Assembly: GCA_965216955.1 (NCBI GenBank)
Contig: CBDCGV010000018.1
Coordinates: 470,098-534,097 of the forward strand
Origin: Chitinophagales bacterium
GTDB lineage: Bacteria > Bacteroidota > Bacteroidia > Chitinophagales > JADIYW01
Direction: 5' to 3'
Length of the DNA stretch: 64,000 nt
Shown here: piece after piece, positions 1-64,000 of the stretch
How the letters are laid out: every line of letters begins with the position of its first letter
Numbering within the stretch: the stretch's first letter is position 1
The notes under the pieces: model-generated
The model's database searches: none
What the model was told of the DNA's origin: nothing
Seen by the model: the letters and a program-made list of their open reading frames with translations, nothing else
Made by a program: the position numbers and the translations under genes

Positions 1-219
1 TGCATCAGAACAATCATTTAATGCTGCTTGTATGGCAGCCTTATAAGCTGCACAAGTTTCTTTATTTTCGCTCGCTTCAAAGTCACTAGCTGTAGTTGAT
101 ATATTATCCAAAACTACTGTGCAATCCACTCCAGATCCTCCATCATCACTACCTTTACAGCTCACCATAACTGCTCCGAAAAGCATAAAAGTAACAAAGA
201 GTTTAGTTATTTTTCTCAT
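1..219 (-). CDS. hypothetical lipoprotein, first 73 codons only (gene runs off the left edge)
   Basis: My own minus-strand translation from the ATG at 219 reads MRKITKLFVTFMLFGAVMVSCKGSDDGG... It has a signal peptide with a lipobox Cys (VMVSC). The frame stays open to position 1. It is absent from the ORF track because it is truncated. Confidence 0.45.
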   Translation of the reverse strand, partial: MRKITKLFVTFMLFGAVMVSCKGSDDGGSGVDCTVVLDNISTTASDFEASENKETCAAYKAAIQAALNDCSDA

Positions 220-394
220 ATTTTTTTAACTATTTAATTTATCTTCTGATTTTTAAAAGTATGAAAAAATTATCTATTACAGAAACTTTTCAAACAAATA
301 TACTTTTGAACGGCTTACAATTAAAAATATTACTTTTTAACAAACGATTTAGAATCTTTAATACAAGATGAATAAAAGCGCTCCCAAGTTGCTT

Positions 395-637
395 TTAGCT
401 AATTCCCTCTACTAAAATACTCACCTGATTATTAAGCATCTCCACAATTCCAGACTTTATTTCAAAGGTTTGTGTATCTGCACCTGTTGCAACAATTAAT
501 TTGCCTTCTGCTAAAGCTGAAATGATAGGTGCGTGATTATTCATGATCTGAAAAGACCCCTCTAAGCCTGGTAGTGTAACCATTTGTGCGTCTCCTGAGA
601 AAACTTTTTCTTCTGGTGTTAGAATATCTACTTGCAT
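395..637 (-). CDS. atpC: F0F1 ATP synthase subunit epsilon
   Basis: 80-aa ORF 16 nt downstream of atpD. The beta-sandwich-type N-terminal sequence (ILTPEEKVFSGDAQMVTLPGLEGSFQIMNNHAPIISAL) is typical of epsilon. It is short and appears to lack the C-terminal helical hairpin. Confidence 0.85.
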   Translation of the reverse strand: MQVDILTPEEKVFSGDAQMVTLPGLEGSFQIMNNHAPIISALAEGKLIVATGADTQTFEIKSGIVEMLNNQVSILVEGIS

Positions 638-653
638 CGGATCTCTTTAATTA

Positions 654-2222
<1,569 letters not shown>

Positions 2223-2347
2223 TCAATACCAATTTTCAGAAACAAAGTTCTCCACAAGTACTGTAGGTTTTTAAATATTTAAAATTGGGATAACATACTG
2301 AGCATAAAATATGAAAAGATAAGCACCTTTACATCTCCATTTTTCAC

Positions 2348-3235
2348 TTATGGAGAAGAGATTCGCTTTGAACCCAGATCAAACTGCTTGAAAAACCATC
2401 CATATTTGGGAGAAAATAAAAAGGCCATTACAAAAATTACACCTGTAACCACCGCCATACATGCCGCTATAGAACTATCAATTGCAGCAGCCAAAAAGTA
2501 TCCTACTATAGAAGCAATTATTCCAAAAACAACGGACAAAACAAGCATTATTTTTAAATTATCTGTCAACAAATAAGCGCTTGCGGGTGGAACTACTAAA
2601 AAAGCAACTACTAAAATGGCTCCTACAGATTCAAAGGAAACAACTGTATTTAGCGACACAACACTCATTAATGCATAATGCCAAAAGATGGTATTGATTC
2701 CAATTGATTTAGCATAGCTTTCATCAAAAGTTGTTATAAAAAGACCCTTAAATCCAATCAGCGCAAAGCCTATAATTATGAAAAAAGCAAAACCTATAAT
2801 CCATAGATTTTCTGGTCCCATATTCATTCCTCCCTTTGTAATCCAAAGATTCAAGGGTAAATAGGCCAGCTCACCATGAAGCACACAATCTTGATCTATA
2901 TCTACATTATTAGCAAAGAGATTTATAAGTATAACTCCTACGGCAAAAAGAAAAGTGAATGAGATGCCTATTGAAGCATCTTGCTGGAGGTTTGCTTTTT
3001 TATGCAGCCACTCAATAATATAGGTAGTTAATACACCTATTGTTGCGGCGCCAATCATCACTGGCAAAAAACCTCTAGAATTAGAAACTAAGAATGCTAT
3101 TACAATCCCGGGTAATACGGCATGTGAAATAGCGTCTCCGATCATAGACATTCTTCGTAGAATTAGGAAACAACCTAAAATAGCCGATGATGTTGCGACC
3201 AATATACCTGCTAATATGATATAAAAAGCATCCAA
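2348..3235 (-). CDS. metal (Mn/Zn/Fe) ABC transporter permease, TroD/ZnuB-like
   Basis: 295-aa polytopic membrane protein. The GDAISHAVLPG motif is shared with the neighbouring permease. It is the last gene of the SBP-ATPase-permease-permease operon. Confidence 0.85.
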   Translation of the reverse strand: MDAFYIILAGILVATSSAILGCFLILRRMSMIGDAISHAVLPGIVIAFLVSNSRGFLPVMIGAATIGVLTTYIIEWLHKKANLQQDASIGISFTFLFAVGVILINLFANNVDIDQDCVLHGELAYLPLNLWITKGGMNMGPENLWIIGFAFFIIIGFALIGFKGLFITTFDESYAKSIGINTIFWHYALMSVVSLNTVVSFESVGAILVVAFLVVPPASAYLLTDNLKIMLVLSVVFGIIASIVGYFLAAAIDSSIAACMAVVTGVIFVMAFLFSPKYGWFFKQFDLGSKRISSP

Positions 3236-3281
3236 TTTTAATATTCCATTTTTTTATGATTCAATTATTTCATTTTCAATT

Positions 3282-3686
3282 TTAGTTTATAGATGGTATT
3301 GGTTTTTGGTGAGGATCCTCTTTAGGATGCTCTAATATATGCTCTAATTGTTTTTGAATTTCTGGAGTTAATATATGTTCTATCGCTTCTGCATCGTCAT
3401 GTACATGATCTTGTGCAACATTTAAATGCTGAGAAAGATACAATTCCCAAAGTCTATGTAATCTAATGATTCTCTTACCCTCCAATAAACCTTTAGCAGT
3501 CAACTTCCATTTATTCCCAGATTGCAACACCCATCCCCTTTTATTCAGTCGTTTTAGACTATTTATCAAAACATTTTCCTCTATTGAACGCCTCTTTTGA
3601 AGATCACTTATTGATCTTAAGTTCATAAAATCTTCCAAATTTTCTCCCAAATGATAAAATATCTTAAGTGTATTCTCATCATTTAT
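3282..3686 (-). other. DtxR/TroR-like domain portion of the fused permease
   Basis: The domain starts at INDENTLKIFYHLGE after the basic stop-transfer stretch WYRRRKQASFFKK. It contains HRLWELYL and AEAIEH motifs. Confidence 0.65.
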
Positions 3687-4580
3687 TTTCTTAAAGAAAG
3701 ACGCTTGTTTTCTTCTTCGATACCAAAGGCCCTTTTGTTTACCAAATACCAAAGAAAAAACTGCAACAACTGTCAATACTACAATTATCCATGGACCTGT
3801 TGGCATCGTTGGAGCCAAATAGGAAACAAAAGCCCCTATCCATCCAGCAAAAACACCAAAAAAAGCGGCAAGAAAAATCATTTTACTTAAATTATTAGTC
3901 CAGTATCGTGCTGATGCTGCGGGCGTTATCAATAATGCTGCTACTAATACAACTCCAACAGTTCTAATCCCAATTGCAATAGCAACAACGACAAGTGTCG
4001 ATAAAAGAAAATCTAGCCATCCTACTTTAAAACCAATTGAAGCAGCATATGCTCTATCAAAAATTAAAATTTTAAACCTTTGGAAAAAGACAACTATAAT
4101 ACTCAACAAAATAACACTCGTCCACAAAAACATGGTTATATCTTGCCGAACAATAGCTGCTGCCTTGCCAAATAAAAAGTGATCTAATCCTGCCTGTGAG
4201 GCCTTTCCACTATGTTGAATCATCGTTAAGAGCATAATACCCACTGCAAAAAAAACGGAAAGCGTTCCGGCAATCGCCGCATCATTTTTTATCCTCGATT
4301 GACGTGTTACATAATCAAGCACAAGTATTGATAACCAACCCGTTAAGAATGCTCCAGCAAGCAACACCCACGGGTTTTTGGTTTCAAAGATTAAAAAAGC
4401 TATGCATACACCTGGCAAGACAGAATGGGATACGGAGTCTCCGACTAAAGACTTTTTTTGAAGAAAAGCAAAACAGCCGACAACAGCCGTAATTCCACAA
4501 ATCAAAATTGCACCAATTACAACTGTTTGAATACTTTGATCATTGAGTAACAAAAAATCTATGAAAATATCGAAGTTCAT
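3282..4580 (-). CDS. metal ABC transporter permease (TroC-like) fused to a C-terminal DtxR/TroR/MntR-like metalloregulator domain
   Basis: 432 aa. The N-terminal ~290 aa is a polytopic permease (GDSVSHSVLPG). The C-terminal 134 aa is soluble and has a winged-helix-like segment plus IRLHRLWELYL....HDDAEAIEH, the DtxR-family metal-binding/dimerisation signature. Confidence 0.8.
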   Translation of the reverse strand: MNFDIFIDFLLLNDQSIQTVVIGAILICGITAVVGCFAFLQKKSLVGDSVSHSVLPGVCIAFLIFETKNPWVLLAGAFLTGWLSILVLDYVTRQSRIKNDAAIAGTLSVFFAVGIMLLTMIQHSGKASQAGLDHFLFGKAAAIVRQDITMFLWTSVILLSIIVVFFQRFKILIFDRAYAASIGFKVGWLDFLLSTLVVVAIAIGIRTVGVVLVAALLITPAASARYWTNNLSKMIFLAAFFGVFAGWIGAFVSYLAPTMPTGPWIIVVLTVVAVFSLVFGKQKGLWYRRRKQASFFKKINDENTLKIFYHLGENLEDFMNLRSISDLQKRRSIEENVLINSLKRLNKRGWVLQSGNKWKLTAKGLLEGKRIIRLHRLWELYLSQHLNVAQDHVHDDAEAIEHILTPEIQKQLEHILEHPKEDPHQKPIPSIN

Positions 4581-4606
4581 TAATCTTGTATTACTTACTT
4601 TATTGA

Positions 4607-5383
4607 TTACCCTTTCCTAAGTGGCAGATCTTCTCTTTCTATTAATTCTCCAACAGTAGATAATATATTTAATTTCCCACCGTAAGCCTTTTGTAAATTT
4701 TCCTTTTTAAATGTAGTATCTATATCTCCTGCCGCAATTAAACTAGTGTTCAATAAAATAACCCAATCAAAGTAATTTTTAACTGTTTGTAAATCATGAT
4801 GAACCACTACAATCGTTTTTCCCTTTTCTTTAATTGTATTTAAAATTTCTAATATAGATTCTTCTGTTGCTGCATCTACACCAGCAAAGGGCTCATCCAT
4901 TAAGTATAAATCTGCTTCTTGAGCCAATGCTCTTGCCAAAAAAACTCTTTGTTGCTGTCCTCCCGAAAGTTGTGCAATTTGTCTTTTTTCAAAAGGCAAC
5001 ATTTGTACCTGCTCCAAAGCATGTTTAGCCTTTTCTCTATCACTTTTACTAACTCTTTTAAAAATATTTCCTTTATTATATCTTCCCATTTCCACAACAT
5101 CCAGTACACTTGCAGGGAAATCCCAATCCACACTTCCCCTTTGTGGCACATAGCTCACACGTTGTCGAACTTTATTTAATGTTTGATCAAAAATTTTAAC
5201 AAACCCACTACCTAAGGGAAGCAGCCCCATAATAGCTTTTAACAATGTAGATTTACCTGCTCCATTGGGTCCTATAATACCCACTATATTACCCTCTGGT
5301 ATATCAAAGTCGATATTCCAAAGTGCGGGCTTTTTATTATAGCTGACCGTTAAGTCATGTACTTCTATGGCAGTATTGCTCAT
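4607..5383 (-). CDS. metal ABC transporter ATP-binding protein (TroB/ZnuC-like)
   Basis: 258 aa. Walker A GPNGAGKST, ABC signature LSGGQQQR, Walker B LYLMDEP. Confidence 0.9.
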   Translation of the reverse strand: MSNTAIEVHDLTVSYNKKPALWNIDFDIPEGNIVGIIGPNGAGKSTLLKAIMGLLPLGSGFVKIFDQTLNKVRQRVSYVPQRGSVDWDFPASVLDVVEMGRYNKGNIFKRVSKSDREKAKHALEQVQMLPFEKRQIAQLSGGQQQRVFLARALAQEADLYLMDEPFAGVDAATEESILEILNTIKEKGKTIVVVHHDLQTVKNYFDWVILLNTSLIAAGDIDTTFKKENLQKAYGGKLNILSTVGELIEREDLPLRKG

Positions 5384-5424
5384 TTAACGAAGTTAGTTTT
5401 TAGATACAAGAATCCAATATAAAG

Positions 5425-5444
5425 AAGAAACAATCTTGTTTCTT
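5425..5444 (-). promoter_or_regulatory. intercistronic inverted repeat (9+2+9) between the SBP and ATPase genes
   Basis: AAGAAACAA-tc-TTGTTTCTT with perfect arms. It lies in the 78-nt gap between the two cistrons and is followed on the mRNA strand by a U-rich stretch. Confidence 0.3.
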
Positions 5445-5461
5445 GAACAATAATTAATCCA

Positions 5462-6382
5462 TTACTTTAATCCCGAAGCTATGGTTTGAACATTATGTTT
5501 TATCATACCGATATATGTTCCTTCTTCCGTTCCAAACGCTCCCATCGCATCTGAAAACAGCTCCCCTCCAATTTTAACATCGTGTCCTTTTTGTTTACAA
5601 TCTTCGATGATCGCTTCTAACGGCTTTGAAGAAACAGATGATTCTATGAAAATAGCCTTTACCTTTTTTGAAATAATTAAATCAACTAACGCTTTTCTAT
5701 CCTGAACACCGAATTCTGCTGCTGTTGAGATTCCCTGCAAAGCATTTACACCTACACCAAATGATCTACCAAAATATTGAAACGCATCATGAGAAGTAAT
5801 TAAAAGTTTAGATTCTTCTTTAATGCTGTCGAGGCCTCCCTTTAAATTTTCATACACCTCTTCTATAGATGCCAAATAAGTCTTCTGATTTTCTTCAATT
5901 TCATCTTTCCATATTGGATATTTCCCAATCAGGTAATCTGCTAACCCAGAAATACAACTACTCCATAACTCTACATCAAACCAAATATGCGGATCTATTT
6001 CATCAACACCTTCTGATTGCATAGGCAATAGCTGATCTGTACTAACAACAGAACTAAAATTATAGACATTTTTCTTTCTTCCAAGTTTTTCCAAAATATC
6101 GGTCAACTTTCCTTCTAAAAACAATCCATTAAAAACAATTACATCAGATTGATTCATTTTTTTAAGATCTCCTTGAGTAGCCTTGTAATAATGAGGGTCT
6201 ACGCCAGGCCCCATTAGCATCACCGCTTCTACGTGCTCTCCAAGTAAATTGATCACCGCATCATTAATCATTCCGGTAGTAGACAAAACCATTGGTTTTT
6301 CTCGTTTAACTTTTTTGTTCGTATTGCAACTCATTATCATTGCGATGGATACAAAAAGAAGTAATACTTTTGCATGCTTCAT
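5462..6382 (-). CDS. metal ABC transporter substrate-binding lipoprotein (TroA/cluster-9 family)
   Basis: 306 aa. Lipobox IMSC. Family motifs DPHYY, DPHIWFD, TSHDAFQYF and LFSDAMG are present. There is no His-rich ZnuA loop. Confidence 0.85.
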   Translation of the reverse strand: MKHAKVLLLFVSIAMIMSCNTNKKVKREKPMVLSTTGMINDAVINLLGEHVEAVMLMGPGVDPHYYKATQGDLKKMNQSDVIVFNGLFLEGKLTDILEKLGRKKNVYNFSSVVSTDQLLPMQSEGVDEIDPHIWFDVELWSSCISGLADYLIGKYPIWKDEIEENQKTYLASIEEVYENLKGGLDSIKEESKLLITSHDAFQYFGRSFGVGVNALQGISTAAEFGVQDRKALVDLIISKKVKAIFIESSVSSKPLEAIIEDCKQKGHDVKIGGELFSDAMGAFGTEEGTYIGMIKHNVQTIASGLK

Positions 6383-6487
6383 ATTAGCAACTTATTTTGA
6401 TTGATTCTAAATAGGTAAATTTAGTTGAAGATATGTGTTGTGACACAAGAAGCATGTCATTTAAAAATTAATTAATACAATTCATAA

Positions 6488-6952
6488 ATGGGCAAAAAGG
6501 CTCAACATATAGAATTTGACAATAGAAAGGCCGCTTTTCAATATCAGTTAGTTGATAAAATTTGCGCAGGCATCATGTTGGTTGGATCGGAAGTAAAAGC
6601 TATTCGTGAAGGAAAGGTCAGCTTTAATGATGCTTATTGTATATTTCAAGATGGTGAGCTTTGGGTAAAAAAATTATTTATTGGAGAATACTCCAATAGT
6701 GGTTTTTCAACACACGATCCTTTAAGAGTTCGAAAGCTACTCCTTACAAAAAGGGAGTTAAAAAAGCTACAAGCAAAAGTAAAAGAAAAGGGTTACACTA
6801 TTATTCCTAAAAAGCTATTCTTATCGGAACGTGGTTTCTTTAAATTAGAAATTGCTTTGGCAAAGGGTAAAAAATCTTTTGATAAACGACAAAGTATAAA
6901 GGACAAAGACTCCAAAAGACAATTAGATAGGGTAAAAAAGATGAATAGATAG
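6488..6952 (+). CDS. smpB: SsrA-binding protein SmpB
   Basis: 154 aa. NRKAAFQY...GSEVKAIREGK...L(L)LTKRELKKL and a basic C-terminal tail are typical of SmpB. Confidence 0.92.
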   Translation: MGKKAQHIEFDNRKAAFQYQLVDKICAGIMLVGSEVKAIREGKVSFNDAYCIFQDGELWVKKLFIGEYSNSGFSTHDPLRVRKLLLTKRELKKLQAKVKEKGYTIIPKKLFLSERGFFKLEIALAKGKKSFDKRQSIKDKDSKRQLDRVKKMNR

Positions 6953-7027
6953 ATTATCTGACAACTATTTCTATTTTTTTTACGTCTTAACCTAAAAACG
7001 CCCAAAAGTAATCTTTATAAGGTTCGA

Positions 7028-7687
7028 TCACTTAGTCCCCTTCAACATCGGCACAAAGCTAAATGCATCGAAGGCCTCTTTTTTAAGTATTCCTTTCTTT
7101 GTTTTGGTTAATCTAAGCATCTCTTGAGTCTCCCCTTCTCCAAACGGAATAACCAGTATCCCTCCTGTTTTTAGTTGTTCAATTAATTTTTGTGGAATTT
7201 CAGGGGCTGCTGCTGTTATTAGAATTTTATCAAAAGGTGCTAGTTTAGGTAAGCCCTCATAACCATCTCCATAAAAACATCGCACTTTATTATAACCTAA
7301 TTGAGCTAATAGCTTTTTAGCCTTTAAATGTAATGACTTATGTCGCTCTATTGTAAAAACTTGCACATTAAGTTCTCCTAAAACGCTTGCTTGATAGCCA
7401 CTCCCTGTACCAATTTCCAAAACTCTATCCGAAGGTTGAAGATCTAACAGAGATGTTTGAAACGCTACCGTATATGGCTGGGAGATCGTTTGTCCCTTAC
7501 CAATAGGAAATGCGTTATTCTGATAAGCAAAATCTAAAAAGGCGCTATCCATAAAATAATGCCTTGGCACATTGCCAATAGCAGCTAAAACTGTTTCATC
7601 GTTAATACCTTCTTCAAAAAGTGTTTCCACCAATTTTTTGCGCATTCCCTTATGACGATATGTATCTTTTATTTGCATTTCGATCAA
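7028..7687 (-). CDS. pcm: protein-L-isoaspartate O-methyltransferase
   Basis: 219 aa. GQTISQPYTVA and the SAM motif VLEIGTGSGYQA are present. Confidence 0.9.
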   Translation of the reverse strand: MIEMQIKDTYRHKGMRKKLVETLFEEGINDETVLAAIGNVPRHYFMDSAFLDFAYQNNAFPIGKGQTISQPYTVAFQTSLLDLQPSDRVLEIGTGSGYQASVLGELNVQVFTIERHKSLHLKAKKLLAQLGYNKVRCFYGDGYEGLPKLAPFDKILITAAAPEIPQKLIEQLKTGGILVIPFGEGETQEMLRLTKTKKGILKKEAFDAFSFVPMLKGTK

Positions 7688-7757
7688 GAATTAACAAATA
7701 TGCATAAAATGTATATCACCTTCCGTTCTTGACAACCAAAACTTTTAATTGTTTGTC

Positions 7758-7765
7758 TATTTTTG
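7758..7765 (+). promoter_or_regulatory. candidate Bacteroidota -7 promoter box (TAnnTTTG)
   Basis: TATTTTTG lies 17 nt upstream of the ATG at 7782. This supports the shorter start over the 7749 start in the ORF track. Confidence 0.35.
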
Positions 7766-7781
7766 CAGCAAAATAGTGATA

Positions 7782-9182
7782 ATGACAAAAATTAAGTTTG
7801 GAACAGATGGGTGGCGAGCGATTATAGCAAAGGATTATACAACTGATAATGTAGCAAGAGTAGCAAAAGCAACAGCTATGTGGGTTAAAGAACGTTATAA
7901 TAACCCAACTATAGTAATTGGTCACGATTGCCGATTCGGAGGTCCTCTTTTTATGGAAACAGTAACAAAAGTCTTATGTGGAGAAGGCATAAAGGTTTTT
8001 GTTTCAGAGGGCATTACCTCCACACCTATGATTTCTTTAGCGGCAAACAGATTAAATTGTGCAATGGGGGTGGTAATAACTGCAAGCCATAACCCTCATA
8101 CTTATAGCGGATACAAATTAAAATCTACTTATGGAGGCCCAACCATTCCTAAAGAAATAGAAGAAATTGAAAACTTAATACCTGAAAAAGCTACAGTTCC
8201 AAGTACTTCTATCGACAAATACATATCACAACAATTGGTTGAAAAAATAGATTTGGAAACGATGTATTTTAATCATGTTGAAGCAAGCTTTGATATGAAT
8301 AAAATCAAAAACTCGGGAATGGTTTTCGCCTATGATGCGATGTATGGCGCCGGACAAAAAATTGTTAGAAGGTTAATTCCTGATATTGTACATCTACATT
8401 GTGACGAAAACCCTTCCTTTAAAGGACAGGCCCCCGAGCCACTACATCGAAATTTATTAGAGTTTTCTGAGTTGATTAAAAATTCAACAGATATTGACTT
8501 TGGATTTGCCAATGATGGAGATGCCGATCGAATTGGTATTTACGATGCCAAGGGAAATTTTATAGACAGTCATCATGTATTGCTTTTACTTATCCATTAT
8601 TTGCATAAGTACAAAGGAATGAACGGAAAAGTAGTGGTTTCTTTTTCCGTTTCAGGACGAATAAAAAAAATGTGTGAGGCTTATAATTTACCGTTAGAAG
8701 TTACCAAAATAGGTTTCAAATATATCTGTGAAATTATGGTAAATGAAGATGTATTGGTTGGTGGAGAAGAATCTGGAGGTATAGCCATTAAAGGACATGT
8801 TCCAGAAAGAGATGGTGTTTGGAATGCACTGGTTATTATGGAGTTTATGGCAAAAACAGGAAAATCACTTCAAGAACTCATTGAGGAAGTATATGAAATC
8901 ACTGGTGCTTTTGCCTTTGAAAGAGATGATTTACATATAAACAACGAATTAAAGTCTTCAATTATAGAAAACTGTAAATCAGGAAAATACGATTCTTTTG
9001 GAGACTACAAAATTAAAAGTATTGAAACCATAGATGGGTTTAAATTTTATTTAAACGATGACTCTTGGGTTATGATTCGTCCTTCAGGAACTGAGCCTGT
9101 GCTAAGAGTCTATTGCGAGAGTAATACAGCTGAAGAAGTAAGAAAAATACTGGATGCCACTAAAACAACGTTATTAGGATAG
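7782..9182 (+). CDS. phosphoglucomutase/phosphomannomutase family protein (alpha-D-phosphohexomutase)
   Basis: Starts MTKIKFGTDGWRA. Phosphoserine loop TASHNP, Mg loop NDGDADR, sugar loop GGEESGG, phosphate loop RPSGTEP. Start moved from 7749 to the internal ATG. Confidence 0.9.
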   Translation: MTKIKFGTDGWRAIIAKDYTTDNVARVAKATAMWVKERYNNPTIVIGHDCRFGGPLFMETVTKVLCGEGIKVFVSEGITSTPMISLAANRLNCAMGVVITASHNPHTYSGYKLKSTYGGPTIPKEIEEIENLIPEKATVPSTSIDKYISQQLVEKIDLETMYFNHVEASFDMNKIKNSGMVFAYDAMYGAGQKIVRRLIPDIVHLHCDENPSFKGQAPEPLHRNLLEFSELIKNSTDIDFGFANDGDADRIGIYDAKGNFIDSHHVLLLLIHYLHKYKGMNGKVVVSFSVSGRIKKMCEAYNLPLEVTKIGFKYICEIMVNEDVLVGGEESGGIAIKGHVPERDGVWNALVIMEFMAKTGKSLQELIEEVYEITGAFAFERDDLHINNELKSSIIENCKSGKYDSFGDYKIKSIETIDGFKFYLNDDSWVMIRPSGTEPVLRVYCESNTAEEVRKILDATKTTLLG

Positions 9183-10156
9183 TGAAAACACGAATTACCT
9201 TAGTTCTATTAATCAGTCTCACCACTATATTTTCGGGGAAAGCTCAAGAAGATAGTTCAAGGCAAAAAATAGGTGTTTTTAAGCCTTATAAATTCTTTGC
9301 CCCTTCTCCAGTTTTAAACAAACCCAGAGTTTATACCATTACTGGGGCCATTGCGGGACTGTATACCATCTCAAATATCTGGTGGTCAAGTACATGGTAT
9401 TCTCAGTTTGAAAAAGACAAGTTTCATTTTTTTAACGATGCTTCCGAATGGCTCCAAATGGATAAAGCTGCGCACGCGTTTAATGCCTATTTTTTATCCA
9501 GATGGGGAACAAGCATGTATCGTTGGGCAGGTGTTGATGATAAAAAAGCAATGTGGATTGGTTTTGGGGCAGCAAATGCTTGGCAGCTATCCATTGAAAT
9601 ACAAGATGCTTTTTCTGAAAGATGGGGTTTCTCATTAACAGATTTAGCAGCCAATATAGGTGGATCTTTAATTTATATTGCGCAAGAATATTTATGGCAA
9701 GACCAGCGGTTTACAATAAAAATGTCTGCTTTTCCTGTAGATTACCCTGAAGCTTATAAAGAACGAACTGATGATCTATATGGCAATACCATTAGTGAGT
9801 TGCTCTTAAAAGATTATAATGCTATGACCTTTTGGGTAACGGCTACCCCAAGATCTTTTATAAAAAGAGAAAATAGTAAGTTTCCTAAATGGATTGGTGT
9901 TTCATTTGGGTACGGTGCACATAATCTTTATGGAGGGTTTTCCAATACATGGGAAGAAGATGGTGTGGAAATGACTGCCGATATTGACCGCATAAGACAA
10001 TTTTATCTTTCTGCTGATATCGATTGGACTAAAATACCTGTAAAAAGCAACGCAGTTAAAACACTGTTTCAAATATTAAACATTGTCAAACTTCCATTTC
10101 CTGCTGTTGAATTTAATACGGACGGTTCTGTAGAATGGAAATGGCTAAAGTTTTAA
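9182..10156 (+). CDS. hypothetical exported protein (resembles the DUF2279-type periplasmic lipoprotein family, from memory only)
   Basis: 324 aa. GTG start overlaps the upstream stop by 1 nt. Signal peptide LLISLTTIFSGKAQ. DKAAHAF motif. No catalytic motif recognised. Confidence 0.5.
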   Translation: MKTRITLVLLISLTTIFSGKAQEDSSRQKIGVFKPYKFFAPSPVLNKPRVYTITGAIAGLYTISNIWWSSTWYSQFEKDKFHFFNDASEWLQMDKAAHAFNAYFLSRWGTSMYRWAGVDDKKAMWIGFGAANAWQLSIEIQDAFSERWGFSLTDLAANIGGSLIYIAQEYLWQDQRFTIKMSAFPVDYPEAYKERTDDLYGNTISELLLKDYNAMTFWVTATPRSFIKRENSKFPKWIGVSFGYGAHNLYGGFSNTWEEDGVEMTADIDRIRQFYLSADIDWTKIPVKSNAVKTLFQILNIVKLPFPAVEFNTDGSVEWKWLKF

Positions 10157-10182
10157 AAAAAGTCAACTCATCTCTAATCTTT

Positions 10183-11052
10183 CTAATTTTCCTCTGCTAC
10201 CAAACGTTCATACTCAGAGAAATATCTTTTTGCTAGTTCTCTTTGACCTGAAGCATCATAGTGTATCATATCCCAGAAGTCATTTTCTTTATTTATTATA
10301 AACGGTTCCATCGGGTCTGCATAACCAACTTTATCAAGTCTATTTGGCGTATCCATTATAATTTCCTGCGTCACCCCTCTTAGACTATCCTTTGAGACCC
10401 AAAAAGGCACCATTCCCCCTAAAATAAATGGTGGTGGATCCTCTGTGTTTAAATCTTCTCTCAAATCAATAATAAATGAGTCAAGCTGAACCATAAAGCT
10501 GTCATTTTCTATGTCACTTTCTCCTTGGTGCCATAGTATTGTTTTAAGTTCACTCCTAGGATAGGTTTTTAGAATTAGGTTGGTTCTATAGATTGCGTCT
10601 TTATATAAATCATCTCCCTTGTTCCATCTATTATTTATAAACCCAGAGCCACCTAAACCACATAAAATGAGCAAAACCTTAATATCATACTCCTCATTTG
10701 CTGCTTCTAAATAACCATCAGCATATAGTTTTGAGAAAGTCAAAGCAAATCCAATTCGGTCACCAGATCTACCATGATGATCCAAGGGCTCTTTCGCCTC
10801 TACAATCTTCAAATTTCTTGTATTATCACGCCCTAATTGCTTGATTCGGTAATCTACAGAGTCAATAGAAAAATCTAACCCAACACCTGAATTAGTATTG
10901 GATTGTCCAGCAACTAATATAATGTCATATTTGATTGAAAGATCGACAATCTCAATTTCTTCTTCCTCTTCTTCCTTTTCAAAATCCCTATCAAGTGTAC
11001 GAACACATCCAAAAAAAATGAGTACAATGATTCCTAAAACAACTCCCCTCAT
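10183..11052 (-). CDS. SASA/DUF303-type carbohydrate esterase (sialate O-acetylesterase-like)
   Basis: 289 aa. Nucleophile motif VAGQSNTNSG and WHQGESD are typical of the SASA family. N-terminal signal/lipobox FFGC is followed by a poly-Glu linker. Confidence 0.7.
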   Translation of the reverse strand: MRGVVLGIIVLIFFGCVRTLDRDFEKEEEEEEIEIVDLSIKYDIILVAGQSNTNSGVGLDFSIDSVDYRIKQLGRDNTRNLKIVEAKEPLDHHGRSGDRIGFALTFSKLYADGYLEAANEEYDIKVLLILCGLGGSGFINNRWNKGDDLYKDAIYRTNLILKTYPRSELKTILWHQGESDIENDSFMVQLDSFIIDLREDLNTEDPPPFILGGMVPFWVSKDSLRGVTQEIIMDTPNRLDKVGYADPMEPFIINKENDFWDMIHYDASGQRELAKRYFSEYERLVAEEN

Positions 11053-11057
11053 AAATT

Positions 11058-11705
11058 TTAAAACCTTGCTAAAAGTACGTAATAATCAAATATTCGTCCT
11101 GGCTTTAACAAATAAAAGTCGTTTACCTTCATTTCATTATTTAACAACATTGTTTTATACTCTTTTAAATCATATTGATGTGGGTGTAAAGCATCTCCTG
11201 GAATTGTTCTAAATAGATATTTCAGAAAATGATATCTATGTGCATCTATAGAAAGTATTAAGTAACCATCCTTATTAAGACAAGAAACTAAATGTTTAAT
11301 TGCCATATTAATATCCGAAACGTGATTAATCGCATTTAAACAAAAAACGACATCAAATTTCTGTTTAGGTTCATAAATTTCTAGAGACTCATTTATGAAG
11401 GTTACATTGGGATAGTTACTTATATTGAAGTGCTCTATTTCCTTTTCGTACTTATTCAATAATGGATCGACAGCTATGACTTCTTTATTCTCTAAAATTG
11501 TAAAAATTCCCGCCGGACCACAACCTATATCTAAAATACGTTTAGCACCAGATAAAATTGACTGAGCATTAATCTCCTTGATAAAATGCTCCCAATATCC
11601 TTTTTTCCAAGATAAGTACTCATGAACCGGTTTGTTTCTAAGATAACGTTTCCACCATTTCAACTCCAAAGATTGGGCAATCTTCCATTTTTTTGTTGGC
11701 TTCAT
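11058..11705 (-). CDS. class I SAM-dependent methyltransferase
   Basis: 215 aa. Motif I ILDIGCGPAG and acidic motif II VIAVDP. It sits 5 nt upstream of the esterase gene. Confidence 0.75.
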   Translation of the reverse strand: MKPTKKWKIAQSLELKWWKRYLRNKPVHEYLSWKKGYWEHFIKEINAQSILSGAKRILDIGCGPAGIFTILENKEVIAVDPLLNKYEKEIEHFNISNYPNVTFINESLEIYEPKQKFDVVFCLNAINHVSDINMAIKHLVSCLNKDGYLILSIDAHRYHFLKYLFRTIPGDALHPHQYDLKEYKTMLLNNEMKVNDFYLLKPGRIFDYYVLLARF

Positions 11706-11805
11706 TGGAAGCTAAAATATCATATTTAAAGTTAAACGGTCATTAATATACTAGTGATCAAAAACGAATTACCAATAATTTATCTCTTCAAAGCAATCAA
11801 AACAA

Positions 11806-11813
11806 TACCTTTG
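11806..11813 (+). promoter_or_regulatory. candidate -7 promoter box (TAnnTTTG) for rnpB
   Basis: TACCTTTG is an exact match to the Bacteroidota consensus. It ends ~5 nt before the predicted 5' end of the RNase P RNA P1 helix. Confidence 0.45.
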
Positions 11814-11818
11814 TATCT

Positions 11819-12180
11819 ACAAGCCGCTCTATCGCTATCTATCAACTAGTTTGGTAGATAGAGGAAAGTCCGGGCAGCACAGAGCATCTTACCTCTTAAC
11901 AGGAGGTCACATATAAAAATGTGAAGAAAGTGCCACAGAAAATAACCGTCCCGATTTTTTCGGGATAAGGGTGAAAACGTGCGGTAAGAGCGCACGAATC
12001 ATTATGGTAACATATTGATTGGGTAAACCTTAGGAGCTGAAAGATCAAATAAACCAACTTAAGCGTTGCTCGCGCTCGTTGGAGGGTAGATCGCTAGAGC
12101 TTGATTGTGAGGTCAAGTCTAGATAAATGATAGAGGTCCGCCAGTTGGCGGATACAGAACCCGGCTTATAGGCTTGTTTT
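11819..12180 (+). ncRNA. rnpB: RNase P RNA, bacterial type A
   Basis: Universal P4 strands GAGGAAAGTCCGGGC (from ~11861) and ACAGAACCCGGCTTA (~12154). Conserved GGTGAAAACGTGCGGTAAGAGCGCAC core. 5' ACAAGCC pairs with 3' GGCTTGT (P1), followed by a T-run. Ends are approximate, within a few nt. Confidence 0.9.
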
Positions 12181-12278
12181 TTATTTCACAGTTTGTCAAA
12201 CCTGCCATATAGATAAAAGATCATTAACACATTTAAACTTTAATGGGGTTTTAAAGTCTAAAACTTCGGACATATTAT

Positions 12279-12286
12279 TAAGTTTG
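12279..12286 (+). promoter_or_regulatory. candidate -7 promoter box (TAnnTTTG)
   Basis: TAAGTTTG lies 22 nt upstream of the ATG at 12309. Confidence 0.3.
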
Positions 12287-12308
12287 CATTTTAAAAGAAA
12301 ATACACAC

Positions 12309-13673
12309 ATGCCTAAATTATTGATTGTTGATGATGAACAGAGTATTCGTAATACGCTTAAAGAAATTCTAGAATACGAAAAATTTGATGTTGACGAAGC
12401 TGCCGATGGAAAAGAAGGTTTAACCAAAATCCAAAAAGGTAATTACGATGTTGTCATACTCGATATTAAAATGCCAAAGATGGATGGTCTTGAAGTGCTG
12501 GAAGAAATAAATAAGAAGGGTATCGATGTTCCAATCATTATGTTATCGGGGCATGGAAATTTGGATACAGCAGTAGATGCCGTCAAAAAAGGTGCGTATG
12601 ATTATATTTCAAAACCGCCTGATTTAAACAGATTACTTATCACCATCCGAAATGCGATGGATAAGTCGTCATTGATTACCGAGACAAAAGTATTAAAACG
12701 GAAGGTAAGTAGAACCAGAGATATCATTGGGGAGTCTAATTCAATATTGAAAATTAAAGAAAATATTGAAAAAGTAGCGCCTACAGATGCAAGAGTGCTT
12801 GTTACTGGAGAAAACGGCTCAGGAAAAGAATTAGTTGCACGGTGGTTACATGAAAAAAGCAATCGGCATAATGGTCCCATTGTAGAAGTTAATTGTGCAG
12901 CTATACCATCAGAACTTATTGAAAGTGAATTGTTTGGACATGAAAAAGGTGCTTTCACATCAGCAATGAAACAACGCATTGGGAAATTTGAACAAGCCAA
13001 TGGAGGCACATTGTTTTTAGATGAAATTGGAGATATGAGTTTGTCTGCCCAAGCTAAAGTTTTGAGGGCTTTACAAGAAAATAAGATTACAAGAGTTGGC
13101 GGTGACAAAGAGATTAAAGTTGATGTACGTGTAGTGGCTGCTACCAATAAAGACTTGCTTCAAGAAATTGATGAGAAAAAGTTTAGAATGGATTTATATC
13201 ACAGATTAAGTGTAATATTAATTCATGTCCCTTCTTTAAATGATCGCAAAGATGACATTCCGCTTTTAGTCGATTTTTTCGGCGATGAGATTTGTGGAGA
13301 ATATGGAGTTCCCGTTAAGGAGTTTGAGCCAAAAGCTATAAAAGCACTCCAAAATAGAAACTGGACCGGAAATATAAGAGAATTAAGAAATATCGTTGAA
13401 AGACTAATCATTATGGGAAACAGCAAAGTTACATTTGAAGATGTACAGGCTTATTGTGGTCCTGATGGCAATGATAAAAATCTTGTATCCGGTACTGTAG
13501 ATTATAGTCGTTTTGGCAATTTCCAGCAATATAAAGATTATACCGAAAAGTGCTTTATAGAATATAAATTAGAGCAAAACGCTTGGAACATTTCAAAAAC
13601 AGCAGATGACTTAGAAATGCAGCGCAGCAATTTGTATCAAAAAATGGAAAAATACGGATTGAAGAAAAAATAG
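12309..13673 (+). CDS. sigma-54-dependent response regulator (NtrC/Fis family enhancer-binding protein)
   Basis: 454 aa. Receiver domain (LLIVDDE...ILDIKMPKMDG). AAA+ domain with Walker A GENGSGKE, GAFTSA loop and Walker B LFLDEIG. C-terminal Fis-type HTH (ISKTADDLEMQRSNLYQKMEKYGL). Confidence 0.9.
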   Translation: MPKLLIVDDEQSIRNTLKEILEYEKFDVDEAADGKEGLTKIQKGNYDVVILDIKMPKMDGLEVLEEINKKGIDVPIIMLSGHGNLDTAVDAVKKGAYDYISKPPDLNRLLITIRNAMDKSSLITETKVLKRKVSRTRDIIGESNSILKIKENIEKVAPTDARVLVTGENGSGKELVARWLHEKSNRHNGPIVEVNCAAIPSELIESELFGHEKGAFTSAMKQRIGKFEQANGGTLFLDEIGDMSLSAQAKVLRALQENKITRVGGDKEIKVDVRVVAATNKDLLQEIDEKKFRMDLYHRLSVILIHVPSLNDRKDDIPLLVDFFGDEICGEYGVPVKEFEPKAIKALQNRNWTGNIRELRNIVERLIIMGNSKVTFEDVQAYCGPDGNDKNLVSGTVDYSRFGNFQQYKDYTEKCFIEYKLEQNAWNISKTADDLEMQRSNLYQKMEKYGLKKK

Positions 13674-13715
13674 ATTACAATTATTGAACTAAACTTTTAA
13701 AAAACAATCTAATTT

Positions 13716-14648
13716 TTACGTTCTTCTTTCTACCTCAAATGTAAAACCTTCTAATGCAAGTGAAGTATTTGGAAAAATTTCTTGTGCTTCATTGAGTAAT
13801 TCATTTAGATCGTAATATTTACTGGAAAAATGACCAATAATCAATTCTCTAACATTGGCCATTTGGGCAATAGTGGCAGCTTGAGAGGAAGTACTATGAT
13901 ACGTTTGCTTGGCTCTTTCCAAGGCGTTATGCTGAAAAGTTGATTCGTGATATAATAAATCAATCTCCTTGATTATAGGCACTAACTCTTCATCATAAAT
14001 AGTATCGGAACAATAAGCATAAGATCTAGGTTTATAAGGATCAATAGTTAAATCGTTATTAGCAAAAGAACGTCCATTAACATCAATATCTTCCCCGTTT
14101 TTAAGCTTCTTATAATGATCTGAATTCAATTCTAATTCTAAGTTCTGTAGCACTTCTTTATTTATCCTTCTACCGTCTTGTTTCTCTTTAAATAAGAATC
14201 CCGTAGTAGGAATTCTATGCTTTAACGGAAAGCTATACACCTCCATGTTATCATCTTCATAGATCCTATTTACGCCAGTATTATCCGTAAAATGAAAAAT
14301 AAGATTATAATTTAAGCTAACAGAATTACCCCCTGCTGCTAATTGTAACTCTATGATAGATTTCAATTCCTTTGGACCATAAATATTCAGTGGCTTCTCT
14401 CTACCTAGTAGATGATAGGAAGTAATGATACCAATTAAGCCAAAATAATGATCTCCATGTAAATGACTTATAAAAACATGGTCTATTTTGAAAGGTTTAA
14501 TACTATAATGCACCATTTGCATTTGTGTCCCCTCTCCACAATCAACCAAAAAGACCCTGTTTCTAATCGACACTATTTGCGCAGATGGGTGACGCCCATG
14601 CGCTGGTAGCGCAGAATTGCTCCCCAGTATTTGAACCTCAAATTTCAA
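13716..14648 (-). CDS. rnz: ribonuclease Z
   Basis: 310 aa metallo-beta-lactamase fold. ISHLHGDHYFGL and an N-terminal GSNSALP...R.PSA.. motif are typical of the short RNase Z. Confidence 0.85.
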   Translation of the reverse strand: MKFEVQILGSNSALPAHGRHPSAQIVSIRNRVFLVDCGEGTQMQMVHYSIKPFKIDHVFISHLHGDHYFGLIGIITSYHLLGREKPLNIYGPKELKSIIELQLAAGGNSVSLNYNLIFHFTDNTGVNRIYEDDNMEVYSFPLKHRIPTTGFLFKEKQDGRRINKEVLQNLELELNSDHYKKLKNGEDIDVNGRSFANNDLTIDPYKPRSYAYCSDTIYDEELVPIIKEIDLLYHESTFQHNALERAKQTYHSTSSQAATIAQMANVRELIIGHFSSKYYDLNELLNEAQEIFPNTSLALEGFTFEVERRT

Positions 14649-14649
14649 A

Positions 14650-15024
14650 CTATCCCTTCAAATCACGCTCAAGTTCCTCCATCATAACAAAATCCCTCCC
14701 CTCTTGCACTGTAGGAAAAATGTTCAAAATACCTTCCAATTGAGATATCTTAATTAAACTTTGAACAGGCTCCTTTAAAGAAGACAATACAAAAGTTCCC
14801 CCAGCATCTTTACATAATCGGTTACCAACCAATAACGCACTTAATCCTGACGAATCTATAAATTCGACCATCGAAAGATCTATAATTAAATTTTTATAAC
14901 CTTCTGTATTTAAGAAAATTAGCTCTGATTTTAATTCCGGAGCATTCACAGAATTCAATTTATCTTGTTGTACTTCAAATACAACATAAGTATCTTGTTT
15001 GTCAATACTGAATTTCATATTCAA
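14650..15024 (-). CDS. STAS-domain protein (anti-sigma-factor-antagonist-like)
   Basis: 124 aa. The DLSMVEFIDSSGLSALL motif includes the conserved Ser. Its stop is 1 nt before the rnz start. Confidence 0.8.
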   Translation of the reverse strand: MNMKFSIDKQDTYVVFEVQQDKLNSVNAPELKSELIFLNTEGYKNLIIDLSMVEFIDSSGLSALLVGNRLCKDAGGTFVLSSLKEPVQSLIKISQLEGILNIFPTVQEGRDFVMMEELERDLKG

Positions 15025-15249
15025 TTTATTTGTTTCAAAAATAACACTAATACATCAATAAACAATTGTGCCAAAAAAATAAAAACATGTTTGCCAAACA
15101 AAATATATATTGTAAAGACAATTTGACCATTTTTAACGTTAATTAAGGAACAGTTGAAAACTTTTGGCGGTTATTGTAAGTGCAATTATTATTTTCATGG
15201 AAAATGTGTCATAAAAAAAGGATGGCAGATTTTTTGATTAATAAAAGAT

Positions 15250-17790
15250 ATGGATTCAAAATTTTCTTCAAAAGTCAAAGAGGTAATTTCTTACAGTAGA
15301 GAAGAAGCCTTAAGATTAAGTCACGATAAGATTGGCATCGAACATCTGTTGCTCGGATTAATCCGAGAAGGTGATGGACTGGCCATTAAAGTGCTCAAAT
15401 CATTAGATATTGATATTGTTTTACTAAGAAATAAGATAGAAGATTCTATCAGAGACAATATAAATGCTATTCCTTCTAATTCTAATAGTCTTCCGCTCAC
15501 TAAGCAAGCAGAAAAAGTATTAAAAATTACACTTTTAGAAGCAAAGTACCATAAAAGTGATACGGTTGATACGGAGCATCTTATGTTGTCGATTCTCAAA
15601 AATAAAGACAATGTAGCTACAAGACTTTTAAATAGAATGGATGTAAACTATGAAATCTTCAGGTCTGAATTAGATTATGTAAAACAAGAAATCAGTGGTG
15701 AATTTCCTCAAGAACATCCTGAAGGAGATTTTGAAGAAGAACCTCGTGCCTCAAAGAGTTACAGTTCAAGAAAAGGTGCTTCTAAATCAAAAACTCCAGT
15801 ACTTGATAATTTTGGACGAGATATTACTAGACTGGCCGAAGAAGAAAAATTAGATCCTATTGTAGGAAGAGAGACGGAAATTGAGCGTGTTTCTCAGATT
15901 CTTAGTAGAAGAAAGAAAAACAACCCAATTCTTATTGGTGAACCTGGTGTAGGTAAAACAGCTATTGTTGAGGGACTTGCGCTCAGAATTATTCAAAAAC
16001 GAGTTTCCAGAGTACTTTTCAATAAGCGAATTGTAATGCTAGATTTAGCGGCATTAGTGGCTGGAACAAAATATAGAGGACAATTTGAAGAGCGCATGAA
16101 AGCGATCATGACGGAGCTTGAAAAGAATAGAGACGTTATACTATTTATTGATGAAATACACACTATAGTTGGTGCTGGAGGTGCAACTGGGTCTTTGGAT
16201 GCCTCTAACATTTTCAAGCCTGCTTTAGCGAGAGGGGAACTTCAATGCATTGGAGCATCTACTTTAGATGAGTATAGGCAGCATATCGAAAAAGATGGTG
16301 CGCTAGAACGCAGGTTCCAAAAGGTAATTATTGACCCTCCTTCTACGGAAGAGACAATGACCATTCTACACAATATTAAAAACAAATATGAAGACTTTCA
16401 TAATGTCAACTATACAGATGATGCTATCGAAGCATGTGTAAAATTAAGCAATCGCTATATTACAGATCGTTTTTTACCAGACAAAGCCATTGATGTAATG
16501 GATGAAGTAGGTGCACGTGTGCACTTAAAAAATATTCATGTTCCTGAAAATATCGCTAAGCTAGAAGAAGAAATTGAGGCTATCAAGGAAAAGAAAAACC
16601 AAGTAGTTAAAAATCAACGATACGAAGAAGCTGCTGAACTAAGAGATCAGGAAAAAAAGCTATTAGACAAATTAGATCAAGCTAAAATTGCCTGGGAAGA
16701 GGAAGCCAAAGCAAAAAAATATCCTGTAGATGAAGAAGACATTGCTGAAGTTGTAGCAATGATGACCGGCATTCCAGTAAATAGAATTGCTCAAAGTGAG
16801 AGCAAACGACTTCTCGAAATGGGTAAAGACTTAAAAGACTCTGTTATTGGGCAAGATGAAGCTGTAGGAAAAATAGTAAAGGCTATCCAAAGGAATAGAG
16901 TCGGGCTTAAAGATCCTAAAAAGCCTATTGGATCGTTTATTTTCTTGGGCCCTACCGGTGTAGGAAAAACTGAATTGGCCAAAGCGCTATCGCGCTATAT
17001 GTTTGACTCTGAAGATACTTTAGTTAGAATTGATATGAGTGAATACATGGAAAAATTCTCTGTTTCAAGATTAATTGGAGCACCTCCGGGTTACATCGGT
17101 TATGAAGAAGGTGGGCAACTAACAGAAAAAGTTAGAAGAAAGCCTTATTCTGTTATATTGTTAGACGAGATTGAGAAAGCACATCCAGATGTATATAATA
17201 TTTTATTACAGGTACTGGATGATGGTCAACTAACAGACGGATTGGGTAGAAAGGTAGATTTTAAAAATACCATTATTATTATGACCAGTAATATTGGGGT
17301 TCGTCAGTTAAAAGATTTTGGAGCAGGAGTAGGTTTTACCACTTCAGCCAAGAAAGACAGTATGGATACCTATACTAAAGGGGTTATTGAAAAAGCATTA
17401 TCCAAAACTTTTTCTCCGGAATTCTTAAACAGAGTAGATGATGTAGTCATCTTCAATTCTTTAGACAGAGAACATATTCACCAAATTATTGATATAGCAC
17501 TCAAAGATGTATTTAAGCGTTTAGACGATATGCAATTAACGGTTGAATTGTCGGATAAGGCAAAAGACTTTATCGCTGATAAAGGTTTTGATCCCAAATA
17601 TGGCGCAAGGCCATTGCACAGAGCTATTCAAAAATATTTAGAGGATCCTTTGGCAGAAGAAATTTTATCTTCCAGCGTTAAAGAAGGTGATACCATTGCT
17701 GTGAGTGTTAATGAAAAAGAAGAGGATGATTCTAAAAAGCTTAAATTTTCTGTAAAGAAGAAAAGAAAGAAGAAACAAGAACAGGAGTAA
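15250..17790 (+). CDS. clpC: ATP-dependent Clp protease ATP-binding subunit ClpC (class I Hsp100)
   Basis: 846 aa. Two Clp_N repeats, two AAA+ modules (GEPGVGKT and GPTGVGKT), a UVR-like middle segment ([14 protein letters not shown]) and a short M-domain. This is ClpC-type rather than ClpB-type. Confidence 0.9.
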
Positions 17791-17821
17791 TGAATGTCCT
17801 TATTTCATAAGGGCGTTCATT
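17789..17821. terminator. candidate stem-loop at the clpC / caspase-gene convergent junction
   Basis: AATGAATGTCCTT-atttcat-AAGGGCGTTCATT forms a 13-bp stem on the plus-strand RNA (two G-U pairs). It overlaps both stop codons. No clear U-tract follows. Confidence 0.3.
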
Positions 17822-20800
17822 TCGTTGTATATTTCTGAAATTAAGTTATCCATTTTATTCTCACTTCCAGAGAGTTCTATTTCTCCTACACTTTCTTTAT
17901 TTTGAAATAGTCTAGCTTTTAATTTTATTGCTCCTTCATCATTAATGGTGTACCTACCTTTAATAGAATATGCTTGAGGGTAATTATTTACATCTACAAA
18001 AATAAGTGATGCTTTCTCTCCTTTTGCAGAAGTCTCATTAAGTTTTTGATCAAGCATCGCTCCAATAGATAAGATATCTTCATAAGCGAATTCCTCTTGA
18101 AAAACCGAGCGGATAAACACGGGTTTAATGTCTGCTAATTCAATGGTCACTTTATCATCTACTTTTCCAATATAAAAGCTATTCCCTCCTTTTGGAACAG
18201 CTAAAATAGGCTCCTGCACTCCCCCTATATGAGTTGCTAAACTCGGTACTCTATCTACTGAATATTGAAACAATTGCATCACATCTACAAAATGTAACTC
18301 TCTAAGTGCTGCTCCTTTAATTCCTGCTAACAAACTGTATGTCAACAAACTCTGTCCAAAGCTACTCGCCTCATAACTAACTTTATTTTCTGCACTTCCG
18401 GTTAAAACAAACATTCCTGTTCTATCCTTTAGTCTTTCCAAAGCTCTAATCTGGCTAGAACTAACGGCTTTCTCTCCATGCAAAATATCGTCAATTGCTT
18501 TGCCTGAATTACAAGCATCTATAATAAGTACCTGCTTTTGTGCTTTGATATCATTGATCCATTGAGTTAACTCATCTGTAGAAATTGCATAGTTTTTTCT
18601 TATCGTTGGATCTGACAAATCTCCACTCTCTACATCTTTTGTCAGGTAATAAAAAGACGAATGCTCTCCTCCATAGCTAACGCCATGTCCTGACAAATAA
18701 ACGACAATAACATCATTCGATTTTGCCTTATTCATTACTTCTTCAAATGTCCTTATGATATTCTCCTTACTTGAAAGCGCCTTGCCCCCCCCATTACTTA
18801 CAAGCGTTTTTATGTAAACTCTATCTAGACCAAATAAATTTTCTCCACTTTGTTGAAGCGCATTACTAAATTGCAAGGCATCTTTATCAGCATATTTTAA
18901 ATCTAATTGATCTCCTCTATAATCCGCTGAACCAATTACAATAGCATATAAACTAGGCAGCGAAGATTTTAAGCCAAAGCCATTAGGCTTTGTATTTTGT
19001 TTCTTATCATTATCATAGTCATAGATATAGTTTAGACCCACTCTCCCACTATGTAGATTCTCAGCTTCGTTATAGGCAATAACTGCAATTTTGTTTTTAC
19101 CACTTAAAAAATAGTCTTTATAATGATTCAAATCAATTGCAATACTACCCTCCTGAATAAAACTAGATACATCCGAAACGACTTCCTTATCATTGATAAA
19201 TAATGGTACTCGACCAATGCCTCCACCTCTTTCTTTTAAAAGGATCTTTAATTCATCTACCTCAATTTCAAGATTTACTATAGGATAAAGTTGAAGTGCT
19301 CCAAGGGCTTCTACATCTCTTATAGCTTCTGTATTATAGCCCAGCAATTTTTGAAGTAGCCCAGGTTCATAGTAGCGTTCTTTCAATTGATACAAATCAA
19401 TAACCTCTTTACCTTTAAAAGAAAAGTGCAGTTGGTCAATATTTCCGCCATTTGATGCATCATACCTTCCTGCACTATCTATTACTGCCCAGTCCCCATT
19501 ATCATAAGCATAAATTTCTGCCACAGGGACAAAATCTCGGGCATTCCAAAGTATCATTTTCCCATCCCAAGAAAAGCTAATCATAAATTTCCCATCTTTA
19601 GAAAATCGCAATCCATTTACTAAATTCCCATGTTTTAAATAAGATTTAAGCACCTCTTTTTTTGAAACATCCAATAAAGCGACACTTCCATCATCATAAC
19701 CCACTACCAATTTCTGACTATTAGGAACGAATTGAACACTCTGAACATAGCTTCCTAAAGGAGCAAGTTTCCAGTGCCAACGATCATTTTTTAAATCATA
19801 AACAAACAAAGTGTCGTTATATCCACCAGTTGCAACAAATTGATCATCAGAATAGAAAGAAATATCTTGCAAAGAACTTCCTCCATCACCCTTAGGGTTA
19901 TGTATCATCAAAGTTTTTCCAGAATCAGGTGCAGTAACAAAAAATGCTTTATAAACTGTCCAGGCAATATAGTTTTTCTCATTGCTAAACTTAATGTTTT
20001 CTACACTTTGGCCCAGACTGAAACGCTCTATTAACTGATTACTTGTTTTCGTATAAATGAAAACAGAATCATCGTGTGAAACAGCAAACAAATTTGTGCT
20101 ATCACTATTGGAATAATTTAAATCGTTAAATTCATTATCAGGAAATTTTATACTCTCTTTCTCAAAAGGACTTTGTACATCACATGTCATTAATATGCTA
20201 TCCTCACCAACTGTGGCTAATCTTCTTCCATCAGGACTAAAATCAAATTGCTTAATTCTTGAATTGTGTGCATTAAGATGCTCCACTTTTCCCTGCTTTA
20301 AATTCCAATAAATTAATCCTTCTTCCCCTCCATTAAAACAAATGGTTGCATCATTTTGCGGTTGAAACTCTAAATCGTCAATCCATCTACTGCCTTTAAT
20401 TCTAAAATCCTCCTTTAATTCACTATTATAACAGGCAATATCTCTAGATGCCATGTAAATTTTTTCTCCGTTAGAATTTACTGATATCAAGTTTGACAAA
20501 TAAGGACTAACCTTTATTTTTTTTATCGTTTTTCTACCCTCAAAATCATACACCACCATAAAAGTGTCTGACTCAAAAAAATACAATAGATCGTTATTAG
20601 AAGTCGCCTTATCTACTCCACTCCCATTCATTTTAAACAGATTTTTTCTCTGTTTAAAATCCCTTACAATTAGTTCATTACTCCCCCATTTAAAATTTTC
20701 TAGAACAACGATCTCTTCGTTTATAAATACCGCATTAACAATATCTAATTCAGACTTAATTTCATCTATTAAAATACTATCCTGAATATCCCAAAGCTGA

Positions 20801-21369
20801 TAATTTCCTTCATCAGTAAAATCCTTAGTTGCCATTAATAAATACCGGTCACTAGGAGAAAAAGCCAACGCCGAAACCGTCTGCTTAGGGGTAATTTTAA
20901 ACATCTTTTCAACGCTCCATTTTTTAGAATTGTAAACATAAACTTCCCCCTTGGTATTTCCTCCAGCAATATAATTATGCTTGTTTCCACGTGCCAATGA
21001 TATGCAAGCATTAGGAAAATGAAAATTGTATGCTTTCCAATCTTCTAGTGCATACCCTAACAAAGAAGGCCCATCTATACCATAGCTTCCAGACAGTAGA
21101 TATTTAGAATCTTTAGTAAATACTAAATCATATGGGCTGTCTTTACTATATAATTGCTTTAATAGTCTTCCTGAATGCGCATCCCATACTTTAATGAGGT
21201 TGTCAATGCCTCCTGAAGCCAGATAGCGTCCATCTTCACTTAATGCAATGGCATTGATTTGATTAGTATGTCCATTTTGCAATACAATTTCTAGATCACT
21301 ACTGCTAAATCCTTTTGTGATTGAAAAGAAAAGATATGATATAAATGCGTATTTTAGTAAATGGCACAT
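17800..21369 (-). CDS. exported WD40-repeat protein with C-terminal caspase-like (peptidase C14) domain
   Basis: 1189 aa. N-terminal signal-like segment MCHLLKYAFISYLFFSITKGFSS. Clear WD40 blades include GHTNQINAIALSEDGRYLASGGIDNLIKVWD, IKQFDFSPDGRRLATVGEDSIL and VNGLRFSKDGKFMISFSWDGKMILWN. The caspase catalytic dyad context is VVYLSGHGV (His, codon 18685-18687) and LIIDACNSGKA (Cys, codon 18511-18513). Confidence 0.85.
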   Translation of the reverse strand: MCHLLKYAFISYLFFSITKGFSSSDLEIVLQNGHTNQINAIALSEDGRYLASGGIDNLIKVWDAHSGRLLKQLYSKDSPYDLVFTKDSKYLLSGSYGIDGPSLLGYALEDWKAYNFHFPNACISLARGNKHNYIAGGNTKGEVYVYNSKKWSVEKMFKITPKQTVSALAFSPSDRYLLMATKDFTDEGNYQLWDIQDSILIDEIKSELDIVNAVFINEEIVVLENFKWGSNELIVRDFKQRKNLFKMNGSGVDKATSNNDLLYFFESDTFMVVYDFEGRKTIKKIKVSPYLSNLISVNSNGEKIYMASRDIACYNSELKEDFRIKGSRWIDDLEFQPQNDATICFNGGEEGLIYWNLKQGKVEHLNAHNSRIKQFDFSPDGRRLATVGEDSILMTCDVQSPFEKESIKFPDNEFNDLNYSNSDSTNLFAVSHDDSVFIYTKTSNQLIERFSLGQSVENIKFSNEKNYIAWTVYKAFFVTAPDSGKTLMIHNPKGDGGSSLQDISFYSDDQFVATGGYNDTLFVYDLKNDRWHWKLAPLGSYVQSVQFVPNSQKLVVGYDDGSVALLDVSKKEVLKSYLKHGNLVNGLRFSKDGKFMISFSWDGKMILWNARDFVPVAEIYAYDNGDWAVIDSAGRYDASNGGNIDQLHFSFKGKEVIDLYQLKERYYEPGLLQKLLGYNTEAIRDVEALGALQLYPIVNLEIEVDELKILLKERGGGIGRVPLFINDKEVVSDVSSFIQEGSIAIDLNHYKDYFLSGKNKIAVIAYNEAENLHSGRVGLNYIYDYDNDKKQNTKPNGFGLKSSLPSLYAIVIGSADYRGDQLDLKYADKDALQFSNALQQSGENLFGLDRVYIKTLVSNGGGKALSSKENIIRTFEEVMNKAKSNDVIVVYLSGHGVSYGGEHSSFYYLTKDVESGDLSDPTIRKNYAISTDELTQWINDIKAQKQVLIIDACNSGKAIDDILHGEKAVSSSQIRALERLKDRTGMFVLTGSAENKVSYEASSFGQSLLTYSLLAGIKGAALRELHFVDVMQLFQYSVDRVPSLATHIGGVQEPILAVPKGGNSFYIGKVDDKVTIELADIKPVFIRSVFQEEFAYEDILSIGAMLDQKLNETSAKGEKASLIFVDVNNYPQAYSIKGRYTINDEGAIKLKARLFQNKESVGEIELSGSENKMDNLISEIYNEMNALMK
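18280..18951 (-). other. caspase/C14 catalytic domain of the WD40-caspase protein (approximate bounds)
   Basis: LYAIVIGSADY...YLSGHG...IIDACNSG...FVLTGSAENKVSYE. By my count the dyad residues are His895 and Cys953. Confidence 0.75.
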
Positions 21370-21439
21370 TATTTGAACTTGTAGCTAATATTAAATTTTA
21401 TTTCAATATTTGTGCCATGCTAATTTAAACTTAAAAGTT

Positions 21440-24400
21440 ATGAAAACGAATTTAATCACTGCAACTTTAGCATTCCTGTTTTTGATACAAATATCTTCTG
21501 CACAAAGGACAGGACTTTTATTCAATGATGAAGCATATAAAAAAGTACCATTAGTCGATAAAGCCACTTTAGGCTGGACAGCTACCGACTTGCCCAGCAG
21601 TACCTCGTTAAAATCCTATGCCCCTATTCCGGGAAATCAGGGTGACTATGGTACTTGTGTAGGCTGGTCAACGGCATATGCAGCACTAACCATTGTACAT
21701 GCAAAAAAATACAAGTTAACTGATAAAGAACAAATAACTGCCTCTGCATTCTGCCCCTATTATCTATACGATCAATTTAAAGGAGAATACGATTTATTTT
21801 GTCAAACAGGTGGTTTTTTTGAAGATGCGCTAGATGTGCTTTATAAAAAAGGAGCCAAAAAATATTACTTACCTGAATTTTCATGTTATTCAAGTGCTAC
21901 TTCACATCCTGATGAAATTGCAAAAAACTTCCGCATCGACAACTATTTCAGACTTTTTGACTTTGAACAAACTCAAAATACAGAAACAGGATATTTAGTA
22001 GAAAAAATCACAAATGTTAAGTCCGCTCTTGCAGACGGTAATCCGGTTTTATTTGGGATGTTTGTTCCTAACTCTTTTATTAACTTATTAGGTGATGACA
22101 ATTGGACTCCGACATATAGTGAAAAACTAAACTACAACCAACAAGCAGGTCATGCTATGGTTATTGTTGGGTATGATAATTACAAGTATGGTGGTGCATT
22201 TCAAATTATGAATAGCTGGGGTACTGAATGGGGGAAAGATGGTTTTGCATGGATAAAATATGATGACTTTAAGAAATTTGTACATACAGCATTTTATTTT
22301 GAAATTGACAATAGTTACACCCCTTCTTCTGGATGTTTATTAGGAGATTGCTCCAACTCCTATAGCCGCTACAAATGGCCCAACGGAGAAACTTATGAAG
22401 GAGAAATGGTAGATGGATATTTGACAGGTTCTGGCATTTACTACTGGAACAATGGAGAAGTTCATGTTGGAGAATGGAAAAATGGGAAAAGACATGGTGA
22501 AGGAATCAGTACTTCAGCATATGGATACATTACTAGAGGTTTTTGGAAGGATGATGTTTATGTAGGCAAAGAAGAACCCGATTATACAGATTACACCACT
22601 ATTGTTGAGACTAAAGAGGAGGAAGAAAAAAAGGAAACGGAAGAAGAAAAAGAAGTTGAAACCGATTGGAACAGCATTTTTAACGACATTATTGATGGTG
22701 AAACAGAAATAAAAGATGATATAGCTAACGGATGTATAAGTGGAGACTGTGATAATGGATATGGAAAATTTATTTACTCAGATGGAGATATTTATGAAGG
22801 CTATTTTAAAAGCAGTTATAGAAACGGTTTTGGCAAATATCAATATATAGAAGGTGATGTATATACTGGAGAATGGTCGTGGAATACAAGGTCGGGGTTA
22901 GGGCATTATGTTTGGCCTAGCGGAAACATTTATATTGGGTATTGGAAAAACAACTCCCAACATGGCAAAGGCACCAAGTTTCATAAAGATGGTACCACAA
23001 ATGCAGGGGAATGGGAAAATGGCACCTTCAAGGATCCCAATAATACATTTGGGTTTGCCGGCAATAAAAAAGATATAGAAAAGACTCAAAACAGTTATAG
23101 TAGAGGTATTCATATGCCAGAAGCTGAAGAGTATAAGAGCAACGTGAAAGCCAGTCCTATCCTAAAACAAAATGGATTTGGAATCCCCAAGGGTGGATTA
23201 GAACAAAAAATGAATAGTGATTACAACACCGTTAAACGAGTAGTTACACATATTTTAAAGGCATCTGGAAGATCGGATTTAAGAAATCCTCCTATTAAAA
23301 TTATAGATGATCCTAACGAAGTTGCATTTATCCATCCCAAAACAGGAATTAATGTAAGCCATAAGTTTTTGGAAGTTTGTAAAAGTTTTGGGAAAGATGC
23401 AGAAACAGCATTGGCCTTTGTTTTAGCACATGAATTAGGTCATTATATTAATGACCATTTTTTTTCTTTTGAATACGGTTCTGCCTATGCAAGCACTGAA
23501 TGGGGGCAACAAATGAAAAAAGCCTATATGCCTATTAAGGATATGGGATACTATGAATCTCAAGCGGATGAATTTGGCCTATTTGTAAGCTATACAGCTG
23601 GTTACAATACATTAGAAATTGGCCCTCAGGTAATCGACCGTATATATGAAGCATTTAGTCTTCCCGAAGAACTCCCAGGTTATCCCCCTAAATCTTTCCG
23701 AAAGGATCAGATAGAAATTGCTAAAAAAAAAGTCCAAGACTTAATTCCGGTATTTGAAGCGGGAAATATTCTTAGTCTTTTAAGTGGTGCTGCTATTGGT
23801 AATGAAAAAATGGAAGTAACAAAAGCAGCCATTAGTTGTTATGACCACATTATACAAAGTAAAATCACTACCGCAGAGATGTACAATAATATTGGTATCA
23901 ATTATCTGCACATGGCCTTAACTGAAAAAGCAGATGAAATTAAGTTGGCATTCCCTATAGAAATAGACTTCAAAAGCAGATTATATATTAAATCCGTAAC
24001 AGGAAGCGGTAAAGGCCCAGGAGATCCTGATTTAGGCTGGGGAGATGATGAAGATACCGAAGAACCAGACCCTGATGCCCTTTTTAAAGAATATCTTTAC
24101 CAAGCAGAAGCTTTTTTAGACAAAGCACTTTCTATAGATAAAAATTATTTACCCGCAAATAACAATAAGGTTATCGTGGCTATTTTAAGTCAAGATCTTG
24201 ACGAAGCGGAGTATCTTGCAAAAAAAGCGGCTAAAAAAGCCAAGCAATTTCAAAGCAAAATTGACGAAAGAAATGCCCACGATTTATTATACATCATTTA
24301 CATGCTTAACGATGATACAGAAACTGCCTTAAAATATTACAATCTAGCTACAGCTATGAATAGCCCTTATACTGTATTTAATGAGAAGAAAATTAAAAAT

Positions 24401-24907
24401 CCAAAGTACAACCCACAATCTGAAATAGATAACAGTAATGCACAGGGTCTCGCAGATGTAAAATTTGCTGTTGATCCAAGAGATTATCAACGTCCTTTTG
24501 ATAATGACCAAGAAAAAATAAATGGAATGACGTTATGGGATATTACTAATCAATATATTTATGATGGTAAAGACATACAAACATGGAACGTTGGCAACGA
24601 CAACAAAGCACAAATTGGAAAAGACATTATAGATGATGGAGAGCTGGTTATTTTCCTACGACTTGATAGAGGTCAGTTCAACGGAGCCTATTCATTTTAT
24701 CAAGTGGACAACACTTTTACAGGTAATACGATGAAAGACATAAAAGTTGGGAATAACAGTGAACAGGTCGTTACTGCTTACAATAATCCACATCACGTTG
24801 TATCCTCAACACAACATGACTACTGGGTATATATAAAAAACAACATCATATTCAAAATTGATCAAAAAGACCAAGTTGATGGATGGATATATTATGACAT
24901 CAATTAA
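21440..24907 (+). CDS. exported mosaic protease: papain-like C1 peptidase + MORN array + MORN array + HExxH zincin (M48/BepA-like) + TPR-like helices + C-terminal beta-rich domain
   Basis: 1155 aa from the ATG at 21440; the track's TTG at 21410 is rejected. Signal peptide MKTNLITATLAFLFLIQISSAQ. C1 triad context NQGDYGTCVGWS (Cys codon 21656-21658), GHAMVIVGYD and MNSWGTEWGKDGF. MORN repeats (YEGEMVDGYLTGSG, HVGEWKNGKRHGEG, YTGEWSWNTRSGLG, YIGYWKNNSQHGKG). AHELGH at 23429-23443 with a downstream YYESQADEFG. Confidence 0.8.
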   Translation: MKTNLITATLAFLFLIQISSAQRTGLLFNDEAYKKVPLVDKATLGWTATDLPSSTSLKSYAPIPGNQGDYGTCVGWSTAYAALTIVHAKKYKLTDKEQITASAFCPYYLYDQFKGEYDLFCQTGGFFEDALDVLYKKGAKKYYLPEFSCYSSATSHPDEIAKNFRIDNYFRLFDFEQTQNTETGYLVEKITNVKSALADGNPVLFGMFVPNSFINLLGDDNWTPTYSEKLNYNQQAGHAMVIVGYDNYKYGGAFQIMNSWGTEWGKDGFAWIKYDDFKKFVHTAFYFEIDNSYTPSSGCLLGDCSNSYSRYKWPNGETYEGEMVDGYLTGSGIYYWNNGEVHVGEWKNGKRHGEGISTSAYGYITRGFWKDDVYVGKEEPDYTDYTTIVETKEEEEKKETEEEKEVETDWNSIFNDIIDGETEIKDDIANGCISGDCDNGYGKFIYSDGDIYEGYFKSSYRNGFGKYQYIEGDVYTGEWSWNTRSGLGHYVWPSGNIYIGYWKNNSQHGKGTKFHKDGTTNAGEWENGTFKDPNNTFGFAGNKKDIEKTQNSYSRGIHMPEAEEYKSNVKASPILKQNGFGIPKGGLEQKMNSDYNTVKRVVTHILKASGRSDLRNPPIKIIDDPNEVAFIHPKTGINVSHKFLEVCKSFGKDAETALAFVLAHELGHYINDHFFSFEYGSAYASTEWGQQMKKAYMPIKDMGYYESQADEFGLFVSYTAGYNTLEIGPQVIDRIYEAFSLPEELPGYPPKSFRKDQIEIAKKKVQDLIPVFEAGNILSLLSGAAIGNEKMEVTKAAISCYDHIIQSKITTAEMYNNIGINYLHMALTEKADEIKLAFPIEIDFKSRLYIKSVTGSGKGPGDPDLGWGDDEDTEEPDPDALFKEYLYQAEAFLDKALSIDKNYLPANNNKVIVAILSQDLDEAEYLAKKAAKKAKQFQSKIDERNAHDLLYIIYMLNDDTETALKYYNLATAMNSPYTVFNEKKIKNPKYNPQSEIDNSNAQGLADVKFAVDPRDYQRPFDNDQEKINGMTLWDITNQYIYDGKDIQTWNVGNDNKAQIGKDIIDDGELVIFLRLDRGQFNGAYSFYQVDNTFTGNTMKDIKVGNNSEQVVTAYNNPHHVVSSTQHDYWVYIKNNIIFKIDQKDQVDGWIYYDIN
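21587..22294 (+). other. papain-like (C1) peptidase domain
   Basis: Gln/Cys (NQGDYGTCVGWS), His (QQAGHAMVIVGY) and Asn-Ser-Trp (IMNSWGTEWG) occur in canonical order and spacing. Confidence 0.8.
22331..22570 (+). repeat. MORN repeat array 1 (protein-level repeats), opened by a GC-x2-GDC-x-N-x-Y motif
   Basis: GCLLGDCSNSYSRYKWPNGETYEGEMVDGYLTGSGIYYWNNGEVHVGEWKNGKRHGEG...FWKDDVYVGK. Confidence 0.75.
22730..23029 (+). repeat. MORN repeat array 2, opened by the same Cys motif
   Basis: GCISGDCDNGYGKFIYSDGDIYEGYFKSSYRNGFGKYQYIEGDVYTGEWSWNTRSGLGHYVWPSGNIYIGYWKNNSQHGKGTKFHKDGTTNAGEWENGTF. Confidence 0.75.
23237..23629 (+). other. zincin metallopeptidase-like domain (HExxH ... ExxADxxG)
   Basis: LAFVLAHELGHYINDH is followed 38 residues after the second His by YYESQADEFGLF, the pattern seen in M48-type peptidases. 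Confidence 0.6.
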
Positions 24908-24917
24908 ACCATTTACC

Positions 24918-26432
24918 ATGAAAACAACAATTTTCGCTTTCTTCATACTTCTTGGAACCTTCAAAATAAGTAGTGCTCAAGATTTTGTTATAGAGTATGA
25001 TTTTTTAAATAAAACCACAAAATATTTTAAAATAAGCAAGAAGGGAGATACTACCGAAACTACAAAACCAATAGCAAAACAAAATCAGGATATTCAACTA
25101 AAGGTCATCAATTACAATGAGTTTGCTTTGGTAACGGAGGCAGACATAACGAATGAAGAGATAATTGAGTCTTCCAACCCTTTTAGTATGTTTGGAGCAC
25201 TCTCCCCTATTTTTAATACCGTGTCAAAAAGTGTATTATCAGGAATGTTCGATGGAACCGGTGCTGATGTAGATGACATTGACTTTGGATTTGGTTATAG
25301 TTCAAAAGGCAACAATGATGAACGTCTCAAAGCTGCGTTAAAACAATATGCACTTCTTAGTTCAAAAATGAATGAATTAGATGCATTAGAAGATGCGATA
25401 CAATCTATTAATTATGCCATAGGTCGTGTCAAAAAGATCGTTTACAATCCAAATGCTAATCCAAATGATATCAAAGGTCAAACGAAAAGTATTGTTCGTG
25501 ATGTTTTAAATAATGGAGACAAGCTTACCTACATTAATTTTCAAAGAAAATACAACACATTAACTTCCAGAATGAGCGAACTTAGTCGAGCTGCTAAACA
25601 AAATGGCAATAGAGTACTTGCCTATGAAGAGCATGAAGATGCAAATTTAGGTTTTAGTTCTAAAGAAAGTGCGCTCACCTATGAAGAGGTAAGTGCAGAA
25701 ACAGAAGAGATGCTAAAACTTATCGAAGAATTTGAAAACGCTTATACTTCTGAAGAATTACAAGAAAAATTAGATGAACTCCAAGAATTATATGATGCAG
25801 TAAATACTTCAAATTTCACTTATACAACAAGTGCGACTGCCGAAGGAGATCGAACAAACATTAATGTCTCCTTCTATGAACACCTTCCTGATGGAGTTGA
25901 CAAGGGGAAACTTAGCAACTCTCTTAAAAGTAATAATAAAGGAGATGAAGACGAGAATTTTTTGAGAAGCGAATCTTTTAAAGTCCGAGTTAAAGGTGGT
26001 CTTAAAATCGTCCCTAGTGTTGGTTTAACTTTCCCCACCTACTTTAACCAAAACAAAGAGTTTTATACTATTGGCGACACGCTAATTGCTCAAACAGGAG
26101 GAGATAATTTTGTTCCAAATATTACTGCTATGATTAATTTCTATCCTTACACAGGTAGAGCAATAAATTTTGGAGGTAGTTTCGGGATTGGCATTCCAGT
26201 AAAAGCAGAAAAATTCGCCCCACAGTATATGATGGGTGGAGCATTGGTATTAGGTCAAAAATATCGAATTATTTTAAGTGCTGGTATGTCTGTCGGTCCG
26301 GTTACAACTTTAAGACCCGGATATGAAGTAGGAGAAAATATCAGTGCCTTTGATGATTTGGAGACTGACTCCAAGTATAAAGTTGGATTTTATTCAGGCA
26401 TCTCCTTTACATTGGGTGTAGGTAGTGAATAA
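24918..26432 (+). CDS. hypothetical exported protein with coiled-coil middle and beta-barrel-like C-terminal third
   Basis: 504 aa from the ATG at 24918 (10 nt after the upstream stop); the track start at 24858 would overlap the upstream gene. Signal peptide MKTTIFAFFILLGTFKISSAQ. The centre is helical and Glu/Lys/Leu-rich. The C-terminus has alternating-hydrophobic strands ending KVGFYSGISFTLGVGSE. Confidence 0.6.
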   Translation: MKTTIFAFFILLGTFKISSAQDFVIEYDFLNKTTKYFKISKKGDTTETTKPIAKQNQDIQLKVINYNEFALVTEADITNEEIIESSNPFSMFGALSPIFNTVSKSVLSGMFDGTGADVDDIDFGFGYSSKGNNDERLKAALKQYALLSSKMNELDALEDAIQSINYAIGRVKKIVYNPNANPNDIKGQTKSIVRDVLNNGDKLTYINFQRKYNTLTSRMSELSRAAKQNGNRVLAYEEHEDANLGFSSKESALTYEEVSAETEEMLKLIEEFENAYTSEELQEKLDELQELYDAVNTSNFTYTTSATAEGDRTNINVSFYEHLPDGVDKGKLSNSLKSNNKGDEDENFLRSESFKVRVKGGLKIVPSVGLTFPTYFNQNKEFYTIGDTLIAQTGGDNFVPNITAMINFYPYTGRAINFGGSFGIGIPVKAEKFAPQYMMGGALVLGQKYRIILSAGMSVGPVTTLRPGYEVGENISAFDDLETDSKYKVGFYSGISFTLGVGSE

Positions 26433-26446
26433 ATAAATCCAATCAA

Positions 26447-27115
26447 ATGGTTTCAAACCTTAAATTCATTTTATTTCTTTTACTAATTATTTCATTTCAA
26501 GCATTTTCTCAGGAAAAAAGAGAAAAAGATGGTGCTTTCAAAAATTATAATGATACGACAGAAATAGCTATTCCAAATTTTAAGATTCACAAGGGATTCT
26601 ATAAAACTTTTGATGATTTAAAAAATGGAAAAGTAATGTCTGGTATTGATTTCAGTGTCAAAAGACAATTAGGTACAACTGAAGTACTTTTAAAATTTGA
26701 AAAAAAGAGTGACGCAAATATAATCAGGAAAGATACTTTCTACGCTGTATCTGATGGACACAGTCTTTATGTTAACCCTATCATTGCCGACAAATTGAAC
26801 CACGCATTTACAGTCAATAAATTTTACACTGTTAATTACATTGGCAGATATATTTATTATGAAATAAAGGGTGTTGTTATTGGACTATTGAGTGCTATTG
26901 CAAGTAACAATGGTGCATACGTAGTAAATATTAATGGTAAAAAAGGCATTAGCTACGCACTAAATAGAGAAACGATACTTAAAATCATTGGCTCAGATAA
27001 ACAACTAAAAAATGAAGTGCTTGGAAAAAAAAGAATCGCATTAAAAGAGTGTAAGGAAATTTTAAAAAGATATTGCGAAAAAAACGTAAAAGAAATTAGA
27101 GAAATAGCTAAATAA
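26447..27115 (+). CDS. hypothetical exported protein
   Basis: 222 aa, 14 nt after the upstream stop. Signal peptide MVSNLKFILFLLLIISFQAFSQ. No recognisable motif. Confidence 0.55.
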   Translation: MVSNLKFILFLLLIISFQAFSQEKREKDGAFKNYNDTTEIAIPNFKIHKGFYKTFDDLKNGKVMSGIDFSVKRQLGTTEVLLKFEKKSDANIIRKDTFYAVSDGHSLYVNPIIADKLNHAFTVNKFYTVNYIGRYIYYEIKGVVIGLLSAIASNNGAYVVNINGKKGISYALNRETILKIIGSDKQLKNEVLGKKRIALKECKEILKRYCEKNVKEIREIAK

Positions 27116-27159
27116 TTTTTGAATTGACAACCTCCTCATCTTATTGTTATTTTTATACT

Positions 27160-28371
27160 ATGACAAAATTTATAATTACATCTATAATTGGTTGTTTAGT
27201 ATTTCTTTCATGCAGCAAAGATGAAAACCAAACAAACGATCCTCAAGAGGAGGTTTTCGAAATTGACGATTACAATTATAAAACGGATATTCCCGATATG
27301 ATTGACTTCTATGAACAAGATCCTATTCAATACTATGCAGAATTTGGACTTCCAAGTATTACTAAGTCTGCATCGATTCTAAATGAATATGGAGATAACC
27401 CAATAGACGCTTTTGATTTATTACTTGCCTACTTCAGTGATAGCATGGCTCAAAAAGCAATAAACGATCAACTTTGGAGTAGAGCATTTATTCAAAAAAT
27501 GCAAAACGCAAGTGGAAATCTAGCAGAAAAATGGACTCATACAATAATACATTTCGGAAATCAGGTAAACCAACTATATATCCAAAATCCAGATGATCCT
27601 CAATTAGACCAACTGTATAAAATCTTAGGCGATGGAATACAACTTGTCATGCCAAATGAGTTTTTTATAGATATGATGATGATTGAAGATATTTCTCTAT
27701 ATGAATTTCCTATTACTAATGATTGGTTAGCTTTGACTTGTGGCTGCGGAATGGATGATGATGATGAAATAATAGAATGCGATGAAGAAGAAGTAGACAC
27801 CTTTGATCAAGAACCCAATGAAGTGAGAAAATGGAGTGAAGTAGACGAACCATTTATACCCCCACATAGATTTGATGGCAAATGTGCTACACTTGCTGCC
27901 GGTAACTGTCTGGTAAAACTAAAACAAATAGAAGATAAGATAGATATAGATATCTGGAAAGATTTATCAAAAAAATTGGGTGCCAAAAAAAGAGGCGGTG
28001 TTGATAGAAGAGCCACCAATGCTTATTTTAAATCACTCGGATTTGGTGTAACAGTTGCTGCAGATAAAAAAGGTGAAACTGCTGTTCAACAAGCAGCTAA
28101 GGCTATGGCTAAAGGATGTGATGTCAAGCTTTCTTTTGCAAACAAAGCCAAAAAAAAATATCATGTTGAATACGTTACTGATATTAAGGTCGATAAAGAT
28201 GACCCTAGTAAGGCGGTAATTACCTCTATCTCATGGGGCGTCAAATCAACACAAGACGTAAAAAATGGAAAGTTTACTAATAAGGAACCCAATAAAACAA
28301 GAAATGAGAATAGTTGGTTGTCGCAAGAAGGTGACGCTATTATTAGAATATTTTGCCCTGTAAAAAAATAA
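27160..28371 (+). CDS. hypothetical lipoprotein with acidic Cys-containing linker and C-terminal candidate Cys/His (papain-fold-like) domain
   Basis: 403 aa from the ATG at 27160. Lipobox VFLSCSKDENQ. Linker CGCGMDDDDEIIECDEEEVD. The C-terminal domain has GKCATLAAGNCLVKL (Cys at a predicted helix start) and KKYHVEYVTDIKVDKDDP (His then Asp). Confidence 0.55.
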   Translation: MTKFIITSIIGCLVFLSCSKDENQTNDPQEEVFEIDDYNYKTDIPDMIDFYEQDPIQYYAEFGLPSITKSASILNEYGDNPIDAFDLLLAYFSDSMAQKAINDQLWSRAFIQKMQNASGNLAEKWTHTIIHFGNQVNQLYIQNPDDPQLDQLYKILGDGIQLVMPNEFFIDMMMIEDISLYEFPITNDWLALTCGCGMDDDDEIIECDEEEVDTFDQEPNEVRKWSEVDEPFIPPHRFDGKCATLAAGNCLVKLKQIEDKIDIDIWKDLSKKLGAKKRGGVDRRATNAYFKSLGFGVTVAADKKGETAVQQAAKAMAKGCDVKLSFANKAKKKYHVEYVTDIKVDKDDPSKAVITSISWGVKSTQDVKNGKFTNKEPNKTRNENSWLSQEGDAIIRIFCPVKK

Positions 28372-28478
28372 CCCTTTTCCTGCTCTTGGATAAACATAAC
28401 CGTTTTCTTCCTATTAGAAAGCAAAAATCTTTAGGTTGATATATACTCAACTTTTCATATTGTATGTACTTTTAGGGC

Positions 28479-29789
28479 ATGAATAGAATAAACATACTAT
28501 TGATATTGAGTTGCTTCTTTTTTTTATCATGTAATGAAGAAGATAATGAAGGCAATACAACACCTCCTTCGATGAATACAGACCTAAATATATTACTTAT
28601 CATAGCAGATGATATGGGCAAGGACGCTACTAATGGTTATACAGAAGGTAGTATTAAACCCAACACACCTCATTTGGATAGTCTGATGAACAACGGGTTG
28701 AGATTTAACAATTTTTGGACCTATACCGTTTGTTCTCCAACAAGAGCAAGTATTTTTACCGGAAAGTATGGTTATAGTACTAAAGTGCGCTCTCAATTTG
28801 ACCATATTGAAACTTCCGAAACTTCTTTACAAGCTTATATCAATCAGGAAACGGGCAACAAATATGCTACTGCTATGATTGGAAAGTGGCACTTAGGAAA
28901 TGGAAACAATTTCAATCCAGAAACCATGGGTATAGATTATTATGCAGGTATTATCTCTGGAAGTGTACAAAGTTATTATTCGTGGCAGCTTACGGAAGAT
29001 GGAGTTACAAATACTGAAACGGAATATACTACTACAAAACTTACAGACTTAGCTATTGATTGGATTGACCAGCAAACAAAACCCTGGTTTTTATGGTTGG
29101 CATATAATGCACCACATACACCATTTCATCTACCACCTTCAGAGATGCACTCGCAAAATGATTTATCATCTGATCAAAATGAAATTGACGCTAATCCACT
29201 TCCTTATTACATCGCCAGTATTGAAGCTATGGATTATCAAATTGGACAATTAATAGACCAAATAAATACAGATGAAAGGGCAAGTACAATCATTATTTTT
29301 ATTGGAGATAATGGTTCTCCTGGACGTGTCGTACAATCACCATATAGTAGAAGAAAAGCTAAGGGTTCGCTCTACCAAGGTGGTATTAATAGCCCCATGA
29401 TCGTCTCGGGAAAAAATGTTAATAGAACAGGTGACGAGAATGCATTAATTAATTCAACAGATTTGTTTGCAACTATCGCTGCCCTATCAGGAGTGAATAT
29501 TGATTCAATCAATAATAGCAAAGATTTTTCATCTTTATTAACCACCTCTTCTTCAAATTTTAGGAACTACACCTATTCGGAATATAAATACGATGACGAT
29601 AACATTGATGAATGGTGCATAAGAAACAATACGCATAAGCTAATTGAGAAAGCAGATGGATCAATGGAGTTATATAATTTAGAAATAGACCCCTATGAAA
29701 ACACGGATCTGCTAATATCAACATTATCAGCTACAGATTCTACCGCTAAAAATATACTTATTAATCAATTAGCGACAATTAGAGATTAA
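28479..29789 (+). CDS. sulfatase (Cys-type, formylglycine-dependent) lipoprotein
   Basis: 436 aa. Lipobox FFLSCNEE. Metal site LLIIADDMG. Sulfatase signature CSPTRASIFTGKY. GKWHLG motif. Confidence 0.88.
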   Translation: MNRINILLILSCFFFLSCNEEDNEGNTTPPSMNTDLNILLIIADDMGKDATNGYTEGSIKPNTPHLDSLMNNGLRFNNFWTYTVCSPTRASIFTGKYGYSTKVRSQFDHIETSETSLQAYINQETGNKYATAMIGKWHLGNGNNFNPETMGIDYYAGIISGSVQSYYSWQLTEDGVTNTETEYTTTKLTDLAIDWIDQQTKPWFLWLAYNAPHTPFHLPPSEMHSQNDLSSDQNEIDANPLPYYIASIEAMDYQIGQLIDQINTDERASTIIIFIGDNGSPGRVVQSPYSRRKAKGSLYQGGINSPMIVSGKNVNRTGDENALINSTDLFATIAALSGVNIDSINNSKDFSSLLTTSSSNFRNYTYSEYKYDDDNIDEWCIRNNTHKLIEKADGSMELYNLEIDPYENTDLLISTLSATDSTAKNILINQLATIRD

Positions 29790-29819
29790 ACAGATTCGTA
29801 TGAAAGCACCTATTGTTTT

Positions 29820-31037
29820 TTAGACAATTACGGAATAAAATCCACATTTTAAATAAGCCCCTTCATCAAAACTTATTGGATGATCAATATCATGAAAAGT
29901 CTTTTCCATAACTGTAAATGCCTTTGTTTGATCTGCTAAGACTTCCTCAATCGTATCAAAAAACAATGATGCTTCTACTCTACTTGAACATGAAGCCAAT
30001 ATCAAAATCCCTTCTTTATTAATTAACTGCACTGCCAATTTTGTCAACCGTCGATAACTGTTTATGGCTTTAGGAACTTCTTTCAAACTCTTAGCAAAAG
30101 ATGGAGGATCTATTACTACAATATCAAACTTATTATTCTTATCAATTAAATCCTTTAACCCCATAAAGGCATCAGTACATATTGTTTTATGGTTCTTTGA
30201 CACCTTATTTAGCGCTGCACTTTTCGTCACCATCTCAAGGGCCTGTGTACTAATATCTACACTAACTACTTCTTTTGCTCCCCCTATGAGTGCATGTATT
30301 GAAAACCCACCGGTATAGGAAAAAACATCCAAGACCGATTTTCCTTTTGCAAGCTCCCCTAACTTTTTCCTATTATGGCGATGATCCAAAAAACAACCCG
30401 TCTTATGTCCTCTAATTACATTCACCAAAAACAAAACATCATTCTCTTTAAAAACAACTTCCTCTTCCAGCAATTCACCATCGAGTATTTGTCCATCCTT
30501 CAAGGCTATATTCTGCTTCTGAACATTTCTACTTAAACGTAACACTATCGCATCACAACGTACAACTTTATTTATCAGCAATATCAGATCCTCTAAATAA
30601 GAAGTCCATATCAATGTATATAATTTAATAACCGCAATACTTCCATAAATATCAATTATTAATCCCGGTAGCCCATCATTCTCCCCATGAATCAATCTAT
30701 AGCCATTAGTACTGTTCTTCAACAATGAACGTCTTCCTTCAAAAGCGGACTTCCCCTTTTTAACAAACCAATCTTTATTTATTAAAACTGGTTTGTGACA
30801 TTCCAAAATTTTTATCCTTATTGGAGAATCTGGATCATATAATCCAACGGCCAAAAACTTATTTTTCTTATCAAAAATTACTGCTATATCTCCCGACTTT
30901 GCATCTTTAGTTATTTTGGTAATGGAGGATTCAAATACCCAAGGATGTCCTTTTCGAATCATACGCTGAGCAGCAGCGTTTACGCGTATTGCAATTCGGT
31001 TAGGTTTCTTTTTCAAAGACGCATCAATATCTATCAT
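29820..31037 (-). CDS. class I SAM-dependent rRNA methyltransferase, RlmI-like (PUA + MTase)
   Basis: 405 aa. N-terminal RKGHPWVF (PUA-like) and SAM motif VLDVFSYTGGFS...VSVD...VIDPPSFA. Confidence 0.75.
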   Translation of the reverse strand: MIDIDASLKKKPNRIAIRVNAAAQRMIRKGHPWVFESSITKITKDAKSGDIAVIFDKKNKFLAVGLYDPDSPIRIKILECHKPVLINKDWFVKKGKSAFEGRRSLLKNSTNGYRLIHGENDGLPGLIIDIYGSIAVIKLYTLIWTSYLEDLILLINKVVRCDAIVLRLSRNVQKQNIALKDGQILDGELLEEEVVFKENDVLFLVNVIRGHKTGCFLDHRHNRKKLGELAKGKSVLDVFSYTGGFSIHALIGGAKEVVSVDISTQALEMVTKSAALNKVSKNHKTICTDAFMGLKDLIDKNNKFDIVVIDPPSFAKSLKEVPKAINSYRRLTKLAVQLINKEGILILASCSSRVEASLFFDTIEEVLADQTKAFTVMEKTFHDIDHPISFDEGAYLKCGFYSVIV

Positions 31038-32191
31038 TTTAGTACTTCAAACTTAATCCCCGCAGATTGCAACCTTTTAAGCAAAAAATCACCCAATGCA
31101 GCGGCGGGAGTTAAAACACCGCCTCCTAATCGCAACTTATCCAAATTATAAAGCAATGTTATTGCCGATTCTGATAACATTTTAGATGTCTCTGTATAAC
31201 CGGGATCACCCCCACTTACCTGAGTTATTGCCTTTTTAGTTGAACTTTCTGCCTCAAAAACCAACTTAAACCACGACTTCGATCTTTTCTCTTCGCTGGG
31301 TCCTTCTCCTGAAGGACGATATCGCTTTAGAAGTTCCCGACCTTTTTCAAACTGGGTGATTGCAAATAAACCTCCAATCCCCAAAGTAATACCAATCCCT
31401 GTAGTTAATTTTGGAGCTACAAAATATTGTTTATACTGTGTATTTCTTCCGTATACATCTTGCATCAAAGCACTACTCCTTTGGACAATCCAAGGGTCAA
31501 TAACCGGCATTGGCAGTGCCCACTTATTCAAGTACTTACTAAAATGAAAATGCGCTTTAATTCTATCAGGATATTTCTTCCGTTTACCTATAGTGCTTTT
31601 ATTACTCTTATTTCCTTTTGACATTGCATTCAATGCAGAAGCCCATGTACCTCCAGAGAAAGTACCTTTACTCATAACATATCCCTTAATCGATACGACG
31701 TCATCACTGTCAAACAATTTACGTGTATAGAATACGCCCAAATCAGCTGGAATGCTATCAAACCCACAACAATGTATAATATATGTGTTTGACTGAACTG
31801 CTTTTTTATGGTATCGATCCACCATACGCTTAACAAAAGCCGGCTCACCTGTTATATCTACATAATGTGTACTCGCATTGACACACGCCTTAACCATCTT
31901 CTCTCCGTATAAATCATATGGGCCAACAGTAGAGATAACCAGTCTAGTTTTCTCAACAAGATCACTCATTGATACACTATCATTACTATTGGCGATTATA
32001 GGTTTCATCTTACTTAATGAAGGCTCTATTGCTGACAATGCTTCAATTAAAGACGCTAAGGCCGTTTTGTTCCTTCCAGCAATAGTCCACTTAAAGTCAT
32101 GCTGCCTTACATGGCTCGCAAAATATTTAGCAACTAACCCTCCAGTAAAACCTGTTGCTCCATATATAACAATATCATATAGTCTTTTCAT
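31034..32191 (-). CDS. saccharopine dehydrogenase-like NAD(P)-binding oxidoreductase
   Basis: 385 aa. Rossmann start YDIVIYGATGFTGGLVAKY. Overlaps the downstream gene by 4 nt. Confidence 0.7.
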   Translation of the reverse strand: MKRLYDIVIYGATGFTGGLVAKYFASHVRQHDFKWTIAGRNKTALASLIEALSAIEPSLSKMKPIIANSNDSVSMSDLVEKTRLVISTVGPYDLYGEKMVKACVNASTHYVDITGEPAFVKRMVDRYHKKAVQSNTYIIHCCGFDSIPADLGVFYTRKLFDSDDVVSIKGYVMSKGTFSGGTWASALNAMSKGNKSNKSTIGKRKKYPDRIKAHFHFSKYLNKWALPMPVIDPWIVQRSSALMQDVYGRNTQYKQYFVAPKLTTGIGITLGIGGLFAITQFEKGRELLKRYRPSGEGPSEEKRSKSWFKLVFEAESSTKKAITQVSGGDPGYTETSKMLSESAITLLYNLDKLRLGGGVLTPAAALGDFLLKRLQSAGIKFEVLK

Positions 32192-32260
32192 ATGATTGTC
32201 AATTAAAGTATACGTTCTTTTTCAAATTTTAGATAAATTCACAACGCTTAATATAGTATT

Positions 32261-32596
32261 TTGATTCTAATAAGTTCGTCATTTATAAAATATTTTACGG
32301 TTGGGAATGTCCAAGCTATTACTCTATTTCCTTTTGTTGTTTTAAAAAATAAAGAGCAAATGAAAGATGAATGTTTAATTCGTCATGAAAAAATTCATTT
32401 AGAACAACAAAAAGAAATGCTGGTAATCCCGTTTTATATCTGTTATACATTGGAATATTTTATAAAGATTTTGAAATACAAAAGTCATTATAAAGCCTAT
32501 AAAAACATAAGCTTTGAAAAGGAAGCACACCTAAATGACATGACAAAAAATTATCTAAATCAACGAAAACGATATGCCTTTTTAAAATATTACTAA
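32261..32596 (+). CDS. small hypothetical protein with HExxH motif (possible minimal zincin)
   Basis: 111 aa with a TTG start in the track. Contains IRHEKIHLEQQKE and a later FEKEAH. The start codon is uncertain. Confidence 0.35.
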   Translation: MILISSSFIKYFTVGNVQAITLFPFVVLKNKEQMKDECLIRHEKIHLEQQKEMLVIPFYICYTLEYFIKILKYKSHYKAYKNISFEKEAHLNDMTKNYLNQRKRYAFLKYY

Positions 32597-32604
32597 CATT
32601 AAAC

Positions 32605-33189
32605 ATGAAATTAAATCTAGATATTATAACGCCCAGCAAACAAGAATGGGTGGATGCTGTTATAAATGACTTTGATGCATTTTTACAAGATCATGCAGAT
32701 TGTGAGCGCAAAGCTTCTGCGATGGCCATGAGTTTTGTTGCCAAATACCCTAACAGAATAGAAATTATCCCTGAATTGATAGAGACAGCTTTGGAAGAAT
32801 TAGAACATTTCCAACAAGTATATCAAATTATGGAAAAAAGAAACATCCAATTGGTACATGGTATGCCCAAAGACCCATACATTTCTGAATTAATAAATCA
32901 TTGTCGTTCAGGTCTGGAGGAAAGGTTTATGGATCGGCTTCTCATAGCTTCTGTTGCTGAAACAAGAGGAGCAGAAAGGTTTAAATTAGTTGCTGAAGCA
33001 TTGGAAGATGAAACATTATCTAAATTCTATAAAACCCTTTGGACTTCAGAAGCGAAGCATGGACATATCTTTATAAAGATGGCGCTAAATTATTTCAGTG
33101 AGGATCTAGTTTATAAAAGACTGGAAGAATTTATAACAATTGAAAGCGGTATTATTAACAACTTAAAAATTAGAGCTGCATTACACTAA
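32605..33189 (+). CDS. miaE: tRNA-(ms2io6A37)-hydroxylase MiaE-like di-iron protein
   Basis: 194 aa ferritin-like four-helix pattern with paired carboxylate/His motifs: DCERKAS, EELEHF, ETRGAERF, EAKHGH. Size and N-terminal sequence match the short MiaE family, from memory. Confidence 0.65.
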   Translation: MKLNLDIITPSKQEWVDAVINDFDAFLQDHADCERKASAMAMSFVAKYPNRIEIIPELIETALEELEHFQQVYQIMEKRNIQLVHGMPKDPYISELINHCRSGLEERFMDRLLIASVAETRGAERFKLVAEALEDETLSKFYKTLWTSEAKHGHIFIKMALNYFSEDLVYKRLEEFITIESGIINNLKIRAALH

Positions 33190-33992
33190 AAATCAAATCC
33201 CTTACTCAAATTTTTCATCATAACTTTCTCATATATATGGGGCACTAACCTTTTAAGCATAAAAGAGACCCTCCCTACAGAACCGGTAATTAGAATATCT
33301 TTTCTTTGTAAAGTAGCTTTATAAATTTCTTCGGCTACCTTCTCAGGAGAAGCATTCCCTCCTATCTTATGATCTGTGTTGGAATTATTCTCACCATTTT
33401 TATACATATGACTTCGAATATTCGTGTCTATATATGAGGGACAAACAATTAGTACATTAGCTCCTGTATGCTTAATTTCTGATCTTAGCGTTTCAAAAAA
33501 ACCCTGTACTGCATGTTTACTTGCAGCATAAGCGGTACGCCCAACAAGCGGGGCAAAACCAGCTACACTTGAAATAGCAACAATACTCCCTTTGTTTTTG
33601 ATAATTTGATTAAGCCCTTCCCTTGTGCAATACACGCTCCCCATAAAATTAATATCCATCACCCTCTTAATCTCTTCATTTGTATTGTTCTTAAAAAGCT
33701 TAATATTGGTAATTCCTGCATTATTGATTAATATATCTATTTCTTTTCCAAGTGCTGCGATTCCTTTAAAAAATGCCTTTACCGAATTCTCTCTAGCAAT
33801 ATCACAAACAGATAAATGATGGTCAACACCCAAATTTTCTAGCTCTGACGAAAGTAAATCTAAATTTTTTGGATCAATATCACATCCTATGATATAGGCT
33901 CCTTCTTTTCCAAATTGCTTGCATAAAGCTGCACCAAGCCCCCTTCCCGCACCAGTTACCAATACATTTTTACCCAATAATTTTTTACGCAT
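33186..33992 (-). CDS. SDR family oxidoreductase
   Basis: 268 aa. TGAGRGLG cofactor motif, NNAG, and catalytic S...YAASK. Confidence 0.88.
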   Translation of the reverse strand: MRKKLLGKNVLVTGAGRGLGAALCKQFGKEGAYIIGCDIDPKNLDLLSSELENLGVDHHLSVCDIARENSVKAFFKGIAALGKEIDILINNAGITNIKLFKNNTNEEIKRVMDINFMGSVYCTREGLNQIIKNKGSIVAISSVAGFAPLVGRTAYAASKHAVQGFFETLRSEIKHTGANVLIVCPSYIDTNIRSHMYKNGENNSNTDHKIGGNASPEKVAEEIYKATLQRKDILITGSVGRVSFMLKRLVPHIYEKVMMKNLSKGFDF

Positions 33993-34954
33993 TACAATAA
34001 GCCATTATTCTTCGCATAAAATTCAAACGCCTGCACGCTATTCTTTTGAGGTTTATATCCAAACTCCGTTTTTAGCTTTGTATTATCTAAAACGGGTCTA
34101 TATTGAACAAATTTAATTTGTTCGGGATCATACTGAGTTACACCAAATAGTTTGAGACCTCTTAATCCAATTTCAACAAGTTTAGGAGGTAACGCAATAA
34201 ATCGCTTACCCAGCTTATCCGCAATTTCTTTAAGTGTAATATATCCATCTCCTGTAAGATTAAAAACACCCTCTTTCTTATTATTTAAAGCCGCTTCTGT
34301 TAAACAATTAATCAAGTCCTGATCCCATATAATTACAAAAGGGGTATCTGTAGTAGTCACTCCCACCACATTCTTCTTTCTAAACATATCCGTAATTTGA
34401 TTATTTGTCTGTCTTCCCAGAATAGTTGAAACTCTAAATACCACTTGCTTCAAATCAGGATGATGCGTTCTATATTTTTGTAACATTTTCTCAATCAAAA
34501 ACTTATGCCAAGGATAAGGCATTTCTTCATTACCACGTAACTCATCCGTCTCCCGCAACCATTCGGGATTATTAGCATGATAACCATACGCTGCCCCACT
34601 AGAGGTGACTACAATCTTAGAGACATTAGCTTTCACACATGCATCTAATATTTTTTGCGTACCCTCTACCTCTACTTCATACATAAATTGCCTTGTCATT
34701 CCTTTAGATGGCGTAACAATAGCTGCAAGGTGAACCACTACATCAGGAGTTGTTTTAAGTATTAAGTTAGCCACTTCTTCTGATCTCAAATCACCCTTAA
34801 CAAAAGAAATAGGATGTGTGTTTTCTGACAATTCTTTGTCTTGAATATCTGTGGCAATGATTTCTAAATCATGCTCATTAAGTGTTGATAGATATTCTAC
34901 AAATTGACCGCCAATATAACCCGATGCACCAGTTACTAATATTCTCTTACGCAT
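33992..34954 (-). CDS. NAD-dependent epimerase/dehydratase family protein (extended SDR, 3-beta-HSD-like)
   Basis: 320 aa. VTGASGYIGG Rossmann motif and SSGAAYG...K pattern. Overlaps neighbours by 1 nt and 8 nt. Confidence 0.85.
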   Translation of the reverse strand: MRKRILVTGASGYIGGQFVEYLSTLNEHDLEIIATDIQDKELSENTHPISFVKGDLRSEEVANLILKTTPDVVVHLAAIVTPSKGMTRQFMYEVEVEGTQKILDACVKANVSKIVVTSSGAAYGYHANNPEWLRETDELRGNEEMPYPWHKFLIEKMLQKYRTHHPDLKQVVFRVSTILGRQTNNQITDMFRKKNVVGVTTTDTPFVIIWDQDLINCLTEAALNNKKEGVFNLTGDGYITLKEIADKLGKRFIALPPKLVEIGLRGLKLFGVTQYDPEQIKFVQYRPVLDNTKLKTEFGYKPQKNSVQAFEFYAKNNGLL

Positions 34955-35852
34955 AACTTATTTTTTTTCTTGACCAAAAAGTTGCAAGTGTTAAACCAGA
35001 AATTATATGCCAAACGCCCCAAAAAGCAGCAATAACTGCCATGCCTCCTAATCCATTAAAAAAATTAAAAATTAAAATAAGACCAAGTCCTGAATTTTGA
35101 ATACCTACCTCAAGTGCTACTGCCCTCCTATTATATTCTTCTAACCCAGCAATCCAAGAAATCACATACCCCATTATAAAAGCTGCAGCATTAATAGAAA
35201 TGACTAACATGGCTAAATATCCAAGATGTCCTTTAAAATATTTGAAGTTTACTACTACCGCAAAAACTATAAACGCAGCAAAGAAAAGGATAGAGAATAT
35301 TTTCATTCCTTTTTTTAGCTTATTGGCCAAATCAGGATATTTACTTGACAAAAACAATCCTGCACTTAGAGGAACAAGCATCAACACAAGAATTAAAAAA
35401 AACATTCTTAATGGATCTAATGAGATTTCGGTTAGTAACGATCTCGTTTGAGGATTTATAGATCCCCAAAAAGTTATGTTCAAAGGGGTCATAATCGTTG
35501 CCAAAGCAGTAGAAAAAGCAGACATAGATATAGACAATGCTGCATTACCTTTTGCCAACAAGGTCATAAAATTGGAAATATTTCCACCCGGACATGCCGA
35601 AACAAGTAACATCCCAAGCGCAATACTTGGGATAGGTTTAAAAATATATAGCAATCCAAAAGTTAGCGCAGGTAATAATAGAAATTGGCTAAAAGACCCA
35701 ATTATGAAAGGCTTAGGTGCTTTCATAATTTTTTTAAAATCCTCTATTTTTAAATCTAATGACACCCCAAACACAATAAGACCTAAAATAACGTTTAGTA
35801 GATTAAGTGTAAAAGGATTAAAATTTAAGGTTATCTCATCAATTGAAGACAT
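34947..35852 (-). CDS. bile acid:sodium symporter (BASS) family transporter
   Basis: 301-aa polytopic protein. LVSACPGGNISN and VGIQNSGLG motifs are characteristic of the BASS/SBF family. Confidence 0.8.
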   Translation of the reverse strand: MSSIDEITLNFNPFTLNLLNVILGLIVFGVSLDLKIEDFKKIMKAPKPFIIGSFSQFLLLPALTFGLLYIFKPIPSIALGMLLVSACPGGNISNFMTLLAKGNAALSISMSAFSTALATIMTPLNITFWGSINPQTRSLLTEISLDPLRMFFLILVLMLVPLSAGLFLSSKYPDLANKLKKGMKIFSILFFAAFIVFAVVVNFKYFKGHLGYLAMLVISINAAAFIMGYVISWIAGLEEYNRRAVALEVGIQNSGLGLILIFNFFNGLGGMAVIAAFWGVWHIISGLTLATFWSRKKISYA

Positions 35853-35854
35853 AT

Positions 35855-37198
35855 CTATTTAAGCATGTTTGAATGTTTTTCAAGTGCTTTAAGATACGTT
35901 TGTTTATGAACATAATATGCCATCCTATCGACTTCCATATATTTAACCCCTCCTCTTAAATCCGGTATTTTACCAGTTACTTTTTTTCTTAAATTAACTG
36001 CTTTTCCACTTTTGTTATTTTTCGCCTCAATATATTTAGCTACCAACTTAGCCTGATCATCTCTACCGTGCCATCCTAATCCTGTGGCTTCTACCATTCC
36101 TAAGACAAATAAGTTATCATGATGTGGTGTAAAAATATTCAGATAAAGCTGAGGGGCCTTACTTTCCGAGGGCCAATTTAAATGTGATTGATCAATAAAA
36201 GGGTAATTCAATTTATACCCTGTTGCTAAAAGCACCATATCGTATGCTTCACTTGATCCATCTTTAAAACGAACTAAATCACCATCAAAACTATCTATAT
36301 CTCTTTTAATATGTACATCTCCATGTCCTAAATGGTATAATACTAAGGTGTTTACAATAGGATGCGATTCATATAATTTATGATCAGGCTTAGGGAATCC
36401 AAGTTTTTGTGGGTTGGGCACAAAGAAAGTTTTTAATAGGAAATTATCCACTTTTTGTTTTAGAAAACTAGGCATCTGAACCAAACCACCTAATGTATCA
36501 GCAGGTTTTCCAAATAAATATTTTGGCACAAAATGGTATCCTCGACGTACACTTAAGTCTACTTTAGCAGCTCTATGAACTGCATCTACTACAATATCAC
36601 AACCACTATTACCGGCACCAACGACTAATACCCGCTTCCCTTCAAAAATATCGGCTGTTTTATATTTGGAAGAATGCATAATTTCTCCAGTAAATTCTCC
36701 CGGAATGTGTGGCTCATTAGGACATGATAGACAACCATTAGCGATGATGACCCCTTTGTACAAATTTGAATCTCCATGATTCGTTGTTACTTCCCAAAAC
36801 TCGCCTTTGGGTTTAACTGATTCAATTTTTGTGTTAAAATAATAGTCTTCATACAAATTAAATGCTTGGCAAAAATCTTTGAAATACTTAAATACTTCCG
36901 AATGATGGGGATAGTCTGCCACGTCTTCTCTCATTGGAAAATCTTTGAACTCCGTCATTTTCTTTGAAGAAATTAAATGCGCTGACTCATAAACGGTACT
37001 GTATTCATTGTTAATATTCCAAAGGCCGCCAAACTCAGAAGCCGCTTCATAGCCATCATATGGAATATTGAGCATTTTCAAATTCCTTGCGCCTGAAATA
37101 CCTGCAGGCCCTCCTCCTATAACAGCGTACTTGTTTTCTGTATCTACAAAAGTTCTTTTTACCTTTTTGTTTATTTCTGCTGGAATAACATTTTGCAT
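35855..37198 (-). CDS. flavin-containing monooxygenase (class B FMO-like)
   Basis: 447 aa. FAD motif VIGGGPAGISG, GGLW, FMO motif FTGEIMHSSKY, NADPH motif VVGAGNSGCD, and ATGY near the C-terminus. Confidence 0.85.
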   Translation of the reverse strand: MQNVIPAEINKKVKRTFVDTENKYAVIGGGPAGISGARNLKMLNIPYDGYEAASEFGGLWNINNEYSTVYESAHLISSKKMTEFKDFPMREDVADYPHHSEVFKYFKDFCQAFNLYEDYYFNTKIESVKPKGEFWEVTTNHGDSNLYKGVIIANGCLSCPNEPHIPGEFTGEIMHSSKYKTADIFEGKRVLVVGAGNSGCDIVVDAVHRAAKVDLSVRRGYHFVPKYLFGKPADTLGGLVQMPSFLKQKVDNFLLKTFFVPNPQKLGFPKPDHKLYESHPIVNTLVLYHLGHGDVHIKRDIDSFDGDLVRFKDGSSEAYDMVLLATGYKLNYPFIDQSHLNWPSESKAPQLYLNIFTPHHDNLFVLGMVEATGLGWHGRDDQAKLVAKYIEAKNNKSGKAVNLRKKVTGKIPDLRGGVKYMEVDRMAYYVHKQTYLKALEKHSNMLK

Positions 37199-37274
37199 AG
37201 CTTAACTGTTTGCTCGAAGATACGCACGTAACTTTTTGAATGCTTTGATCTTTATCAAGTTCGTTTTAGACGGT

Positions 37275-38171
37275 TTATTTGTTGACGTTTATCAAGTCTT
37301 GTTCTTTTTTCTTAAATCTGAGGTTTGATCTAATTCCTAAATTAAATGCCCCATAATTTCGCTGTAATTTATCAGAACTAAAACCTATATGTATTCCAAA
37401 CATCAACCGACAATAATCCGGTCCAGCTCCAAACCCAGTATATACTTCACTAAGAAAAAAACTTTTATTTTGTTGATAGTACACCATGGGATTTAATGCA
37501 GTGTTATCTTCCGTAAAAGCCTGTTGTACAAGCTCTAATTTTGGGTCGTAACGAAACAAATTTTGATAAGCAAAACTCACGGCAGTATGAAATTCAAACC
37601 AATCATTTTGTACACTAAAAGATGGCTGCACAAAAAATCTAAAAAAGCTTTCGTCAATTTTATAATACCCCAAGTCAAATCGCTCATGTAAAAAAATAAT
37701 AAAAAGATCTTGCGGAGTTTGAATGACGAACAAGTCGTGAAATCCTTGATCTACCTCTACATAATTTTGACTAAAAGATAACCCAATCCCCCCTTTTATA
37801 TCAAAACCGTAATCTACTTTTTTATCACTTGTATAATTTTTATAGTAATTGAAGTAAGGCGCAACATAGTTCGACTTGAATGGTTTATATGTACTAAATT
37901 TATAATTGCTTCCAATTGAAAATTGATTGGTTACTGCATATTCACTTTGAAAATCAAAAGCCATTACCCTTTCAAATTCATAACGAACATTCTCGCCATA
38001 ATTATCCCATCCATTATATGTTTGATAGTTGGCCGATAAACTAAACTCCTTCTTTTCCTTAATGGATGATGGTGCCGTAATGATAGGCTGCACTGAGGTT
38101 GCCGTGGTATAAATTCTTGTGCAAGCACTACTTATAAAAAGTAGTATAATAAAATATTTGGAAGTTCTCAT
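37275..38171 (-). CDS. hypothetical lipoprotein, aromatic-rich beta protein (possible outer-membrane protein)
   Basis: 298 aa. Lipobox FISSAC. Y/F/N/S-rich alternating strands. No motif recognised. Confidence 0.5.
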   Translation of the reverse strand: MRTSKYFIILLFISSACTRIYTTATSVQPIITAPSSIKEKKEFSLSANYQTYNGWDNYGENVRYEFERVMAFDFQSEYAVTNQFSIGSNYKFSTYKPFKSNYVAPYFNYYKNYTSDKKVDYGFDIKGGIGLSFSQNYVEVDQGFHDLFVIQTPQDLFIIFLHERFDLGYYKIDESFFRFFVQPSFSVQNDWFEFHTAVSFAYQNLFRYDPKLELVQQAFTEDNTALNPMVYYQQNKSFFLSEVYTGFGAGPDYCRLMFGIHIGFSSDKLQRNYGAFNLGIRSNLRFKKKEQDLINVNK

Positions 38172-38179
38172 TAAACCAC

Positions 38180-38491
38180 CTAGTTAAGATCAATATCTTG
38201 GTTTAATTTTTTCAAATTTTCTCCAACATTATCTAAATCTTTTGATAGTTCGTCTAAACCCCTTTGAATAGAATCTAGCTCTGTCTTCATTTCCGTATTG
38301 ATCTTATTATTGAGTTCTTCCAACTGCTTTTTTTCTCTTTCAATACGTTCTTCCAATTGCTGTCTGCCCAAATCTCGAATAAATTCTTGTTGTTTTTTCT
38401 TTCTTTTATTATCTGCAACAGAACGCATCATAAAACCAATAGACATGATGATTGCCATCATTCCAACTGCTACTCTAACTTTTCTATTCAT
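38180..38491 (-). CDS. hypothetical membrane-anchored coiled-coil protein
   Basis: 103 aa. One N-terminal TM (VAVGMMAIIMSIGFMM), then a charged heptad-like helix. It sits 8 nt upstream of the next gene. Confidence 0.5.
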   Translation of the reverse strand: MNRKVRVAVGMMAIIMSIGFMMRSVADNKRKKKQQEFIRDLGRQQLEERIEREKKQLEELNNKINTEMKTELDSIQRGLDELSKDLDNVGENLKKLNQDIDLN

Positions 38492-38538
38492 ATTGTTTAT
38501 TTTTTAATCAAGAACCTAGATTAATCCAAATTCTAACA

Positions 38539-39135
38539 CTACATACTCATTTTTTTTCTTATTCTACTTAAAGTTTCAGGTTTAACCCCAAGTATAGATG
38601 CGATATATTGCAATGGTATATACCTCAATAATTCGGGCTGCTCAATAGATAGTGCCTTGTATCTTTCTTCTGCGGTTAATGAAATTAGTGCCAATATTCT
38701 TTTTTCCAATAAAAGATGACTTCTTTCAATCGCCATCCTACCAATCGTTTCCCAATGGTGATATTTACGATACAAGGCTTCTATATCTTCTTTAGTAACC
38801 ACCAATGCTTGTACATGGGTAATGGCTTGAATATTTTCCAAGGATGATTCTTGCATGATAAAGCTAGAAAGTGCTGTCACAAAAGCATCTTTTAAAAGCA
38901 CAAATCGCGTAATATCATTACCATTAATATTGTAAAATGAGCGTACCGCTCCATCTAATATAAAGGCAATCTCCTTACAGGTATTTCCTCCTTTATGTAA
39001 AAATTCGTTGCGTTTATATTCTCGATATCTAAAATAAGGAACTGCCGCTTCAAAATCCTCATCGTCGATAATATTGAACTGATCGAGAAATTTTCTAAAC
39101 TTATCTAACTGTTCTACTCTAGTAAATTTCGCCAT
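38539..39135 (-). CDS. Crp/Fnr family transcriptional regulator
   Basis: 198 aa. cNMP-binding-like beta-roll (FLHKGGNTCKEIAFILDGAVRSF) and a C-terminal HTH (QYIASILGVKPETLSRIRKK). Confidence 0.85.
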   Translation of the reverse strand: MAKFTRVEQLDKFRKFLDQFNIIDDEDFEAAVPYFRYREYKRNEFLHKGGNTCKEIAFILDGAVRSFYNINGNDITRFVLLKDAFVTALSSFIMQESSLENIQAITHVQALVVTKEDIEALYRKYHHWETIGRMAIERSHLLLEKRILALISLTAEERYKALSIEQPELLRYIPLQYIASILGVKPETLSRIRKKMSM

Positions 39136-39219
39136 AAAACTCCATCTGTATTAGCAAAATACGAATTTGACTTTCTTATTGCAAATGCTTCGGAAAGAAG
39201 TTCAAAAAGTAAAAGTTAT

Positions 39220-39876
39220 TCAACCAATTTTAATCACTTGGTTGTCAGCAATGGCAAATACGCGACTGTCTTTTGAGGGCTTTATTCTATATGTTCCAGT
39301 AAAGCTTCCAAATGCAGGTAAAATAGCTTGCTTTTTATCGAAATAAAAACATGGTAATCTCAATGATTGTTTTCCTTTTCCTATCAAACGAACACATGGA
39401 TGAATATGTCCGCATATATTAAACTCCTGCTCTCCTATTTCATTAAGAAGCAATGGTTCATGCGTAAAAACAAATGGATCTATTTTGAGACGATCTTCAA
39501 AAACTGAAAGTCCCACATTTAGATACTTCTCTTTTTCAAATAAATCATGATTCCCTAAAACCAAGTCAAAACGAATATTATTATCAAATTTAGACATCCA
39601 TTTAACAAAAGCATTCCATTCTCTATTTTCAACGCTATGGAACAAATCACCCAGAAAAATAACACGGTTTGGTTTATATAGCATTAGCAAACCATTTAAT
39701 CTTGCAATATTTTCTTTCTGTACCGCATTTGGAATCGCAATACCAGATTTTCTAAAATGACTTACCTTTCCCAAGTGAATATCAGAAACAATTAAAATAG
39801 ATTGCTCTTGCCAAAGCATAGCTTTTTGTGGAAGCAATCTTTGGTTTTGCCCGTTTAGAGTTATAATTTGTTTCAT
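39220..39876 (-). CDS. pdeM: PdeM-like metallophosphoesterase (ligase-associated DNA damage response endonuclease family)
   Basis: 218 aa. LLPQKAMLW....LIVSDIHLGKVSHFRKSGIAIP, then FLGDLFHS, GNHD and GHIHP metallophosphoesterase motifs. Confidence 0.7.
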   Translation of the reverse strand: MKQIITLNGQNQRLLPQKAMLWQEQSILIVSDIHLGKVSHFRKSGIAIPNAVQKENIARLNGLLMLYKPNRVIFLGDLFHSVENREWNAFVKWMSKFDNNIRFDLVLGNHDLFEKEKYLNVGLSVFEDRLKIDPFVFTHEPLLLNEIGEQEFNICGHIHPCVRLIGKGKQSLRLPCFYFDKKQAILPAFGSFTGTYRIKPSKDSRVFAIADNQVIKIG

Positions 39877-39894
39877 GAATTAAAAAACAAAATA

Positions 39895-40257
39895 ATGCAT
39901 TTAATAGCAAAAATTTTCATCGGCATAGTAGCACTAGAACATTTATACATTCTATGGTTAGAAATGTTTGCCTGGACAACTAGGGGGCCTAAAGTTTTTA
40001 ATACTTTTCCGAGGGACTTGTTTGAGCCCACTAAAGCATTGGCGGCCAATCAGGGATTGTACAATGGATTTCTTGCTGCTGGCTTAATTTGGGCTCTATT
40101 AATTAAAAATACTCTTTGGGCAGAAAATGTCTCTATATTTTTCTTGGGATGTGTTATAGTTGCCGGGATTTATGGAGCGATTTCCGCTCATCCAAAAATA
40201 TTCTTCGTTCAAGGAATGCCGGCAGTAATTGCCTTAGTGCTTGTACTTATTCTATAA
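39895..40257 (+). CDS. DUF1304-type small membrane protein
   Basis: 120 aa from the internal ATG; the track start at 39868 overlaps the pdeM start. Motifs VALEHLYILWLEMFAW and NQGLYNGFLAAGL. Confidence 0.7.
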   Translation: MHLIAKIFIGIVALEHLYILWLEMFAWTTRGPKVFNTFPRDLFEPTKALAANQGLYNGFLAAGLIWALLIKNTLWAENVSIFFLGCVIVAGIYGAISAHPKIFFVQGMPAVIALVLVLIL

Positions 40258-40273
40258 AGGAAATAATCAAATA

Positions 40274-41176
40274 CTAAAGCTTTTTACCTTCAACAACAAT
40301 ATCTGAAGTAATAGACATTGGTATTTCCATCCCTTGCGCTTTCACCAACTGATCTAAATTCTGATGAATTTTAGATTTAATTGTTAATCCAGAAGGTATA
40401 TCCACTTCAATAGTACCGCTTTGTGTCCCACTCATTTCTATTTCAGCACCAGGAAGTACCATGTTTTCTTTTTCACCTGCCTCAATTGTGGAGTTAACTT
40501 CGAGTTTAGCTATATTTCCAACAACAGATTTCAACTTATAATCATTCTTAATTACCATATGTATTGGAGCCTCTATATCCATTTGCACTTCCCATGTATC
40601 CCCTACCTTTACCGGTTCTTTTGGAAAAACTTTAAAACCATTTTCCATTGTTTTAGCAATAGCTTCTTCGCTAAATTGTCCCTTCATATTTTGCGCCACC
40701 ATTTCTCCTCCAGCACCAACATTTTCCATCATTGCCTCTAATAATTCCTCTATACCATCCACATCTACAACATTTCCTTCTCCGTCAACATCTATAACAA
40801 AGGATTGGTTTACCATTGATCCCATTACATCCCTTAAGATATTTGAAGAGTCTGTAGTTGCATCTTCTGAATCATAAGACAAATCCATAAAACCATTTTT
40901 GTTAATCATCTTTATTCGATCATAAGTAGTTTTAATGGTTTTAATCCCCTCTTTGTCGTCAATTACATTAAAACTATACCCCATTAACATTTCTTGGTCC
41001 ATTTCCAATTTTTGACCCATCATTTCCTGATTGATCTTTTGACTAGTTGTAAAAGTATAGTAATAATTTTGTCCTTTTTCAAGGTTAAACTTTAACTCAA
41101 TAGGGTCATTTGATTTACAAGAAATCAATAAAAAAAACATCCCGTAAACCATAAAAAACTTGAACCAATTTTTCAT
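40274..41176 (-). CDS. hypothetical lipoprotein
   Basis: 300 aa. Lipobox LLISCKSN. Acidic and Met-rich. No motif recognised. Confidence 0.55.
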   Translation of the reverse strand: MKNWFKFFMVYGMFFLLISCKSNDPIELKFNLEKGQNYYYTFTTSQKINQEMMGQKLEMDQEMLMGYSFNVIDDKEGIKTIKTTYDRIKMINKNGFMDLSYDSEDATTDSSNILRDVMGSMVNQSFVIDVDGEGNVVDVDGIEELLEAMMENVGAGGEMVAQNMKGQFSEEAIAKTMENGFKVFPKEPVKVGDTWEVQMDIEAPIHMVIKNDYKLKSVVGNIAKLEVNSTIEAGEKENMVLPGAEIEMSGTQSGTIEVDIPSGLTIKSKIHQNLDQLVKAQGMEIPMSITSDIVVEGKKL

Positions 41177-41232
41177 ATATCAGATTTTAATTCACACCTT
41201 AATTAAGCGGTATGATTAATAAAGATTACCTA

Positions 41233-42639
41233 CTATAGGTTTTTAATTTCTGCAGCTAACTCTTGCAAAGAGTTTTTAGCATCACCAAACAACATACCAG
41301 TATTGCTTTTAAAGAACAGCGGATTTTGAATACCAGCATAACCAGGCTTCATACTTCTTTTAAACACAACTACATTTTTTGCTTGCTCTACATTCAGTAC
41401 CGGCATTCCATATATAGGACTTCCTGGATCATCATTTGCAGCAGGGTTTACAACATCATTTGCACCAATAACCAAAACAACATCCGTTGTAGGGAATTGC
41501 GGATTGGCATCGTCCATTTCCAACAGTTGAGGGTATGGAACATCCGCTTCTGCTAACAAAACATTCATATGTCCAGGCATTCGACCTGCCACCGGGTGAA
41601 TCGCATATTTAACTTCTACGCCATTAGATTCTAATAATTTCCCAACCTCATGAACGGCATGTTGAGCTTGAGCTACTGCTAAACCGTAACCAGGAACAAC
41701 AATAACTTTTTCAGCATAGTAACACATAATTGCGGTATCAACGATATTCACTTCTTTATGAACTTGTTCTCCTTCAACGCCTTTAGATCCTCCTCCTGAA
41801 GCTCCAAAAGCTCCAATCAGTACATTCATAAGCGACCTATTCATCGCTTTACACATCAAAACAGTTAAAATGATACCGGCAGAACCTACCAAAATACCAC
41901 CAGTAATCATAGATTGATTGTTGAAAAGCAACCCAGTGAATGTTGCTGCGATTCCGGTAAAAGAATTTAAAAGCGAGATTACTACTGGCATATCTGCGCC
42001 ACCAATTGGCAATACAAACAACACACCATAAATTAATGCTAAGCCACATAAAATGTATAAATGCATAGGATTAGGCTGCTCTCCAATTATTAGTAGTACG
42101 CCTAAAAGAATCATGCCAGCGATCAACAACAGATTTATCATTTGCTGTCCAGGAAGTACTTTATCCTTAATTTTTCCTTGCAGTTTACCATAAGCGATGA
42201 TACTTCCTGTAAAGGCTGTGCCACCTATAATGATTCCCATAATTAAAGAAATGTATTGTCCCATTGCTCCCATTCCAGAAGCCCCATTATTTATTAGGTT
42301 ATAAAATTCTCCTATAGCAATAGCTAATGATGCAGCTCCCCCCATACCATTGAAAAAGGAAACCATTTCAGGCATTGCTGTCATCTTAACCGTTTTAGCC
42401 ATGTAACCTCCGACCATTCCTCCAATGCCAATGGCGACAAATACAAAAAGGTAATTAATCAATTGTGCTTGTGCTTGAAAGCCTATAATAATTATTGTGG
42501 ACACCATTGCTAGAATCATCCCAAATGCTGCAACAGCATTACCCTTTTTTGCAGAATCTGGTGAACTTTGCAATTTAAGACCCCAAATGAAAGCTACTGC
42601 CGCTATCAAATAAACTATTTGTAATATATATTCAGTCAT
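41233..42639 (-). CDS. pntB: NAD(P) transhydrogenase subunit beta
   Basis: 468 aa. N-terminal membrane domain, then the dIII NADP(H) domain (VPGYGLAVAQAQH...HPVAGRMPGHMNVLLAEA...GANDVVNP). Confidence 0.93.
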   Translation of the reverse strand: MTEYILQIVYLIAAVAFIWGLKLQSSPDSAKKGNAVAAFGMILAMVSTIIIIGFQAQAQLINYLFVFVAIGIGGMVGGYMAKTVKMTAMPEMVSFFNGMGGAASLAIAIGEFYNLINNGASGMGAMGQYISLIMGIIIGGTAFTGSIIAYGKLQGKIKDKVLPGQQMINLLLIAGMILLGVLLIIGEQPNPMHLYILCGLALIYGVLFVLPIGGADMPVVISLLNSFTGIAATFTGLLFNNQSMITGGILVGSAGIILTVLMCKAMNRSLMNVLIGAFGASGGGSKGVEGEQVHKEVNIVDTAIMCYYAEKVIVVPGYGLAVAQAQHAVHEVGKLLESNGVEVKYAIHPVAGRMPGHMNVLLAEADVPYPQLLEMDDANPQFPTTDVVLVIGANDVVNPAANDDPGSPIYGMPVLNVEQAKNVVVFKRSMKPGYAGIQNPLFFKSNTGMLFGDAKNSLQELAAEIKNL

Positions 42640-42655
42640 GATTTAAATGCTATGC

Positions 42656-43783
42656 TTATTGTAAAGAATTTTGAACACGCTCATTTTTTACTTGCCCCGC
42701 ATGTGTAATACATGTTCCTGCAACGATATCATCTTCAAAATTAAGATTAAAATCTCCCTCAGGTGTTAACATCAATTTTAAGAAGTTGATGACATTCTTA
42801 CCATACATTTTACTTGCATCTATAGACATGCTAGAAGGTAGATTGGAATCTCCAATTATACTAACACCGTGTTTTTCAACTATTAGATTGTCTTCTGTCA
42901 ATTCACAGTTGCCTCCTGTGGAAGCCGCCAAATCAACAATCACAGATCCTGATTTCATGGCCTCTACCGTTTCTTTTTTTATTAAAATTGGCGCTCGTCT
43001 GCCAGGAATTTGAGCCGTACAAATCACTACATCCGATTTGATTGCATGGTCCTGAATAACTTGAGATTGTTTCTTTTTAAACTCCTCCGTTTGTTCTACA
43101 GCATATCCTCCTGCGGCCTTATCTTCTGTTGCTCCTTCTACCTCAACAAACTTAGCTCCCAAACTCATTACCTCCTCTTTAACAGCAGAGCGTACATCAA
43201 AGGCTTCCACAACTGCACCCAAACGACGAGCAGTTGCAATGGCCTGCAATCCGGCTACACCTGCTCCCAAAACCAATACTTTAGAAGGCTTTATACTTCC
43301 AGCAGCCGTAATATACATAGGAAAAAAGTGCGGTAATAAACTTGCAGCTTTCAAAACTGCTTTATAACCAGCAACCGATGCCATAGAAGAAAGTACATCC
43401 ATAGACTGTGCACGTGTTGTTCTTGGAACAAAATCCATGCTAAAAGAAGTTGTGTTTTTATCTCTTAGTTTTTTAACTAAATCGTGATTCGCCAAAGGTG
43501 ATATCATATTCATCAACACCTGGTTTTGCCCAATTTTATCTACCTCGTCAAGCGACAAAGCATTAATTTGACAAACTACATCTGCTTTTTCAAAAACTTC
43601 ATTTCTACTTGCCAACGTTGCACCTACGGCTGTATAATCATCATCTGAATAAAAAGCACGCTCGCCCGCTCCCTGTTCCACAATTGAATCAACATTTAAC
43701 TTTTTAAGCTCTGCTATACCTTCGGGAAGCATGGAAACCCTAGTTTCATTTCCCGGTTCTTTAAGAATTCCTATTACCATCAT
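42656..43783 (-). CDS. pntA: NAD(P) transhydrogenase subunit alpha, part 1 (soluble dI, AlaDH-like)
   Basis: 375 aa. E.RV...P start, Rossmann motif VLVLGAGVAGLQAIATARRLGA. It ends without any transmembrane segment. Confidence 0.92.
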   Translation of the reverse strand: MMVIGILKEPGNETRVSMLPEGIAELKKLNVDSIVEQGAGERAFYSDDDYTAVGATLASRNEVFEKADVVCQINALSLDEVDKIGQNQVLMNMISPLANHDLVKKLRDKNTTSFSMDFVPRTTRAQSMDVLSSMASVAGYKAVLKAASLLPHFFPMYITAAGSIKPSKVLVLGAGVAGLQAIATARRLGAVVEAFDVRSAVKEEVMSLGAKFVEVEGATEDKAAGGYAVEQTEEFKKKQSQVIQDHAIKSDVVICTAQIPGRRAPILIKKETVEAMKSGSVIVDLAASTGGNCELTEDNLIVEKHGVSIIGDSNLPSSMSIDASKMYGKNVINFLKLMLTPEGDFNLNFEDDIVAGTCITHAGQVKNERVQNSLQ

Positions 43784-43867
43784 TGGATTAATTGGTGGTG
43801 CAAAGCTAAAAAAAACTACTATATGCTATAAAAACTATTCATTAATTTAATCCACACTTAAAAGAAG

Positions 43868-43883
43868 TTCAAAAGCTTTTGAA
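43868..43883. promoter_or_regulatory. perfect 16-bp palindrome in the pntA / rhomboid divergent intergenic region (candidate operator)
   Basis: TTCAAAAGCTTTTGAA lies 85-100 nt from the pntA start and 84-99 nt from the rhomboid start. Confidence 0.3.
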
Positions 43884-43966
43884 AACGAATTAAAAAACAA
43901 ATGAACTTTGAGTTACAAAAAGTGCTTTACTTTTATGCTTTAATCATCGGATCCAATCTGAAATAA

Positions 43967-44590
43967 GTGATGAAAAACAGAATTGCTTTTATCTTTCCGC
44001 TTTCACTAATATTGATAACTTGGGTGCTCAAAAGCCTTGAAGTTATTCTGAGTATTGATTTGGGGTTTTTCGGGGTTAAACCCAGAGATATTTCAAGTTT
44101 AATAGGCATCATCACCAGTCCCTTTATACATGGTAGCTGGGGACATTTAATTTCTAACACGCTCCCCTTCTTCTTTTTAACCTTTATATTGTTTATTAGC
44201 TATCGATCTTTTGCTTGGGCTGTATTTATTTTCATCTTTATACTCACAGGTTTAAGTGTTTGGCTCTTTGCAAGAGGCGGGGTATATCATATTGGTGCAA
44301 GTGGTGTGGTATATGGCTTGGCTTCCTTTCTTTTTTTTATGGGTGTTTTCAGAATGGAAGGTAAATCCATTGCGGTTGCTTTATCCGTGGCCTTACTTTA
44401 TGGAGGTATGGTTTGGGGTATTTTTCCGACGGTTCCCGGTGTATCTTGGGAATCTCATCTTTTTGGTGGTCTTGTAGGAGGTTTTGTTGCTTACCTATTT
44501 AGAAAAAGAGAGCTTCCTATTATACCATTAGAGGATAGTGATACACAAAAGGATTTTAAAAGTTATGTTAGGGATAGGAGTATTGAGTAG
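43967..44590 (+). CDS. rhomboid family intramembrane serine protease
   Basis: 207 aa polytopic. HGSWGHLISN, catalytic GASGVVYGL, and a downstream SHLFGGLVGG His. Confidence 0.8.
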   Translation: MMKNRIAFIFPLSLILITWVLKSLEVILSIDLGFFGVKPRDISSLIGIITSPFIHGSWGHLISNTLPFFFLTFILFISYRSFAWAVFIFIFILTGLSVWLFARGGVYHIGASGVVYGLASFLFFMGVFRMEGKSIAVALSVALLYGGMVWGIFPTVPGVSWESHLFGGLVGGFVAYLFRKRELPIIPLEDSDTQKDFKSYVRDRSIE

Positions 44591-44652
44591 TCTATCTATT
44601 GCTCCCAAATTCAGAGCTTGAGTAAACTTTTAAAGTTAAGGTCCATGATATA

Positions 44653-45675
44653 TTAGACTTCTCCCCTCTCTTTAATCAAATCGATAAAGTATTTTACATT
44701 TTCCCATGGAGTATCCGGATAAACACCATGGCCTAAGTTGACAATGTGTTTCCCCTTTCCAAAAGCATTTAACATTTCAGTTGTTTTCGATTTGATAAAT
44801 GATTTATCTGCATATAGTACACATGGATCTAAGTTTCCTTGCAACACCTTATCAGGCACTTTCACTCTCCCTATTTGAGGATCAATGGTCCAATCCAATC
44901 CAACAACTTCACAGTTTAGGTTATTCATCTGTTCCAATCCAAAAAAAGCACCTTTTGCAAAAACGATAACAGGCACTTCGGTTATGCTATTGCAAATTTT
45001 TTGAATGTAGGGTAAGCCAAAATCACTAAATAATTGAGGAGATAAAATGCCCGCCCAACTATCAAAAACCTGAACAATATCAGCTCCCTGACGAATCTGA
45101 AGTTTCAAATAAGTGATAGTCGCTTCTGTTATCTTATCTAATAATTGATGCGAATGCTCTGGAAATTGATATAAAAATCTTTTTGCCTTTGAAAAAGTTT
45201 TAGAACCTTGTCCTTCAATCATATAAGAAAAGATGGTCCATGGTGCCCCGGCAAACCCAATTAAAGGTACTCTATTGTTAAGCGCTCGTTTGGTCAGTTC
45301 AATTCCTTTCAATACATACTGAAGTTTATCTTCAACACTATTCGTTGTCAACAATTCGATATCATTACCAGATTCTATTGTTTTTGGGAAAAATGGTCCT
45401 TTTTTTTCGATCATTTCATAATCTAAGCCCATTGCCTCGGGAATAACCAAAATATCAGAAAAAATAATTGCCGCATCAACTCCAAGAATATCTACCGGTT
45501 GTAAAGTCACCTCCGTAATCAGTTCCGGAGTAGACACCAGCTCTTTAAATCCCGAAACACTTGCTCTAACGGCTCTATATTCAGGCAAAATCCTTCCCGC
45601 TTGTCGCATTACCCAGACGGGTGGCCTTTCTGTTTTTTCTCCTTTGGCAGCTCGTAATAACAAATCATTTTCCAT
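44653..45675 (-). CDS. hemE: uroporphyrinogen decarboxylase
   Basis: Starts [28 protein letters not shown] from the ATG at 45675; the track uses a TTG 9 nt upstream. Strong HemE N-terminal signature. Confidence 0.92.
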
Positions 45676-45765
45676 ATGCACCAAAGGTAGGATACTCCTT
45701 GCTTTTTTACAATTGATTTTAACATCAACTATTGTTGATTAATATTTGGATACAAAAAAAAACGA

Positions 45766-46467
45766 ATGAGTAATTTTACTTTTATGGAAGCAGTAGTGAG
45801 CCTTAAGGGAGCAAATATTTACCAAAAAGAAATGTTGGTATTGAGCGATGTAAATCTCGAAATTAAAAAAGGAGATTTCATCTATATCATTGGTTCTACG
45901 GGAAGTGGGAAAAGCAGCTTACTCAAAACGCTTTATGGAGATCTTGATTTACGAAGTGGTTCAGGAAAAGTCGCAGGTTTTAGCCTTGAAAATTTAAAGC
46001 TTAAGCAGCAAGCCTTTTTAAGGAGAAAGTTAGGTATTGTTTTTCAAGACTTTCAGCTTTTAATGGATAGGACTGTTGAAGAAAACCTCTCTTTTACACT
46101 TAAAGCTACTGGATGGAAAGACAATAAAATGATCAAAGATCGGATTGAACACACTTTAGATCTTGTTGGGCTTAAAACTAAACACTTTAAGATGCCACAT
46201 CAACTTTCGGGTGGTGAGCAGCAACGTGTTGTTATCGCTCGTGCATTGTTAAACAACCCTGAAGTCATTTTAGCAGATGAGCCAACGGGGAACTTAGACC
46301 CTCAAACTTCAGATGACATTATGAACTTGCTTTTTGAAATTAACAAAGAAATGGGCACTCCTATTTTAATGGCCACTCATAATTATTCTTTGATAGAGAA
46401 GTTTCCTGCACAAATCTATAAATGCGTAGGAGGAAAATTATTGAAAGATGAGCATTTGGTATTGTAG
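45766..46467 (+). CDS. ftsE: cell-division ABC ATPase FtsE-like
   Basis: 233 aa. Walker [31 protein letters not shown]. The [15 protein letters not shown] motif is typical of FtsE. Confidence 0.8.
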
Positions 46468-46475
46468 GTCATTTA

Positions 46476-47609
46476 CTACCTCTCTTTCGACAAAATGGCT
46501 TGTATTTTTTTTCCATTTTCTAGATTACTGAAGTATTGATTTAATATATCTCTTCTGGAAATCATCTCTTCCTCCAGAAGTTCCCTAGTAAGCATTTTTT
46601 GAATTTCCGTATTCCATTTGCTTAGATCGTCCTCCACCGTAACAAATGGCGCAATACGCTGATCAGAAAGGGCATTATTAGTGGTTAAAATAAAACGTCC
46701 ATAATACAATGCATTAATCAATTTTAATTTAAAACCTGTCGGTTGCAATGATGGGATCAAATGCACCTGCGCTTGTTCAAATAGCGCTTCTATTTTTTCA
46801 GAGGTAGGGTTGGGAATAAATTCAATTTCCGTATGGTTTCTTAGTAGCTTTCTCAGACTATTCGTCGGATTCTTTCCTGCAATTATAAGTTTTTCTTTAA
46901 GTGAAGGATCTAATGATTTTATCAATTGGGTAATCGCTGCCACATTTTCTGAAATAGATAAATTACCACAGTACAAGAGCCCCTCACCCTTTCCTTTTTT
47001 TAACGAGACTTCATCATTACTATGAAATGGAGGAATATAATGTGTTGCCGCATCTGTCTTTTTATAAATAGATTTAAAATGTACCGCATCGCTTTCAGAG
47101 ATTGCCAACAGATATTGCGTATTATTAATTACTTCCGCCTCAAATGTTTTATATCTTTTTGATTCAAGTAATAAATATCTTTTTTTCAAAAGGTTAGATG
47201 TGCTTTTTGCAAGCAGTCCGTAATACTCGTGCTCTATGTTGTGTGCACGAACTATTTTTAGTCGATTTTTTATTCGCTTATCATTGATATAATAGCAGCT
47301 TTGAAATCCTTCAAAAAGAATTGGAAAGTCATCTTTTGCTAGATTTAGAATCAACTTTTCATCGCTTCTTATTACAACACTAATAGGTCTATTTGAAAAA
47401 GGCGTTTTCATAATTTTTATTGGATAGAAATTAATCTCCTCCACAAAATCTAAAGCAGCAATGTCTTTTTCTTTACTATCAAAATAATGTAGATGAACTT
47501 TAAATCCTAAATCTGCAAGTACCTTTATCTTATAAAATACCTCTATTGCTCCACCATAATTAGGTGGACTAGGGCATCTAAAACAAACGACATGCAACTG
47601 TTTATTCAT
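46476..47609 (-). CDS. glycosyltransferase (GT-B fold, GT4-like)
   Basis: 377 aa. N-terminal YGGAIEVFYK pattern and a C-terminal LIIAGK...HLIPS....G.KLK.INALYYG pattern. Overlaps the upstream gene by 8 nt. Confidence 0.6.
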   Translation of the reverse strand: MNKQLHVVCFRCPSPPNYGGAIEVFYKIKVLADLGFKVHLHYFDSKEKDIAALDFVEEINFYPIKIMKTPFSNRPISVVIRSDEKLILNLAKDDFPILFEGFQSCYYINDKRIKNRLKIVRAHNIEHEYYGLLAKSTSNLLKKRYLLLESKRYKTFEAEVINNTQYLLAISESDAVHFKSIYKKTDAATHYIPPFHSNDEVSLKKGKGEGLLYCGNLSISENVAAITQLIKSLDPSLKEKLIIAGKNPTNSLRKLLRNHTEIEFIPNPTSEKIEALFEQAQVHLIPSLQPTGFKLKLINALYYGRFILTTNNALSDQRIAPFVTVEDDLSKWNTEIQKMLTRELLEEEMISRRDILNQYFSNLENGKKIQAILSKER

Positions 47610-48705
47610 ATATCGTCAATAACTTATTGCATTCTTCCTGCCAATTATAATGATTACGTGCCTTTTGACATGCCCCTTGCAAGTTTAAGTATAATTCATT
47701 GTTCCTTAGCAAGGCATTAATGCCTTCAACAATTTTTAACACCTCTAAATTTTCAATAAGCAAGGCCACCTTATATTCATTATTGATATTTCTGTATTCT
47801 GGAAAATCAATACATAATTGCGGTGTTAATGCCATTATATAATCAAAAAACTTGTTACTTAAAGAATAGTAATAACTAAGTCCTTTTTTTTCCAATAAGT
47901 TAACTCCTACCTTAGCCTTTAAGGTATAAGCCCTTAATGCTTCTGGAGATAATGGTCCTAAAAACTTCACCTTATCAGCCAGCCTTTCTTGCTTCACAAA
48001 TAATCTTAAATTTTCTTCGACGTCCCCCTTCCCCGCTAATAAAAGTACTGCATCAATCTTATGCATTGCAACAATTAAGCGTTCTAGACCTCTACCTTCG
48101 TTTAAAGCCCCTTGATATAAAACATAATTTTCCTTTTCAAGAAAAGAAGGTTCCTCATATCTATAAGGTACATTTTTTATCACCTCAAATGATCTTTCAT
48201 ATAATTTATCCAGCTCATTTGCAATAGCATCGCTTACGGTGTATCCTTTATCTATCTTGGGAATTAAAAATCGTTCTAAGTACAACCAAACTTTTTTAAT
48301 AAAAAGTCTATCGCTCAGTTCTACACTTTCAGAAAAATATTCGTGAGCATCATAGAAACACTTTTTCCCCTTTATTCTAGCAACCAGCCATGCAGGAAGT
48401 AATGTATCCATATCAATACCACAAACTACATCAAATGAATTTGTAAGTAGCAAAAGAAATAGCCTAAGATTGTATTCTGCATAAAAAAGAAATCCCTTGT
48501 TAAATAGGCACTTTATTCTGAGGGTCTTAAAGGAGCGTTCAGTTAATTTCTTTGAAGATTTTAGCTTTCTCCCAACTAATAAAACGTCATTCCCCGCTTC
48601 TGATAAGGTATCACATATCTTATGCATACGTTGATCATAAGAGAGATCATTTGTAACTGTAAATATTAGTTTTCTATTTTGCAAGCTCAATTGTTTTCCC
48701 CTCAT
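47602..48705 (-). CDS. glycosyltransferase family 4-like
   Basis: 367 aa. YQGALNEGRGLE...LLLAGKGD...FLG...SNKFFDYIMALTP pattern. The track start overlaps recQ by 32 nt; a TTG at 48684 would overlap by 11 nt. Confidence 0.65.
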   Translation of the reverse strand: MRGKQLSLQNRKLIFTVTNDLSYDQRMHKICDTLSEAGNDVLLVGRKLKSSKKLTERSFKTLRIKCLFNKGFLFYAEYNLRLFLLLLTNSFDVVCGIDMDTLLPAWLVARIKGKKCFYDAHEYFSESVELSDRLFIKKVWLYLERFLIPKIDKGYTVSDAIANELDKLYERSFEVIKNVPYRYEEPSFLEKENYVLYQGALNEGRGLERLIVAMHKIDAVLLLAGKGDVEENLRLFVKQERLADKVKFLGPLSPEALRAYTLKAKVGVNLLEKKGLSYYYSLSNKFFDYIMALTPQLCIDFPEYRNINNEYKVALLIENLEVLKIVEGINALLRNNELYLNLQGACQKARNHYNWQEECNKLLTIYE

Positions 48706-50581
48706 TATTTAACTCAATCACTCCTTCATCCAATAAAAACCTTATTACTTTCAAAACATTTTGTCCTTTAAAATATCCTGCACCTTGTAAAGCTTCTATT
48801 GCCACTGCTTTCCCCTCTAATTTTAATTGTTCTAATATTGCTTTTTTTTCCTGTTCAAATGTAGCATCGTCAAGTTTATTTTTGTTGGATAAACACGTTG
48901 CACAAACACCACAATTCTCTTCTTCCAATCCAAAGTATTTACCAATAATTTTTTGTTTGCATTCCGATTCATCTAAAATGTAATGAATCATAGCATCACA
49001 TTGTTGAAGAGAGACTTTTTTGCGTTGATTAATAAATTCTTTGTCTAACAAGAGAGATTGTTTACCAACTCTATCTTTTAGTAAAGTCAACGTAGGAAAA
49101 TCTGTATATGGAACATACTTAACAACTTCCATTTTATGTAAAAATTTAAGTTGCTTCGCCAATTCTTTTGGTCCTATTTTTAATCTTGATGCAATCCAAT
49201 TCTCATTAATCATTGTATAATGATGTAAAACCCCTCCATAGCTTCTCAATAACAATCGTATTAATTGATCATAATTAATGTGTTCTACTTGAAATTTATA
49301 GAGATCTCTTTTATCTATATTAAACTTCAATCTAGAAGGTAGCCAAACCCCTTCATTTGGTAAAATATATCCTGCTTGATTTAGTATTTTAAGCGCATTA
49401 TATAAAAGCACTGCATCTATATTAAAAAGCTTAGAGAAAGAAGCAATATCAAACGCTTTTGTAAGCATTTTTCCAGTAGAAATTGCAATCTTAAGATGAT
49501 TACAAATGGCTTCATATACTCTTTTTATTTCTTTTATGTCCGGATATCTTTGCTCAACTCTCTTTTTTAAGCGACTTATATCTGCTTTGTTATAAATTAA
49601 TACAGCATAGCTTTTTTTACCGTCTCTTCCCGCTCTTCCCGCTTCTTGATAGTAGGCCTCTAAGCTATCAGGAATATCTAAATGCACTACCCACCTAACA
49701 TCAGGTTTGTCTATACCCATACCAAACGCATTGGTACAAACTATAATTGGCAATACTCCGTTTGTCCATAGCTCCTGTCTCCTACTCCTTTCTTCTGCAG
49801 ATACTCCGGCATGATAAAATGATGTATTATACCCTCTTTGGTTTAGTTTAATAGAGAGGTCTTTAGCTTTTCGCCTACTGCGCACATAGACAATTCCACT
49901 TCCAGGCGTTTTTTTAATGACCTCAATAAGCTTTGCATTCTTGTTCTCTACACTACGTGTAATAAACTGGATATTTTTTCTAACAACACTATTGACAAAA
50001 ATCTCCGTCTCTTGTAATTGCAGACGCTCCAAAATATCTTCTCTTACTCTTGGCGTAGCTGATGCAGTCAAAGCTATGATAGGCACCTCTGGTCTTAATA
50101 CTCTTAACTTTGAAATATTCAAGTAAGACGGTCTAAAATCAAATCCCCATTGAGAGATACAATGTGCTTCATCAATAGCAATTAAATTGACATTCATCTT
50201 TTTAAAACGTTCCTGAAAAACTTCCGTATCAATTCTCTCTGGAGAAATATATAAAAACTTCACCTCCCCATAAACGCAGCTATCAAGTATTAAATCAATC
50301 TCATGGTAGGTTTTTCCTGAAAATATGGCTTTGGCTTTAATATTTCTTTGCTCAAGGTTTTTCACTTGATCTTGCATTAAAGCTATCAACGGAGAAACTA
50401 CGATACAAATTCCTTCTTTAGCCATTGCAGGCACCTGAAAGCATAAAGACTTCCCTCCTCCAGTCGGTAATAAGGCTAATACGTCTTTCCCTTTAACAAC
50501 TTCCTTGATAACTGCCTCTTGCGACGAACGAAAATTATTATATCCCCAATATTCTAGTAATATGCGCCTTAAATCATCCAA
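48674..50581 (-). CDS. recQ: ATP-dependent DNA helicase RecQ
   Basis: 635 aa. FRSSQEAVI, Walker A PTGGGKS, DEAHCISQWGFDFRP, the RecQ-Ct zinc-binding Cys cluster, and an HRDC-like C-terminus. Confidence 0.93.
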   Translation of the reverse strand: MDDLRRILLEYWGYNNFRSSQEAVIKEVVKGKDVLALLPTGGGKSLCFQVPAMAKEGICIVVSPLIALMQDQVKNLEQRNIKAKAIFSGKTYHEIDLILDSCVYGEVKFLYISPERIDTEVFQERFKKMNVNLIAIDEAHCISQWGFDFRPSYLNISKLRVLRPEVPIIALTASATPRVREDILERLQLQETEIFVNSVVRKNIQFITRSVENKNAKLIEVIKKTPGSGIVYVRSRRKAKDLSIKLNQRGYNTSFYHAGVSAEERSRRQELWTNGVLPIIVCTNAFGMGIDKPDVRWVVHLDIPDSLEAYYQEAGRAGRDGKKSYAVLIYNKADISRLKKRVEQRYPDIKEIKRVYEAICNHLKIAISTGKMLTKAFDIASFSKLFNIDAVLLYNALKILNQAGYILPNEGVWLPSRLKFNIDKRDLYKFQVEHINYDQLIRLLLRSYGGVLHHYTMINENWIASRLKIGPKELAKQLKFLHKMEVVKYVPYTDFPTLTLLKDRVGKQSLLLDKEFINQRKKVSLQQCDAMIHYILDESECKQKIIGKYFGLEEENCGVCATCLSNKNKLDDATFEQEKKAILEQLKLEGKAVAIEALQGAGYFKGQNVLKVIRFLLDEGVIELNNEGKTIELAK

Positions 50582-50723
50582 CTTTACTATTTAGAAGTGT
50601 AAAGAATTATAAAAATACGGTGATTGAATGGATGTCTAGGATTTAATTCACAAAAATGGCAGTTAGAAGATAAATATTGTTTTAAATTAATCTCCTACTT
50701 TTATTATTGCGAGATAATATACT

Positions 50724-51605
50724 ATGCGAAGAATACCAGAATCAGAACTTATATTGAATAAAGATGGGAGTATTTATCATCTAAAACTATTACCTGGTCA
50801 AGTTGCGACAACCATAATAACCGTTGGTGATCCTGAACGTGTTAAAGCCATCACCAAACATTTTGATTCAATAGAAATAGAAATCAAGAATAGAGAGTTT
50901 TATACGGTTACAGGATACCATAGAGAAAAACGATTGACAGTAATTTCAACTGGAATTGGTACAGATAACATCGACATTGTTTTTAATGAGATCGACGCAC
51001 TTTTCAATATAGACTTTGAAACCAGGCAAATAAAGGATCAACTAACCATTTTAGAGTTTATTAGAATAGGCACTTCTGGGACATTCAGACCAAATATTGA
51101 TGTGGACTCTTTTTTAGTTTCTATTGCAGCGGTTGGATTAGATGGGTTGATGAGCGCATATTCTATAAATTACACTCAAAGTGAAAGTGAGATACTGCAA
51201 CAACTTCCAACAAATATTGCTTCTAATTTTATTCCTTACTGCACAAATGGGAATAGAGACCTCATTCAATTATTTGATGATTTTATCAAAGGCATAACCA
51301 TTACCTGTGCAGGATTTTACGGACCACAAGGGCGTACATTAAGAATACAACCACGTATTGTTAACTTTATTGAAACTTTGTCTGATTCAAATACTTCAGA
51401 CTACAATTTCACTAATTTTGAGATGGAAACTGCTGGAATTTATGGTCTTTCGAAACTTTTAGGCCACAAAGCTGTTTCTATAAGTGCCATACTAGCCAAT
51501 AGAGCTAATGGGACTTTTAGCACCACACCAACTGAAACAGTAGAAAAATTAATTGAGGAAGTATTAGACAAAATTGTTTCAAATCAACTATCAACTAAAA
51601 CATAG
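50724..51605 (+). CDS. nucleoside phosphorylase (PNP/UDP family)
   Basis: 293 aa. GDPERV, STGIGTDNIDI, IRIGTSG and FEMETAG motifs. Confidence 0.75.
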   Translation: MRRIPESELILNKDGSIYHLKLLPGQVATTIITVGDPERVKAITKHFDSIEIEIKNREFYTVTGYHREKRLTVISTGIGTDNIDIVFNEIDALFNIDFETRQIKDQLTILEFIRIGTSGTFRPNIDVDSFLVSIAAVGLDGLMSAYSINYTQSESEILQQLPTNIASNFIPYCTNGNRDLIQLFDDFIKGITITCAGFYGPQGRTLRIQPRIVNFIETLSDSNTSDYNFTNFEMETAGIYGLSKLLGHKAVSISAILANRANGTFSTTPTETVEKLIEEVLDKIVSNQLSTKT

Positions 51606-53934
51606 CAGTTTAAAATTCATTTTCACCTTGTTCCTTTTGGGGAGTACCATCCATATTTCAGCACAAGAAAAATTCATCTTATCAGGTAAAGTATTAGACC
51701 AAAATTCTGAGCCATTATTTGGCGCATCTATTTGGATTGAAGAAGTTGAAAATGGTACTACATCAGATATAAATGGCCATTTCAATTACCCATTATCAAA
51801 GGGCCAGTATACCATAAAAATTTCTTACATAGGTTTTGAGGACAAAATTGAAACAATTAAAATCAAAAATAACCAGCAACTTACCTTCCAGTTAGACGAA
51901 GGTGTTTCTCTTGAAACTATAACAATAAAATCAATCAATAGCAAAGCAAAAGACAATTTAGAGAACCCTTATTCTGGCTACATAAAAATGGAACAAAAAG
52001 ATATAGAAAGTTTACCTGCTATATTGGGTGAAACGGATGTAATCAAGACCATACAATTACTCCCAGGGGTTCAATCTGGTAATGAATCTTCTGCAGGGCT
52101 ATATGTTCGAGGTGGAAATACCGACCAAAATTTAATTTTGCTCGATGGAGCACCTATATATAATCCGACGCATGCTGCCGGATTTATAAGTGCCTTTAAT
52201 ACAGACATCATCAAATCCTTTGAAATTTATAAGGGTGCCTTTCCCGCCCAATACGGTAATAGGCTTTCTTCAGTGTTAGATATTGAAACACGAACAGGCA
52301 ATAAAGAAAAGCTTACCGCTGAAGGTGGCTTAGGATTACTAACAGGACGCCTGAATCTTGAAGGTCCTATATTTAATAAGAAAGCATCTTTTATCGTTGC
52401 TGCAAGATCTTTTTACAGTTATTCTTTAGCTCGATCTATCTTACCAAAAAATATTAAAGCAGACCTTCCAAAGTATTTCTTTTATGACTTATATGGCAAA
52501 CTTGATTTTAAAATTTCAGATAAAGACAATTTTTCGATCAGTGGGTTTTCAGGGGGAGATATTGTAAATTTTTCTCAAAAAGATGATGGTGAAACAACAA
52601 CAGTTAACATACCATGGTACAATCACATGGTGTCTTCTACATGGAGAAGAAAATTTAAAGATGAGATTTTTGGGTATTTACAATCCTACTATTCAAGATA
52701 CAACTTTAGTTTTAAGCTTGAAGATATATATTCAACAGATATTGCAGAGGCTTCTATAAAGGATATTGGATTAAAGTACTTTGTTAATTTTTATCCCTCA
52801 AAAAACCATAAAGTTAGAACCGGTATTGATTTAAACTATATCGTTGTAAGGCCAGAAATTAAAAAAGGTTTAGATGAGTTTAATGATTCTACGGGAGAAT
52901 ACTCGCGAGTTATTAATGAGCAAGTTGTTGGACGTGATAGGAAATCCCTTTTGCATTCGATTTATTTAAACCACGATTGGAAAATCCATCCGAGATTAGA
53001 TGCTTCTTATGGAATAAGGTTAACATATAATATCGCAAATAATGAAAATTTTCTAAGTGCAGATCCGAAAATTGCCATTAATGCAAAATTACACAGACAA
53101 GTTTCATTGAAATTTGGTTATTCTTATATCTCACAGTATGCACATATTCTGTCTAACTCAAGTGTCTCTACTCCCTTTGACATTTGGATATCTTCATCAG
53201 ATAGAGTCCCTGTACAGCGCGCTCATGAAACTTCTTTAGGCGTTTCGACAAATTTCCTCAAAGACATTCTGATTGTCAATGTCACTGGTTATTATAAAAA
53301 AATGTCTGGACAAGTTGGTTATTTACCAGGAGAGAACCTCTTTAACCATGAAGGGGAAATAGAAGATATTCTTACTACCGGAGATGGAACCGCATATGGT
53401 ATAGAATTCAATTTTAAAAAGGAGCAAGGAAAATGGCAAGGATTTATCGCTTATACTCTAGCCTGGGCCAATAGAAAATTTGACTTGCATAATAATGGTG
53501 TAAAATATCCAGCACAATTTGACAGAAGAAATGATCTTGCATTATCCCTCAATTATAATATAAATGACAAATGGTCTATTTATGGATTATTCATCTTCGG
53601 AAGTGGTTATGCCCTTACGTTACCAACAGGAAAGTTTTTTGATCCAACAAAAAATGGGTGGAACAATCCACAACAGATAACACAGTTTACAGGGAAAAAC
53701 ACTTACCGCCTAAGCCCATATCATAGAATGGATATAGGAGCAAAATATACCATTAAAAAAGAAAAAATCAATCACATATTACGATTTGATATTTACAATC
53801 TTTATAACAAGGCCAATCCATTTATCGTTTTACCTACTAATACAGTAAATGAAAATGAAATCACTTATAAAGTAATCGAATATTCCATCATTCCTACACT
53901 TCCATCAATAAGCTGGCACTTTGAATTAAAATGA
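51574..53934 (+). CDS. TonB-dependent receptor (carboxypeptidase-regulatory-like + plug + barrel)
   Basis: 786 aa. LSGKVLD...PL.GASI N-terminal domain and plug motifs (DVIKTIQLLPGV, GLYVRGG..DQN..LLDG.P.YN). TTG start; there is no in-frame ATG near the signal peptide. Overlaps the upstream gene by 32 nt. Confidence 0.85.
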   Translation: MFQINYQLKHSSLKFIFTLFLLGSTIHISAQEKFILSGKVLDQNSEPLFGASIWIEEVENGTTSDINGHFNYPLSKGQYTIKISYIGFEDKIETIKIKNNQQLTFQLDEGVSLETITIKSINSKAKDNLENPYSGYIKMEQKDIESLPAILGETDVIKTIQLLPGVQSGNESSAGLYVRGGNTDQNLILLDGAPIYNPTHAAGFISAFNTDIIKSFEIYKGAFPAQYGNRLSSVLDIETRTGNKEKLTAEGGLGLLTGRLNLEGPIFNKKASFIVAARSFYSYSLARSILPKNIKADLPKYFFYDLYGKLDFKISDKDNFSISGFSGGDIVNFSQKDDGETTTVNIPWYNHMVSSTWRRKFKDEIFGYLQSYYSRYNFSFKLEDIYSTDIAEASIKDIGLKYFVNFYPSKNHKVRTGIDLNYIVVRPEIKKGLDEFNDSTGEYSRVINEQVVGRDRKSLLHSIYLNHDWKIHPRLDASYGIRLTYNIANNENFLSADPKIAINAKLHRQVSLKFGYSYISQYAHILSNSSVSTPFDIWISSSDRVPVQRAHETSLGVSTNFLKDILIVNVTGYYKKMSGQVGYLPGENLFNHEGEIEDILTTGDGTAYGIEFNFKKEQGKWQGFIAYTLAWANRKFDLHNNGVKYPAQFDRRNDLALSLNYNINDKWSIYGLFIFGSGYALTLPTGKFFDPTKNGWNNPQQITQFTGKNTYRLSPYHRMDIGAKYTIKKEKINHILRFDIYNLYNKANPFIVLPTNTVNENEITYKVIEYSIIPTLPSISWHFELK

Positions 53935-54896
53935 GATTATTTATGGAATTCAGGTTAATACTATACATATCGTTTTTTCTACTTCTATTTTCTAACTGCG
54001 TACGAGAAAATGTTTTCGAAATTGATTTCGAAAATAAAACAGTCATACACAGTGTTTTTAACATTGATAAAAAAGCAGAGGTTTTTGTTTACAAAAATTT
54101 CCCTTTTGAACAAACCGCTACAGTAAAAGATGTATTGTTTATTGATGATGCTGTAGTCACTCTATTTGATGGAGAAAAAATATATGCAACCGAATTGAAA
54201 GAGCGTTCTGTTTCCTTTATTAATGACAATGGTTATTTAGATTCTTTTACAACAAAATCATACAAAACATTAGAAAAGATACCTCAAGGAGACACTTTAT
54301 TTCTTACTGCGGTTACAACAGATGGAATATTCTCAGCAAATGAAGCACCAGTACATAAACCTATAATTTCACATATTGAACTGGATAGTATAGAGCAAAC
54401 AAACTTACCCGGATATTATAATTATTTTTTAAAGGTGTATTTGGATGAGGTTATTGTATCAGACTTTTATAGGTATCGGCTAAAATACACTTATGACTAT
54501 ATAGACACGCTCTTCACTTATGATACATTAGGAAATATAGTTGATTCAAGATTAGACACTTTTACACTTCGGAATAATAATCTATCCAATAATTTTATTC
54601 CGGGTAATGAAGCTATTAACACTCCTATTTACATCTTTTTAAATAATCAAGTGCCCTTAATTGGCAATAAAGAAAATCCATATGAATTAGAAATCACCTT
54701 TTATAACTACCCCTCTTTTTATGTTGAATATTTACAAAACATAAAAGATTTACCCCGAGCAGATCAGTTTCAGGACCCATTTAACGAGCCCCTCAATAAT
54801 TTAACAAATATAAATGGAGAAGATGCGCTAGGAATTTTTTCTGTTATTTCTCCTTCAGAAACCTCCACTTTTGAAGTTTACCCAAAGTTTGATTAG
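53931..54896 (+). CDS. lipoprotein partner of the TonB-dependent receptor (DUF4249-type by position and size)
   Basis: 321 aa. ATG overlaps the receptor stop by 4 nt. Lipobox LLFSNC. Confidence 0.55.
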   Translation: MRLFMEFRLILYISFFLLLFSNCVRENVFEIDFENKTVIHSVFNIDKKAEVFVYKNFPFEQTATVKDVLFIDDAVVTLFDGEKIYATELKERSVSFINDNGYLDSFTTKSYKTLEKIPQGDTLFLTAVTTDGIFSANEAPVHKPIISHIELDSIEQTNLPGYYNYFLKVYLDEVIVSDFYRYRLKYTYDYIDTLFTYDTLGNIVDSRLDTFTLRNNNLSNNFIPGNEAINTPIYIFLNNQVPLIGNKENPYELEITFYNYPSFYVEYLQNIKDLPRADQFQDPFNEPLNNLTNINGEDALGIFSVISPSETSTFEVYPKFD

Positions 54897-54900
54897 CTGG

Positions 54901-55644
54901 TTATTCCATTTTAGATAGAAATACACTCAACCCTTCTTTCATTTGTGCATTCATTTTATACCGAATCGTCTCTTTTAAATAAGTTGCGACACTAAAATTA
55001 GGTGTATCTAAATGCTTATAACTAGTTATGGCATTTTGTCTATCTTCTAACCCATTAGAAAGCGCATTATTAAACAACTCAATAAACGATGGATCTATTT
55101 CCTTTAGTGAAACCCAACAGGCAAATACAAAAGGTAAAGAGGTATGGCTTTTCCAGGCTTCGCTAAGATCATATTGATAAGGAAATTTATCTAACAATCT
55201 TATAGCCCTATCTCCTATTACAAGTCCTGCGGTAGTTCCGGTAATTTCTTTTTGAAATCCAGTAAAAGCGGGTTCTAGTTTACAACTCACCTGCCAATAT
55301 TCTTTAATTAAAATTTTACAAAGCTGTACAGATGTTCTAGATTGATAATCAAGAAAGATTGTTTCTATGTCTGAAATAGGAACATCTGAAAATATTTTCA
55401 CCGTAGTAACGGGCCCATTAGAAGCAATACAATAATCAGAGATTATCTTATAATCAGGCAGATCCTTTAAAATAGCAACGGGAACCAATGCCAGGTTAAC
55501 TATGGCTTTTTCCAATTTATAAGCACTTTGAGCAGGATAATCTAATTCTAAGTCGATAACATCAATGAGGCTACTATCTTTTAAGCCATCAATAAATGGA
55601 ACCGTGTTTAAGTAATTAACCGCAGAGATTTTAATTTTTTCCAT
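54901..55644 (-). CDS. mqnA: chorismate dehydratase MqnA (futalosine pathway)
   Basis: 247 aa. The start MEKIKISAVNYLNTVPF and GDRA... are typical of MqnA periplasmic-binding-protein-fold enzymes. Confidence 0.8.
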   Translation of the reverse strand: MEKIKISAVNYLNTVPFIDGLKDSSLIDVIDLELDYPAQSAYKLEKAIVNLALVPVAILKDLPDYKIISDYCIASNGPVTTVKIFSDVPISDIETIFLDYQSRTSVQLCKILIKEYWQVSCKLEPAFTGFQKEITGTTAGLVIGDRAIRLLDKFPYQYDLSEAWKSHTSLPFVFACWVSLKEIDPSFIELFNNALSNGLEDRQNAITSYKHLDTPNFSVATYLKETIRYKMNAQMKEGLSVFLSKME

Positions 55645-56256
55645 TTATTTTAAATGATCGGTATTATTAAAAATTTCAATTTTGAATTGATCATTACCAT
55701 TCAAAAGCAACTTATACAAACAGGTATTAGAATGTGGAAACTCATCCATTTGAGCAATGGATTTTTCCGTCATTGAACACAATAAAGCTCTGATTGATCT
55801 TCCATGAGAACAAACTAATATTTTTTGATGTTTACTTCTTTTTATTTCATCTATCCAAGGTTTTTGCCTTTCTGCGAGATCAAATGCGCTTTCACCACCA
55901 TCAATTTTAATTTTAAGATAGCCTTCTCTCCATTTTTGAATAATATCTAAATATCGTTTATGTAACTGTGGGTCATGTGCAATTCCTTCATAAATGCCCC
56001 AGTCTATTTCGTCTAATGCAGGAGTTTCTATATGATGAAGCCCTTTTCTAATAAAGTCATCCATTGTTTGATGGGTACGGCGTAATTTAGAAGTATATAA
56101 TACATCAAAGTCAAAGCTGCCATAAGCATTGAAAAAAGCTGCTGCTTGCGCTTTACCAGTCTCGTTTAAACTTGAATTAACCCCTCTTCCCTGAACAATT
56201 TGTTTCAGATTATAATCTGTCTGTCCATGACGAACTAAGTAGATTTCTTTGATCAT
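55645..56256 (-). CDS. histidine phosphatase family protein (phosphoglycerate-mutase-like)
   Basis: 203 aa. Catalytic RHG motif (LVRHGQTDYN) and a later SHGRSIRAL. Confidence 0.85.
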   Translation of the reverse strand: MIKEIYLVRHGQTDYNLKQIVQGRGVNSSLNETGKAQAAAFFNAYGSFDFDVLYTSKLRRTHQTMDDFIRKGLHHIETPALDEIDWGIYEGIAHDPQLHKRYLDIIQKWREGYLKIKIDGGESAFDLAERQKPWIDEIKRSKHQKILVCSHGRSIRALLCSMTEKSIAQMDEFPHSNTCLYKLLLNGNDQFKIEIFNNTDHLK

Positions 56257-56269
56257 TTATTCACTATAA

Positions 56270-57451
56270 CTAATTATACATTCTTGCGGCCTCCTGCTTA
56301 TCTTCTTCAAACTCATAATTTGAATAATCCTGCAAGTGATTATAAATAGTATCCCGCTCTATTGGTGTTCTGCCTACATTTCGGATTAAATTCACTATTT
56401 CTCTAGTTGTCATAGCTGGTTTTTGCTCTTCAGCACCAGCCATGGAGTAAATCTTTGTGCTATCATCAATGGTTCCATCAATATCATTAACTCCATAGTT
56501 CAAAGATATTTGAGCTGTTTCTCTACCAATCATTGGCCAATACGCCTTTATATGATTGAAATTATCCATATAAATACGAGCCACCGCATACATTTTTAAA
56601 TCTTCAATAACAGAAACTTCTGAAATATGAGACATCTGGTTCTCTTGATTTCGAAACTTTAATGGAATAAAGGTGTTGAAACCATTCGTTTTATCTTGTA
56701 ATTGACGTAAACGCTCCATATGATCAATTCGATGTTGATAATCTTCAATATGACCATATAAAATTGTAGCATTAGAAGGCATCCCTAAGCTGTGTGCTGT
56801 TTCATGTATCTCCAACCATTGTTGAGTACTGCATTTATCAGCACATATTTGAGCTCTTATTTCCTCGTCAAAAATTTCTGCACCTCCACCGGGCAAAGAG
56901 TTTTGTCCACAATCTCTTAAATATTGAAGTCCCTCTTTATATGACATTTTTGCCTTTCTACACATATATTCTAATTCTACCGCAGTAAAAGCTTTAACAT
57001 GTATATCTGGTCTTAACTTTTTTATCTTTTGAATCAATTCTCCAAAGAAATGAAGTCCCATCTTAGGATGCACCCCTCCAACAATATGTACTTCAGTAAC
57101 ATTCTTATCTTGGTAGTTTTTTACAATATTCAACATATCATCCATTGAATATTCCCATCCCTCATGCTTATGTTTTAATAATCGAGAATAAGAGCAAAAT
57201 TTACAGTCAAACACACAAATATTAGTAGGTTCAATATGAAAATTTCTATTAAAAAAAGTGATATCTCCGTGCTTTTCATTTCTAATATAATTAGCCAACG
57301 CTCCTATGTAACCAAGCTCCCCTTTTTCAAATAAAAGCACTCCTTCTTCAAAGCTTATTCGCTCTCTTGCAATTACCTTCTCTCCTATTTTTTTTAGCTC
57401 TTTAGATAAGCTTAAATCATTTAGTATGGTATTTATAGCAGCTACCTCCAT
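56270..57451 (-). CDS. radical SAM menaquinone (futalosine) biosynthesis enzyme, MqnE/MqnC (CofH-like) family
   Basis: 393 aa. Radical-SAM cluster CVFDCKFCSY and the GGAEIF motif. Adjacent to mqnA. I cannot separate MqnE from MqnC by eye. Confidence 0.8.
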   Translation of the reverse strand: MEVAAINTILNDLSLSKELKKIGEKVIARERISFEEGVLLFEKGELGYIGALANYIRNEKHGDITFFNRNFHIEPTNICVFDCKFCSYSRLLKHKHEGWEYSMDDMLNIVKNYQDKNVTEVHIVGGVHPKMGLHFFGELIQKIKKLRPDIHVKAFTAVELEYMCRKAKMSYKEGLQYLRDCGQNSLPGGGAEIFDEEIRAQICADKCSTQQWLEIHETAHSLGMPSNATILYGHIEDYQHRIDHMERLRQLQDKTNGFNTFIPLKFRNQENQMSHISEVSVIEDLKMYAVARIYMDNFNHIKAYWPMIGRETAQISLNYGVNDIDGTIDDSTKIYSMAGAEEQKPAMTTREIVNLIRNVGRTPIERDTIYNHLQDYSNYEFEEDKQEAARMYN

Positions 57452-57638
57452 GGTTCTAATTCTTTAGACAATTTATAAAGATATTGAAAGTGAGATAAAG
57501 GCTATTTAAGGTATAGTTAATTCAAAATGATGCTAAGAATAAGTTAGTTAAACAAAGTATATTTTACTAGTATAAAAACGACATAATTCATTTATTATCA
57601 AATGATAAACAAGTTATATATAAACTAAAAATTCAATT

Positions 57639-58466
57639 TTATACCTTAAGATCATACCCGCATGATTTACAAAATTTTGCATCATCATCATGATCGTCAA
57701 ATCCACAATTTTGACAATTTTGAGTGTTGGTTTTTAATCTGTTATTTACATTGGCTAACTCTGCCGTGACAATACCTGTTGGAACGGCAATTATTCCATA
57801 ACCCATTATCATAATCATCGCTGATAGCACTCTTCCTAAAGGAGTAATTGGAGTGATATCCCCATATCCGACTGTTGTTAAAGTTACAATAGCCCAATAA
57901 ATACTAACTGGAATATTGTCAAATCCACTATTCGCATTTCCTTCTACCAAATACATCATAGAACCTATAACAACAACTATTAGTAATACTGTAGTTAGAA
58001 AGACTACTATTTTGGGCCTACTAGCTTTCAATGCCTGATTTAAAATTGCTGTAGCACCTAAAAATCTTACAAGCTTAAATATTCTAAAAACTCGTAAAAG
58101 GCGTAAGATTCTAATAACCAGCAAATAATGACTGCCTGCAATAAAAAGACTTAGATAAGTAGGAATGATTGATAATAAATCTACAATGCCAAAAAAACTA
58201 GTCACATATTTTAGAGGCTTGTTTACTACCCACAATCGCAGAAAATATTCAATTGTGAATATAATTGTTAAAACCCATTCTGTGATCATGAAAAATTGAT
58301 GATATTTCTGATCAAAGAAATCGACGCTTTCTAGTATTACCATTAACACACTAACCAAAATGAGAATCAATAAAAAGACATCAAAACGCCTCCCCAAACG
58401 AGTATCTGCTTCAAAAATCACCTCATGTATAAACGCTCTTAAGCTTTTGTTTTTTCCCACACTCAA
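57639..58466 (-). CDS. voltage-gated-type K+ channel (6TM) with C-terminal CxxC...CxxC zinc-ribbon tail
   Basis: 275 aa. S4-like RILRLLRVFRIFKLVRFL, selectivity filter TTVGYGD, and tail CQNCGFDDHDDDAKFCKSCGY. Confidence 0.85.
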   Translation of the reverse strand: MSVGKNKSLRAFIHEVIFEADTRLGRRFDVFLLILILVSVLMVILESVDFFDQKYHQFFMITEWVLTIIFTIEYFLRLWVVNKPLKYVTSFFGIVDLLSIIPTYLSLFIAGSHYLLVIRILRLLRVFRIFKLVRFLGATAILNQALKASRPKIVVFLTTVLLIVVVIGSMMYLVEGNANSGFDNIPVSIYWAIVTLTTVGYGDITPITPLGRVLSAMIMIMGYGIIAVPTGIVTAELANVNNRLKTNTQNCQNCGFDDHDDDAKFCKSCGYDLKV

Positions 58467-58536
58467 ATGCTTATAATAAAGTTTAAAACTTCAAATTAAC
58501 TTAAAAATTTCTCTTTCCATATCAATTTGTTACTAC

Positions 58537-58563
58537 CTTAGTTGGTTATTTTAACCAACTAAG
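58537..58563. promoter_or_regulatory. perfect 12-bp inverted repeat with 3-nt spacer ending 1 nt before the ATG at 58565
   Basis: CTTAGTTGGTTA-ttt-TAACCAACTAAG. A near-consensus -7 box TCAATTTG lies at 58522-58529, just upstream. Confidence 0.4.
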
Positions 58564-58564
58564 C

Positions 58565-59896
58565 ATGAAACAAAGGACATTTCATTATATCAAAAATCCA
58601 GATATAAGTAAAGTTGCCTCTGACAACAACAATCACCTTAAATATACCTATCAATTTGATATTCAATCATATGAAATTGAATCAGTCGATACTTTTGAAG
58701 ACGAATTGATTCTTTTAGCACTTCCTATTGATTCTCTTCAAAACGTCGACAATCTTCTATATCATTTTGGTTTAAATGATAATTCATACTATTTCTTTAA
58801 ACAGTGCAAAGATTTAGTTGCCGTACCAGAAAAGCATACCGATGAAGAAGGCAAAGGATCTTCTGATCTTCAGGCCTATTTTCACAACATCCCTTATTCT
58901 TTTATGTCTATTAATGAGACGGCATTGGTAATTGTTGCATTACATCCGTTAAAAGGTAAGGACACCAATGGCTTAAAAGATTACAATTTAATTGGATACA
59001 TACATTGCAATGAGCTACCTGCAAGGAATGATAAAGGAGAAATCCAACCTATCTACTATTACAATATGCTTCGTATAAGCACAAAAACAGTAAACAACGA
59101 AAAAATATATCGAAGAAAACGTCTTTTTATGATGCTTTTCGCTATATATGACAGGGTTGTAGATATTAATGGGATTGATTTCATTTATGCTTCTATGGGA
59201 AGAGAAAATAAAGCCATCAATGATGGCCTCAACAAATCAACAACCGCGCACGGACACTATTACCATAGAATACCATACAATATGTACATACATGCCAATA
59301 AAGTATTTGGCAAAAAGGGATACGTCAAAAAACTTATTGATATTACTAATGATCCTCAAAAAATAGAACAATTCTACAATGTCGTTCATGAATCCATGAA
59401 AAACTATATGTTCTATAATCATCATTCACTTGAAGTATTTAAGGGGTTTGTGAGCAAAATAACTAGCTATTCTAAAAGCAGTCGGATTTATGTCCTCGAA
59501 GAAAATGGAAAAATAAAGGCAGGCACATTTGCAGTTAATTGGGGGGACTACTTTTCAATGGAACTGGAAGAAGCCAATGGCTTACTAAAAATTGTTGAGC
59601 GAATGGAGTTAACCAATCGAATTCTATATCCAATTCTAAATTATGGACAACCCGAATATTTTAGAAAATTGATTAAAGGAGTAGCCAGCATTTATTTAAA
59701 AAAATACGGTTGTAAGATCACCTTATTACCCTCTTATAAGGGAGATCCGCTAGATAAAGTAAAAAAGAGCATCATGAAAGATGAGACCTATTACTTTATG
59801 ATTGCCAGAAATAAAGAAAGATTAGAGCAATTAATGGAGCGCTCAAAAGACAATAACGGGAATGTTAGAATTTTTACAGATCAACCAATGTTATAG
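58565..59896 (+). CDS. hypothetical protein (no recognisable motif)
   Basis: 443-aa uninterrupted ORF with ordinary composition, no signal peptide and no TM. It ends 28 nt upstream of trkA on the same strand. Confidence 0.6.
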   Translation: MKQRTFHYIKNPDISKVASDNNNHLKYTYQFDIQSYEIESVDTFEDELILLALPIDSLQNVDNLLYHFGLNDNSYYFFKQCKDLVAVPEKHTDEEGKGSSDLQAYFHNIPYSFMSINETALVIVALHPLKGKDTNGLKDYNLIGYIHCNELPARNDKGEIQPIYYYNMLRISTKTVNNEKIYRRKRLFMMLFAIYDRVVDINGIDFIYASMGRENKAINDGLNKSTTAHGHYYHRIPYNMYIHANKVFGKKGYVKKLIDITNDPQKIEQFYNVVHESMKNYMFYNHHSLEVFKGFVSKITSYSKSSRIYVLEENGKIKAGTFAVNWGDYFSMELEEANGLLKIVERMELTNRILYPILNYGQPEYFRKLIKGVASIYLKKYGCKITLLPSYKGDPLDKVKKSIMKDETYYFMIARNKERLEQLMERSKDNNGNVRIFTDQPML

Positions 59897-59924
59897 CACT
59901 AAACAAGCGATTTCTTTTTGATAT

Positions 59925-61265
59925 ATGAAAATAATTATTGCAGGTACAGGAGAAGTTGGATTCCATTTGGCTAAAATGTTATCTACCGAAGCCCAGGATA
60001 TATACCTTATAGACCAAGATCCCGAGAGATTAAGATATGCGGATAATCACTTAGATGTTATTACATTAAAAGGTGATGCTACCTCATTAAAAATATTGGA
60101 AGAAGCCAATGTTTCTAAGGCGGATATGCTTATTTCAGTGACCTCACATCAGGAATCCAATATTCTTGCTGCTATCTTAGGAAAAAAACTTGGAGCTAAG
60201 AAAACCATTGCAAGGATTAAAAACTATGAGTATCTAACCCGAAAACATAAAATTGATTTTTCTGAACTTGGTATTGATGCGCTTTTCTCTGCAAGAGATT
60301 TAGCCTCAAAGGAAATCGTAAGACTAGTTGAACAATCTGCCCTCACCGATAATTTTGAATTTTCAGATGGTTTATTGTCTCTAATTGGTATTACATTAAA
60401 CAATCGCTCTCCTTTAATTGATCACTCTATCAATCAAACGCAGCATTTGAACGAAGGAATGACTTTTATGCCAGCAGCCATTTTAAGAGATAATAAAACA
60501 ATTATACCTCGAGGCTCTACAACTTTCAAAAAAGGAGATCACGTATATTTTGTAACCAAAAAGGATACTATTGATTATATACTTAAAATATGCGGTAAAG
60601 AAAAAATCAACATTAAAAACATAATGATTTTAGGAGGCAGTATGATTGGAGCTTTAGCAGCAGAAATGTTGCAAGACAAGTACCATGTAAAGCTGGTTGA
60701 AAAAAATAAAGACCGTTGTATAGAATTATTGGAAACACTTCCTCAAACATTAATTATCAATTCAGACGGAAGAGAAGTTGAAGCACTTGAGGATGAAGAT
60801 CTTAGTGAAATGGATGCCTTTATTTCTGTTACGGGAGATTCTGAGACCAATATTATATCTTGCCTTGTGGCTAAAAACCATGGGGTTAAAAAGACCATTG
60901 CCTCTGTAGAAAATATTGACTATATCAATTTATCTCAGAATATTGGTGTAGATACACTTATCAATAAAAAATTAATTGCAGCAAATAATATTTTTAGGTA
61001 TTTAAGAAAAGGTGAAGTTGAAAATATTGCTTCTTTACATGGTGTAAATGCAGAAATTATAGAATTTACAGTACAGGAAAAGACTAAAATCACAAAAAAG
61101 CAAATTAAAGATTTAAAATTCCCGAAATCTGCAATAATCGGGGGAATTATCAGAGACGGAGAGCCTATTATACCTTCGGGGGAATTTCATGTAAAGCCAT
61201 ATGACCATGTGGTAGTCATTACCTTTGAAGAAGCTATTCGCGAAGTCGAAGAATTTTTCAAGTGA
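59925..61265 (+). CDS. trkA: Trk system K+ uptake protein TrkA
   Basis: 446 aa. Two RCK/NAD-binding repeats (MKIIIAGTGEVG and IMILGGSMIG). Confidence 0.92.
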   Translation: MKIIIAGTGEVGFHLAKMLSTEAQDIYLIDQDPERLRYADNHLDVITLKGDATSLKILEEANVSKADMLISVTSHQESNILAAILGKKLGAKKTIARIKNYEYLTRKHKIDFSELGIDALFSARDLASKEIVRLVEQSALTDNFEFSDGLLSLIGITLNNRSPLIDHSINQTQHLNEGMTFMPAAILRDNKTIIPRGSTTFKKGDHVYFVTKKDTIDYILKICGKEKINIKNIMILGGSMIGALAAEMLQDKYHVKLVEKNKDRCIELLETLPQTLIINSDGREVEALEDEDLSEMDAFISVTGDSETNIISCLVAKNHGVKKTIASVENIDYINLSQNIGVDTLINKKLIAANNIFRYLRKGEVENIASLHGVNAEIIEFTVQEKTKITKKQIKDLKFPKSAIIGGIIRDGEPIIPSGEFHVKPYDHVVVITFEEAIREVEEFFK

Positions 61266-62716
61266 TTAGGTATATACCCATATTATATATATTAGGAATC
61301 TTACTAATGATTGGTGGGGCTTTTATGTTATTAGGGATTCCCTTTTCAATATATTTTAAAAGCAATGACCTAATACCACTGCTAGCTGCAGGCGCAACTA
61401 CCATTTTTTTTGGTTTTATTATGTGGTTAAGCACTAAAAATGCAGAGCGATCAAAAATAAAAAAGCGTGAAGCATTTTTAATTGTAGGTCTTTCTTACTT
61501 TGGGATGTCTCTTTTTGGCATGCTCCCATATCTGTTCTCAGGTGCCATTCCTAATGTAACAAACGCTTTTTTTGAATCTGTTTCAGGAATTACCACAACA
61601 GGAGCCTCTATTCTTAACGATATAGAAGCTTGCCCCCCTGGTATTTTATTCTGGAGAAGTATAACCCAATGGCTTGGTGGTATGGGAATTATTCTCTTAA
61701 CCATAGCAATACTCCCCTACTTTGGAATAGGCGGAATGGAGTTATTTGTAGCTGAAGTTCCAGGACCTACTAAAGAAAAACTACATCCCCGGATCAATGA
61801 AACAGCTAAACGGTTATGGTATATTTATTTGGCACTAACAGGCATCCTCACAGTTCTTTTATTTATTGAAGGCATGTCTTTTTTTGATGCTATCAATCAC
61901 GCTTTAACCACAACTTCCTCTGGAGGGTATAGCACTAAACAAGCAAGCATTGGTCATTTTGATGATCCTATTATCCATTACACCATCATTCTATTTATGT
62001 TCCTTGCAGGAACTAACTTTACGTTGATCTATTTTGGTTTTAAAGGGCGTTTCAAAGACATTTTTAATAACGAAGAATTTAGATTCTATCTTTCAATCGT
62101 GGCAATACTAACACTTATAGTTTCTACTCTTGTTGTTTTAAATCTAGCTAAACCCATCGAACCAACAATAAGACATGTTTTGTTTTCCATTGTTTCCTTA
62201 TTAACAACAACAGGATATGCTACAGTAGATTACACCAAATGGTTTCCCTTCATTACCTTGATCTTTTTTGCATTATTGTTTTTGGGAGGTTCAGCTGGAT
62301 CAACTAGCGGTGGAGTTAAATTGGTAAGACATCTTATGTTGCTTAAAAACAGCGTTATGGAGTTCAAAAGGATATTACACCCAAGGGCAATAATTCCTGT
62401 AAGATATAATAAGCATGTAGTTGATCAGCAATTGATATATAATATCCTGGCTTTTTTTGTTGCATATATGGTAATATTTGGGCTAAGCTCATTAATAATG
62501 GCCTCTATGGGCATAGATCTTTTATCTGCAATGAGTGCAGTAGCGACTTCGATTGGTAATGTTGGGCCAGGAATTGACAGTGTTGGTCCATCAGAAAATT
62601 TCAATAATATTCCCGCCTTAGGAAAATGGTATTTAGGTTTTTTAATGATCCTTGGGAGGTTGGAGTTATTTACAATTCTCATCATATTTACTCCTTTCTT
62701 TTGGAAAAGAAACTAA
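61262..62716 (+). CDS. trkH: TrkH family K+ transporter
   Basis: 484 aa polytopic. GTG start overlaps the trkA stop by 4 nt. Pore-loop motifs TTTGAS, SSGGYS, TTGYAT and IGNVGPG. Confidence 0.9.
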   Translation: MIRYIPILYILGILLMIGGAFMLLGIPFSIYFKSNDLIPLLAAGATTIFFGFIMWLSTKNAERSKIKKREAFLIVGLSYFGMSLFGMLPYLFSGAIPNVTNAFFESVSGITTTGASILNDIEACPPGILFWRSITQWLGGMGIILLTIAILPYFGIGGMELFVAEVPGPTKEKLHPRINETAKRLWYIYLALTGILTVLLFIEGMSFFDAINHALTTTSSGGYSTKQASIGHFDDPIIHYTIILFMFLAGTNFTLIYFGFKGRFKDIFNNEEFRFYLSIVAILTLIVSTLVVLNLAKPIEPTIRHVLFSIVSLLTTTGYATVDYTKWFPFITLIFFALLFLGGSAGSTSGGVKLVRHLMLLKNSVMEFKRILHPRAIIPVRYNKHVVDQQLIYNILAFFVAYMVIFGLSSLIMASMGIDLLSAMSAVATSIGNVGPGIDSVGPSENFNNIPALGKWYLGFLMILGRLELFTILIIFTPFFWKRN

Positions 62717-62807
62717 TTGTGGATTTTTCTGTTTTGTAAACCATACAGAGCAACTTAATTTTGAGACATATAGAACTTTATATTACTTATAAATAATTAG
62801 ATTAATA

Positions 62808-63368
62808 ATGGCTGCAATAAATACCATTTCAATACCTCTAGGCTTTAAAGCTCCAGATTTCACTCTACTAGATACTGTTTCTGGAGAAAAAAAATCATTA
62901 AATGATTTAAAAGGTGATAAGGCCACTGTAATGATGTTTATTTGCAATCATTGCCCCTATGTATTGCACATCAATGATGAATTAGTAAAAGTGGCTAATG
63001 CGTATATAGAAAAAGGAATTGGGTTTATCGCGATAAGTAGTAATGATGTTATTCGTTATCCTCAAGATGCTCCTGAAAGAATGCAACAACAAGCAGCAAT
63101 CTTAAATTATCCTTTTCCTTATCTATACGATGAAAGTCAAGAAGTAGCAAAAGCTTATAAAGCAGCTTGTACACCAGATTTTAGCATTTTTGACAATCAT
63201 CTCAATTGTGTTTACAGAGGACAGTTCGATGGTTCAAATCATAAAAATGACCTTCCTGTTACAGGCATAGAGTTAAGAAATGCTTTAGATGCTATTCTAG
63301 AGAATAAAGCCATTCCAGCTCCTCAGAAACCAAGTTTGGGCTGCAGTATAAAATGGAAAGAAAACTAA
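62808..63368 (+). CDS. thioredoxin-fold thiol-disulfide oxidoreductase (AhpC/TSA-like family)
   Basis: 186 aa. LGFKAPDFTLLD...MFICNHCPYV motif. Confidence 0.8.
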   Translation: MAAINTISIPLGFKAPDFTLLDTVSGEKKSLNDLKGDKATVMMFICNHCPYVLHINDELVKVANAYIEKGIGFIAISSNDVIRYPQDAPERMQQQAAILNYPFPYLYDESQEVAKAYKAACTPDFSIFDNHLNCVYRGQFDGSNHKNDLPVTGIELRNALDAILENKAIPAPQKPSLGCSIKWKEN

Positions 63369-63371
63369 ACC

Positions 63372-64000
63372 ATGGATTTCTTCCAACAAATAAAAGAGTC
63401 TTTAGGTGTCAATAAAATTGTTGAACCCGTTAATCAACTGAATAAACTTGTAAAAACATTAGATTCTTTGAGAAGCTTACTTACAGATAATCGAGTTTCT
63501 CAAACCGTCAAAGAACAAATTCGTGTATTAATGTCTTTGATAAAAACTCGACCCAACATCAGTTCTATTAACCATTACATCAACCATTTTTTACTTCAAT
63601 TAGATACTGAAAATCAATTACCTGTATTAAAGGAGTTATTGGAAGTATATCAAGATCGATGGAAAAATATCGATCGTAAAACGGCAGAAACGACCTTCAA
63701 TCAATTAAAATTTGACAATGAACCGATTGTTCTTTTTCATCACAATGATCAATCACTTATTGCGCTTCTGGAACTGATTAATGTAAATCAAAAAACAATT
63801 AAAATAGTTCAAACAAAAGGAGGCTCAAATAACACAGGGAAAGAACAAGCTAAAAAAATCATTAGTAAAGACCATGAGGTCAAATTTATTGACGACACCC
63901 TTCTTGGGCATATGATGCCCAATATAGATTACGTTTTGTTGGGAGCAGAAATAGTAATGCATAATGGTTTTATTACTAAATCAGGTGGGCATTCCATTGC
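63372..64000 (+). CDS. eIF-2B alpha/beta/delta-like family protein, N-terminal part (runs off the right edge)
   Basis: My own translation from the ATG at 63372 reads MDFFQQIKESLG... and continues to ...VLLGAEIVMHNGFITKSGGHSI. The GA(D/E)..NG...K.G pattern is typical of the eIF-2B/MtnA-like fold. The frame is open to the window end. Confidence 0.5.
   Translation, partial: MDFFQQIKESLGVNKIVEPVNQLNKLVKTLDSLRSLLTDNRVSQTVKEQIRVLMSLIKTRPNISSINHYINHFLLQLDTENQLPVLKELLEVYQDRWKNIDRKTAETTFNQLKFDNEPIVLFHHNDQSLIALLELINVNQKTIKIVQTKGGSNNTGKEQAKKIISKDHEVKFIDDTLLGHMMPNIDYVLLGAEIVMHNGFITKSGGHSI

Follow-up and report, generated by a model that had tools for sequence, protein, structure and literature searches.

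A conserved three-gene protease module with apparent export signals and a previously undescribed partner family in Bacteroidota

In the window, that is, the whole 64,000-nucleotide stretch of Chitinophagales DNA analysed here, five open reading frames make up a divergent locus. G1 (17800-21369, minus strand) encodes a WD40-caspase of 1189 aa. On the plus strand lie G2 (21440-24907), whose product, counted from the ATG, is a C1-MORN-M48-like protein of 1155 aa; G3 (24918-26432; 504 aa) and G4 (26447-27115; 222 aa), each with a signal peptide; and G5 (27160-28371; 403 aa), encoding a putative lipoprotein. When ATG starts are used, the gaps G2/G3, G3/G4 and G4/G5 are 10, 14 and 44 nt; the start of G3 is backed by alignment with its homologues. 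G1 and G2 have in common a 70-nt divergent intergenic region (21370-21439), at which a 17-nt imperfect inverted repeat was found (arms 21361-21377 and 21402-21418). At homologous loci this region measures 64 to 101 nt and can be aligned in part. A preliminary description of this DNA had reported the same five frames and spacings, which ORF calls and start codons confirmed, as well as C14, C1 and HExxH...E motifs and MORN repeats, which were confirmed by Pfam and motif positions.

The G1 protein begins with a hydrophobic segment, MCHLLKYAFISYLFFSITKGFSSS (21298-21369, minus strand), which is probably a signal peptide; it is atypical and weak in the window, whereas in all five G1 homologues the aligned position shows a clean, canonical one with A|Q at its end. 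The WD40 region follows (residues 25-625; 19495-21297), with about 14 blades in two propellers; many beta-propeller models of Pfam match it, with E-values from 1e-45 to 1e-20. It is the candidate ligand-binding part, and also the least conserved part of the protein (24 to 30% identity, where the caspase domain has 62%). The C14 caspase domain (PF00656, residues 808-1054; 18190-18954) reaches 62 bits (cut-off 21.4) and contains the motifs SGHG (893-896) and DACNSG (951-956), with the catalytic His895 at 18685-18687 and Cys953 at 18511-18513; H895, D951 and C953 are invariant among homologues. Its top NCBIfam match is caspase_w_EACC1, at 72 bits, under the cut-off of 140 of that model. Two further domains on the same strand gave no match in the Pfam search: a middle domain (residues 626-805; 18955-19494; 47% conserved) with many invariant residues, for instance GRYDASNGG and YYEPGLLQKLL, and a C-terminal domain (residues 1061-1189; 17803-18189; 46% conserved) containing the invariant stretch YPxAYSIKGRY. 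No hypervariability of G1 was seen between two near-identical genomes.

G2 combines two proteases on one chain, in the order signal peptide, C1 papain, MORN, acidic linker, MORN, M48-like zincin, helical (TPR-like) region and C-terminal beta domain. The papain-like domain (21503-22324, plus strand, as are all G2 features) matches PF00112 at 31.9 bits (cut-off 20.7) and the PDB 3ois cysteine protease at E 1e-11. Its motifs QGDYGTCVGWS (67-77), GHAMV (237-241) and NSWG (258-261), which include the catalytic Cys73 (21656-21658), His238 and Asn258, are kept by every full-length homologue. The two MORN blocks (PF02493, 58.9 bits; 22325-23074) match MORN1 structures at E 2.5e-23 and are separated by an acidic low-complexity linker (22595-22729). 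The M48-like zinc metalloprotease domain (23240-23809) scores 28.6 bits against PF01435 (cut-off 20.3), and aligns with the M48 structure 3c37 over HExxH and E..AD. These residues, found here as HELGH (664-668) and ESQADEFG (706-713, including E706), are invariant, also in a stand-alone M48-like-TPR paralogue that lies directly downstream of G1 at one related locus (L001). The helical region and C-terminal beta domain (23810-24904) are 39 to 43% conserved; this part of the protein gave a weak BamE match (E 0.016) and weak TPR matches. Among the repeat modules announced earlier, WD40 and MORN are supported by Pfam, while TPR is only weakly detectable (E of at least 0.14).

The protein encoded by G3 belongs to a large, previously undescribed family, which is the constant hallmark of the system and which the preliminary description missed. 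The family counts at least 909 clusters; G3 has no match in Pfam, NCBIfam or PADLOC, and the literature searched holds no description of the family, of a fixed G1|G2-G3 unit, or of the partner logic discussed below. After the signal peptide comes a conserved segment rich in Gly, Ser, Leu and Phe (residues 81-132; 25158-25313, plus strand, as are the other G3 parts), which is predicted to be disordered (pLDDT 25-32) and nevertheless shows 51% identity inside clade A, the group of closest related loci. Residues L95, L107, G122, F123 and G124 predominate at their positions family-wide. Next are a helical bundle (residues 133-298; 25314-25811; AlphaFold2 helices 135-297, pLDDT 70-90), an acidic disordered linker of variable length (25884-25952; 16% identity), and a predicted C-terminal outer-membrane beta-barrel of about 8 strands (25953-26429; AlphaFold2 strands 348-498). 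At the start of the barrel, just after the linker, are two semi-conserved basic positions: among 41 family members, K/R occupies position 350 in 61% and position 352 in 56%.

The AlphaFold2 model of G3 is of medium confidence (pLDDT 70, pTM 0.46). The best Foldseek matches of the barrel were Ail, the OmpA transmembrane domain, AlkL, OprH and phage-encoded outer-membrane beta-barrel proteins, none of them significant (E > 0.001), and profile comparison yielded no Bacteroidota OMP_b-brl_2 protein. The strands alternate hydrophobic and small residues in an amphipathic pattern, and the barrel is the most conserved part across the family. The C-terminus of G3 is predicted to form a small outer-membrane beta-barrel, and the N-terminal domains to be soluble. 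No match to G3 was found on phages or plasmids.

The locus had been presented as a five-gene system with up to four protease folds. Three of these folds, C14, C1 and M48-like, stand, with intact and invariant catalytic residues. The fourth, a possible Cys/His fold in G5, found no support: Pfam gave no peptidase match even at E <= 10, and the AlphaFold2 model is unusable (pLDDT 39). The N-terminus of G5 does show a lipobox-like FLSC followed by SKDEN. Nor did the five-gene composition hold, since G4 and G5 each retrieved only themselves among 5.8e9 proteins and are missing from every related locus. G4 has no Pfam match; the chance of an ORF of its length is about P = 3e-8. G4 and G5 are lineage-specific and outside the conserved module, though G4 is closely linked to G3.

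Co-localisation in related genomes had been set as a test beforehand, and G1, G2 and G3 passed it where G4 and G5 did not. In clade A, G2 lies immediately upstream of G3 at 10 of 10 related loci, and G1 is divergent upstream of G2 at all 8 with upstream DNA. Protein identities within the unit are 38 to 51%, and the flanking genes differ from locus to locus. Recurrence in 10 loci at such low identity puts the arrangement far beyond chance: G1, G2 and G3 travel as one unit through differing genomic neighbourhoods. In clade B, a distant clade of Flavobacteriaceae, a signal-peptide-bearing caspase gene lies directly 3' of the G3 homologue in 15 of 15 loci, at a distance of 4 to 27 nt or with a small overlap. 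These loci often add CHAT, trypsin-ankyrin and alpha/beta-hydrolase genes and include signal-peptide-bearing RHS/DUF6531 proteins; around a single G3 homologue there are often several genes for caspase or CHAT proteins that carry WD40 or TPR repeats. Gene context covers about 30 loci of this family of at least 909 clusters, and caspase-fold genes adjoin the G3 homologue in all clade A and B loci whose sequence extends over the relevant flank; the G3-like ORFs of a third group (L017, L031 and L032) lack a neighbouring caspase. A motif scan of 185,579 species genomes returned 6 loci, a very patchy distribution. The visible neighbours are non-defence genes, with PADLOC matches at the domain level only; envelope-biogenesis neighbours comprise LptD/LptC/MlaD (L016), a signal peptidase (L012) and an M23 peptidase (L034).

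Signal peptides were judged by inspection and conservation rather than by SignalP scores. Those of G2, G3 and G4 are textbook examples ending SSA|Q or AFS|Q, and in the G3 family Gln occupies position +1 in at least 90% of 41 members. They are conserved on the components, distant homologues included. Searches of Pfam and NCBIfam revealed neither a type IX secretion C-terminal domain nor an NTPase among the components, and no autotransporter or two-partner-secretion domains were found in them. Because signal peptides are conserved on every component, the earlier proposal that the system works outside the cytoplasm is favoured. We consider it very probable that the conserved three-gene module exists as such and that export signals are present on its products.

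As to function, our preferred reading, held tentatively, is that of a conserved and apparently exported three-gene protease module, accompanied here by two lineage-specific genes, in which trigger-activated sensor-proteases act on G3. In logic, it would be an envelope version of the cytoplasmic EACC1-caspase and Pepco-protease constant-partner modules, without any NTPase. G3 would be located in the outer membrane, its N-terminal part lying on the periplasmic side. As the fixed partner it would be docked onto by the sensor-proteases, cleaved by them, or both. A trigger in the envelope would be bound by the variable WD40 propellers (in other clades, by TPR), and the caspase would become active; it is probably specific for Arg or Lys, since it retains an Asp two positions ahead of the catalytic Cys, as metacaspases do. 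The activated caspase may then cut G3 (for example at a basic site where the acidic linker meets the barrel), the G2 linkers, or both; the outcome could be altered outer-membrane permeability, or release of active papain and zincin proteases. This trigger-and-cleave scheme is a possibility that we would not yet call probable. It is in keeping with the Gly-rich hydrophobic segment of G3 and the semi-conserved dibasic site after its variable acidic linker, with propellers much less conserved than the caspase domain, and with an EACC1-associated best caspase model; there is also experimental precedent for protease-gated pore-forming partners. Against it, a passive anchor would just as typically combine an outer-membrane barrel with a periplasmic part, and the non-defence neighbours, the constancy of G1, the lack of G3 matches on phages and plasmids and the G3-like group without caspase also count.

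Among known systems, EACC1-caspase has been described as a two-gene conflict system (Kaur, Burroughs, Iyer, Aravind 2020, PMC7159879) and shown to be a protease-activated pore former (Evans et al. 2025, bioRxiv 10.1101/2025.11.14.688446). Like it, the present system encodes a constant, non-enzymatic, membrane-associated partner beside a caspase-fold protease with variable repeat or 'sensor' domains, with extra peptidase effectors alongside; clade B has the EACC1 gene order (partner 5', caspase 3'), G3 and EACC1 both have a conserved stretch enriched in glycine and small residues, and the caspase of G1 scores highest with the EACC1-associated model. However, there is no EACC1 protein at the locus: G3 is about 500 aa long with a signal peptide and a predicted barrel, whereas EACC1 has about 110 aa and one transmembrane helix. 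Here, moreover, every component has a signal peptide, the G1 caspase is C-terminal to the repeats, and the hosts are Bacteroidota rather than Actinobacteria. Pepco-protease and alpha/beta-hydrolase-protease pairs are defence modules (Evans et al. 2025). They resemble our system in pairing a protease with a latent partner, in WD40 (beta-transducin) sensors on the proteases, in a partner that forms a beta-barrel, as predicted for G3, and in the trypsin and alpha/beta-hydrolase pair also held by clade B loci. Pepco, in contrast, is a cytoplasmic protein of 117 aa that forms its barrel by oligomerising, whereas the G3 barrel is predicted as a monomer; G3 has no sequence similarity to it, and the known modules are cytoplasmic and tied to phage sensors, such as Avs/STAND, that are absent here. 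Prokaryotic metacaspases and orthocaspases likewise join a C14 His-Cys dyad to WD40 or TPR repeats, and N-terminal signal or transmembrane segments have already been noted in them (Asplund-Samuelsson 2012, PMC3501461). Clustered WD40-metacaspases, putatively secreted, are also on record from a flavobacterium, Psychroflexus torquis (PMC3914696).

Several observations would also suit a constitutive machine for envelope processing or quality control, in which G3 is only an anchor or scaffold, while envelope or surface proteins are matured, trimmed or degraded by G1 and G2 as accessory proteases of a housekeeping type, with no trigger and no cell-damaging output. BepA, a periplasmic M48 metalloprotease with a TPR domain, works at the BAM/LptD machinery. 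Its layout recurs in the C-terminal half of G2, where an M48-like zincin (HExxH...E) is followed by helical repeats on a signal-peptide-bearing protein whose gene is linked to that of a predicted outer-membrane barrel protein. The M48 match of G2 is weak, however, and unlike BepA the zincin shares its chain with a papain domain and MORN repeats, in a protein that is rare and accessory, not core-genome. In the type IX attachment complex PorU/PorZ/PorV/PorQ, a clan-CD peptidase (PorU) and the double-propeller protein PorZ go with the barrels PorV and PorQ; this Bacteroidota-specific complex may offer an analogy, a clan-CD cysteine peptidase and a double beta-propeller held on outer-membrane barrels. 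Yet its peptidase is of family C25 and not C14, its barrels are 14-stranded and FadL-like, and its components have type IX secretion C-terminal domains, which are missing from the present proteins. The predicted topology of G3, a soluble N-terminal part plus a C-terminal barrel, fits an anchor, some loci adjoin envelope-biogenesis genes, and neither a defence-island context nor hypervariability between strains was seen. A patchy distribution in varying contexts is nevertheless unlike housekeeping, clade B has several differently 'sensored' caspase and CHAT paralogues per G3 homologue, and conservation is lowest in the repeat domains. We regard this explanation as rather unlikely.

Still less likely is an exported offensive toolkit against eukaryotic hosts or prey or competing bacteria, in which the 'eukaryote-like' modules (WD40, MORN, ankyrin, TPR, cathepsin-like C1, caspases) work outside the cell and G3 is an outer-membrane exit or display device. 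The ubiquitous signal peptides would fit, as would the signal-peptide-bearing RHS/DUF6531, trypsin-ankyrin and alpha/beta-hydrolase proteins of clade B, and Psychroflexus torquis has a 35-kb island of signal-peptide-bearing WD40-metacaspases for which a role in algal interaction was proposed (PMC3914696). But nothing in the components can be recognised as a signal for passage across the outer membrane, folded 130-kDa proteins cannot fit through a barrel of about 8 strands, and the N-terminal domain of G3 is expected to face the periplasm. It is highly improbable, finally, that there is no system at all, the genes being unrelated neighbours, or the N-termini not being export signals and G1 an ordinary cytoplasmic WD40-caspase conflict protein. 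G4 and G5 are truly unrelated to the conserved unit, and the weak signal peptide of G1 in the window points the same way; against this, an NTPase or other cytoplasmic partner is absent, G1 homologues have canonical signal peptides, and the three-gene arrangement is kept in 10 loci with differing flanks.

The locus contains five open reading frames: the WD40-caspase gene G1 on the minus strand (17800-21369, 1189 aa) and, on the plus strand, G2, which encodes a C1-MORN-M48-like protein (21440-24907, 1155 aa), followed by G3 (24918-26432, 504 aa), G4 (26447-27115, 222 aa) and G5 (27160-28371, 403 aa). The start codons of G1 and G2 are separated by 70 nt, and the plus-strand genes by gaps of 10, 14 and 44 nt; this confirms the layout given in the preliminary description, which had proposed a five-gene exported system with up to four protease folds. 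GC content is uniform along the window, in which no tRNA genes were found. Promoter and terminator scans gave counts close to the shuffled expectation, Bacteroidota promoters being outside the coverage of the scan. An imperfect 17-nt inverted repeat, ATGGCACATTATTTGAA / TTCAATATTTGTGCCAT (21361-21377 / 21402-21418, 76% complementary), covers the G1 start codon and the common intergenic region, and could be an operator; it showed no obvious conservation in the intergenic regions of homologous loci.

In G1, WD40 propellers occupy residues 30 to 630 approximately (Pfam), and a Peptidase_C14 domain residues 808 to 1054 (PF00656, 62.0 bits for a cut-off of 21.4). The His-Cys dyad, H895 and C953, lies in an SGHG / DxCxSG context and is invariant in 6 sequences. 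Asp951, two residues ahead of Cys953, is retained; in metacaspases, an Asp at this position contributes to Arg/Lys specificity. Conservation is 24 to 30% in the propellers compared to 62% in the caspase domain, and a lower value is what a ligand-binding part would be expected to show. G2 combines a Peptidase_C1 domain (PF00112, 31.9 bits, cut-off 20.7), with the papain set Q67, C73, H238 and N258 placed within conserved motifs and a match to the PDB entry 3ois (E = 1e-11), MORN repeats (58.9 bits, Pfam), and a Peptidase_M48 domain (PF01435, 28.6 bits, cut-off 20.3). The zincin residues H664, E665, H668 and E706 are invariant among homologues, and the domain aligns with the M48 structure 3c37 over the HExxH and E..AD motifs, at an E value of only 0.15. 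Behind it, TPR matches are sub-threshold (E 0.14 to 1.1) and faint in homologues. The putative catalytic motifs initially read from the window (C14, C1 and HExxH...E) are all present, and invariant in homologues.

We then asked which of the five genes are kept together in related genomes. A G3 query against 5.8 billion proteins returned only 11 relatives, the best at 47% identity; in this word-indexed search the 100% self-match was absent for G3, and self-matches were present for G4 and G5. The contigs encoding these relatives, together with a motif scan of 185,579 species genomes, yielded nine loci beyond the window, from Chitinophagales and unclassified Bacteroidota MAGs, referred to here as clade A. 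G2 is directly followed by G3 at all ten loci, the window included, and G1 is divergent upstream at all of those that contain upstream DNA (8/8); the proteins are 38 to 51% identical to those of the window. The flanking genes differ from locus to locus (saccharopine dehydrogenase, exosortase, M36 protease, DapB and signal peptidase, epimerase, LptD, M23 peptidase), which argues that the G1/G2/G3 trio moves as a unit.

Co-localisation therefore holds for G1, G2 and G3, but not for G4 and G5. Each of the latter retrieved only itself among 5.8 billion proteins, and homologues were absent from every related locus; a five-gene system was consequently rejected. Both are real open reading frames, since the chance of an open frame so long is 3e-8 for G4 and 3e-14 for G5. 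Judged from these loci, they are lineage-specific additions that lie outside the conserved system. Nor could a fourth protease fold be confirmed for G5: Pfam gave no peptidase family at E <= 10, and the AlphaFold2 model, built from the single sequence (pLDDT 39), was unusable for placing Cys242 and His335. More generally, G3, G4 and G5 had no match in Pfam, NCBIfam or PADLOC.

Some clade A loci depart from the window in their details. G2 is split into two or three open reading frames in some MAGs (L003:6513-9972, L004:6560-9990 and L007:784-4232), the L004 split occurring again, in two samples. These were not retained as separate modules: the downstream pieces have no signal peptide, so that frameshift or decay is likelier than true separate genes. 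At locus L001, the G2 C-terminal half has a stand-alone paralogue of 645 aa, which comprises M48-like, TPR-like and C-terminal domains behind a signal peptide of its own. It is encoded directly downstream of G1 (1037-2974, minus strand) and shares 44 nt with the 3' end of the caspase gene; 1-nt indels disrupt its counterpart in L002, the sister MAG. A second WD40-caspase of 1182 aa with a signal peptide, sharing about 21% identity with G1, is encoded at L004 (17192-20740, minus strand); its gene is 5.6 kb from the module on the downstream side and adjoins an HTH_5 regulator. A conserved run follows G3 at four loci (L001:11794-14995, L003:11787-14412, L004:12113-16238 and L007:6087-8225). It comprises a 106-aa helical protein without signal peptide, an open reading frame of about 81 to 98 aa, a GT2 glycosyltransferase and then an amine-oxidase-like protein, at whose position L003 has a STELLO-type protein. 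As this run is missing from the window and from L012, L013 and L016, it is probably lineage synteny.

A second, more distant group of G3 homologues, clade B, was found by the genome scan and a metagenome scan in Seonamhaeicola, Gaetbulibacter aestuarii and Flavobacteriaceae MAGs. Identity to G3 is 25 to 28%, and the alignment spans its full length. At every clade B locus with downstream DNA (15/15), the G3 homologue is directly followed, after a gap of 4 to 27 nt or with a small overlap, by a gene for a caspase-fold protein with a signal peptide, usually a caspase of about 655 aa and once a caspase-TPR protein. Upstream, genes for a trypsin-ankyrin protein and a DUF900 alpha/beta-hydrolase are frequent; downstream, CHAT, TPR-CHAT, caspase-TPR, WD40-caspase and RHS/DUF6531 proteins are among the additions. 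Large one-strand clusters in which all proteins start with a signal peptide are seen at L010:6973-21111 (Seonamhaeicola sp. MEBiC1930, NZ_CP104270.1, 1,602,967-1,624,358) and also at L008, L009, L025 and L030; clusters of the L010 type bring together trypsin-ankyrin, DUF900 alpha/beta-hydrolase, G3-like, two or three caspase, CHAT, caspase-TPR and RHS/DUF6531 proteins. Three clade B loci encode a conserved lipoprotein of about 300 aa with no Pfam match (L018:18389-19291, L021:19590-20492 and L022:20350-21255), which in L018 and L021 adjoins a 1038- to 1194-aa protein with a signal peptide and a C-terminal caspase.

Taken together, the two clades show, at the level of predicted proteins, a conserved unit made of a repeat-domain caspase and a fixed, putatively barrel-type partner, with export signals on all products; the clade A unit additionally includes the papain/zincin double protease G2. 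By its distribution, G3 is the hallmark of this system. When 1.84 billion cluster representatives were searched with a profile, its family reached 909 clusters at E <= 1e-3, 157 of them at E <= 1e-30. No Pfam or NCBIfam model matched any of 41 diverse members, G3 itself gave nothing but noise against NCBIfam at E <= 10, and no G3 was found on phages or plasmids. In a third, small G3-like group (L017:4301-5752, L031 and L032:10250-11073; best segment 28 to 36% identical), the sequence is split into short open reading frames with no adjoining caspase, the neighbours being a TPR lipoprotein and two other exported proteins.

The anatomy of G3 was predicted with AlphaFold2 from a 12-sequence alignment (mean pLDDT 69.8, pTM 0.46). 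After the N-terminal signal peptide, the model contains a small beta-sandwich (residues 23-80), a disordered yet conserved segment rich in Gly, Ser, Leu and Phe (81-132), a helical bundle (135-297), a highly conserved hairpin containing AEGDRTNIN, a variable acidic linker (323-345) and, lastly, about eight long strands (8-9 predicted; residues 348-498, pLDDT 70-87). In these strands, hydrophobic residues alternate with small or polar ones, and the C-termini of the family end in ...GISF(S/N/T)L. The top local Foldseek matches in the PDB were Ail, the OmpA transmembrane domain, AlkL and OprH (E 0.035 to 0.6, not significant), and the best ones in BFVD, also not significant, include phage-encoded 'outer membrane protein beta-barrel' proteins. 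No Pfam outer membrane protein model matched G3, hhalign against a PF13568 protein aligned the signal peptide alone, and a profile search of the PDB returned coiled-coil noise only. The assignment of the G3 C-terminus to a small outer membrane beta-barrel is a moderately supported prediction. Just after the linker, Lys or Arg occupies position 350 in 61% and position 352 in 56% of family members.

Export of all the components had been proposed from the window alone. The signal peptides of G2, G3 and G4 appear canonical, ending SSA/Q or AFS/Q; in G5, SKDEN follows a lipobox-like FLSC. The N-terminus of the window G1 is hydrophobic yet atypical as a signal peptide; all five G1 homologues, however, have a clean one ending A/Q at the aligned position. 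In the clade B clusters every protein starts with a signal peptide, and across the 41 G3-family members the first mature position is a Gln with at least 90% conservation, a feature typical of exported proteins in Bacteroidota. The proposal is supported by these signal peptides, recognised by inspection and conservation. G1 to G5 had no match to the type IX secretion sorting domain (PF18962 / TIGR04183). The M36 protease neighbouring the L004 module carries this domain, so the precomputed annotation detects it where present. As no C-terminal sorting domains were found, the hypothesis of type IX secretion cargo was rejected. The conserved units and their immediate surroundings showed no NTPase genes. 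Most economically, the components would be placed in the periplasm and at the inner face of the outer membrane.

In the current view, WD40/TPR proteases of the bacterial caspase family serve conflict or cell death within the cytoplasm, where they are coupled to NTPase switches and latent partners (for example EACC1, Pepco and gasdermins). The EACC1 partner has about 110 aa and a single transmembrane helix with a Gly patch. No such open reading frame is present at the window locus, and the best-scoring model for G1, the EACC1-associated caspase NF047832 (72.1 bits), is below its cut-off of 140; membership of the EACC1 system was rejected on these grounds. In its logic, the EACC1-caspase pair is nevertheless the nearest parallel: the gene of an invariable membrane partner lies 5' of that of a caspase whose appended domains vary (PMC7159879). 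Clade B shares this order in form, with a G3-like gene and then a caspase, whereas the window has a divergent caspase gene, with a C-terminal caspase domain. Recent work has shown that Pepco, EACC1 and alpha/beta-hydrolase modules are latent effectors freed by site-specific cleavage (bioRxiv 10.1101/2025.11.14.688446). That G3 may be a pore former activated by its protease neighbour (gasdermin/Pepco/EACC1 type) is suggested by context, namely the strict caspase adjacency and a candidate linker with a basic site. There is also a resemblance between the trypsin and hydrolase pair of clade B and the defence module of Evans et al. 2025 in which a protease is paired with an alpha/beta-hydrolase. 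PADLOC-DB 2.0 gave generic domain matches only (caspase PDLC02987 at 40 bits, and a weak capP on the zincin), leaving G3, G4 and G5 unmatched, and the locus was not assigned to a known anti-phage defence system. Earlier catalogues already list prokaryotic C14 proteins that carry WD40 or TPR repeats, N-terminal signal or transmembrane segments being present in some of them (PMC3501461). Our literature searches found no description of the G3 family, of its strict pairing with caspase-fold proteases bearing a signal peptide, or of the fixed G1/G2-G3 unit. By analogy, the module would work most like a caspase/constant-partner module moved into the cell envelope.

We infer that the fixed partner, G3, may be what the proteases act on. 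Ligand binding would activate the G1 caspase in the periplasm, the activated caspase would cut G3, G2 or both, and cleavage would alter the outer membrane or release active proteases. We favour such a trigger-dependent switch because the best score of the G1 caspase, though sub-threshold, is of the EACC1 type, Asp951 is retained, and the propellers are less conserved than the caspase domain. The main rival is a constitutive machine for envelope processing or quality control, like BepA or PorU/PorZ, with G3 as a passive anchor. Several observations are in its favour: no recognisable defence gene was seen among the neighbours visible in the module loci, the PADLOC matches fall on generic domains of the module's own proteins, G3 was not encountered on phages or plasmids, and the sensor is not hypervariable between two near-identical genomes. 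Indeed, L001 and L002 differ by 1 to 5 substitutions per kb with no hotspot, and strain-level sensor hypervariability was rejected.

In another explanation, the genes would form an exported toolkit directed at other organisms. The RHS neighbours and the presence of 'eukaryote-like' domains suggest it, and a comparable idea has been put forward for the metacaspase island of Psychroflexus torquis (PMC3914696). The periplasmic, trigger-dependent switch is the reading that we prefer. In its widest form, which we put forward tentatively and consider rather doubtful, it would be the first caspase sensing-and-execution system wholly outside the cytoplasm, widespread in Bacteroidota: periplasmic caspase, CHAT and trypsin proteases tagged with WD40, TPR or ankyrin repeats would detect an envelope intruder or damage and cleave an undescribed family of outer membrane barrels (at least 900 clusters), and the outer membrane would be opened or remodelled. 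If this were true, apoptosome or gasdermin logic would have an analogue that is located in the envelope and independent of NTP. Confirmation of the function would bring protease-gated switching to the cell envelope, where ATP is lacking. Two groups of proteins would gain a first functional handle: an unannotated family of at least 909 clusters, and the numerous metacaspases, putatively secreted, whose presence in genomes of Flavobacteriia, Chitinophagia and Saprospiria was noticed long ago. As Gaetbulibacter aestuarii JCM 17455 and Seonamhaeicola sp. MEBiC1930 and NFXS20 are carriers that can be cultured, the question is directly testable.

The gene adjoining G5 in the window (28479-29789) encodes a sulfatase that is a predicted lipoprotein, with FLSC followed by NEEDNE. 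An acidic stretch behind the lipid-modified Cys is thus common to the sulfatase (NEEDNE) and G5 (CSKDEN); it resembles the Bacteroidota signal for lipoprotein surface export. Genes for a sulfatase and a formylglycine-generating enzyme are also present at L001, about 5 kb away from its module.

Follow-up and report, generated by a model that had tools for sequence, protein, structure and literature searches.

Domains of the caspase gene

The window, a stretch of 64,000 nucleotides from a Chitinophagales bacterium, carries on its minus strand (17800..21369) an open reading frame of 1189 aa, of which the ATG is the first possible start past the upstream stop. A 3.6-kb reading frame in DNA of 34% GC, together with the Pfam E-values obtained, means that the pattern of this gene is not due to chance. 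As judged from its catalytic residues, the gene encodes a real and apparently intact caspase-like protease. The whole protein was modelled with AlphaFold2 (pLDDT 83, pTM 0.77), and the following features were assigned.

17800..21369, minus strand: whole caspase gene, 1189 aa; predicted exported protein with WD40 (x14), linker, Ig-like, C14 (orthocaspase-type) and TolB-N-like parts
21298..21369, minus strand: signal peptide, aa 1-24 (MCHLLKYAFISYLFFSITKGFSSS), predicted SPase I cleavage at about S22-S24/D25 (orthologue alignment, low-pLDDT N-terminal helix)
20416..21297, minus strand: first seven-bladed WD40 propeller, aa 25-318, the fastest-evolving part, 21-27% identity to orthologues (Pfam, AlphaFold2 model)
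19504..20415, minus strand: second seven-bladed WD40 propeller, aa 319-622 (Pfam, AlphaFold2 model, fold matches)
19285..19503, minus strand: family-specific conserved linker, aa 623-695 (DWAVID..GRYDAS...LKERYYEPGLL)
19015..19284, minus strand: putative Ig-like beta-sandwich, aa 696-785 (RGGGIGRV...INDKEV; secondary structure of the model)
18196..18963, minus strand: Peptidase C14 domain, metacaspase/orthocaspase type, aa 803-1058 (Pfam, model, alignments)
18685-18687, minus strand: catalytic His895, in VVYLSGHG
18511-18513, minus strand: catalytic Cys953, in LIIDACNSG
18469-18471, minus strand: Lys967, candidate autoprocessing site at the end of the disordered loop 955-967
17803..18174, minus strand: C-terminal alpha/beta domain, aa 1066-1189, with the fold of the TolB N-terminal domain (structural matches)

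The WD40 family (PF00400) gave 122 bits (cut-off 27), and many beta-propeller models matched across aa ~32-630. The AlphaFold2 model has 57 strands at aa 26-621, corresponding to 14 four-stranded blades and a closing strand, and in this model the blades close as two seven-bladed propellers. In one relative (P0005) the same span contains 14 canonical WD40 repeats, and the best fold matches of the propeller part were tandem WD40 propellers, including the Apaf-1 structures 3sfz and 3shf. An earlier note on this DNA had placed WD40 blades at about residues 30-650, at least five of them canonical, in one or two propellers; Pfam and the model settle this on two propellers at aa 25-622. The linker or beta-domain of about 150 aa that the same note put after the blades is, in the model, a conserved linker of about 70 aa followed by the Ig-like sandwich. 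The linker is 56-63% identical among orthologues, and P669 within it does not vary among the 32 homologues that were aligned. Pfam gave no match for aa 696-785, where the secondary structure of the model suggests an Ig-like fold. No NTPase domain (NACHT/NB-ARC) was found among the 25 Pfam matches listed, and the model gives every residue to the propellers, the linker, the Ig-like domain, the caspase or the C-terminal domain.

The protease domain matched Peptidase_C14 (PF00656; E=9e-17, 62 bits, cut-off 21.4) at aa 808-1054, covering profile positions 3-221 of 233. His895 and Cys953, in SGHG and DxCxSG contexts, align to the dyad of AtMC4. Both, like the acidic S1 residues Asp830 and Asp951, are invariant in the six orthologues and nearly invariant across the wider family. 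The caspase domain is therefore intact in both catalytic contexts, as first described, rather than a degenerate fold lacking the dyad. Compared with solved structures, a profile of this domain matched only metacaspases and GSU0716 (AtMC4 6w8s at 1.8e-13, Yca1, TbMCA2, AtMC9). In the profile alignment Asp830 falls on the Asp of the metacaspase CxxD motif and Asp951 on the Asp two residues ahead of the catalytic Cys; they correspond to Asp95 and Asp211, two of the four S1-pocket residues of TbMCA2 (PMC4357240). Metacaspases accept Arg or Lys at P1 (PMC4357240). On these sequence criteria the window protease belongs to C14B, the metacaspase/orthocaspase type, nearer to metacaspases than to animal caspases, and its predicted P1 residue is therefore Arg or Lys, not Asp. 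We rejected the EACC1-associated type of caspase, as the match to NCBIfam NF047832 (72 bits) was under the cut-off of 140. The only disordered loop of the C14 domain in the AlphaFold2 model is that at aa 955-967; the column of Lys967 holds R or K in 23 of 32 homologues.

Because the caspase domain extends to about aa 1058, the C-terminal domain comprises about 125 aa, not the ~180 aa proposed earlier, and its fold, then called unknown, resembles that of TolB-N. Its best structural matches were TolB N-terminal domains (TM 0.53-0.61, E 6e-5), followed by the envelope proteins PqiC, PelC and CadC and, more weakly, LptE. The likeness to TolB-N is at the level of the fold only, with about 10% identity. 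Membership of the TolB family was rejected, since nothing but this small domain matches, and only by fold.

Predicted export of the caspase protein

The N-terminus has an n-h-c layout (K6 / YAFISYLFFSIT / GFSSS), and aa 1-24 align column for column with the canonical signal peptides, ending ...AQ just ahead of blade 1, of all six gene-cluster orthologues. The architecture is common, with 1541 clusters (50% identity) matching at E<=1e-30, and 115 of 139 representatives of at least 950 aa had a hydrophobic leader right before blade 1. Most of the other 24 look like truncated gene calls. The leader is absent from WD40 relatives with kinase or STAND domains in place of the C-terminal caspase. Within the set, that of the window protein is the least hydrophobic (10-residue Kyte-Doolittle maximum of 2.0 vs 2.3-3.4 in most relatives). 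A true start further downstream is implausible, because the next in-frame Met (M156) lies within a propeller and the sole nearer alternative, a TTG at L30, would remove the first strand. The suggestion that the hydrophobic N-terminus serves export is thus borne out: the window caspase is almost certainly exported out of the cytoplasm and, as judged from the leaders of the six orthologues and the 115 representatives, export is a trait of the family.

WD40-metacaspase fusions have mostly been discussed as cytoplasmic signalling proteins (PMC3501461). The leader of the window protein, which is only moderately hydrophobic, might be artefactual or remain uncleaved as an anchor, and the protein might, like NACHT/WD40 metacaspases, be a cytoplasmic programmed-death or defence caspase. 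We consider this highly improbable, given the conserved position of the leader and its canonical form in orthologues, the lack of space for an NTPase domain in the AlphaFold2 model, the signal peptides on both partner proteins (see below) and the envelope-type fold of the C-terminal domain. The best reading is that the window protease does not act in cytoplasmic death or defence.

A location in the periplasm or at the cell surface, as had been proposed, is supported by the leader, by the signal peptides of both conserved neighbours and by the TolB-N-like fold. Pfam and NCBIfam gave no match to a T9SS C-terminal (Por secretion-tail) domain on the C-terminus of the caspase protein, where the domain is alpha/beta and TolB-N-like, not a beta-sandwich, and there is no lipobox. 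We prefer the periplasm over the surface only because this tail and a lipobox are absent. The same two absences count against a surface-displayed or released nutritional protease that would digest external proteins, like gingipains, together with the neighbouring papain/M48 protease. So do the periplasmic-protein fold of the C-terminal domain and the presence of two large propellers and strictly conserved partners, which would be unusual for a bulk digestive enzyme. Such a role, which we regard as rather unlikely, would fit the Bacteroidota lineage, the neighbours (both counted as exported proteases) and the T9SS-tagged M36 peptidase that adjoins one orthologous locus. Digestion of extracellular protein has been suggested, speculatively, for metacaspases of aquatic bacteria (PMC4933709), and gingipains are exported Arg/Lys proteases of clan CD (PMC4357240).

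A conserved three-gene module

Two further genes diverge from the caspase gene.

21370..21439, no strand: divergent intergenic region between the caspase gene and the partner operon, 70 bp
21440..24907, plus strand: partner B, 1155 aa; signal peptide, papain-like C1 domain, MORN repeats, M48-type HExxH, TPR, small C-terminal domain
24918..26432, plus strand: partner C, 504 aa; signal peptide, N-terminal domain, helical region, hypervariable acidic linker, basic motif, beta-rich C-terminal domain

The order caspase gene, divergent papain(C1)-MORN-M48-TPR gene and ~505-aa gene was the same in eight of eight loci, namely the window and L001, L005, L006 (cut by the contig end), L007, L010, L011 and L012, with 64-101 bp between the divergent genes. 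Identities across loci were 38-41% for the caspase, 48-52% for the C1-MORN-M48 protein and 42-46% for the ~505-aa protein, while the outer flanking genes varied. The full clusters all come from related Bacteroidota/Chitinophagales-like lineages, so that inherited synteny could account for some of the linkage. These neighbours are missing in more distant members of the caspase family (L002, L003, L013). In three loci of independent arrangement (L015, L017, L018), relatives of the ~505-aa protein with 25-27% identity have, 10-20 bp downstream of them, the gene for a 658-aa C14 protein with a signal peptide, and the next gene encodes either another exported C14 protein or a TPR-CHAT protein that is likewise exported; in L020 a C14 gene lies 4 kb from such a relative. 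This divergent pairing, and the occurrence of ~505-aa relatives beside other exported C14/CHAT proteases, are new here. Comparison of the orthologous spacers for motifs gave no clear operator, only likeness among them. Two ORFs downstream of the module, of 222 and 403 aa, matched no family and lack conservation across the other loci.

Partners B and C both have signal peptides, as has each neighbour of the window protease. In partner B, Q67, C73, H238 and N258 of the C1 domain and H664, E665 and H668 of the M48 domain are invariant. A BepA-like reading of its M48-TPR half was rejected: no M48 structure was present among the 60 matches listed in a profile search of solved structures, and support for this half came only from a Pfam M48 match of 30.7 bits and a sub-threshold BamE match (E 0.037). 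Partner C has a conserved basic motif, LRSESFKV, directly past its hypervariable acidic linker, and its beta-rich C-terminal domain closes with an OMP-like motif (GFYSGISFTLGVG). The ~505-aa protein is probably anchored in the outer membrane.

The reading that we favour, with moderate confidence, is that of an envelope-located, Arg/Lys-specific cysteine protease (most likely periplasmic, of the metacaspase/orthocaspase branch of C14) in an extracytoplasmic proteolytic module. The caspase protein would be exported by Sec and its signal peptide removed. Its two N-terminal propellers may form a platform that binds a substrate or partner, the rigid conserved linker and the Ig-like domain joining them to the protease. 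The His895/Cys953 dyad, with the acidic S1 pocket (Asp830, Asp951), would cleave after Arg or Lys; maturation would probably proceed by self-cleavage of the disordered loop at Lys967, and the TolB-N-like domain would dock the protease onto an envelope partner. The caspase would be one arm of the conserved module, the others being the exported papain-MORN-M48 double protease and the exported, probably outer-membrane anchored ~505-aa protein, acting as either anchor or substrate.

The propellers have evolved much faster than the rest of the protein (21-32% identity to orthologues, vs 57-65% in the protease), as would be expected if, in the envelope, they detected invaders or signals of damage and in response activated the protease. 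The latter would then cut the ~505-aa outer-membrane protein and/or activate the papain-M48 zymogen, making the module a periplasmic counterpart of the systems of repeat-domain caspase and gasdermin. Bacterial gasdermins are activated by C14 and CHAT proteases fused to WD40, TPR or LRR repeats (bioRxiv 10.1101/2021.06.07.447441), the link between the ~505-aa family and exported C14/CHAT proteases recurs in independently arranged loci, and the position of its basic motif next to the acidic linker would also fit. We nevertheless judge a conflict or stress sensor of this kind to be quite unlikely. The WD40 blades are old and degenerate, without sign of recent amplification; the neighbours include no defence island and, by PADLOC, no gasdermin; and with the caspase protein itself PADLOC found only a generic caspase-domain match and a weak HEAT-ARM repeat match. 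More speculatively, and with little probability, the three genes might form an extracytoplasmic caspase switch, in which periplasmic propellers would sense an envelope cue and the orthocaspase would cut the ~505-aa outer-membrane protein, at the basic site LR/K-x-K/E-S-F-K-V past its acidic linker, and/or mature the papain-MORN-M48 protein, so that the outer membrane is remodelled or permeabilised. If true, the switch would parallel the caspase-gasdermin axis in the periplasm, and the ~505-aa family would be a previously unrecognised caspase-associated partner recurring with exported C14 and CHAT proteases.

Relation to known systems

Bacterial caspase homologues are mostly viewed as cytoplasmic death or defence enzymes, and we know of almost none with a known substrate. 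With more than 1500 sequence clusters, the present architecture is among the largest of the WD40-caspases, and its leaders suggest that it is built for export. Its metacaspase-type pocket predicts cleavage after Arg or Lys, and one subclade has named candidate partners: the papain-MORN-M48 protease and a small family that travels with other exported caspase-fold proteases. Export, the predicted P1 residue and these candidates make a short, biochemically testable list of candidate substrates. Our literature searches found no paper describing the function of the WD40-caspase family, and none on exported WD40-caspases. Asplund-Samuelsson et al. (2012; PMC3501461) reported that bacterial caspase homologues are fused to WD40 more often than to any other domain (10.9% of the homologues) and already remarked on N-terminal helices as possible signal peptides.

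Like orthocaspases and metacaspases (C14B), the window protein has a p20-type fold, a His-Cys dyad and acidic S1 residues predicting Arg/Lys. In the WD40 orthocaspases described so far, which are regarded as cytoplasmic, the order is caspase-(NACHT)-WD40 (PMC3501461), whereas here a signal peptide is followed by WD40 x14, Ig-like, caspase and TolB-N-like parts, without an NTPase and with dedicated partner genes. The C14/CHAT proteases of bacterial gasdermin systems likewise combine a caspase fold with a WD40/TPR/LRR recognition module and have their presumed target gene adjacent, but these systems are cytoplasmic and their target is a gasdermin, while every component of the window module bears a signal peptide. 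The Apaf-1 apoptosome also couples tandem WD40 propellers to caspase activity; Apaf-1, however, acts in the cytosol, where it recruits the caspase as a separate protein, and it has a NOD ATPase besides its 7+8 blades, whereas the window protein holds propellers and protease in one exported chain without an ATPase. The gingipains RgpB and Kgp of Porphyromonas resemble the predicted window protease as exported caspase-fold Arg/Lys cysteine proteases of Bacteroidota with an adjacent Ig-like domain, but they belong to family C25 (clan CD), not C14, and have a T9SS C-terminal domain, an N-terminal prodomain and no propellers. Finally, TolB, which is periplasmic, shares the combination of a small alpha/beta domain and a beta-propeller; in TolB the small domain is N-terminal, there is a single six-bladed TolB-type propeller and no protease, and the likeness is one of fold only.

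The caspase gene and the domains of its product

The caspase gene is one ORF (17800-21369 (-), 1189 aa), which begins at the first start codon past the upstream stop, in window DNA of about 34% GC. The earlier note had read it as a WD40-C14 fusion, and Pfam confirmed this: WD40 scored 122 bits (cut-off 27), with numerous propeller models across aa ~32-630, and Peptidase_C14 62 bits (cut-off 21.4, E 9e-17) at aa 808-1054. Its closest relatives belong to metagenome-assembled genomes of Bacteroidota/Chitinophagales. Since a Bacterial RNase P RNA class A gene (11816-12184 (+), 261 bits) lies 6 kb away, the context is chromosomal. The upstream block (12309-17790) encodes a sigma-54 response regulator, a metallo-beta-lactamase-fold protein, a STAS protein and a ClpB/ClpC-type AAA+ chaperone, whose gene converges on the caspase gene; no member of this block recurs beside the caspase-gene orthologues.

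An AlphaFold2 model, computed from a 32-sequence alignment of full-length relatives, was confident (mean pLDDT 83, pTM 0.77).

Domain layout of the caspase protein
aa 1-24: signal peptide, a helix of low confidence in the model
aa 26-621: two seven-bladed propellers as modelled (57 strands, making 14 four-stranded blades and a closing strand)
aa 623-695: conserved linker, 56-63% identical in orthologues, with P669 invariant in 32/32 aligned homologues
aa 696-785: seven-strand sandwich, termed Ig-like from secondary structure only
aa 803-1058: caspase alpha/beta domain, modelled with one disordered loop (955-967) directly past the catalytic Cys
aa 1066-1189: C-terminal beta-alpha-beta-beta-beta-alpha domain in the model

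The 14 modelled blades fall within the span for which one or two propellers had been proposed, and make up two. The relative P0005 has 14 canonical WD40 repeats over the same span, and a Foldseek search of the PDB with the propeller part returned tandem WD40 propellers, including Utp/Pwp2, 2ymu and Apaf-1. A separate C-terminal domain is present, as had been claimed, but it is smaller than the ~180 aa proposed and its fold is TolB-N-like. Modelled by itself (pLDDT 88.5), it best matched the TolB N-terminal domain (TM 0.53-0.61, E about 6e-5), followed by PqiC, PelC, the CadC periplasmic domain and, more weakly, LptE, all of them envelope proteins. Pfam gave no match for this domain or for the linker.

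At E<=1e-3 the linker-to-C-terminal-domain segment retrieved 17,592 cluster representatives, of which 1541 remained at E<=1e-30; the family is therefore very large, and the earlier note must be corrected in that the protein is one member of it. The best 150 of the 17,592 (all E<1e-122) span the entire query at the C-terminal end of proteins that are mostly 1000-1400 aa long. Database labels for family members are 'caspase family protein' or 'WD40 repeat protein'.

Protease type and predicted specificity

The catalytic motifs quoted in the earlier note were found intact, with His895 and Cys953 as the dyad; as a correction to that note, the protease is metacaspase-type. A protease-domain profile built from 17 relatives matched, among solved structures, metacaspases only (AtMC4, Yca1, TbMCA2, AtMC9 and GSU0716), and in these alignments His895 and Cys953 coincide with the catalytic dyad. 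Invariant Asp830 coincides with the Asp of the metacaspase CxxD motif, and invariant Asp951 sits two residues ahead of the catalytic Cys. In TbMCA2 their equivalents are Asp95 and Asp211, both among the four residues attributed to the S1 pocket (PMC4357240). Because P1 in metacaspase substrates can be Arg or Lys (PMC4357240), we predict a specificity for Arg/Lys rather than Asp. Lys967, the last residue of the disordered loop, is R or K in 23/32 homologues and lies at the position of large/small-subunit processing in the caspase family; it is therefore a candidate autoprocessing site.

In the relative P0016 both catalytic residues are gone (SGRC for SGHG, DAHNSG for DACNSG), which makes this protein a pseudo-protease form of the exported architecture. 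All other relatives retain the dyad.

Export and compartment

The leader of the caspase protein (MCHLLK / YAFISYLFFSIT / KGFSSS) is just moderately hydrophobic. It is in register with the leaders of the six gene-cluster orthologues (e.g. MRTLIFLLFLTFVGELKAQ|Q), all of which stop shortly ahead of the LVVQxGH strand of blade 1. In the initial homology search, such a leader was present on all proteins with a caspase domain at the C-terminus, that of P0002 containing a lipobox, and on no WD40 protein whose fusion partner was a kinase or a STAND NTPase. A profile-free search with aa 623-1189 extended the survey: 115 of the 139 best representatives of at least 950 aa carried a hydrophobic leader, and most exceptions started within or right at the first blade, resembling truncated gene calls. 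No downstream start is plausible, because the next Met is M156 and a TTG at L30 would cost one strand. The proposal that the hydrophobic N-terminus is an export signal is thus supported, and this evidence largely excludes a cytoplasmic death caspase, which we regard as very improbable.

The protein has neither a T9SS C-terminal domain nor a lipobox, so the periplasm would be its location by default, with which the TolB-N-like fold is consistent. Extracellular proteolysis has been speculated upon (PMC4933709); that the protein is a digestive protease, displayed or secreted, seems to us unlikely.

Conserved partners and proposed function

A 70-bp spacer separates the caspase gene from a divergently transcribed operon.

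First two genes of the operon
21440-24907: first gene, C1-MORN protein, 1155 aa, predicted to be exported
24918-26432: second gene, 504-aa protein, predicted to be exported

The C1-MORN protein has an intact papain-like C1 domain (Q67, C73, H238 and N258 invariant) and an M48-type HExxH domain (Pfam 30.7 bits, cut-off 20.3; H664, E665 and H668 invariant), as well as MORN repeats, TPRs and a small C-terminal domain. The 504-aa protein gave no family match. Its last ~150 residues are beta-rich and terminate in a conserved GFY(S/T)GISFT(L/I)G(V/I)G motif, which resembles an outer-membrane beta-signal and would suit an outer-membrane protein.

The same arrangement, with a divergent spacer of 64-101 bp, was found in L001, L005, L007, L010, L011 and L012 and, interrupted by the contig end, in L006, i.e. 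in every recovered locus encoding the C1-MORN protein or a protein closely related to the 504-aa one (the 505-aa family). The caspase proteins are 38-41% identical, the C1-MORN proteins 48-52% and the 505-aa proteins 42-46%; genes outside the cluster vary. More distant WD40-caspase relatives are without these neighbours, so the module marks a subclade.

In L001, L005, L007, L010 and L012, the C1-MORN start is immediately preceded by a conserved AATAATGCCAAA-like leader, and the caspase start is adjoined by an ATTGGTAyArTTATTGA-like element; the window's own spacer is more diverged. The window's operon continues, at intervals of 8-44 bp, with two more predicted exported ORFs, for a 222-aa protein with a signal peptide (26447-27115 (+)) and a 403-aa lipoprotein with an LSC lipobox (27160-28371 (+)). 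Neither has a family match or is kept in orthologous loci; there the module is followed instead by ORFs (106-109 aa and 81-98 aa) and a GT2 gene. In two Chitinophagales genomes, the gene directly downstream of the caspase gene encodes a 629-aa paralogue that corresponds to just the M48-TPR-C-terminal half of the C1-MORN protein, with 37% identity to its aa 567-1154 (L005 4484-6373 (-), L007 ~4477-6285 (-)). L011 has a second, distant WD40-caspase paralogue (17192-20740 (-), 1182 aa, about 21-22% identity) 6 kb from the cluster on the same contig. Many Bacteroidia proteins of 760-1150 aa (P0140, P0144-P0184) combine Peptidase_C14 with the MORN module that the C1-MORN protein also has; this module thus seems to be exchanged between proteases of the C1 and C14 families. 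P0121, from a public collection, is 100% identical to the C1-MORN neighbour (compared: 21410-24907); the caspase protein was not found in that collection, so that in the public record its gene may have escaped annotation or may differ.

Distant 505-aa-protein relatives (25-27% identity) came from marine metagenomes and lend independent support. Each of those in L015, L017 and L018 has, 10-20 bp downstream, a gene for a 658-aa Peptidase_C14 protein that bears a signal peptide itself. Beyond this lies a gene for another exported C14 protein in L015 and for an exported TPR-CHAT protein in L017; in L020 a C14 gene lies 4 kb away. This recurrence in unrelated arrangements argues for a functional link between the 505-aa family and exported caspase-fold proteases, over and above inherited synteny. 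The family also has, just ahead of the beta-rich domain, a hypervariable acidic linker and after it a conserved basic motif, which reads LRSESFKV in the window and, speculatively, would suit an Arg/Lys-specific protease.

This candidate cleavage site, together with the fast evolution of the propellers (21-32% identity vs 57-65% for the protease), is the main support for a switch in the envelope that responds to conflict or stress, in analogy with repeat-domain caspase and gasdermin systems. We consider such a switch improbable, as there are no defence neighbours or PADLOC system hits and the WD40 blades are old and degenerate. We lean instead towards an envelope Arg/Lys-specific protease of the orthocaspase type, whose propellers would bind substrate or partners and which would act jointly with the exported double protease (C1-MORN) and the probable outer-membrane protein (505-aa).

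A literature search, which was not exhaustive, found no paper on this WD40-caspase architecture, its export or its function. The family-wide export and the conserved partner set are worth pursuing. The caspase protein itself is ordinary within its family. In published surveys WD40 is the commonest fusion domain of bacterial caspase homologues, for which possible signal peptides were already remarked (PMC3501461).

What the first reader, a model, noticed from the sequence alone, without database searches (positions are those of the whole stretch)
21440..24907. Single 1155-aa polypeptide combining a papain-like C1 peptidase, two MORN arrays and a BepA-like zincin/TPR module
Seen in sequence, in order: signal peptide; a complete C1 catalytic set (Gln/Cys, His, Asn-Ser-Trp); MORN array 1; the acidic linker KEEEEKKETEEEKEVE; MORN array 2; HELGH with ESQADEFG 38 residues downstream; TPR-like helices (e.g. 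AEAFLDKALSIDKNYLPANNN); and a ~200-aa beta-rich C-terminus. Each MORN array opens with the same Cys motif (GCLLGDCSNSY and GCISGDCDNGY), suggesting a duplicated module with a possible disulfide or metal site. A cysteine protease and a metalloprotease in one exported chain, separated by membrane- or lipid-binding-type repeats, is an unusual architecture. I do not recognise it as a described family.
Basis: partly seen in the sequence, partly recalled or inferred. Interest (0 to 1): 0.7.

Follow-up and report, generated by a model that had tools for sequence, protein, structure and literature searches.

The report
Fused papain-zincin protease in caspase cassette
This is a real, exported bacterial protein that joins a papain-type cysteine protease and a BepA-like zinc protease; the two halves are encoded by neighbouring genes in related bacteria, and the gene always sits beside a secreted caspase-like protease, which points to an undescribed multi-protease system in the cell envelope.

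Summary
Window 21440-24907 (+) encodes one 1155-aa protein. Its parts, in order, are a Sec signal peptide, a C1 papain-like domain (Q67/C73/H238/N258-S-W), two CxxGxC-capped MORN modules split by an acidic linker, an M48 gluzincin core (H664-E-x-x-H668, E706-x-x-A-D), TPR helices and a ~130-aa alpha/beta end domain. It is not a frameshift artefact: eight independent full-length orthologues (44-49% identity) keep the architecture and all catalytic residues.

The context adds three things. (1) In related Bacteroidota, C1-MORN and M48-TPR are separate adjacent genes, so this protein is a Rosetta-stone fusion. (2) In 6 of 6 loci the gene lies between a divergent, exported WD40-caspase and a ~510-aa protein with a probable small outer-membrane-type barrel. 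(3) The M48-TPR-end-domain half belongs to a large unnamed family (more than 1000 clusters at 50% identity). In other lineages that half is fused directly to caspase domains.

My best reading is one arm of an exported, caspase-centred multi-protease system acting in the periplasm or at the outer membrane. Its biological role is inferred, not shown. All domains are known; the architecture and cassette appear undescribed. Interest is moderate to high.

The parts
21440..21502 (+). Sec (signal peptidase I) signal peptide, residues 1-21, with predicted cleavage SSA|Q22
   Evidence: Read from the sequence. All six orthologues have a hydrophobic N-terminus ending A/S-Q. This fits the Bacteroidetes Q-rule (PMC5837995, PMC10653852). 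There is no lipobox Cys.
21503..21616 (+). Conserved N-terminal extension, residues 22-59 (QRTGLLF..Y..V....LG), ahead of the mature-type C1 start. It may be a short pro-segment.
   Evidence: Conserved in the full-length and the short C1-MORN homologues. No I29 prodomain hit in Pfam. The pro-segment role is inferred.
21617..22315 (+). Papain-like C1 cysteine peptidase domain, residues 60-292. Catalytic residues: Q67 (21638-21640), C73 (21656-21658), H238 (22151-22153), N258-S-W (22211-22219).
   Evidence: Pfam PF00112 above cut-off. Xylellain 3ois E=1e-12 with the catalytic residues aligned. All are invariant in six orthologues.
22331..22570 (+). Cys-capped MORN module 1, residues 298-377 (C299-x4-C304 followed by about 3 MORN repeats)
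   Evidence: Pfam MORN. MORN1 structure 6t4d aligns to residues 317-356. The Cys pair is invariant. The same module recurs 2-7 times in related proteins.
22571..22726 (+). Acidic, low-complexity linker, residues 378-429, including KEEEEKKETEEEKEVE at 392-407
   Evidence: Sequence. Its length and sequence vary among orthologues while it stays acidic.
22727..23032 (+). Cys-capped MORN module 2, residues 430-531 (C432-x4-C437 followed by 4 MORN repeats)
   Evidence: Pfam MORN, best stretch 475-496. MORN1 structures align to residues 439-531, E about 1e-23. The Cys pair is invariant.
23033..23197 (+). Interdomain linker, residues 532-586, predicted disordered
   Evidence: pLDDT below 50 for model residues 1-45. 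Poorly conserved.
23198..23659 (+). M48-type gluzincin catalytic core, residues 587-740. Zinc site: H664 (23429-23431), E665, H668 (23441-23443) and E706 (23555-23557) within E-x-x-A-D.
   Evidence: Pfam PF01435 above cut-off. Alignment to the M48 peptidase 3c37. H, E, H, E, A and D are invariant in 14-16 sequences down to 23% identity, and in 32 representatives of the wider family. Foldseek top hit is BepA.
23660..24400 (+). Helical TPR-like domain, residues 741-987, with a disordered acidic insert at about 845-874
   Evidence: AlphaFold helices, pLDDT mostly 80-95. Profile hits to canonical TPR proteins at E about 4e-11. Foldseek hits to BepA, LGN and OGT TPR domains.
24509..24904 (+). C-terminal alpha/beta domain, residues 1024-1155. 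It is conserved across the whole M48-TPR family and may be BamE/BLIP-like.
   Evidence: AlphaFold pLDDT 80-93. Profile matches run to the last residue in most family representatives. Pfam gives only sub-threshold hits: BamE E=0.0036 and DUF4309 E=0.018 and 0.036.
17800..21369 (-). Divergently transcribed partner gene: exported WD40 beta-propellers plus a caspase-type (C14) peptidase, 1189 aa, catalytic H895/C953
   Evidence: Pfam WD40 and Peptidase_C14. Orthologue present at the same position in 6 of 6 loci, 38-44% identity. Signal peptide and catalytic dyad conserved.
24918..26432 (+). Downstream partner gene 'G3', 504 aa, exported: beta-sandwich, long helical bundle and a C-terminal small beta-barrel
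   Evidence: Lies 10-64 nt after the protease gene in 6 of 6 loci, 43-47% identity. Orphan family of 11 clusters. AlphaFold model pLDDT 70. Only weak Foldseek resemblance to the 8-stranded outer-membrane barrels Ail, OmpA and OprH, E 0.035-0.6.

Best explanation
The ORF is a genuine single gene for a Sec-exported, two-headed protease. It is the fusion of two proteins that related Bacteroidota encode as adjacent genes: a papain-like C1 peptidase carrying Cys-capped MORN docking modules, and a BepA-like M48 zinc peptidase with a TPR cradle and a small alpha/beta end domain. It forms a conserved three-gene cassette with an exported WD40-caspase and a ~510-aa exported protein that has a probable small outer-membrane-type barrel.

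Proposed mechanism:
1. After signal-peptide cleavage (SSA|Q) the protein stays in the periplasm or at the outer membrane.
2. The MORN modules, which MORN-caspase proteins of related bacteria also carry, act as protein-protein docking or spacer elements.
3. The TPR and end domains hold a partner or substrate against the zinc site, as in BepA.
4. The cysteine and zinc active sites act on the same target, or on each other and on the caspase partner, in a regulated envelope proteolysis or activation cascade.

What is shown: the gene structure, export signals, intact catalytic sites, the fusion relationship and the linkage to caspases. What is inferred: the localisation, the role of MORN, the substrates, the cascade logic and the biological purpose.
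For: Real single gene:
- Eight full-length homologues of 1137-1164 aa at 44-49% identity come from independent assemblies.

Catalytic competence:
- Q67/C73/H238/N258-S-W, H664/E665/H668/E706-x-x-A-D and both CxxGxC pairs are invariant in six orthologues.
- The zinc-site residues are invariant down to 23% identity.

Domain identities:
- Pfam C1, MORN and M48 hits are all above their gathering cut-offs.
- 3ois matches at E=1e-12, and 3c37 aligns the M48 motifs.
- The AlphaFold model of residues 545-1155 has pLDDT 76 and pTM 0.75. Its best PDB match is BepA 6sar/6ait.

Export:
- Signal peptides ending A/S|Q are present on all cassette proteins in all loci (Q-rule, PMC5837995).
- Pfam and NCBIfam report no T9SS C-terminal domain hit on it.

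Fusion of operon partners:
- L018: C1-MORN (678 aa), then 4 nt, then M48-TPR (550 aa, HMM E=1.7e-142).
- L019: C1-MORN (653 aa), then 58 nt, then M48-TPR (559 aa, E=2e-125).
- L014: C1-MORN lies divergent from caspase-TPR followed by M48-TPR (548 aa, E=2e-99).

Link to caspases:
- A WD40-caspase is the divergent neighbour in 6 of 6 fused loci.
- A stand-alone paralogue of the M48-TPR half lies just behind the caspase gene in L001, L004 and L005.
- 6 of 32 sampled representatives of the M48-TPR family are fused directly to Peptidase_C14.
- L013 has two MORN-caspase genes followed by a homologous C1 peptidase.
- L010 has a clan-CD C25 peptidase and a trypsin followed by M48-TPR.
Against: - No experiment or expression data exist, and substrates are unknown.
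- Periplasmic or outer-membrane localisation rests only on a signal peptide and the absence of recognised sorting domains.
- The Pfam M48 match covers only the N-terminal 81 of 186 profile positions, and Foldseek TM-scores to BepA are low (0.17-0.26). The resemblance is one of domain composition, not a superimposable structure.
- The G3 barrel assignment is weak (E of 0.035 or worse, model pTM 0.46).
- L019 shows the C1-MORN/M48-TPR pair with no caspase within 9 kb, so the caspase is not obligatory.
- The interdomain geometry of the full chain was not modelled.
- MORN function in bacteria is unknown.
Confidence: 0.55

Rival explanations
1. It is a secreted nutritional protease: a digestive enzyme with two catalytic heads, released to degrade external protein. 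This would fit the protein-hydrolysing lifestyle of many Chitinophagales and Saprospiraceae. The neighbouring proteases would simply be further digestive enzymes.
For: Signal peptides on all cassette proteins. Several proteases are clustered. L018 and L019 have T9SS-tailed genes nearby. The homologues whose source gives an organism name come from Chitinophagales or Bacteroidota MAGs.
Against: Pfam and NCBIfam report no T9SS C-terminal domain hit on this protein, the caspase or G3, so there is no recognised route across the outer membrane. The partner proteins carry WD40 or TPR interaction arrays and MORN docking modules, which are typical of regulated rather than bulk proteolysis. The fixed three-gene order across less than 50% identity argues for a complex.
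Confidence: 0.15
2. It is a BepA-type housekeeping factor for outer-membrane protein biogenesis and quality control. The M48-TPR half would work at the BAM machinery as E. coli BepA does, G3 would be an outer-membrane client or partner, and the C1 head would add a second degradative activity.
For: BepA is the top structural match. There is a weak BamE-like signal in the end domain. G3 ends in a small beta-barrel that faintly resembles outer-membrane barrels.
Against: No hit to the NCBIfam BepA model for this protein, and only 1 of 32 family members hits it weakly. The fused form occurs in only about 11 clusters, and G3 in 11. That is an accessory, not a housekeeping, distribution. The family's consistent partner is a caspase-type protease, which has no place in the BepA paradigm.
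Confidence: 0.12
3. It is an envelope-located conflict or suicide module. The caspase, papain-like and zinc proteases would be effectors that dismantle the cell envelope, or attack an invader or competitor, once the WD40/TPR sensors are triggered. This would be analogous to the caspase-containing conflict systems of multicellular bacteria.
For: Caspases with WD40 or TPR arrays, heavy domain shuffling and a patchy distribution are hallmarks of such systems (PMC7159879, PMC3501461). L012 couples a G3 homologue and a caspase-TPR protein with a DUF6531/YD-shell protein. The modules recombine freely.
Against: No NTPase or other switch component is conserved in the cassette; the ClpC-like neighbour is specific to the window. 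No significant PADLOC system match. All components are exported, unlike the described cytoplasmic systems, and the source paper mentions neither MORN nor M48.
Confidence: 0.15
4. It is an artefact: two or more genes joined by a sequencing or assembly frameshift. Alternatively, it is a decayed protein whose protease domains are inactive scaffolds.
For: The two halves are separate genes in L014, L018 and L019.
Against: Eight independent full-length homologues keep one uninterrupted frame with a 50-residue linker between the halves. Every catalytic residue of both proteases is invariant. Chance survival of the frame has a probability of about 2e-37.
Confidence: 0.02

Closest known systems
E. coli BepA (YfgC), periplasmic M48 metalloprotease with a C-terminal TPR domain (PDB 6sar, 6ait)
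   Same: An exported HExxH...ExxAD gluzincin followed by a TPR domain. It is the best PDB match of the modelled C-terminal half (Foldseek E=4e-4). The Pfam M48 hit is above cut-off.
   Different: The catalytic core is much smaller: 38 residues between HExxH and the Glu ligand, and only 81 of 186 Pfam positions matched. TM-scores are 0.17-0.26. There is no hit to the NCBIfam BepA model. It has an extra alpha/beta end domain, is fused to C1-MORN, and its partner is a caspase rather than BAM.
Soluble M48 peptidase from the PDB (3c37_A, 'Peptidase, M48 family')
   Same: The active-site helix VLAHE(L/I)(G/N)H and the glutamate-helix motif YE(S/N)QAD...AGYN align directly.
   Different: The pairwise E-value is only 0.036. 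3c37 is a 253-aa stand-alone enzyme with no TPR, end domain or fusion partner.
Xylellain, C1 papain-family cysteine protease of Xylella fastidiosa (PDB 3ois)
   Same: The closest solved relative of the N-terminal head (E=1e-12 over residues 67-276). The Gln, Cys, His and Asn-Ser-Trp residues are in register. It is a bacterial enzyme with a short N-terminal extension in place of an I29 prodomain (this last point is from my own knowledge of the structure).
   Different: Xylellain is a single-domain enzyme. The protein here is exported and carries two MORN modules and a second protease.
MORN-repeat proteins (apicomplexan/trypanosome MORN1, PDB 6t4d/6t4r/6t69; junctophilins)
   Same: Canonical 23-residue MORN repeats. 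Residues 439-531 align to MORN1 at E about 1e-23.
   Different: The repeats here come in short arrays of about 3-4, each opened by an invariant C-x-x-G-x-C cap, in exported bacterial proteins. Lipid binding, often assumed for MORN repeats, was re-evaluated in the MORN1 study, which documents dimerisation (PMC7725318).
Bacterial metacaspases/orthocaspases with WD40, TPR or FGE-sulfatase domains (Asplund-Samuelsson et al. 2012, PMC3501461)
   Same: The partner gene is a C14 caspase homologue with WD40 propellers. Relatives of the M48-TPR half are fused to caspase plus FGE-sulfatase, a combination that survey catalogued.
   Different: That survey mentions no M48 or MORN association. Here the caspase is exported and is tied to two other protease classes.

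Membership tests
Peptidase family C1 (papain-like, clan CA) | Profile match above the curated threshold | tested here: met
   PF00112: 31.9 bits against a cut-off of 20.7. The Pfam stretch is partial (residues 181-275), but 3ois aligns residues 67-276 at E=1e-12.
Peptidase family C1 (papain-like, clan CA) | Catalytic Cys-His dyad with an oxyanion-hole Gln and an orienting Asn (Q19/C25/H159/N175 in papain numbering) | tested here: met
   Q67, C73, H238 and N258-S-W align with xylellain and are invariant in six orthologues.
Peptidase family C1 (papain-like, clan CA) | I29-type inhibitory prodomain (typical of C1A zymogens, not universal) | tested here: not met
   No I29 hit in Pfam. Only a conserved ~38-residue N-terminal extension is present.
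Peptidase family M48 (gluzincin, clan MA) | HExxH zinc-binding motif on the active-site helix | tested here: met
   H664-E-L-G-H668. Invariant in 16 homologues and in 32 representatives of the wider family.
Peptidase family M48 (gluzincin, clan MA) | Third zinc ligand Glu in a downstream E-x-x-A-D helix | tested here: met
   E706-S-Q-A-D aligns with YENQAD of the M48 peptidase 3c37. E, A and D are invariant.
Peptidase family M48 (gluzincin, clan MA) | Profile match above the curated threshold | tested here: met
   PF01435: 28.6 bits against a cut-off of 20.3, covering profile positions 5-81 of 186 only. 14 of 32 family representatives also match.
BepA (beta-barrel assembly-enhancing protease) orthologue | Match to the curated BepA model (NF052400) and a superimposable M48+TPR structure | tested here: not met
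   No NCBIfam hit for this protein, and 1 of 32 relatives hits at E=4e-4. Foldseek ranks BepA first, but TM is 0.17-0.26 and rmsd 18-20 A.
BepA (beta-barrel assembly-enhancing protease) orthologue | Acts on outer-membrane proteins at the BAM complex | not testable with these tools
   Needs biochemistry or genetics.
MORN repeat proteins | Tandem ~23-residue YxGxWxxGxxxGxG repeats matching PF02493 | tested here: met
   58.9 bits against a cut-off of 22.5. Three Pfam stretches in total; the motif scan finds one repeat in array 1 and three in array 2. MORN1 structures match at E about 1e-23.
TPR proteins | 34-residue helix-turn-helix repeats recognised by TPR profiles | tested here: met
   The family profile hits consensus TPR proteins at E=4e-11. 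Orthologues carry TPR_2 hits. The model shows paired helices over residues 878-986.
Type IX secretion cargo | C-terminal Por_Secre_tail / T9SS sorting domain | tested here: not met
   Pfam and NCBIfam report no T9SS C-terminal domain hit at E<=0.01. The C-terminal domain is alpha/beta rather than an Ig-like sandwich.
Known anti-phage defence systems (PADLOC) | Significant match of the cassette proteins to system models | tested here: not met
   Only a generic caspase hit and a marginal capP zincin-motif hit (E=0.001). G3, G4 and G5 have none.
NTP-dependent caspase conflict systems (Kaur et al. 2020) | A STAND/MoxR-type NTPase switch encoded with the effector | tested here: not met
   No NTPase among the conserved cassette genes in six loci. 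The ClpC-like gene is found only in the window. The paper mentions neither MORN nor M48.

The most novel reading that the evidence does not exclude
Bacteroidota, and through the wider M48-TPR family other phyla too, possess a previously unrecognised exported proteolytic cascade. A caspase-type protease, a papain-type protease and a BepA-like zinc protease would be docked together through MORN, WD40 and TPR modules at the outer membrane, and would activate one another to remodel or destroy the cell envelope on a signal. That would be an extracytoplasmic counterpart of caspase cascades. This fusion protein would be the Rosetta stone that reveals it.
Probability: 0.25. Interest if true: 0.85.

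Novelty: new variant of a known kind. Interest (0 to 1): 0.6.

Why it matters
The function of bacterial caspase homologues is a long-standing open question. Almost nothing is known about those that are exported.

This locus offers a compact, conserved and experimentally tractable set. It contains one caspase, one two-headed protease and one barrel protein. Three independent kinds of evidence (gene order, gene fusion and shared docking modules) tie the components together.

The locus also gives a first functional handle on a large protein family that has no curated name: more than 1000 clusters of ~550-aa M48-TPR proteins. In addition, it shows that MORN repeats form a distinct Cys-capped module in exported bacterial proteases.

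If the proteases act in sequence, this would be a new type of regulated proteolysis in the bacterial envelope.

Tried and rejected
- The first genome-collection scan failed because the alignment was too divergent.
The metagenome scan with the G3 profile gave only three distant or fragmented G3-like loci with no clear partners. No systematic neighbourhood census was therefore possible.
- The organism could not be named. Nine of the ten window proteins looked up are in the collection, with no source name for any window protein; eight are singleton clusters, one falls in a three-member cluster, and the G3 sequence as submitted was not found. The target protein P0001 is also an unnamed singleton. 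The proteins found lie on one 729,570-bp contig.
- The exact-sequence contig look-up for the window protein itself found nothing.
- A PDB profile search with the mixed alignment A1 was dominated by MORN hits and said nothing about the zincin.
- Pfam on the isolated end domain gave only sub-threshold, inconsistent hits: BamE, DUF4309, DUF7738 and others. I keep 'BamE/BLIP-like' as a guess only.
- I considered T9SS cargo, a known defence system, an NTPase-driven conflict system and a BepA orthologue. Each was rejected on a tested defining feature.
The 'two active sites facing one chamber' idea stays untested.

Full report

Window 21440-24907 (+) is one open reading frame of 1155 codons plus a stop. 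An in-frame TTG at 21410 would add ten residues. All orthologues begin at the MK(R/T) position, so the ATG at 21440 is the likely start. At the window's base composition, a stop-free run of this length has a probability of about 2e-37.

- GTCVGWS at residue 71.
- NSWG at 258.
- GCLLGDCSNSY at 298.
- The acidic stretch KEEEEKKETEEEKEVE at 392.
- GCISGDCDNGY at 431.
- HELGH at 664.
- ESQADEFG at 706, exactly 38 residues after the second His.
- AEAFLDKALSIDKNYLPANNN at 889.

**2. Domain identities**

Pfam reports three families above their gathering cut-offs:

| Family | Score (bits) | Cut-off (bits) | Note |
|---|---|---|---|
| MORN | 58.9 | 22.5 | |
| Peptidase_C1 | 31.9 | 20.7 | |
| Peptidase_M48 | 28.6 | 20.3 | residues 596-674, first 81 of 186 profile positions |

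Evidence for each region:
- **C1 head.** The closest solved relative is xylellain (3ois, E=1e-12 over residues 67-276). Gln67, Cys73, His238 and Asn258-Ser-Trp are in register with its catalytic residues.
- **MORN arrays.** They align to MORN1 crystal structures at E about 1e-23.
- **Zincin.** It aligns to the M48 peptidase 3c37, matching VLAHELGH to VLAHEINH and YESQAD...AGYN to YENQAD...AGYN. E706 is therefore the third zinc ligand of an E-x-x-A-D helix.
- **C-terminal half.** An AlphaFold model of residues 545-1155 has mean pLDDT 76 and pTM 0.75. It shows a small beta-sheet with an active-site helix and a glutamate helix, then paired helices, then a compact alpha/beta domain (residues 1024-1155).
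- **Fold search.** The best PDB match is E. coli BepA (6sar E=4e-4, then 6ait), followed by TPR proteins.
- **TPR.** A profile of the half hits consensus TPR proteins at E=4e-11.
- **End domain.** It gives only sub-threshold Pfam hits (BamE at 0.0036, DUF4309), so its fold class stays open.

**3. Not an artefact, and not decayed**

A search of 5.8 billion proteins finds eight full-length homologues of 1137-1164 aa at 44-49% identity, plus three truncated ones. They come from independent assemblies. Where named, they are called 'C1 family peptidase' of Chitinophagales or Bacteroidota MAGs.

In six orthologues every catalytic residue of both proteases is invariant, and so are the four Cys of the two CxxGxC caps. 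The zinc-site residues H, E, H, E, A and D remain invariant in 14-16 sequences down to 23% identity, and in 32 representatives of the wider family. Both heads are therefore under selection as enzymes.

**4. The MORN module**

The unit 'C-x-x-G-x-C, then about three MORN repeats' (85-135 residues) occurs in several architectures:
- Twice in the fused proteins.
- Two or three times in ~650-680-aa C1-MORN proteins that lack the zincin.
- Three to seven times, mostly four to seven, in MORN-caspase proteins of Bacteroidia, starting directly after the signal peptide.

Because these are exported proteins, a disulfide cap is plausible but untested. The 'lipid-binding' label for MORN repeats is contested. 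The MORN1 structural study re-evaluated that property and documents dimerisation (PMC7725318).

**5. Genomic context, the main addition**

In the window and in five other loci (L001-L005) the gene sits in the same cassette:
- A divergently transcribed WD40-caspase of 1175-1203 aa (window 17800-21369, minus strand), 38-44% identical, with a 64-96-nt intergenic gap.
- The fused protease gene.
- After 10-64 nt, a 504-525-aa protein called 'G3' (window 24918-26432), 43-47% identical.

The flanks beyond these genes differ between loci. The caspase His/Cys dyad (H895/C953) is invariant.

All cassette proteins in all loci carry signal peptides ending A/S|Q. This is the Bacteroidetes Q-rule for signal-peptidase-I substrates (PMC5837995, PMC10653852).

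G3 belongs to an orphan family of 11 clusters; six of them lie on contigs whose lengths match contigs that carry the protease homologues. Its model (pLDDT 70) has a beta-sandwich, a long helical bundle and a C-terminal small beta-barrel. That barrel resembles Ail, OmpA and OprH only weakly, with E values of 0.035-0.6.

**6. The protein is a Rosetta-stone fusion**

In three loci the two halves are separate genes:

| Locus | Arrangement |
|---|---|
| L018 | C1-MORN (678 aa), 4 nt, stand-alone M48-TPR (550 aa, HMM E=1.7e-142). On the divergent strand, a second M48-TPR paralogue and a 1296-aa TPR-caspase. |
| L019 | C1-MORN (653 aa), 58 nt, M48-TPR (559 aa, E=2e-125). |
| L014 | C1-MORN divergent from a 969-aa caspase-TPR protein, which is followed by an M48-TPR protein (548 aa, E=2e-99). 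|

In L001, L004 and L005 a stand-alone paralogue of the C-terminal half lies just behind the WD40-caspase gene, in addition to the fused copy. It is 617-646 aa and 37-38% identical to residues 567-1154.

**7. The C-terminal half belongs to a large unnamed family tied to caspases**

An exhaustive profile search finds 1022 clusters at 50% identity with E<=1e-30. Almost all are stand-alone proteins of 540-560 aa, matched from the zincin to the last residue.

No NCBIfam model names the sampled members, and Pfam sees only the partial M48 and TPR matches. Of 32 sampled representatives, six are fused to a Peptidase_C14 caspase domain, and five of those also carry an FGE-sulfatase domain. P0144, for example, has the module at 51-573 and the caspase at 593-816.

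Three further loci fit the same pattern:
- A Gemmatimonadota locus has a C25 (clan CD) peptidase and a trypsin followed by an M48-TPR gene.
- L013 has two MORN-caspase genes followed by a C1 peptidase homologous to the head studied here.
- A distant G3 homologue is followed by a caspase-TPR protein.

Gene order, gene fusion and shared docking modules therefore connect four elements: the C1 peptidase, the MORN module, M48-TPR and the caspase.

**8. How it most likely works**

Shown:
- The protein carries an export signal.
- It has two intact active sites.
- It is a fusion of operon partners.
- It is linked to an exported caspase.

Inferred:
- The mature protein (from Q22) stays in the periplasm or at the outer membrane. 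It has no lipobox, and Pfam and NCBIfam report no T9SS C-terminal domain hit.
- The MORN modules dock or space the heads.
- The TPR and end domains present a partner or substrate to the zinc site, as in BepA.
- The three proteases act on a common target or on one another, as a zymogen-type cascade.
- The Lys-rich acidic linkers are plausible processing sites.

The biological purpose is unknown. I favour regulated envelope proteolysis over nutrition or housekeeping. The cassette is rare and accessory. Its partners carry interaction arrays, and none of its proteins carries a recognised signal for crossing the outer membrane.

**9. Rivals**

- **Nutritional secreted protease.** Possible, but no secretion tail is present.
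- **BepA-type housekeeping.** BepA is the top fold hit. However, there is no BepA-model hit, the distribution is accessory, and the caspase partner does not fit.
- **Envelope conflict or suicide module.** This is attractive given the caspase/WD40/TPR shuffling (PMC7159879, PMC3501461). However, no NTPase is conserved in the cassette and there is no PADLOC match. The source paper mentions neither MORN nor M48.
- **Artefact or pseudo-enzyme.** Effectively refuted.

**10. Novelty and verdict**

Every domain belongs to a known family, and NCBI already labels relatives 'C1 family peptidase'. I found no description of three things: the fused architecture, the Cys-capped MORN module, or the caspase/C1-MORN/M48-TPR/G3 cassette.

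I rate it a new variant of a known kind, with interest 0.6. It is BepA-like but not a BepA orthologue. The lipid-binding role of MORN is doubtful.

**Limits of this analysis**
- No full-length model was made.
- No systematic neighbourhood census was possible.

Noticed in passing
window 17800-21369 (-): A 1189-aa exported protein with WD40 beta-propellers (roughly residues 30-620) and a C14 caspase domain (808-1054, catalytic H895/C953). It is the conserved divergent partner of the protease gene in 6 of 6 loci. Exported WD40-caspases are themselves barely studied.
   Followed up: partly
window 24918-26432 (+): The orphan protein 'G3' (504 aa, 11 clusters in the database) has no Pfam, NCBIfam or PADLOC hit. 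Its model shows a beta-sandwich, a long helical bundle and a C-terminal small beta-barrel that only weakly resembles Ail/OmpA/OprH. The ORF listing gives a TTG start at 24858, overlapping the protease gene, but orthologues support the ATG at 24918.
   Followed up: partly
window 26447-27115 (+) and 27124-28371 (+): Two further exported proteins follow G3. One is 222 aa with a signal peptide. The other is ~403-415 aa, a probable lipoprotein (LSC lipobox) with an acidic Cys-rich stretch CGCGMDDDDEIIECDEEE. Neither has any family hit, and neither has a homologue in the other cassette loci.
   Followed up: partly
window 28479-29789 (+) and 31034-32191 (-); L001 18759-21442 and 3384-4430; L004 16766-19600 and 1259-2311: Sulfatase and saccharopine-dehydrogenase-like genes lie near the cassette in the window. 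In L001 and L004 they lie there too, together with an FGE-sulfatase gene. Elsewhere the M48-TPR module is fused to caspase plus an FGE-sulfatase domain. This may be leftover synteny or a functional hint; it is unresolved.
   Followed up: no
P0144, P0177, P0182, P0204, P0232, P0242 (representatives): Proteins of 828-1103 aa with the M48-TPR module at the N-terminus followed by a Peptidase_C14 domain. Five also have an FGE-sulfatase domain, and one a PEGA domain. This is a zincin-caspase fusion, which the 2012 survey of prokaryotic caspase homologues (PMC3501461) does not mention.
   Followed up: partly
L012 2666-8674: A distant G3 homologue (444 aa) is followed by a 996-aa caspase-TPR protein and a DUF6531/YD-shell (Rhs-like) protein. 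This hints that G3-caspase pairs occur in toxin-like contexts.
   Followed up: no
L010 2005-9641: A Gemmatimonadota MAG has a 1400-aa Peptidase_C25 (gingipain family), a 497-aa trypsin-like protease and a 546-aa M48-TPR family member in a row on one strand. This is the same theme with different protease classes.
   Followed up: no
window 12309-17790: An NtrC-type sigma-54 activator (12309-13673), a metallo-beta-lactamase-fold protein (13716-14648), a STAS-domain protein (14650-15024) and a ClpC/ClpB-type double AAA+ ATPase (15250-17790) flank the cassette. None of them is conserved next to it in other loci.
   Followed up: partly
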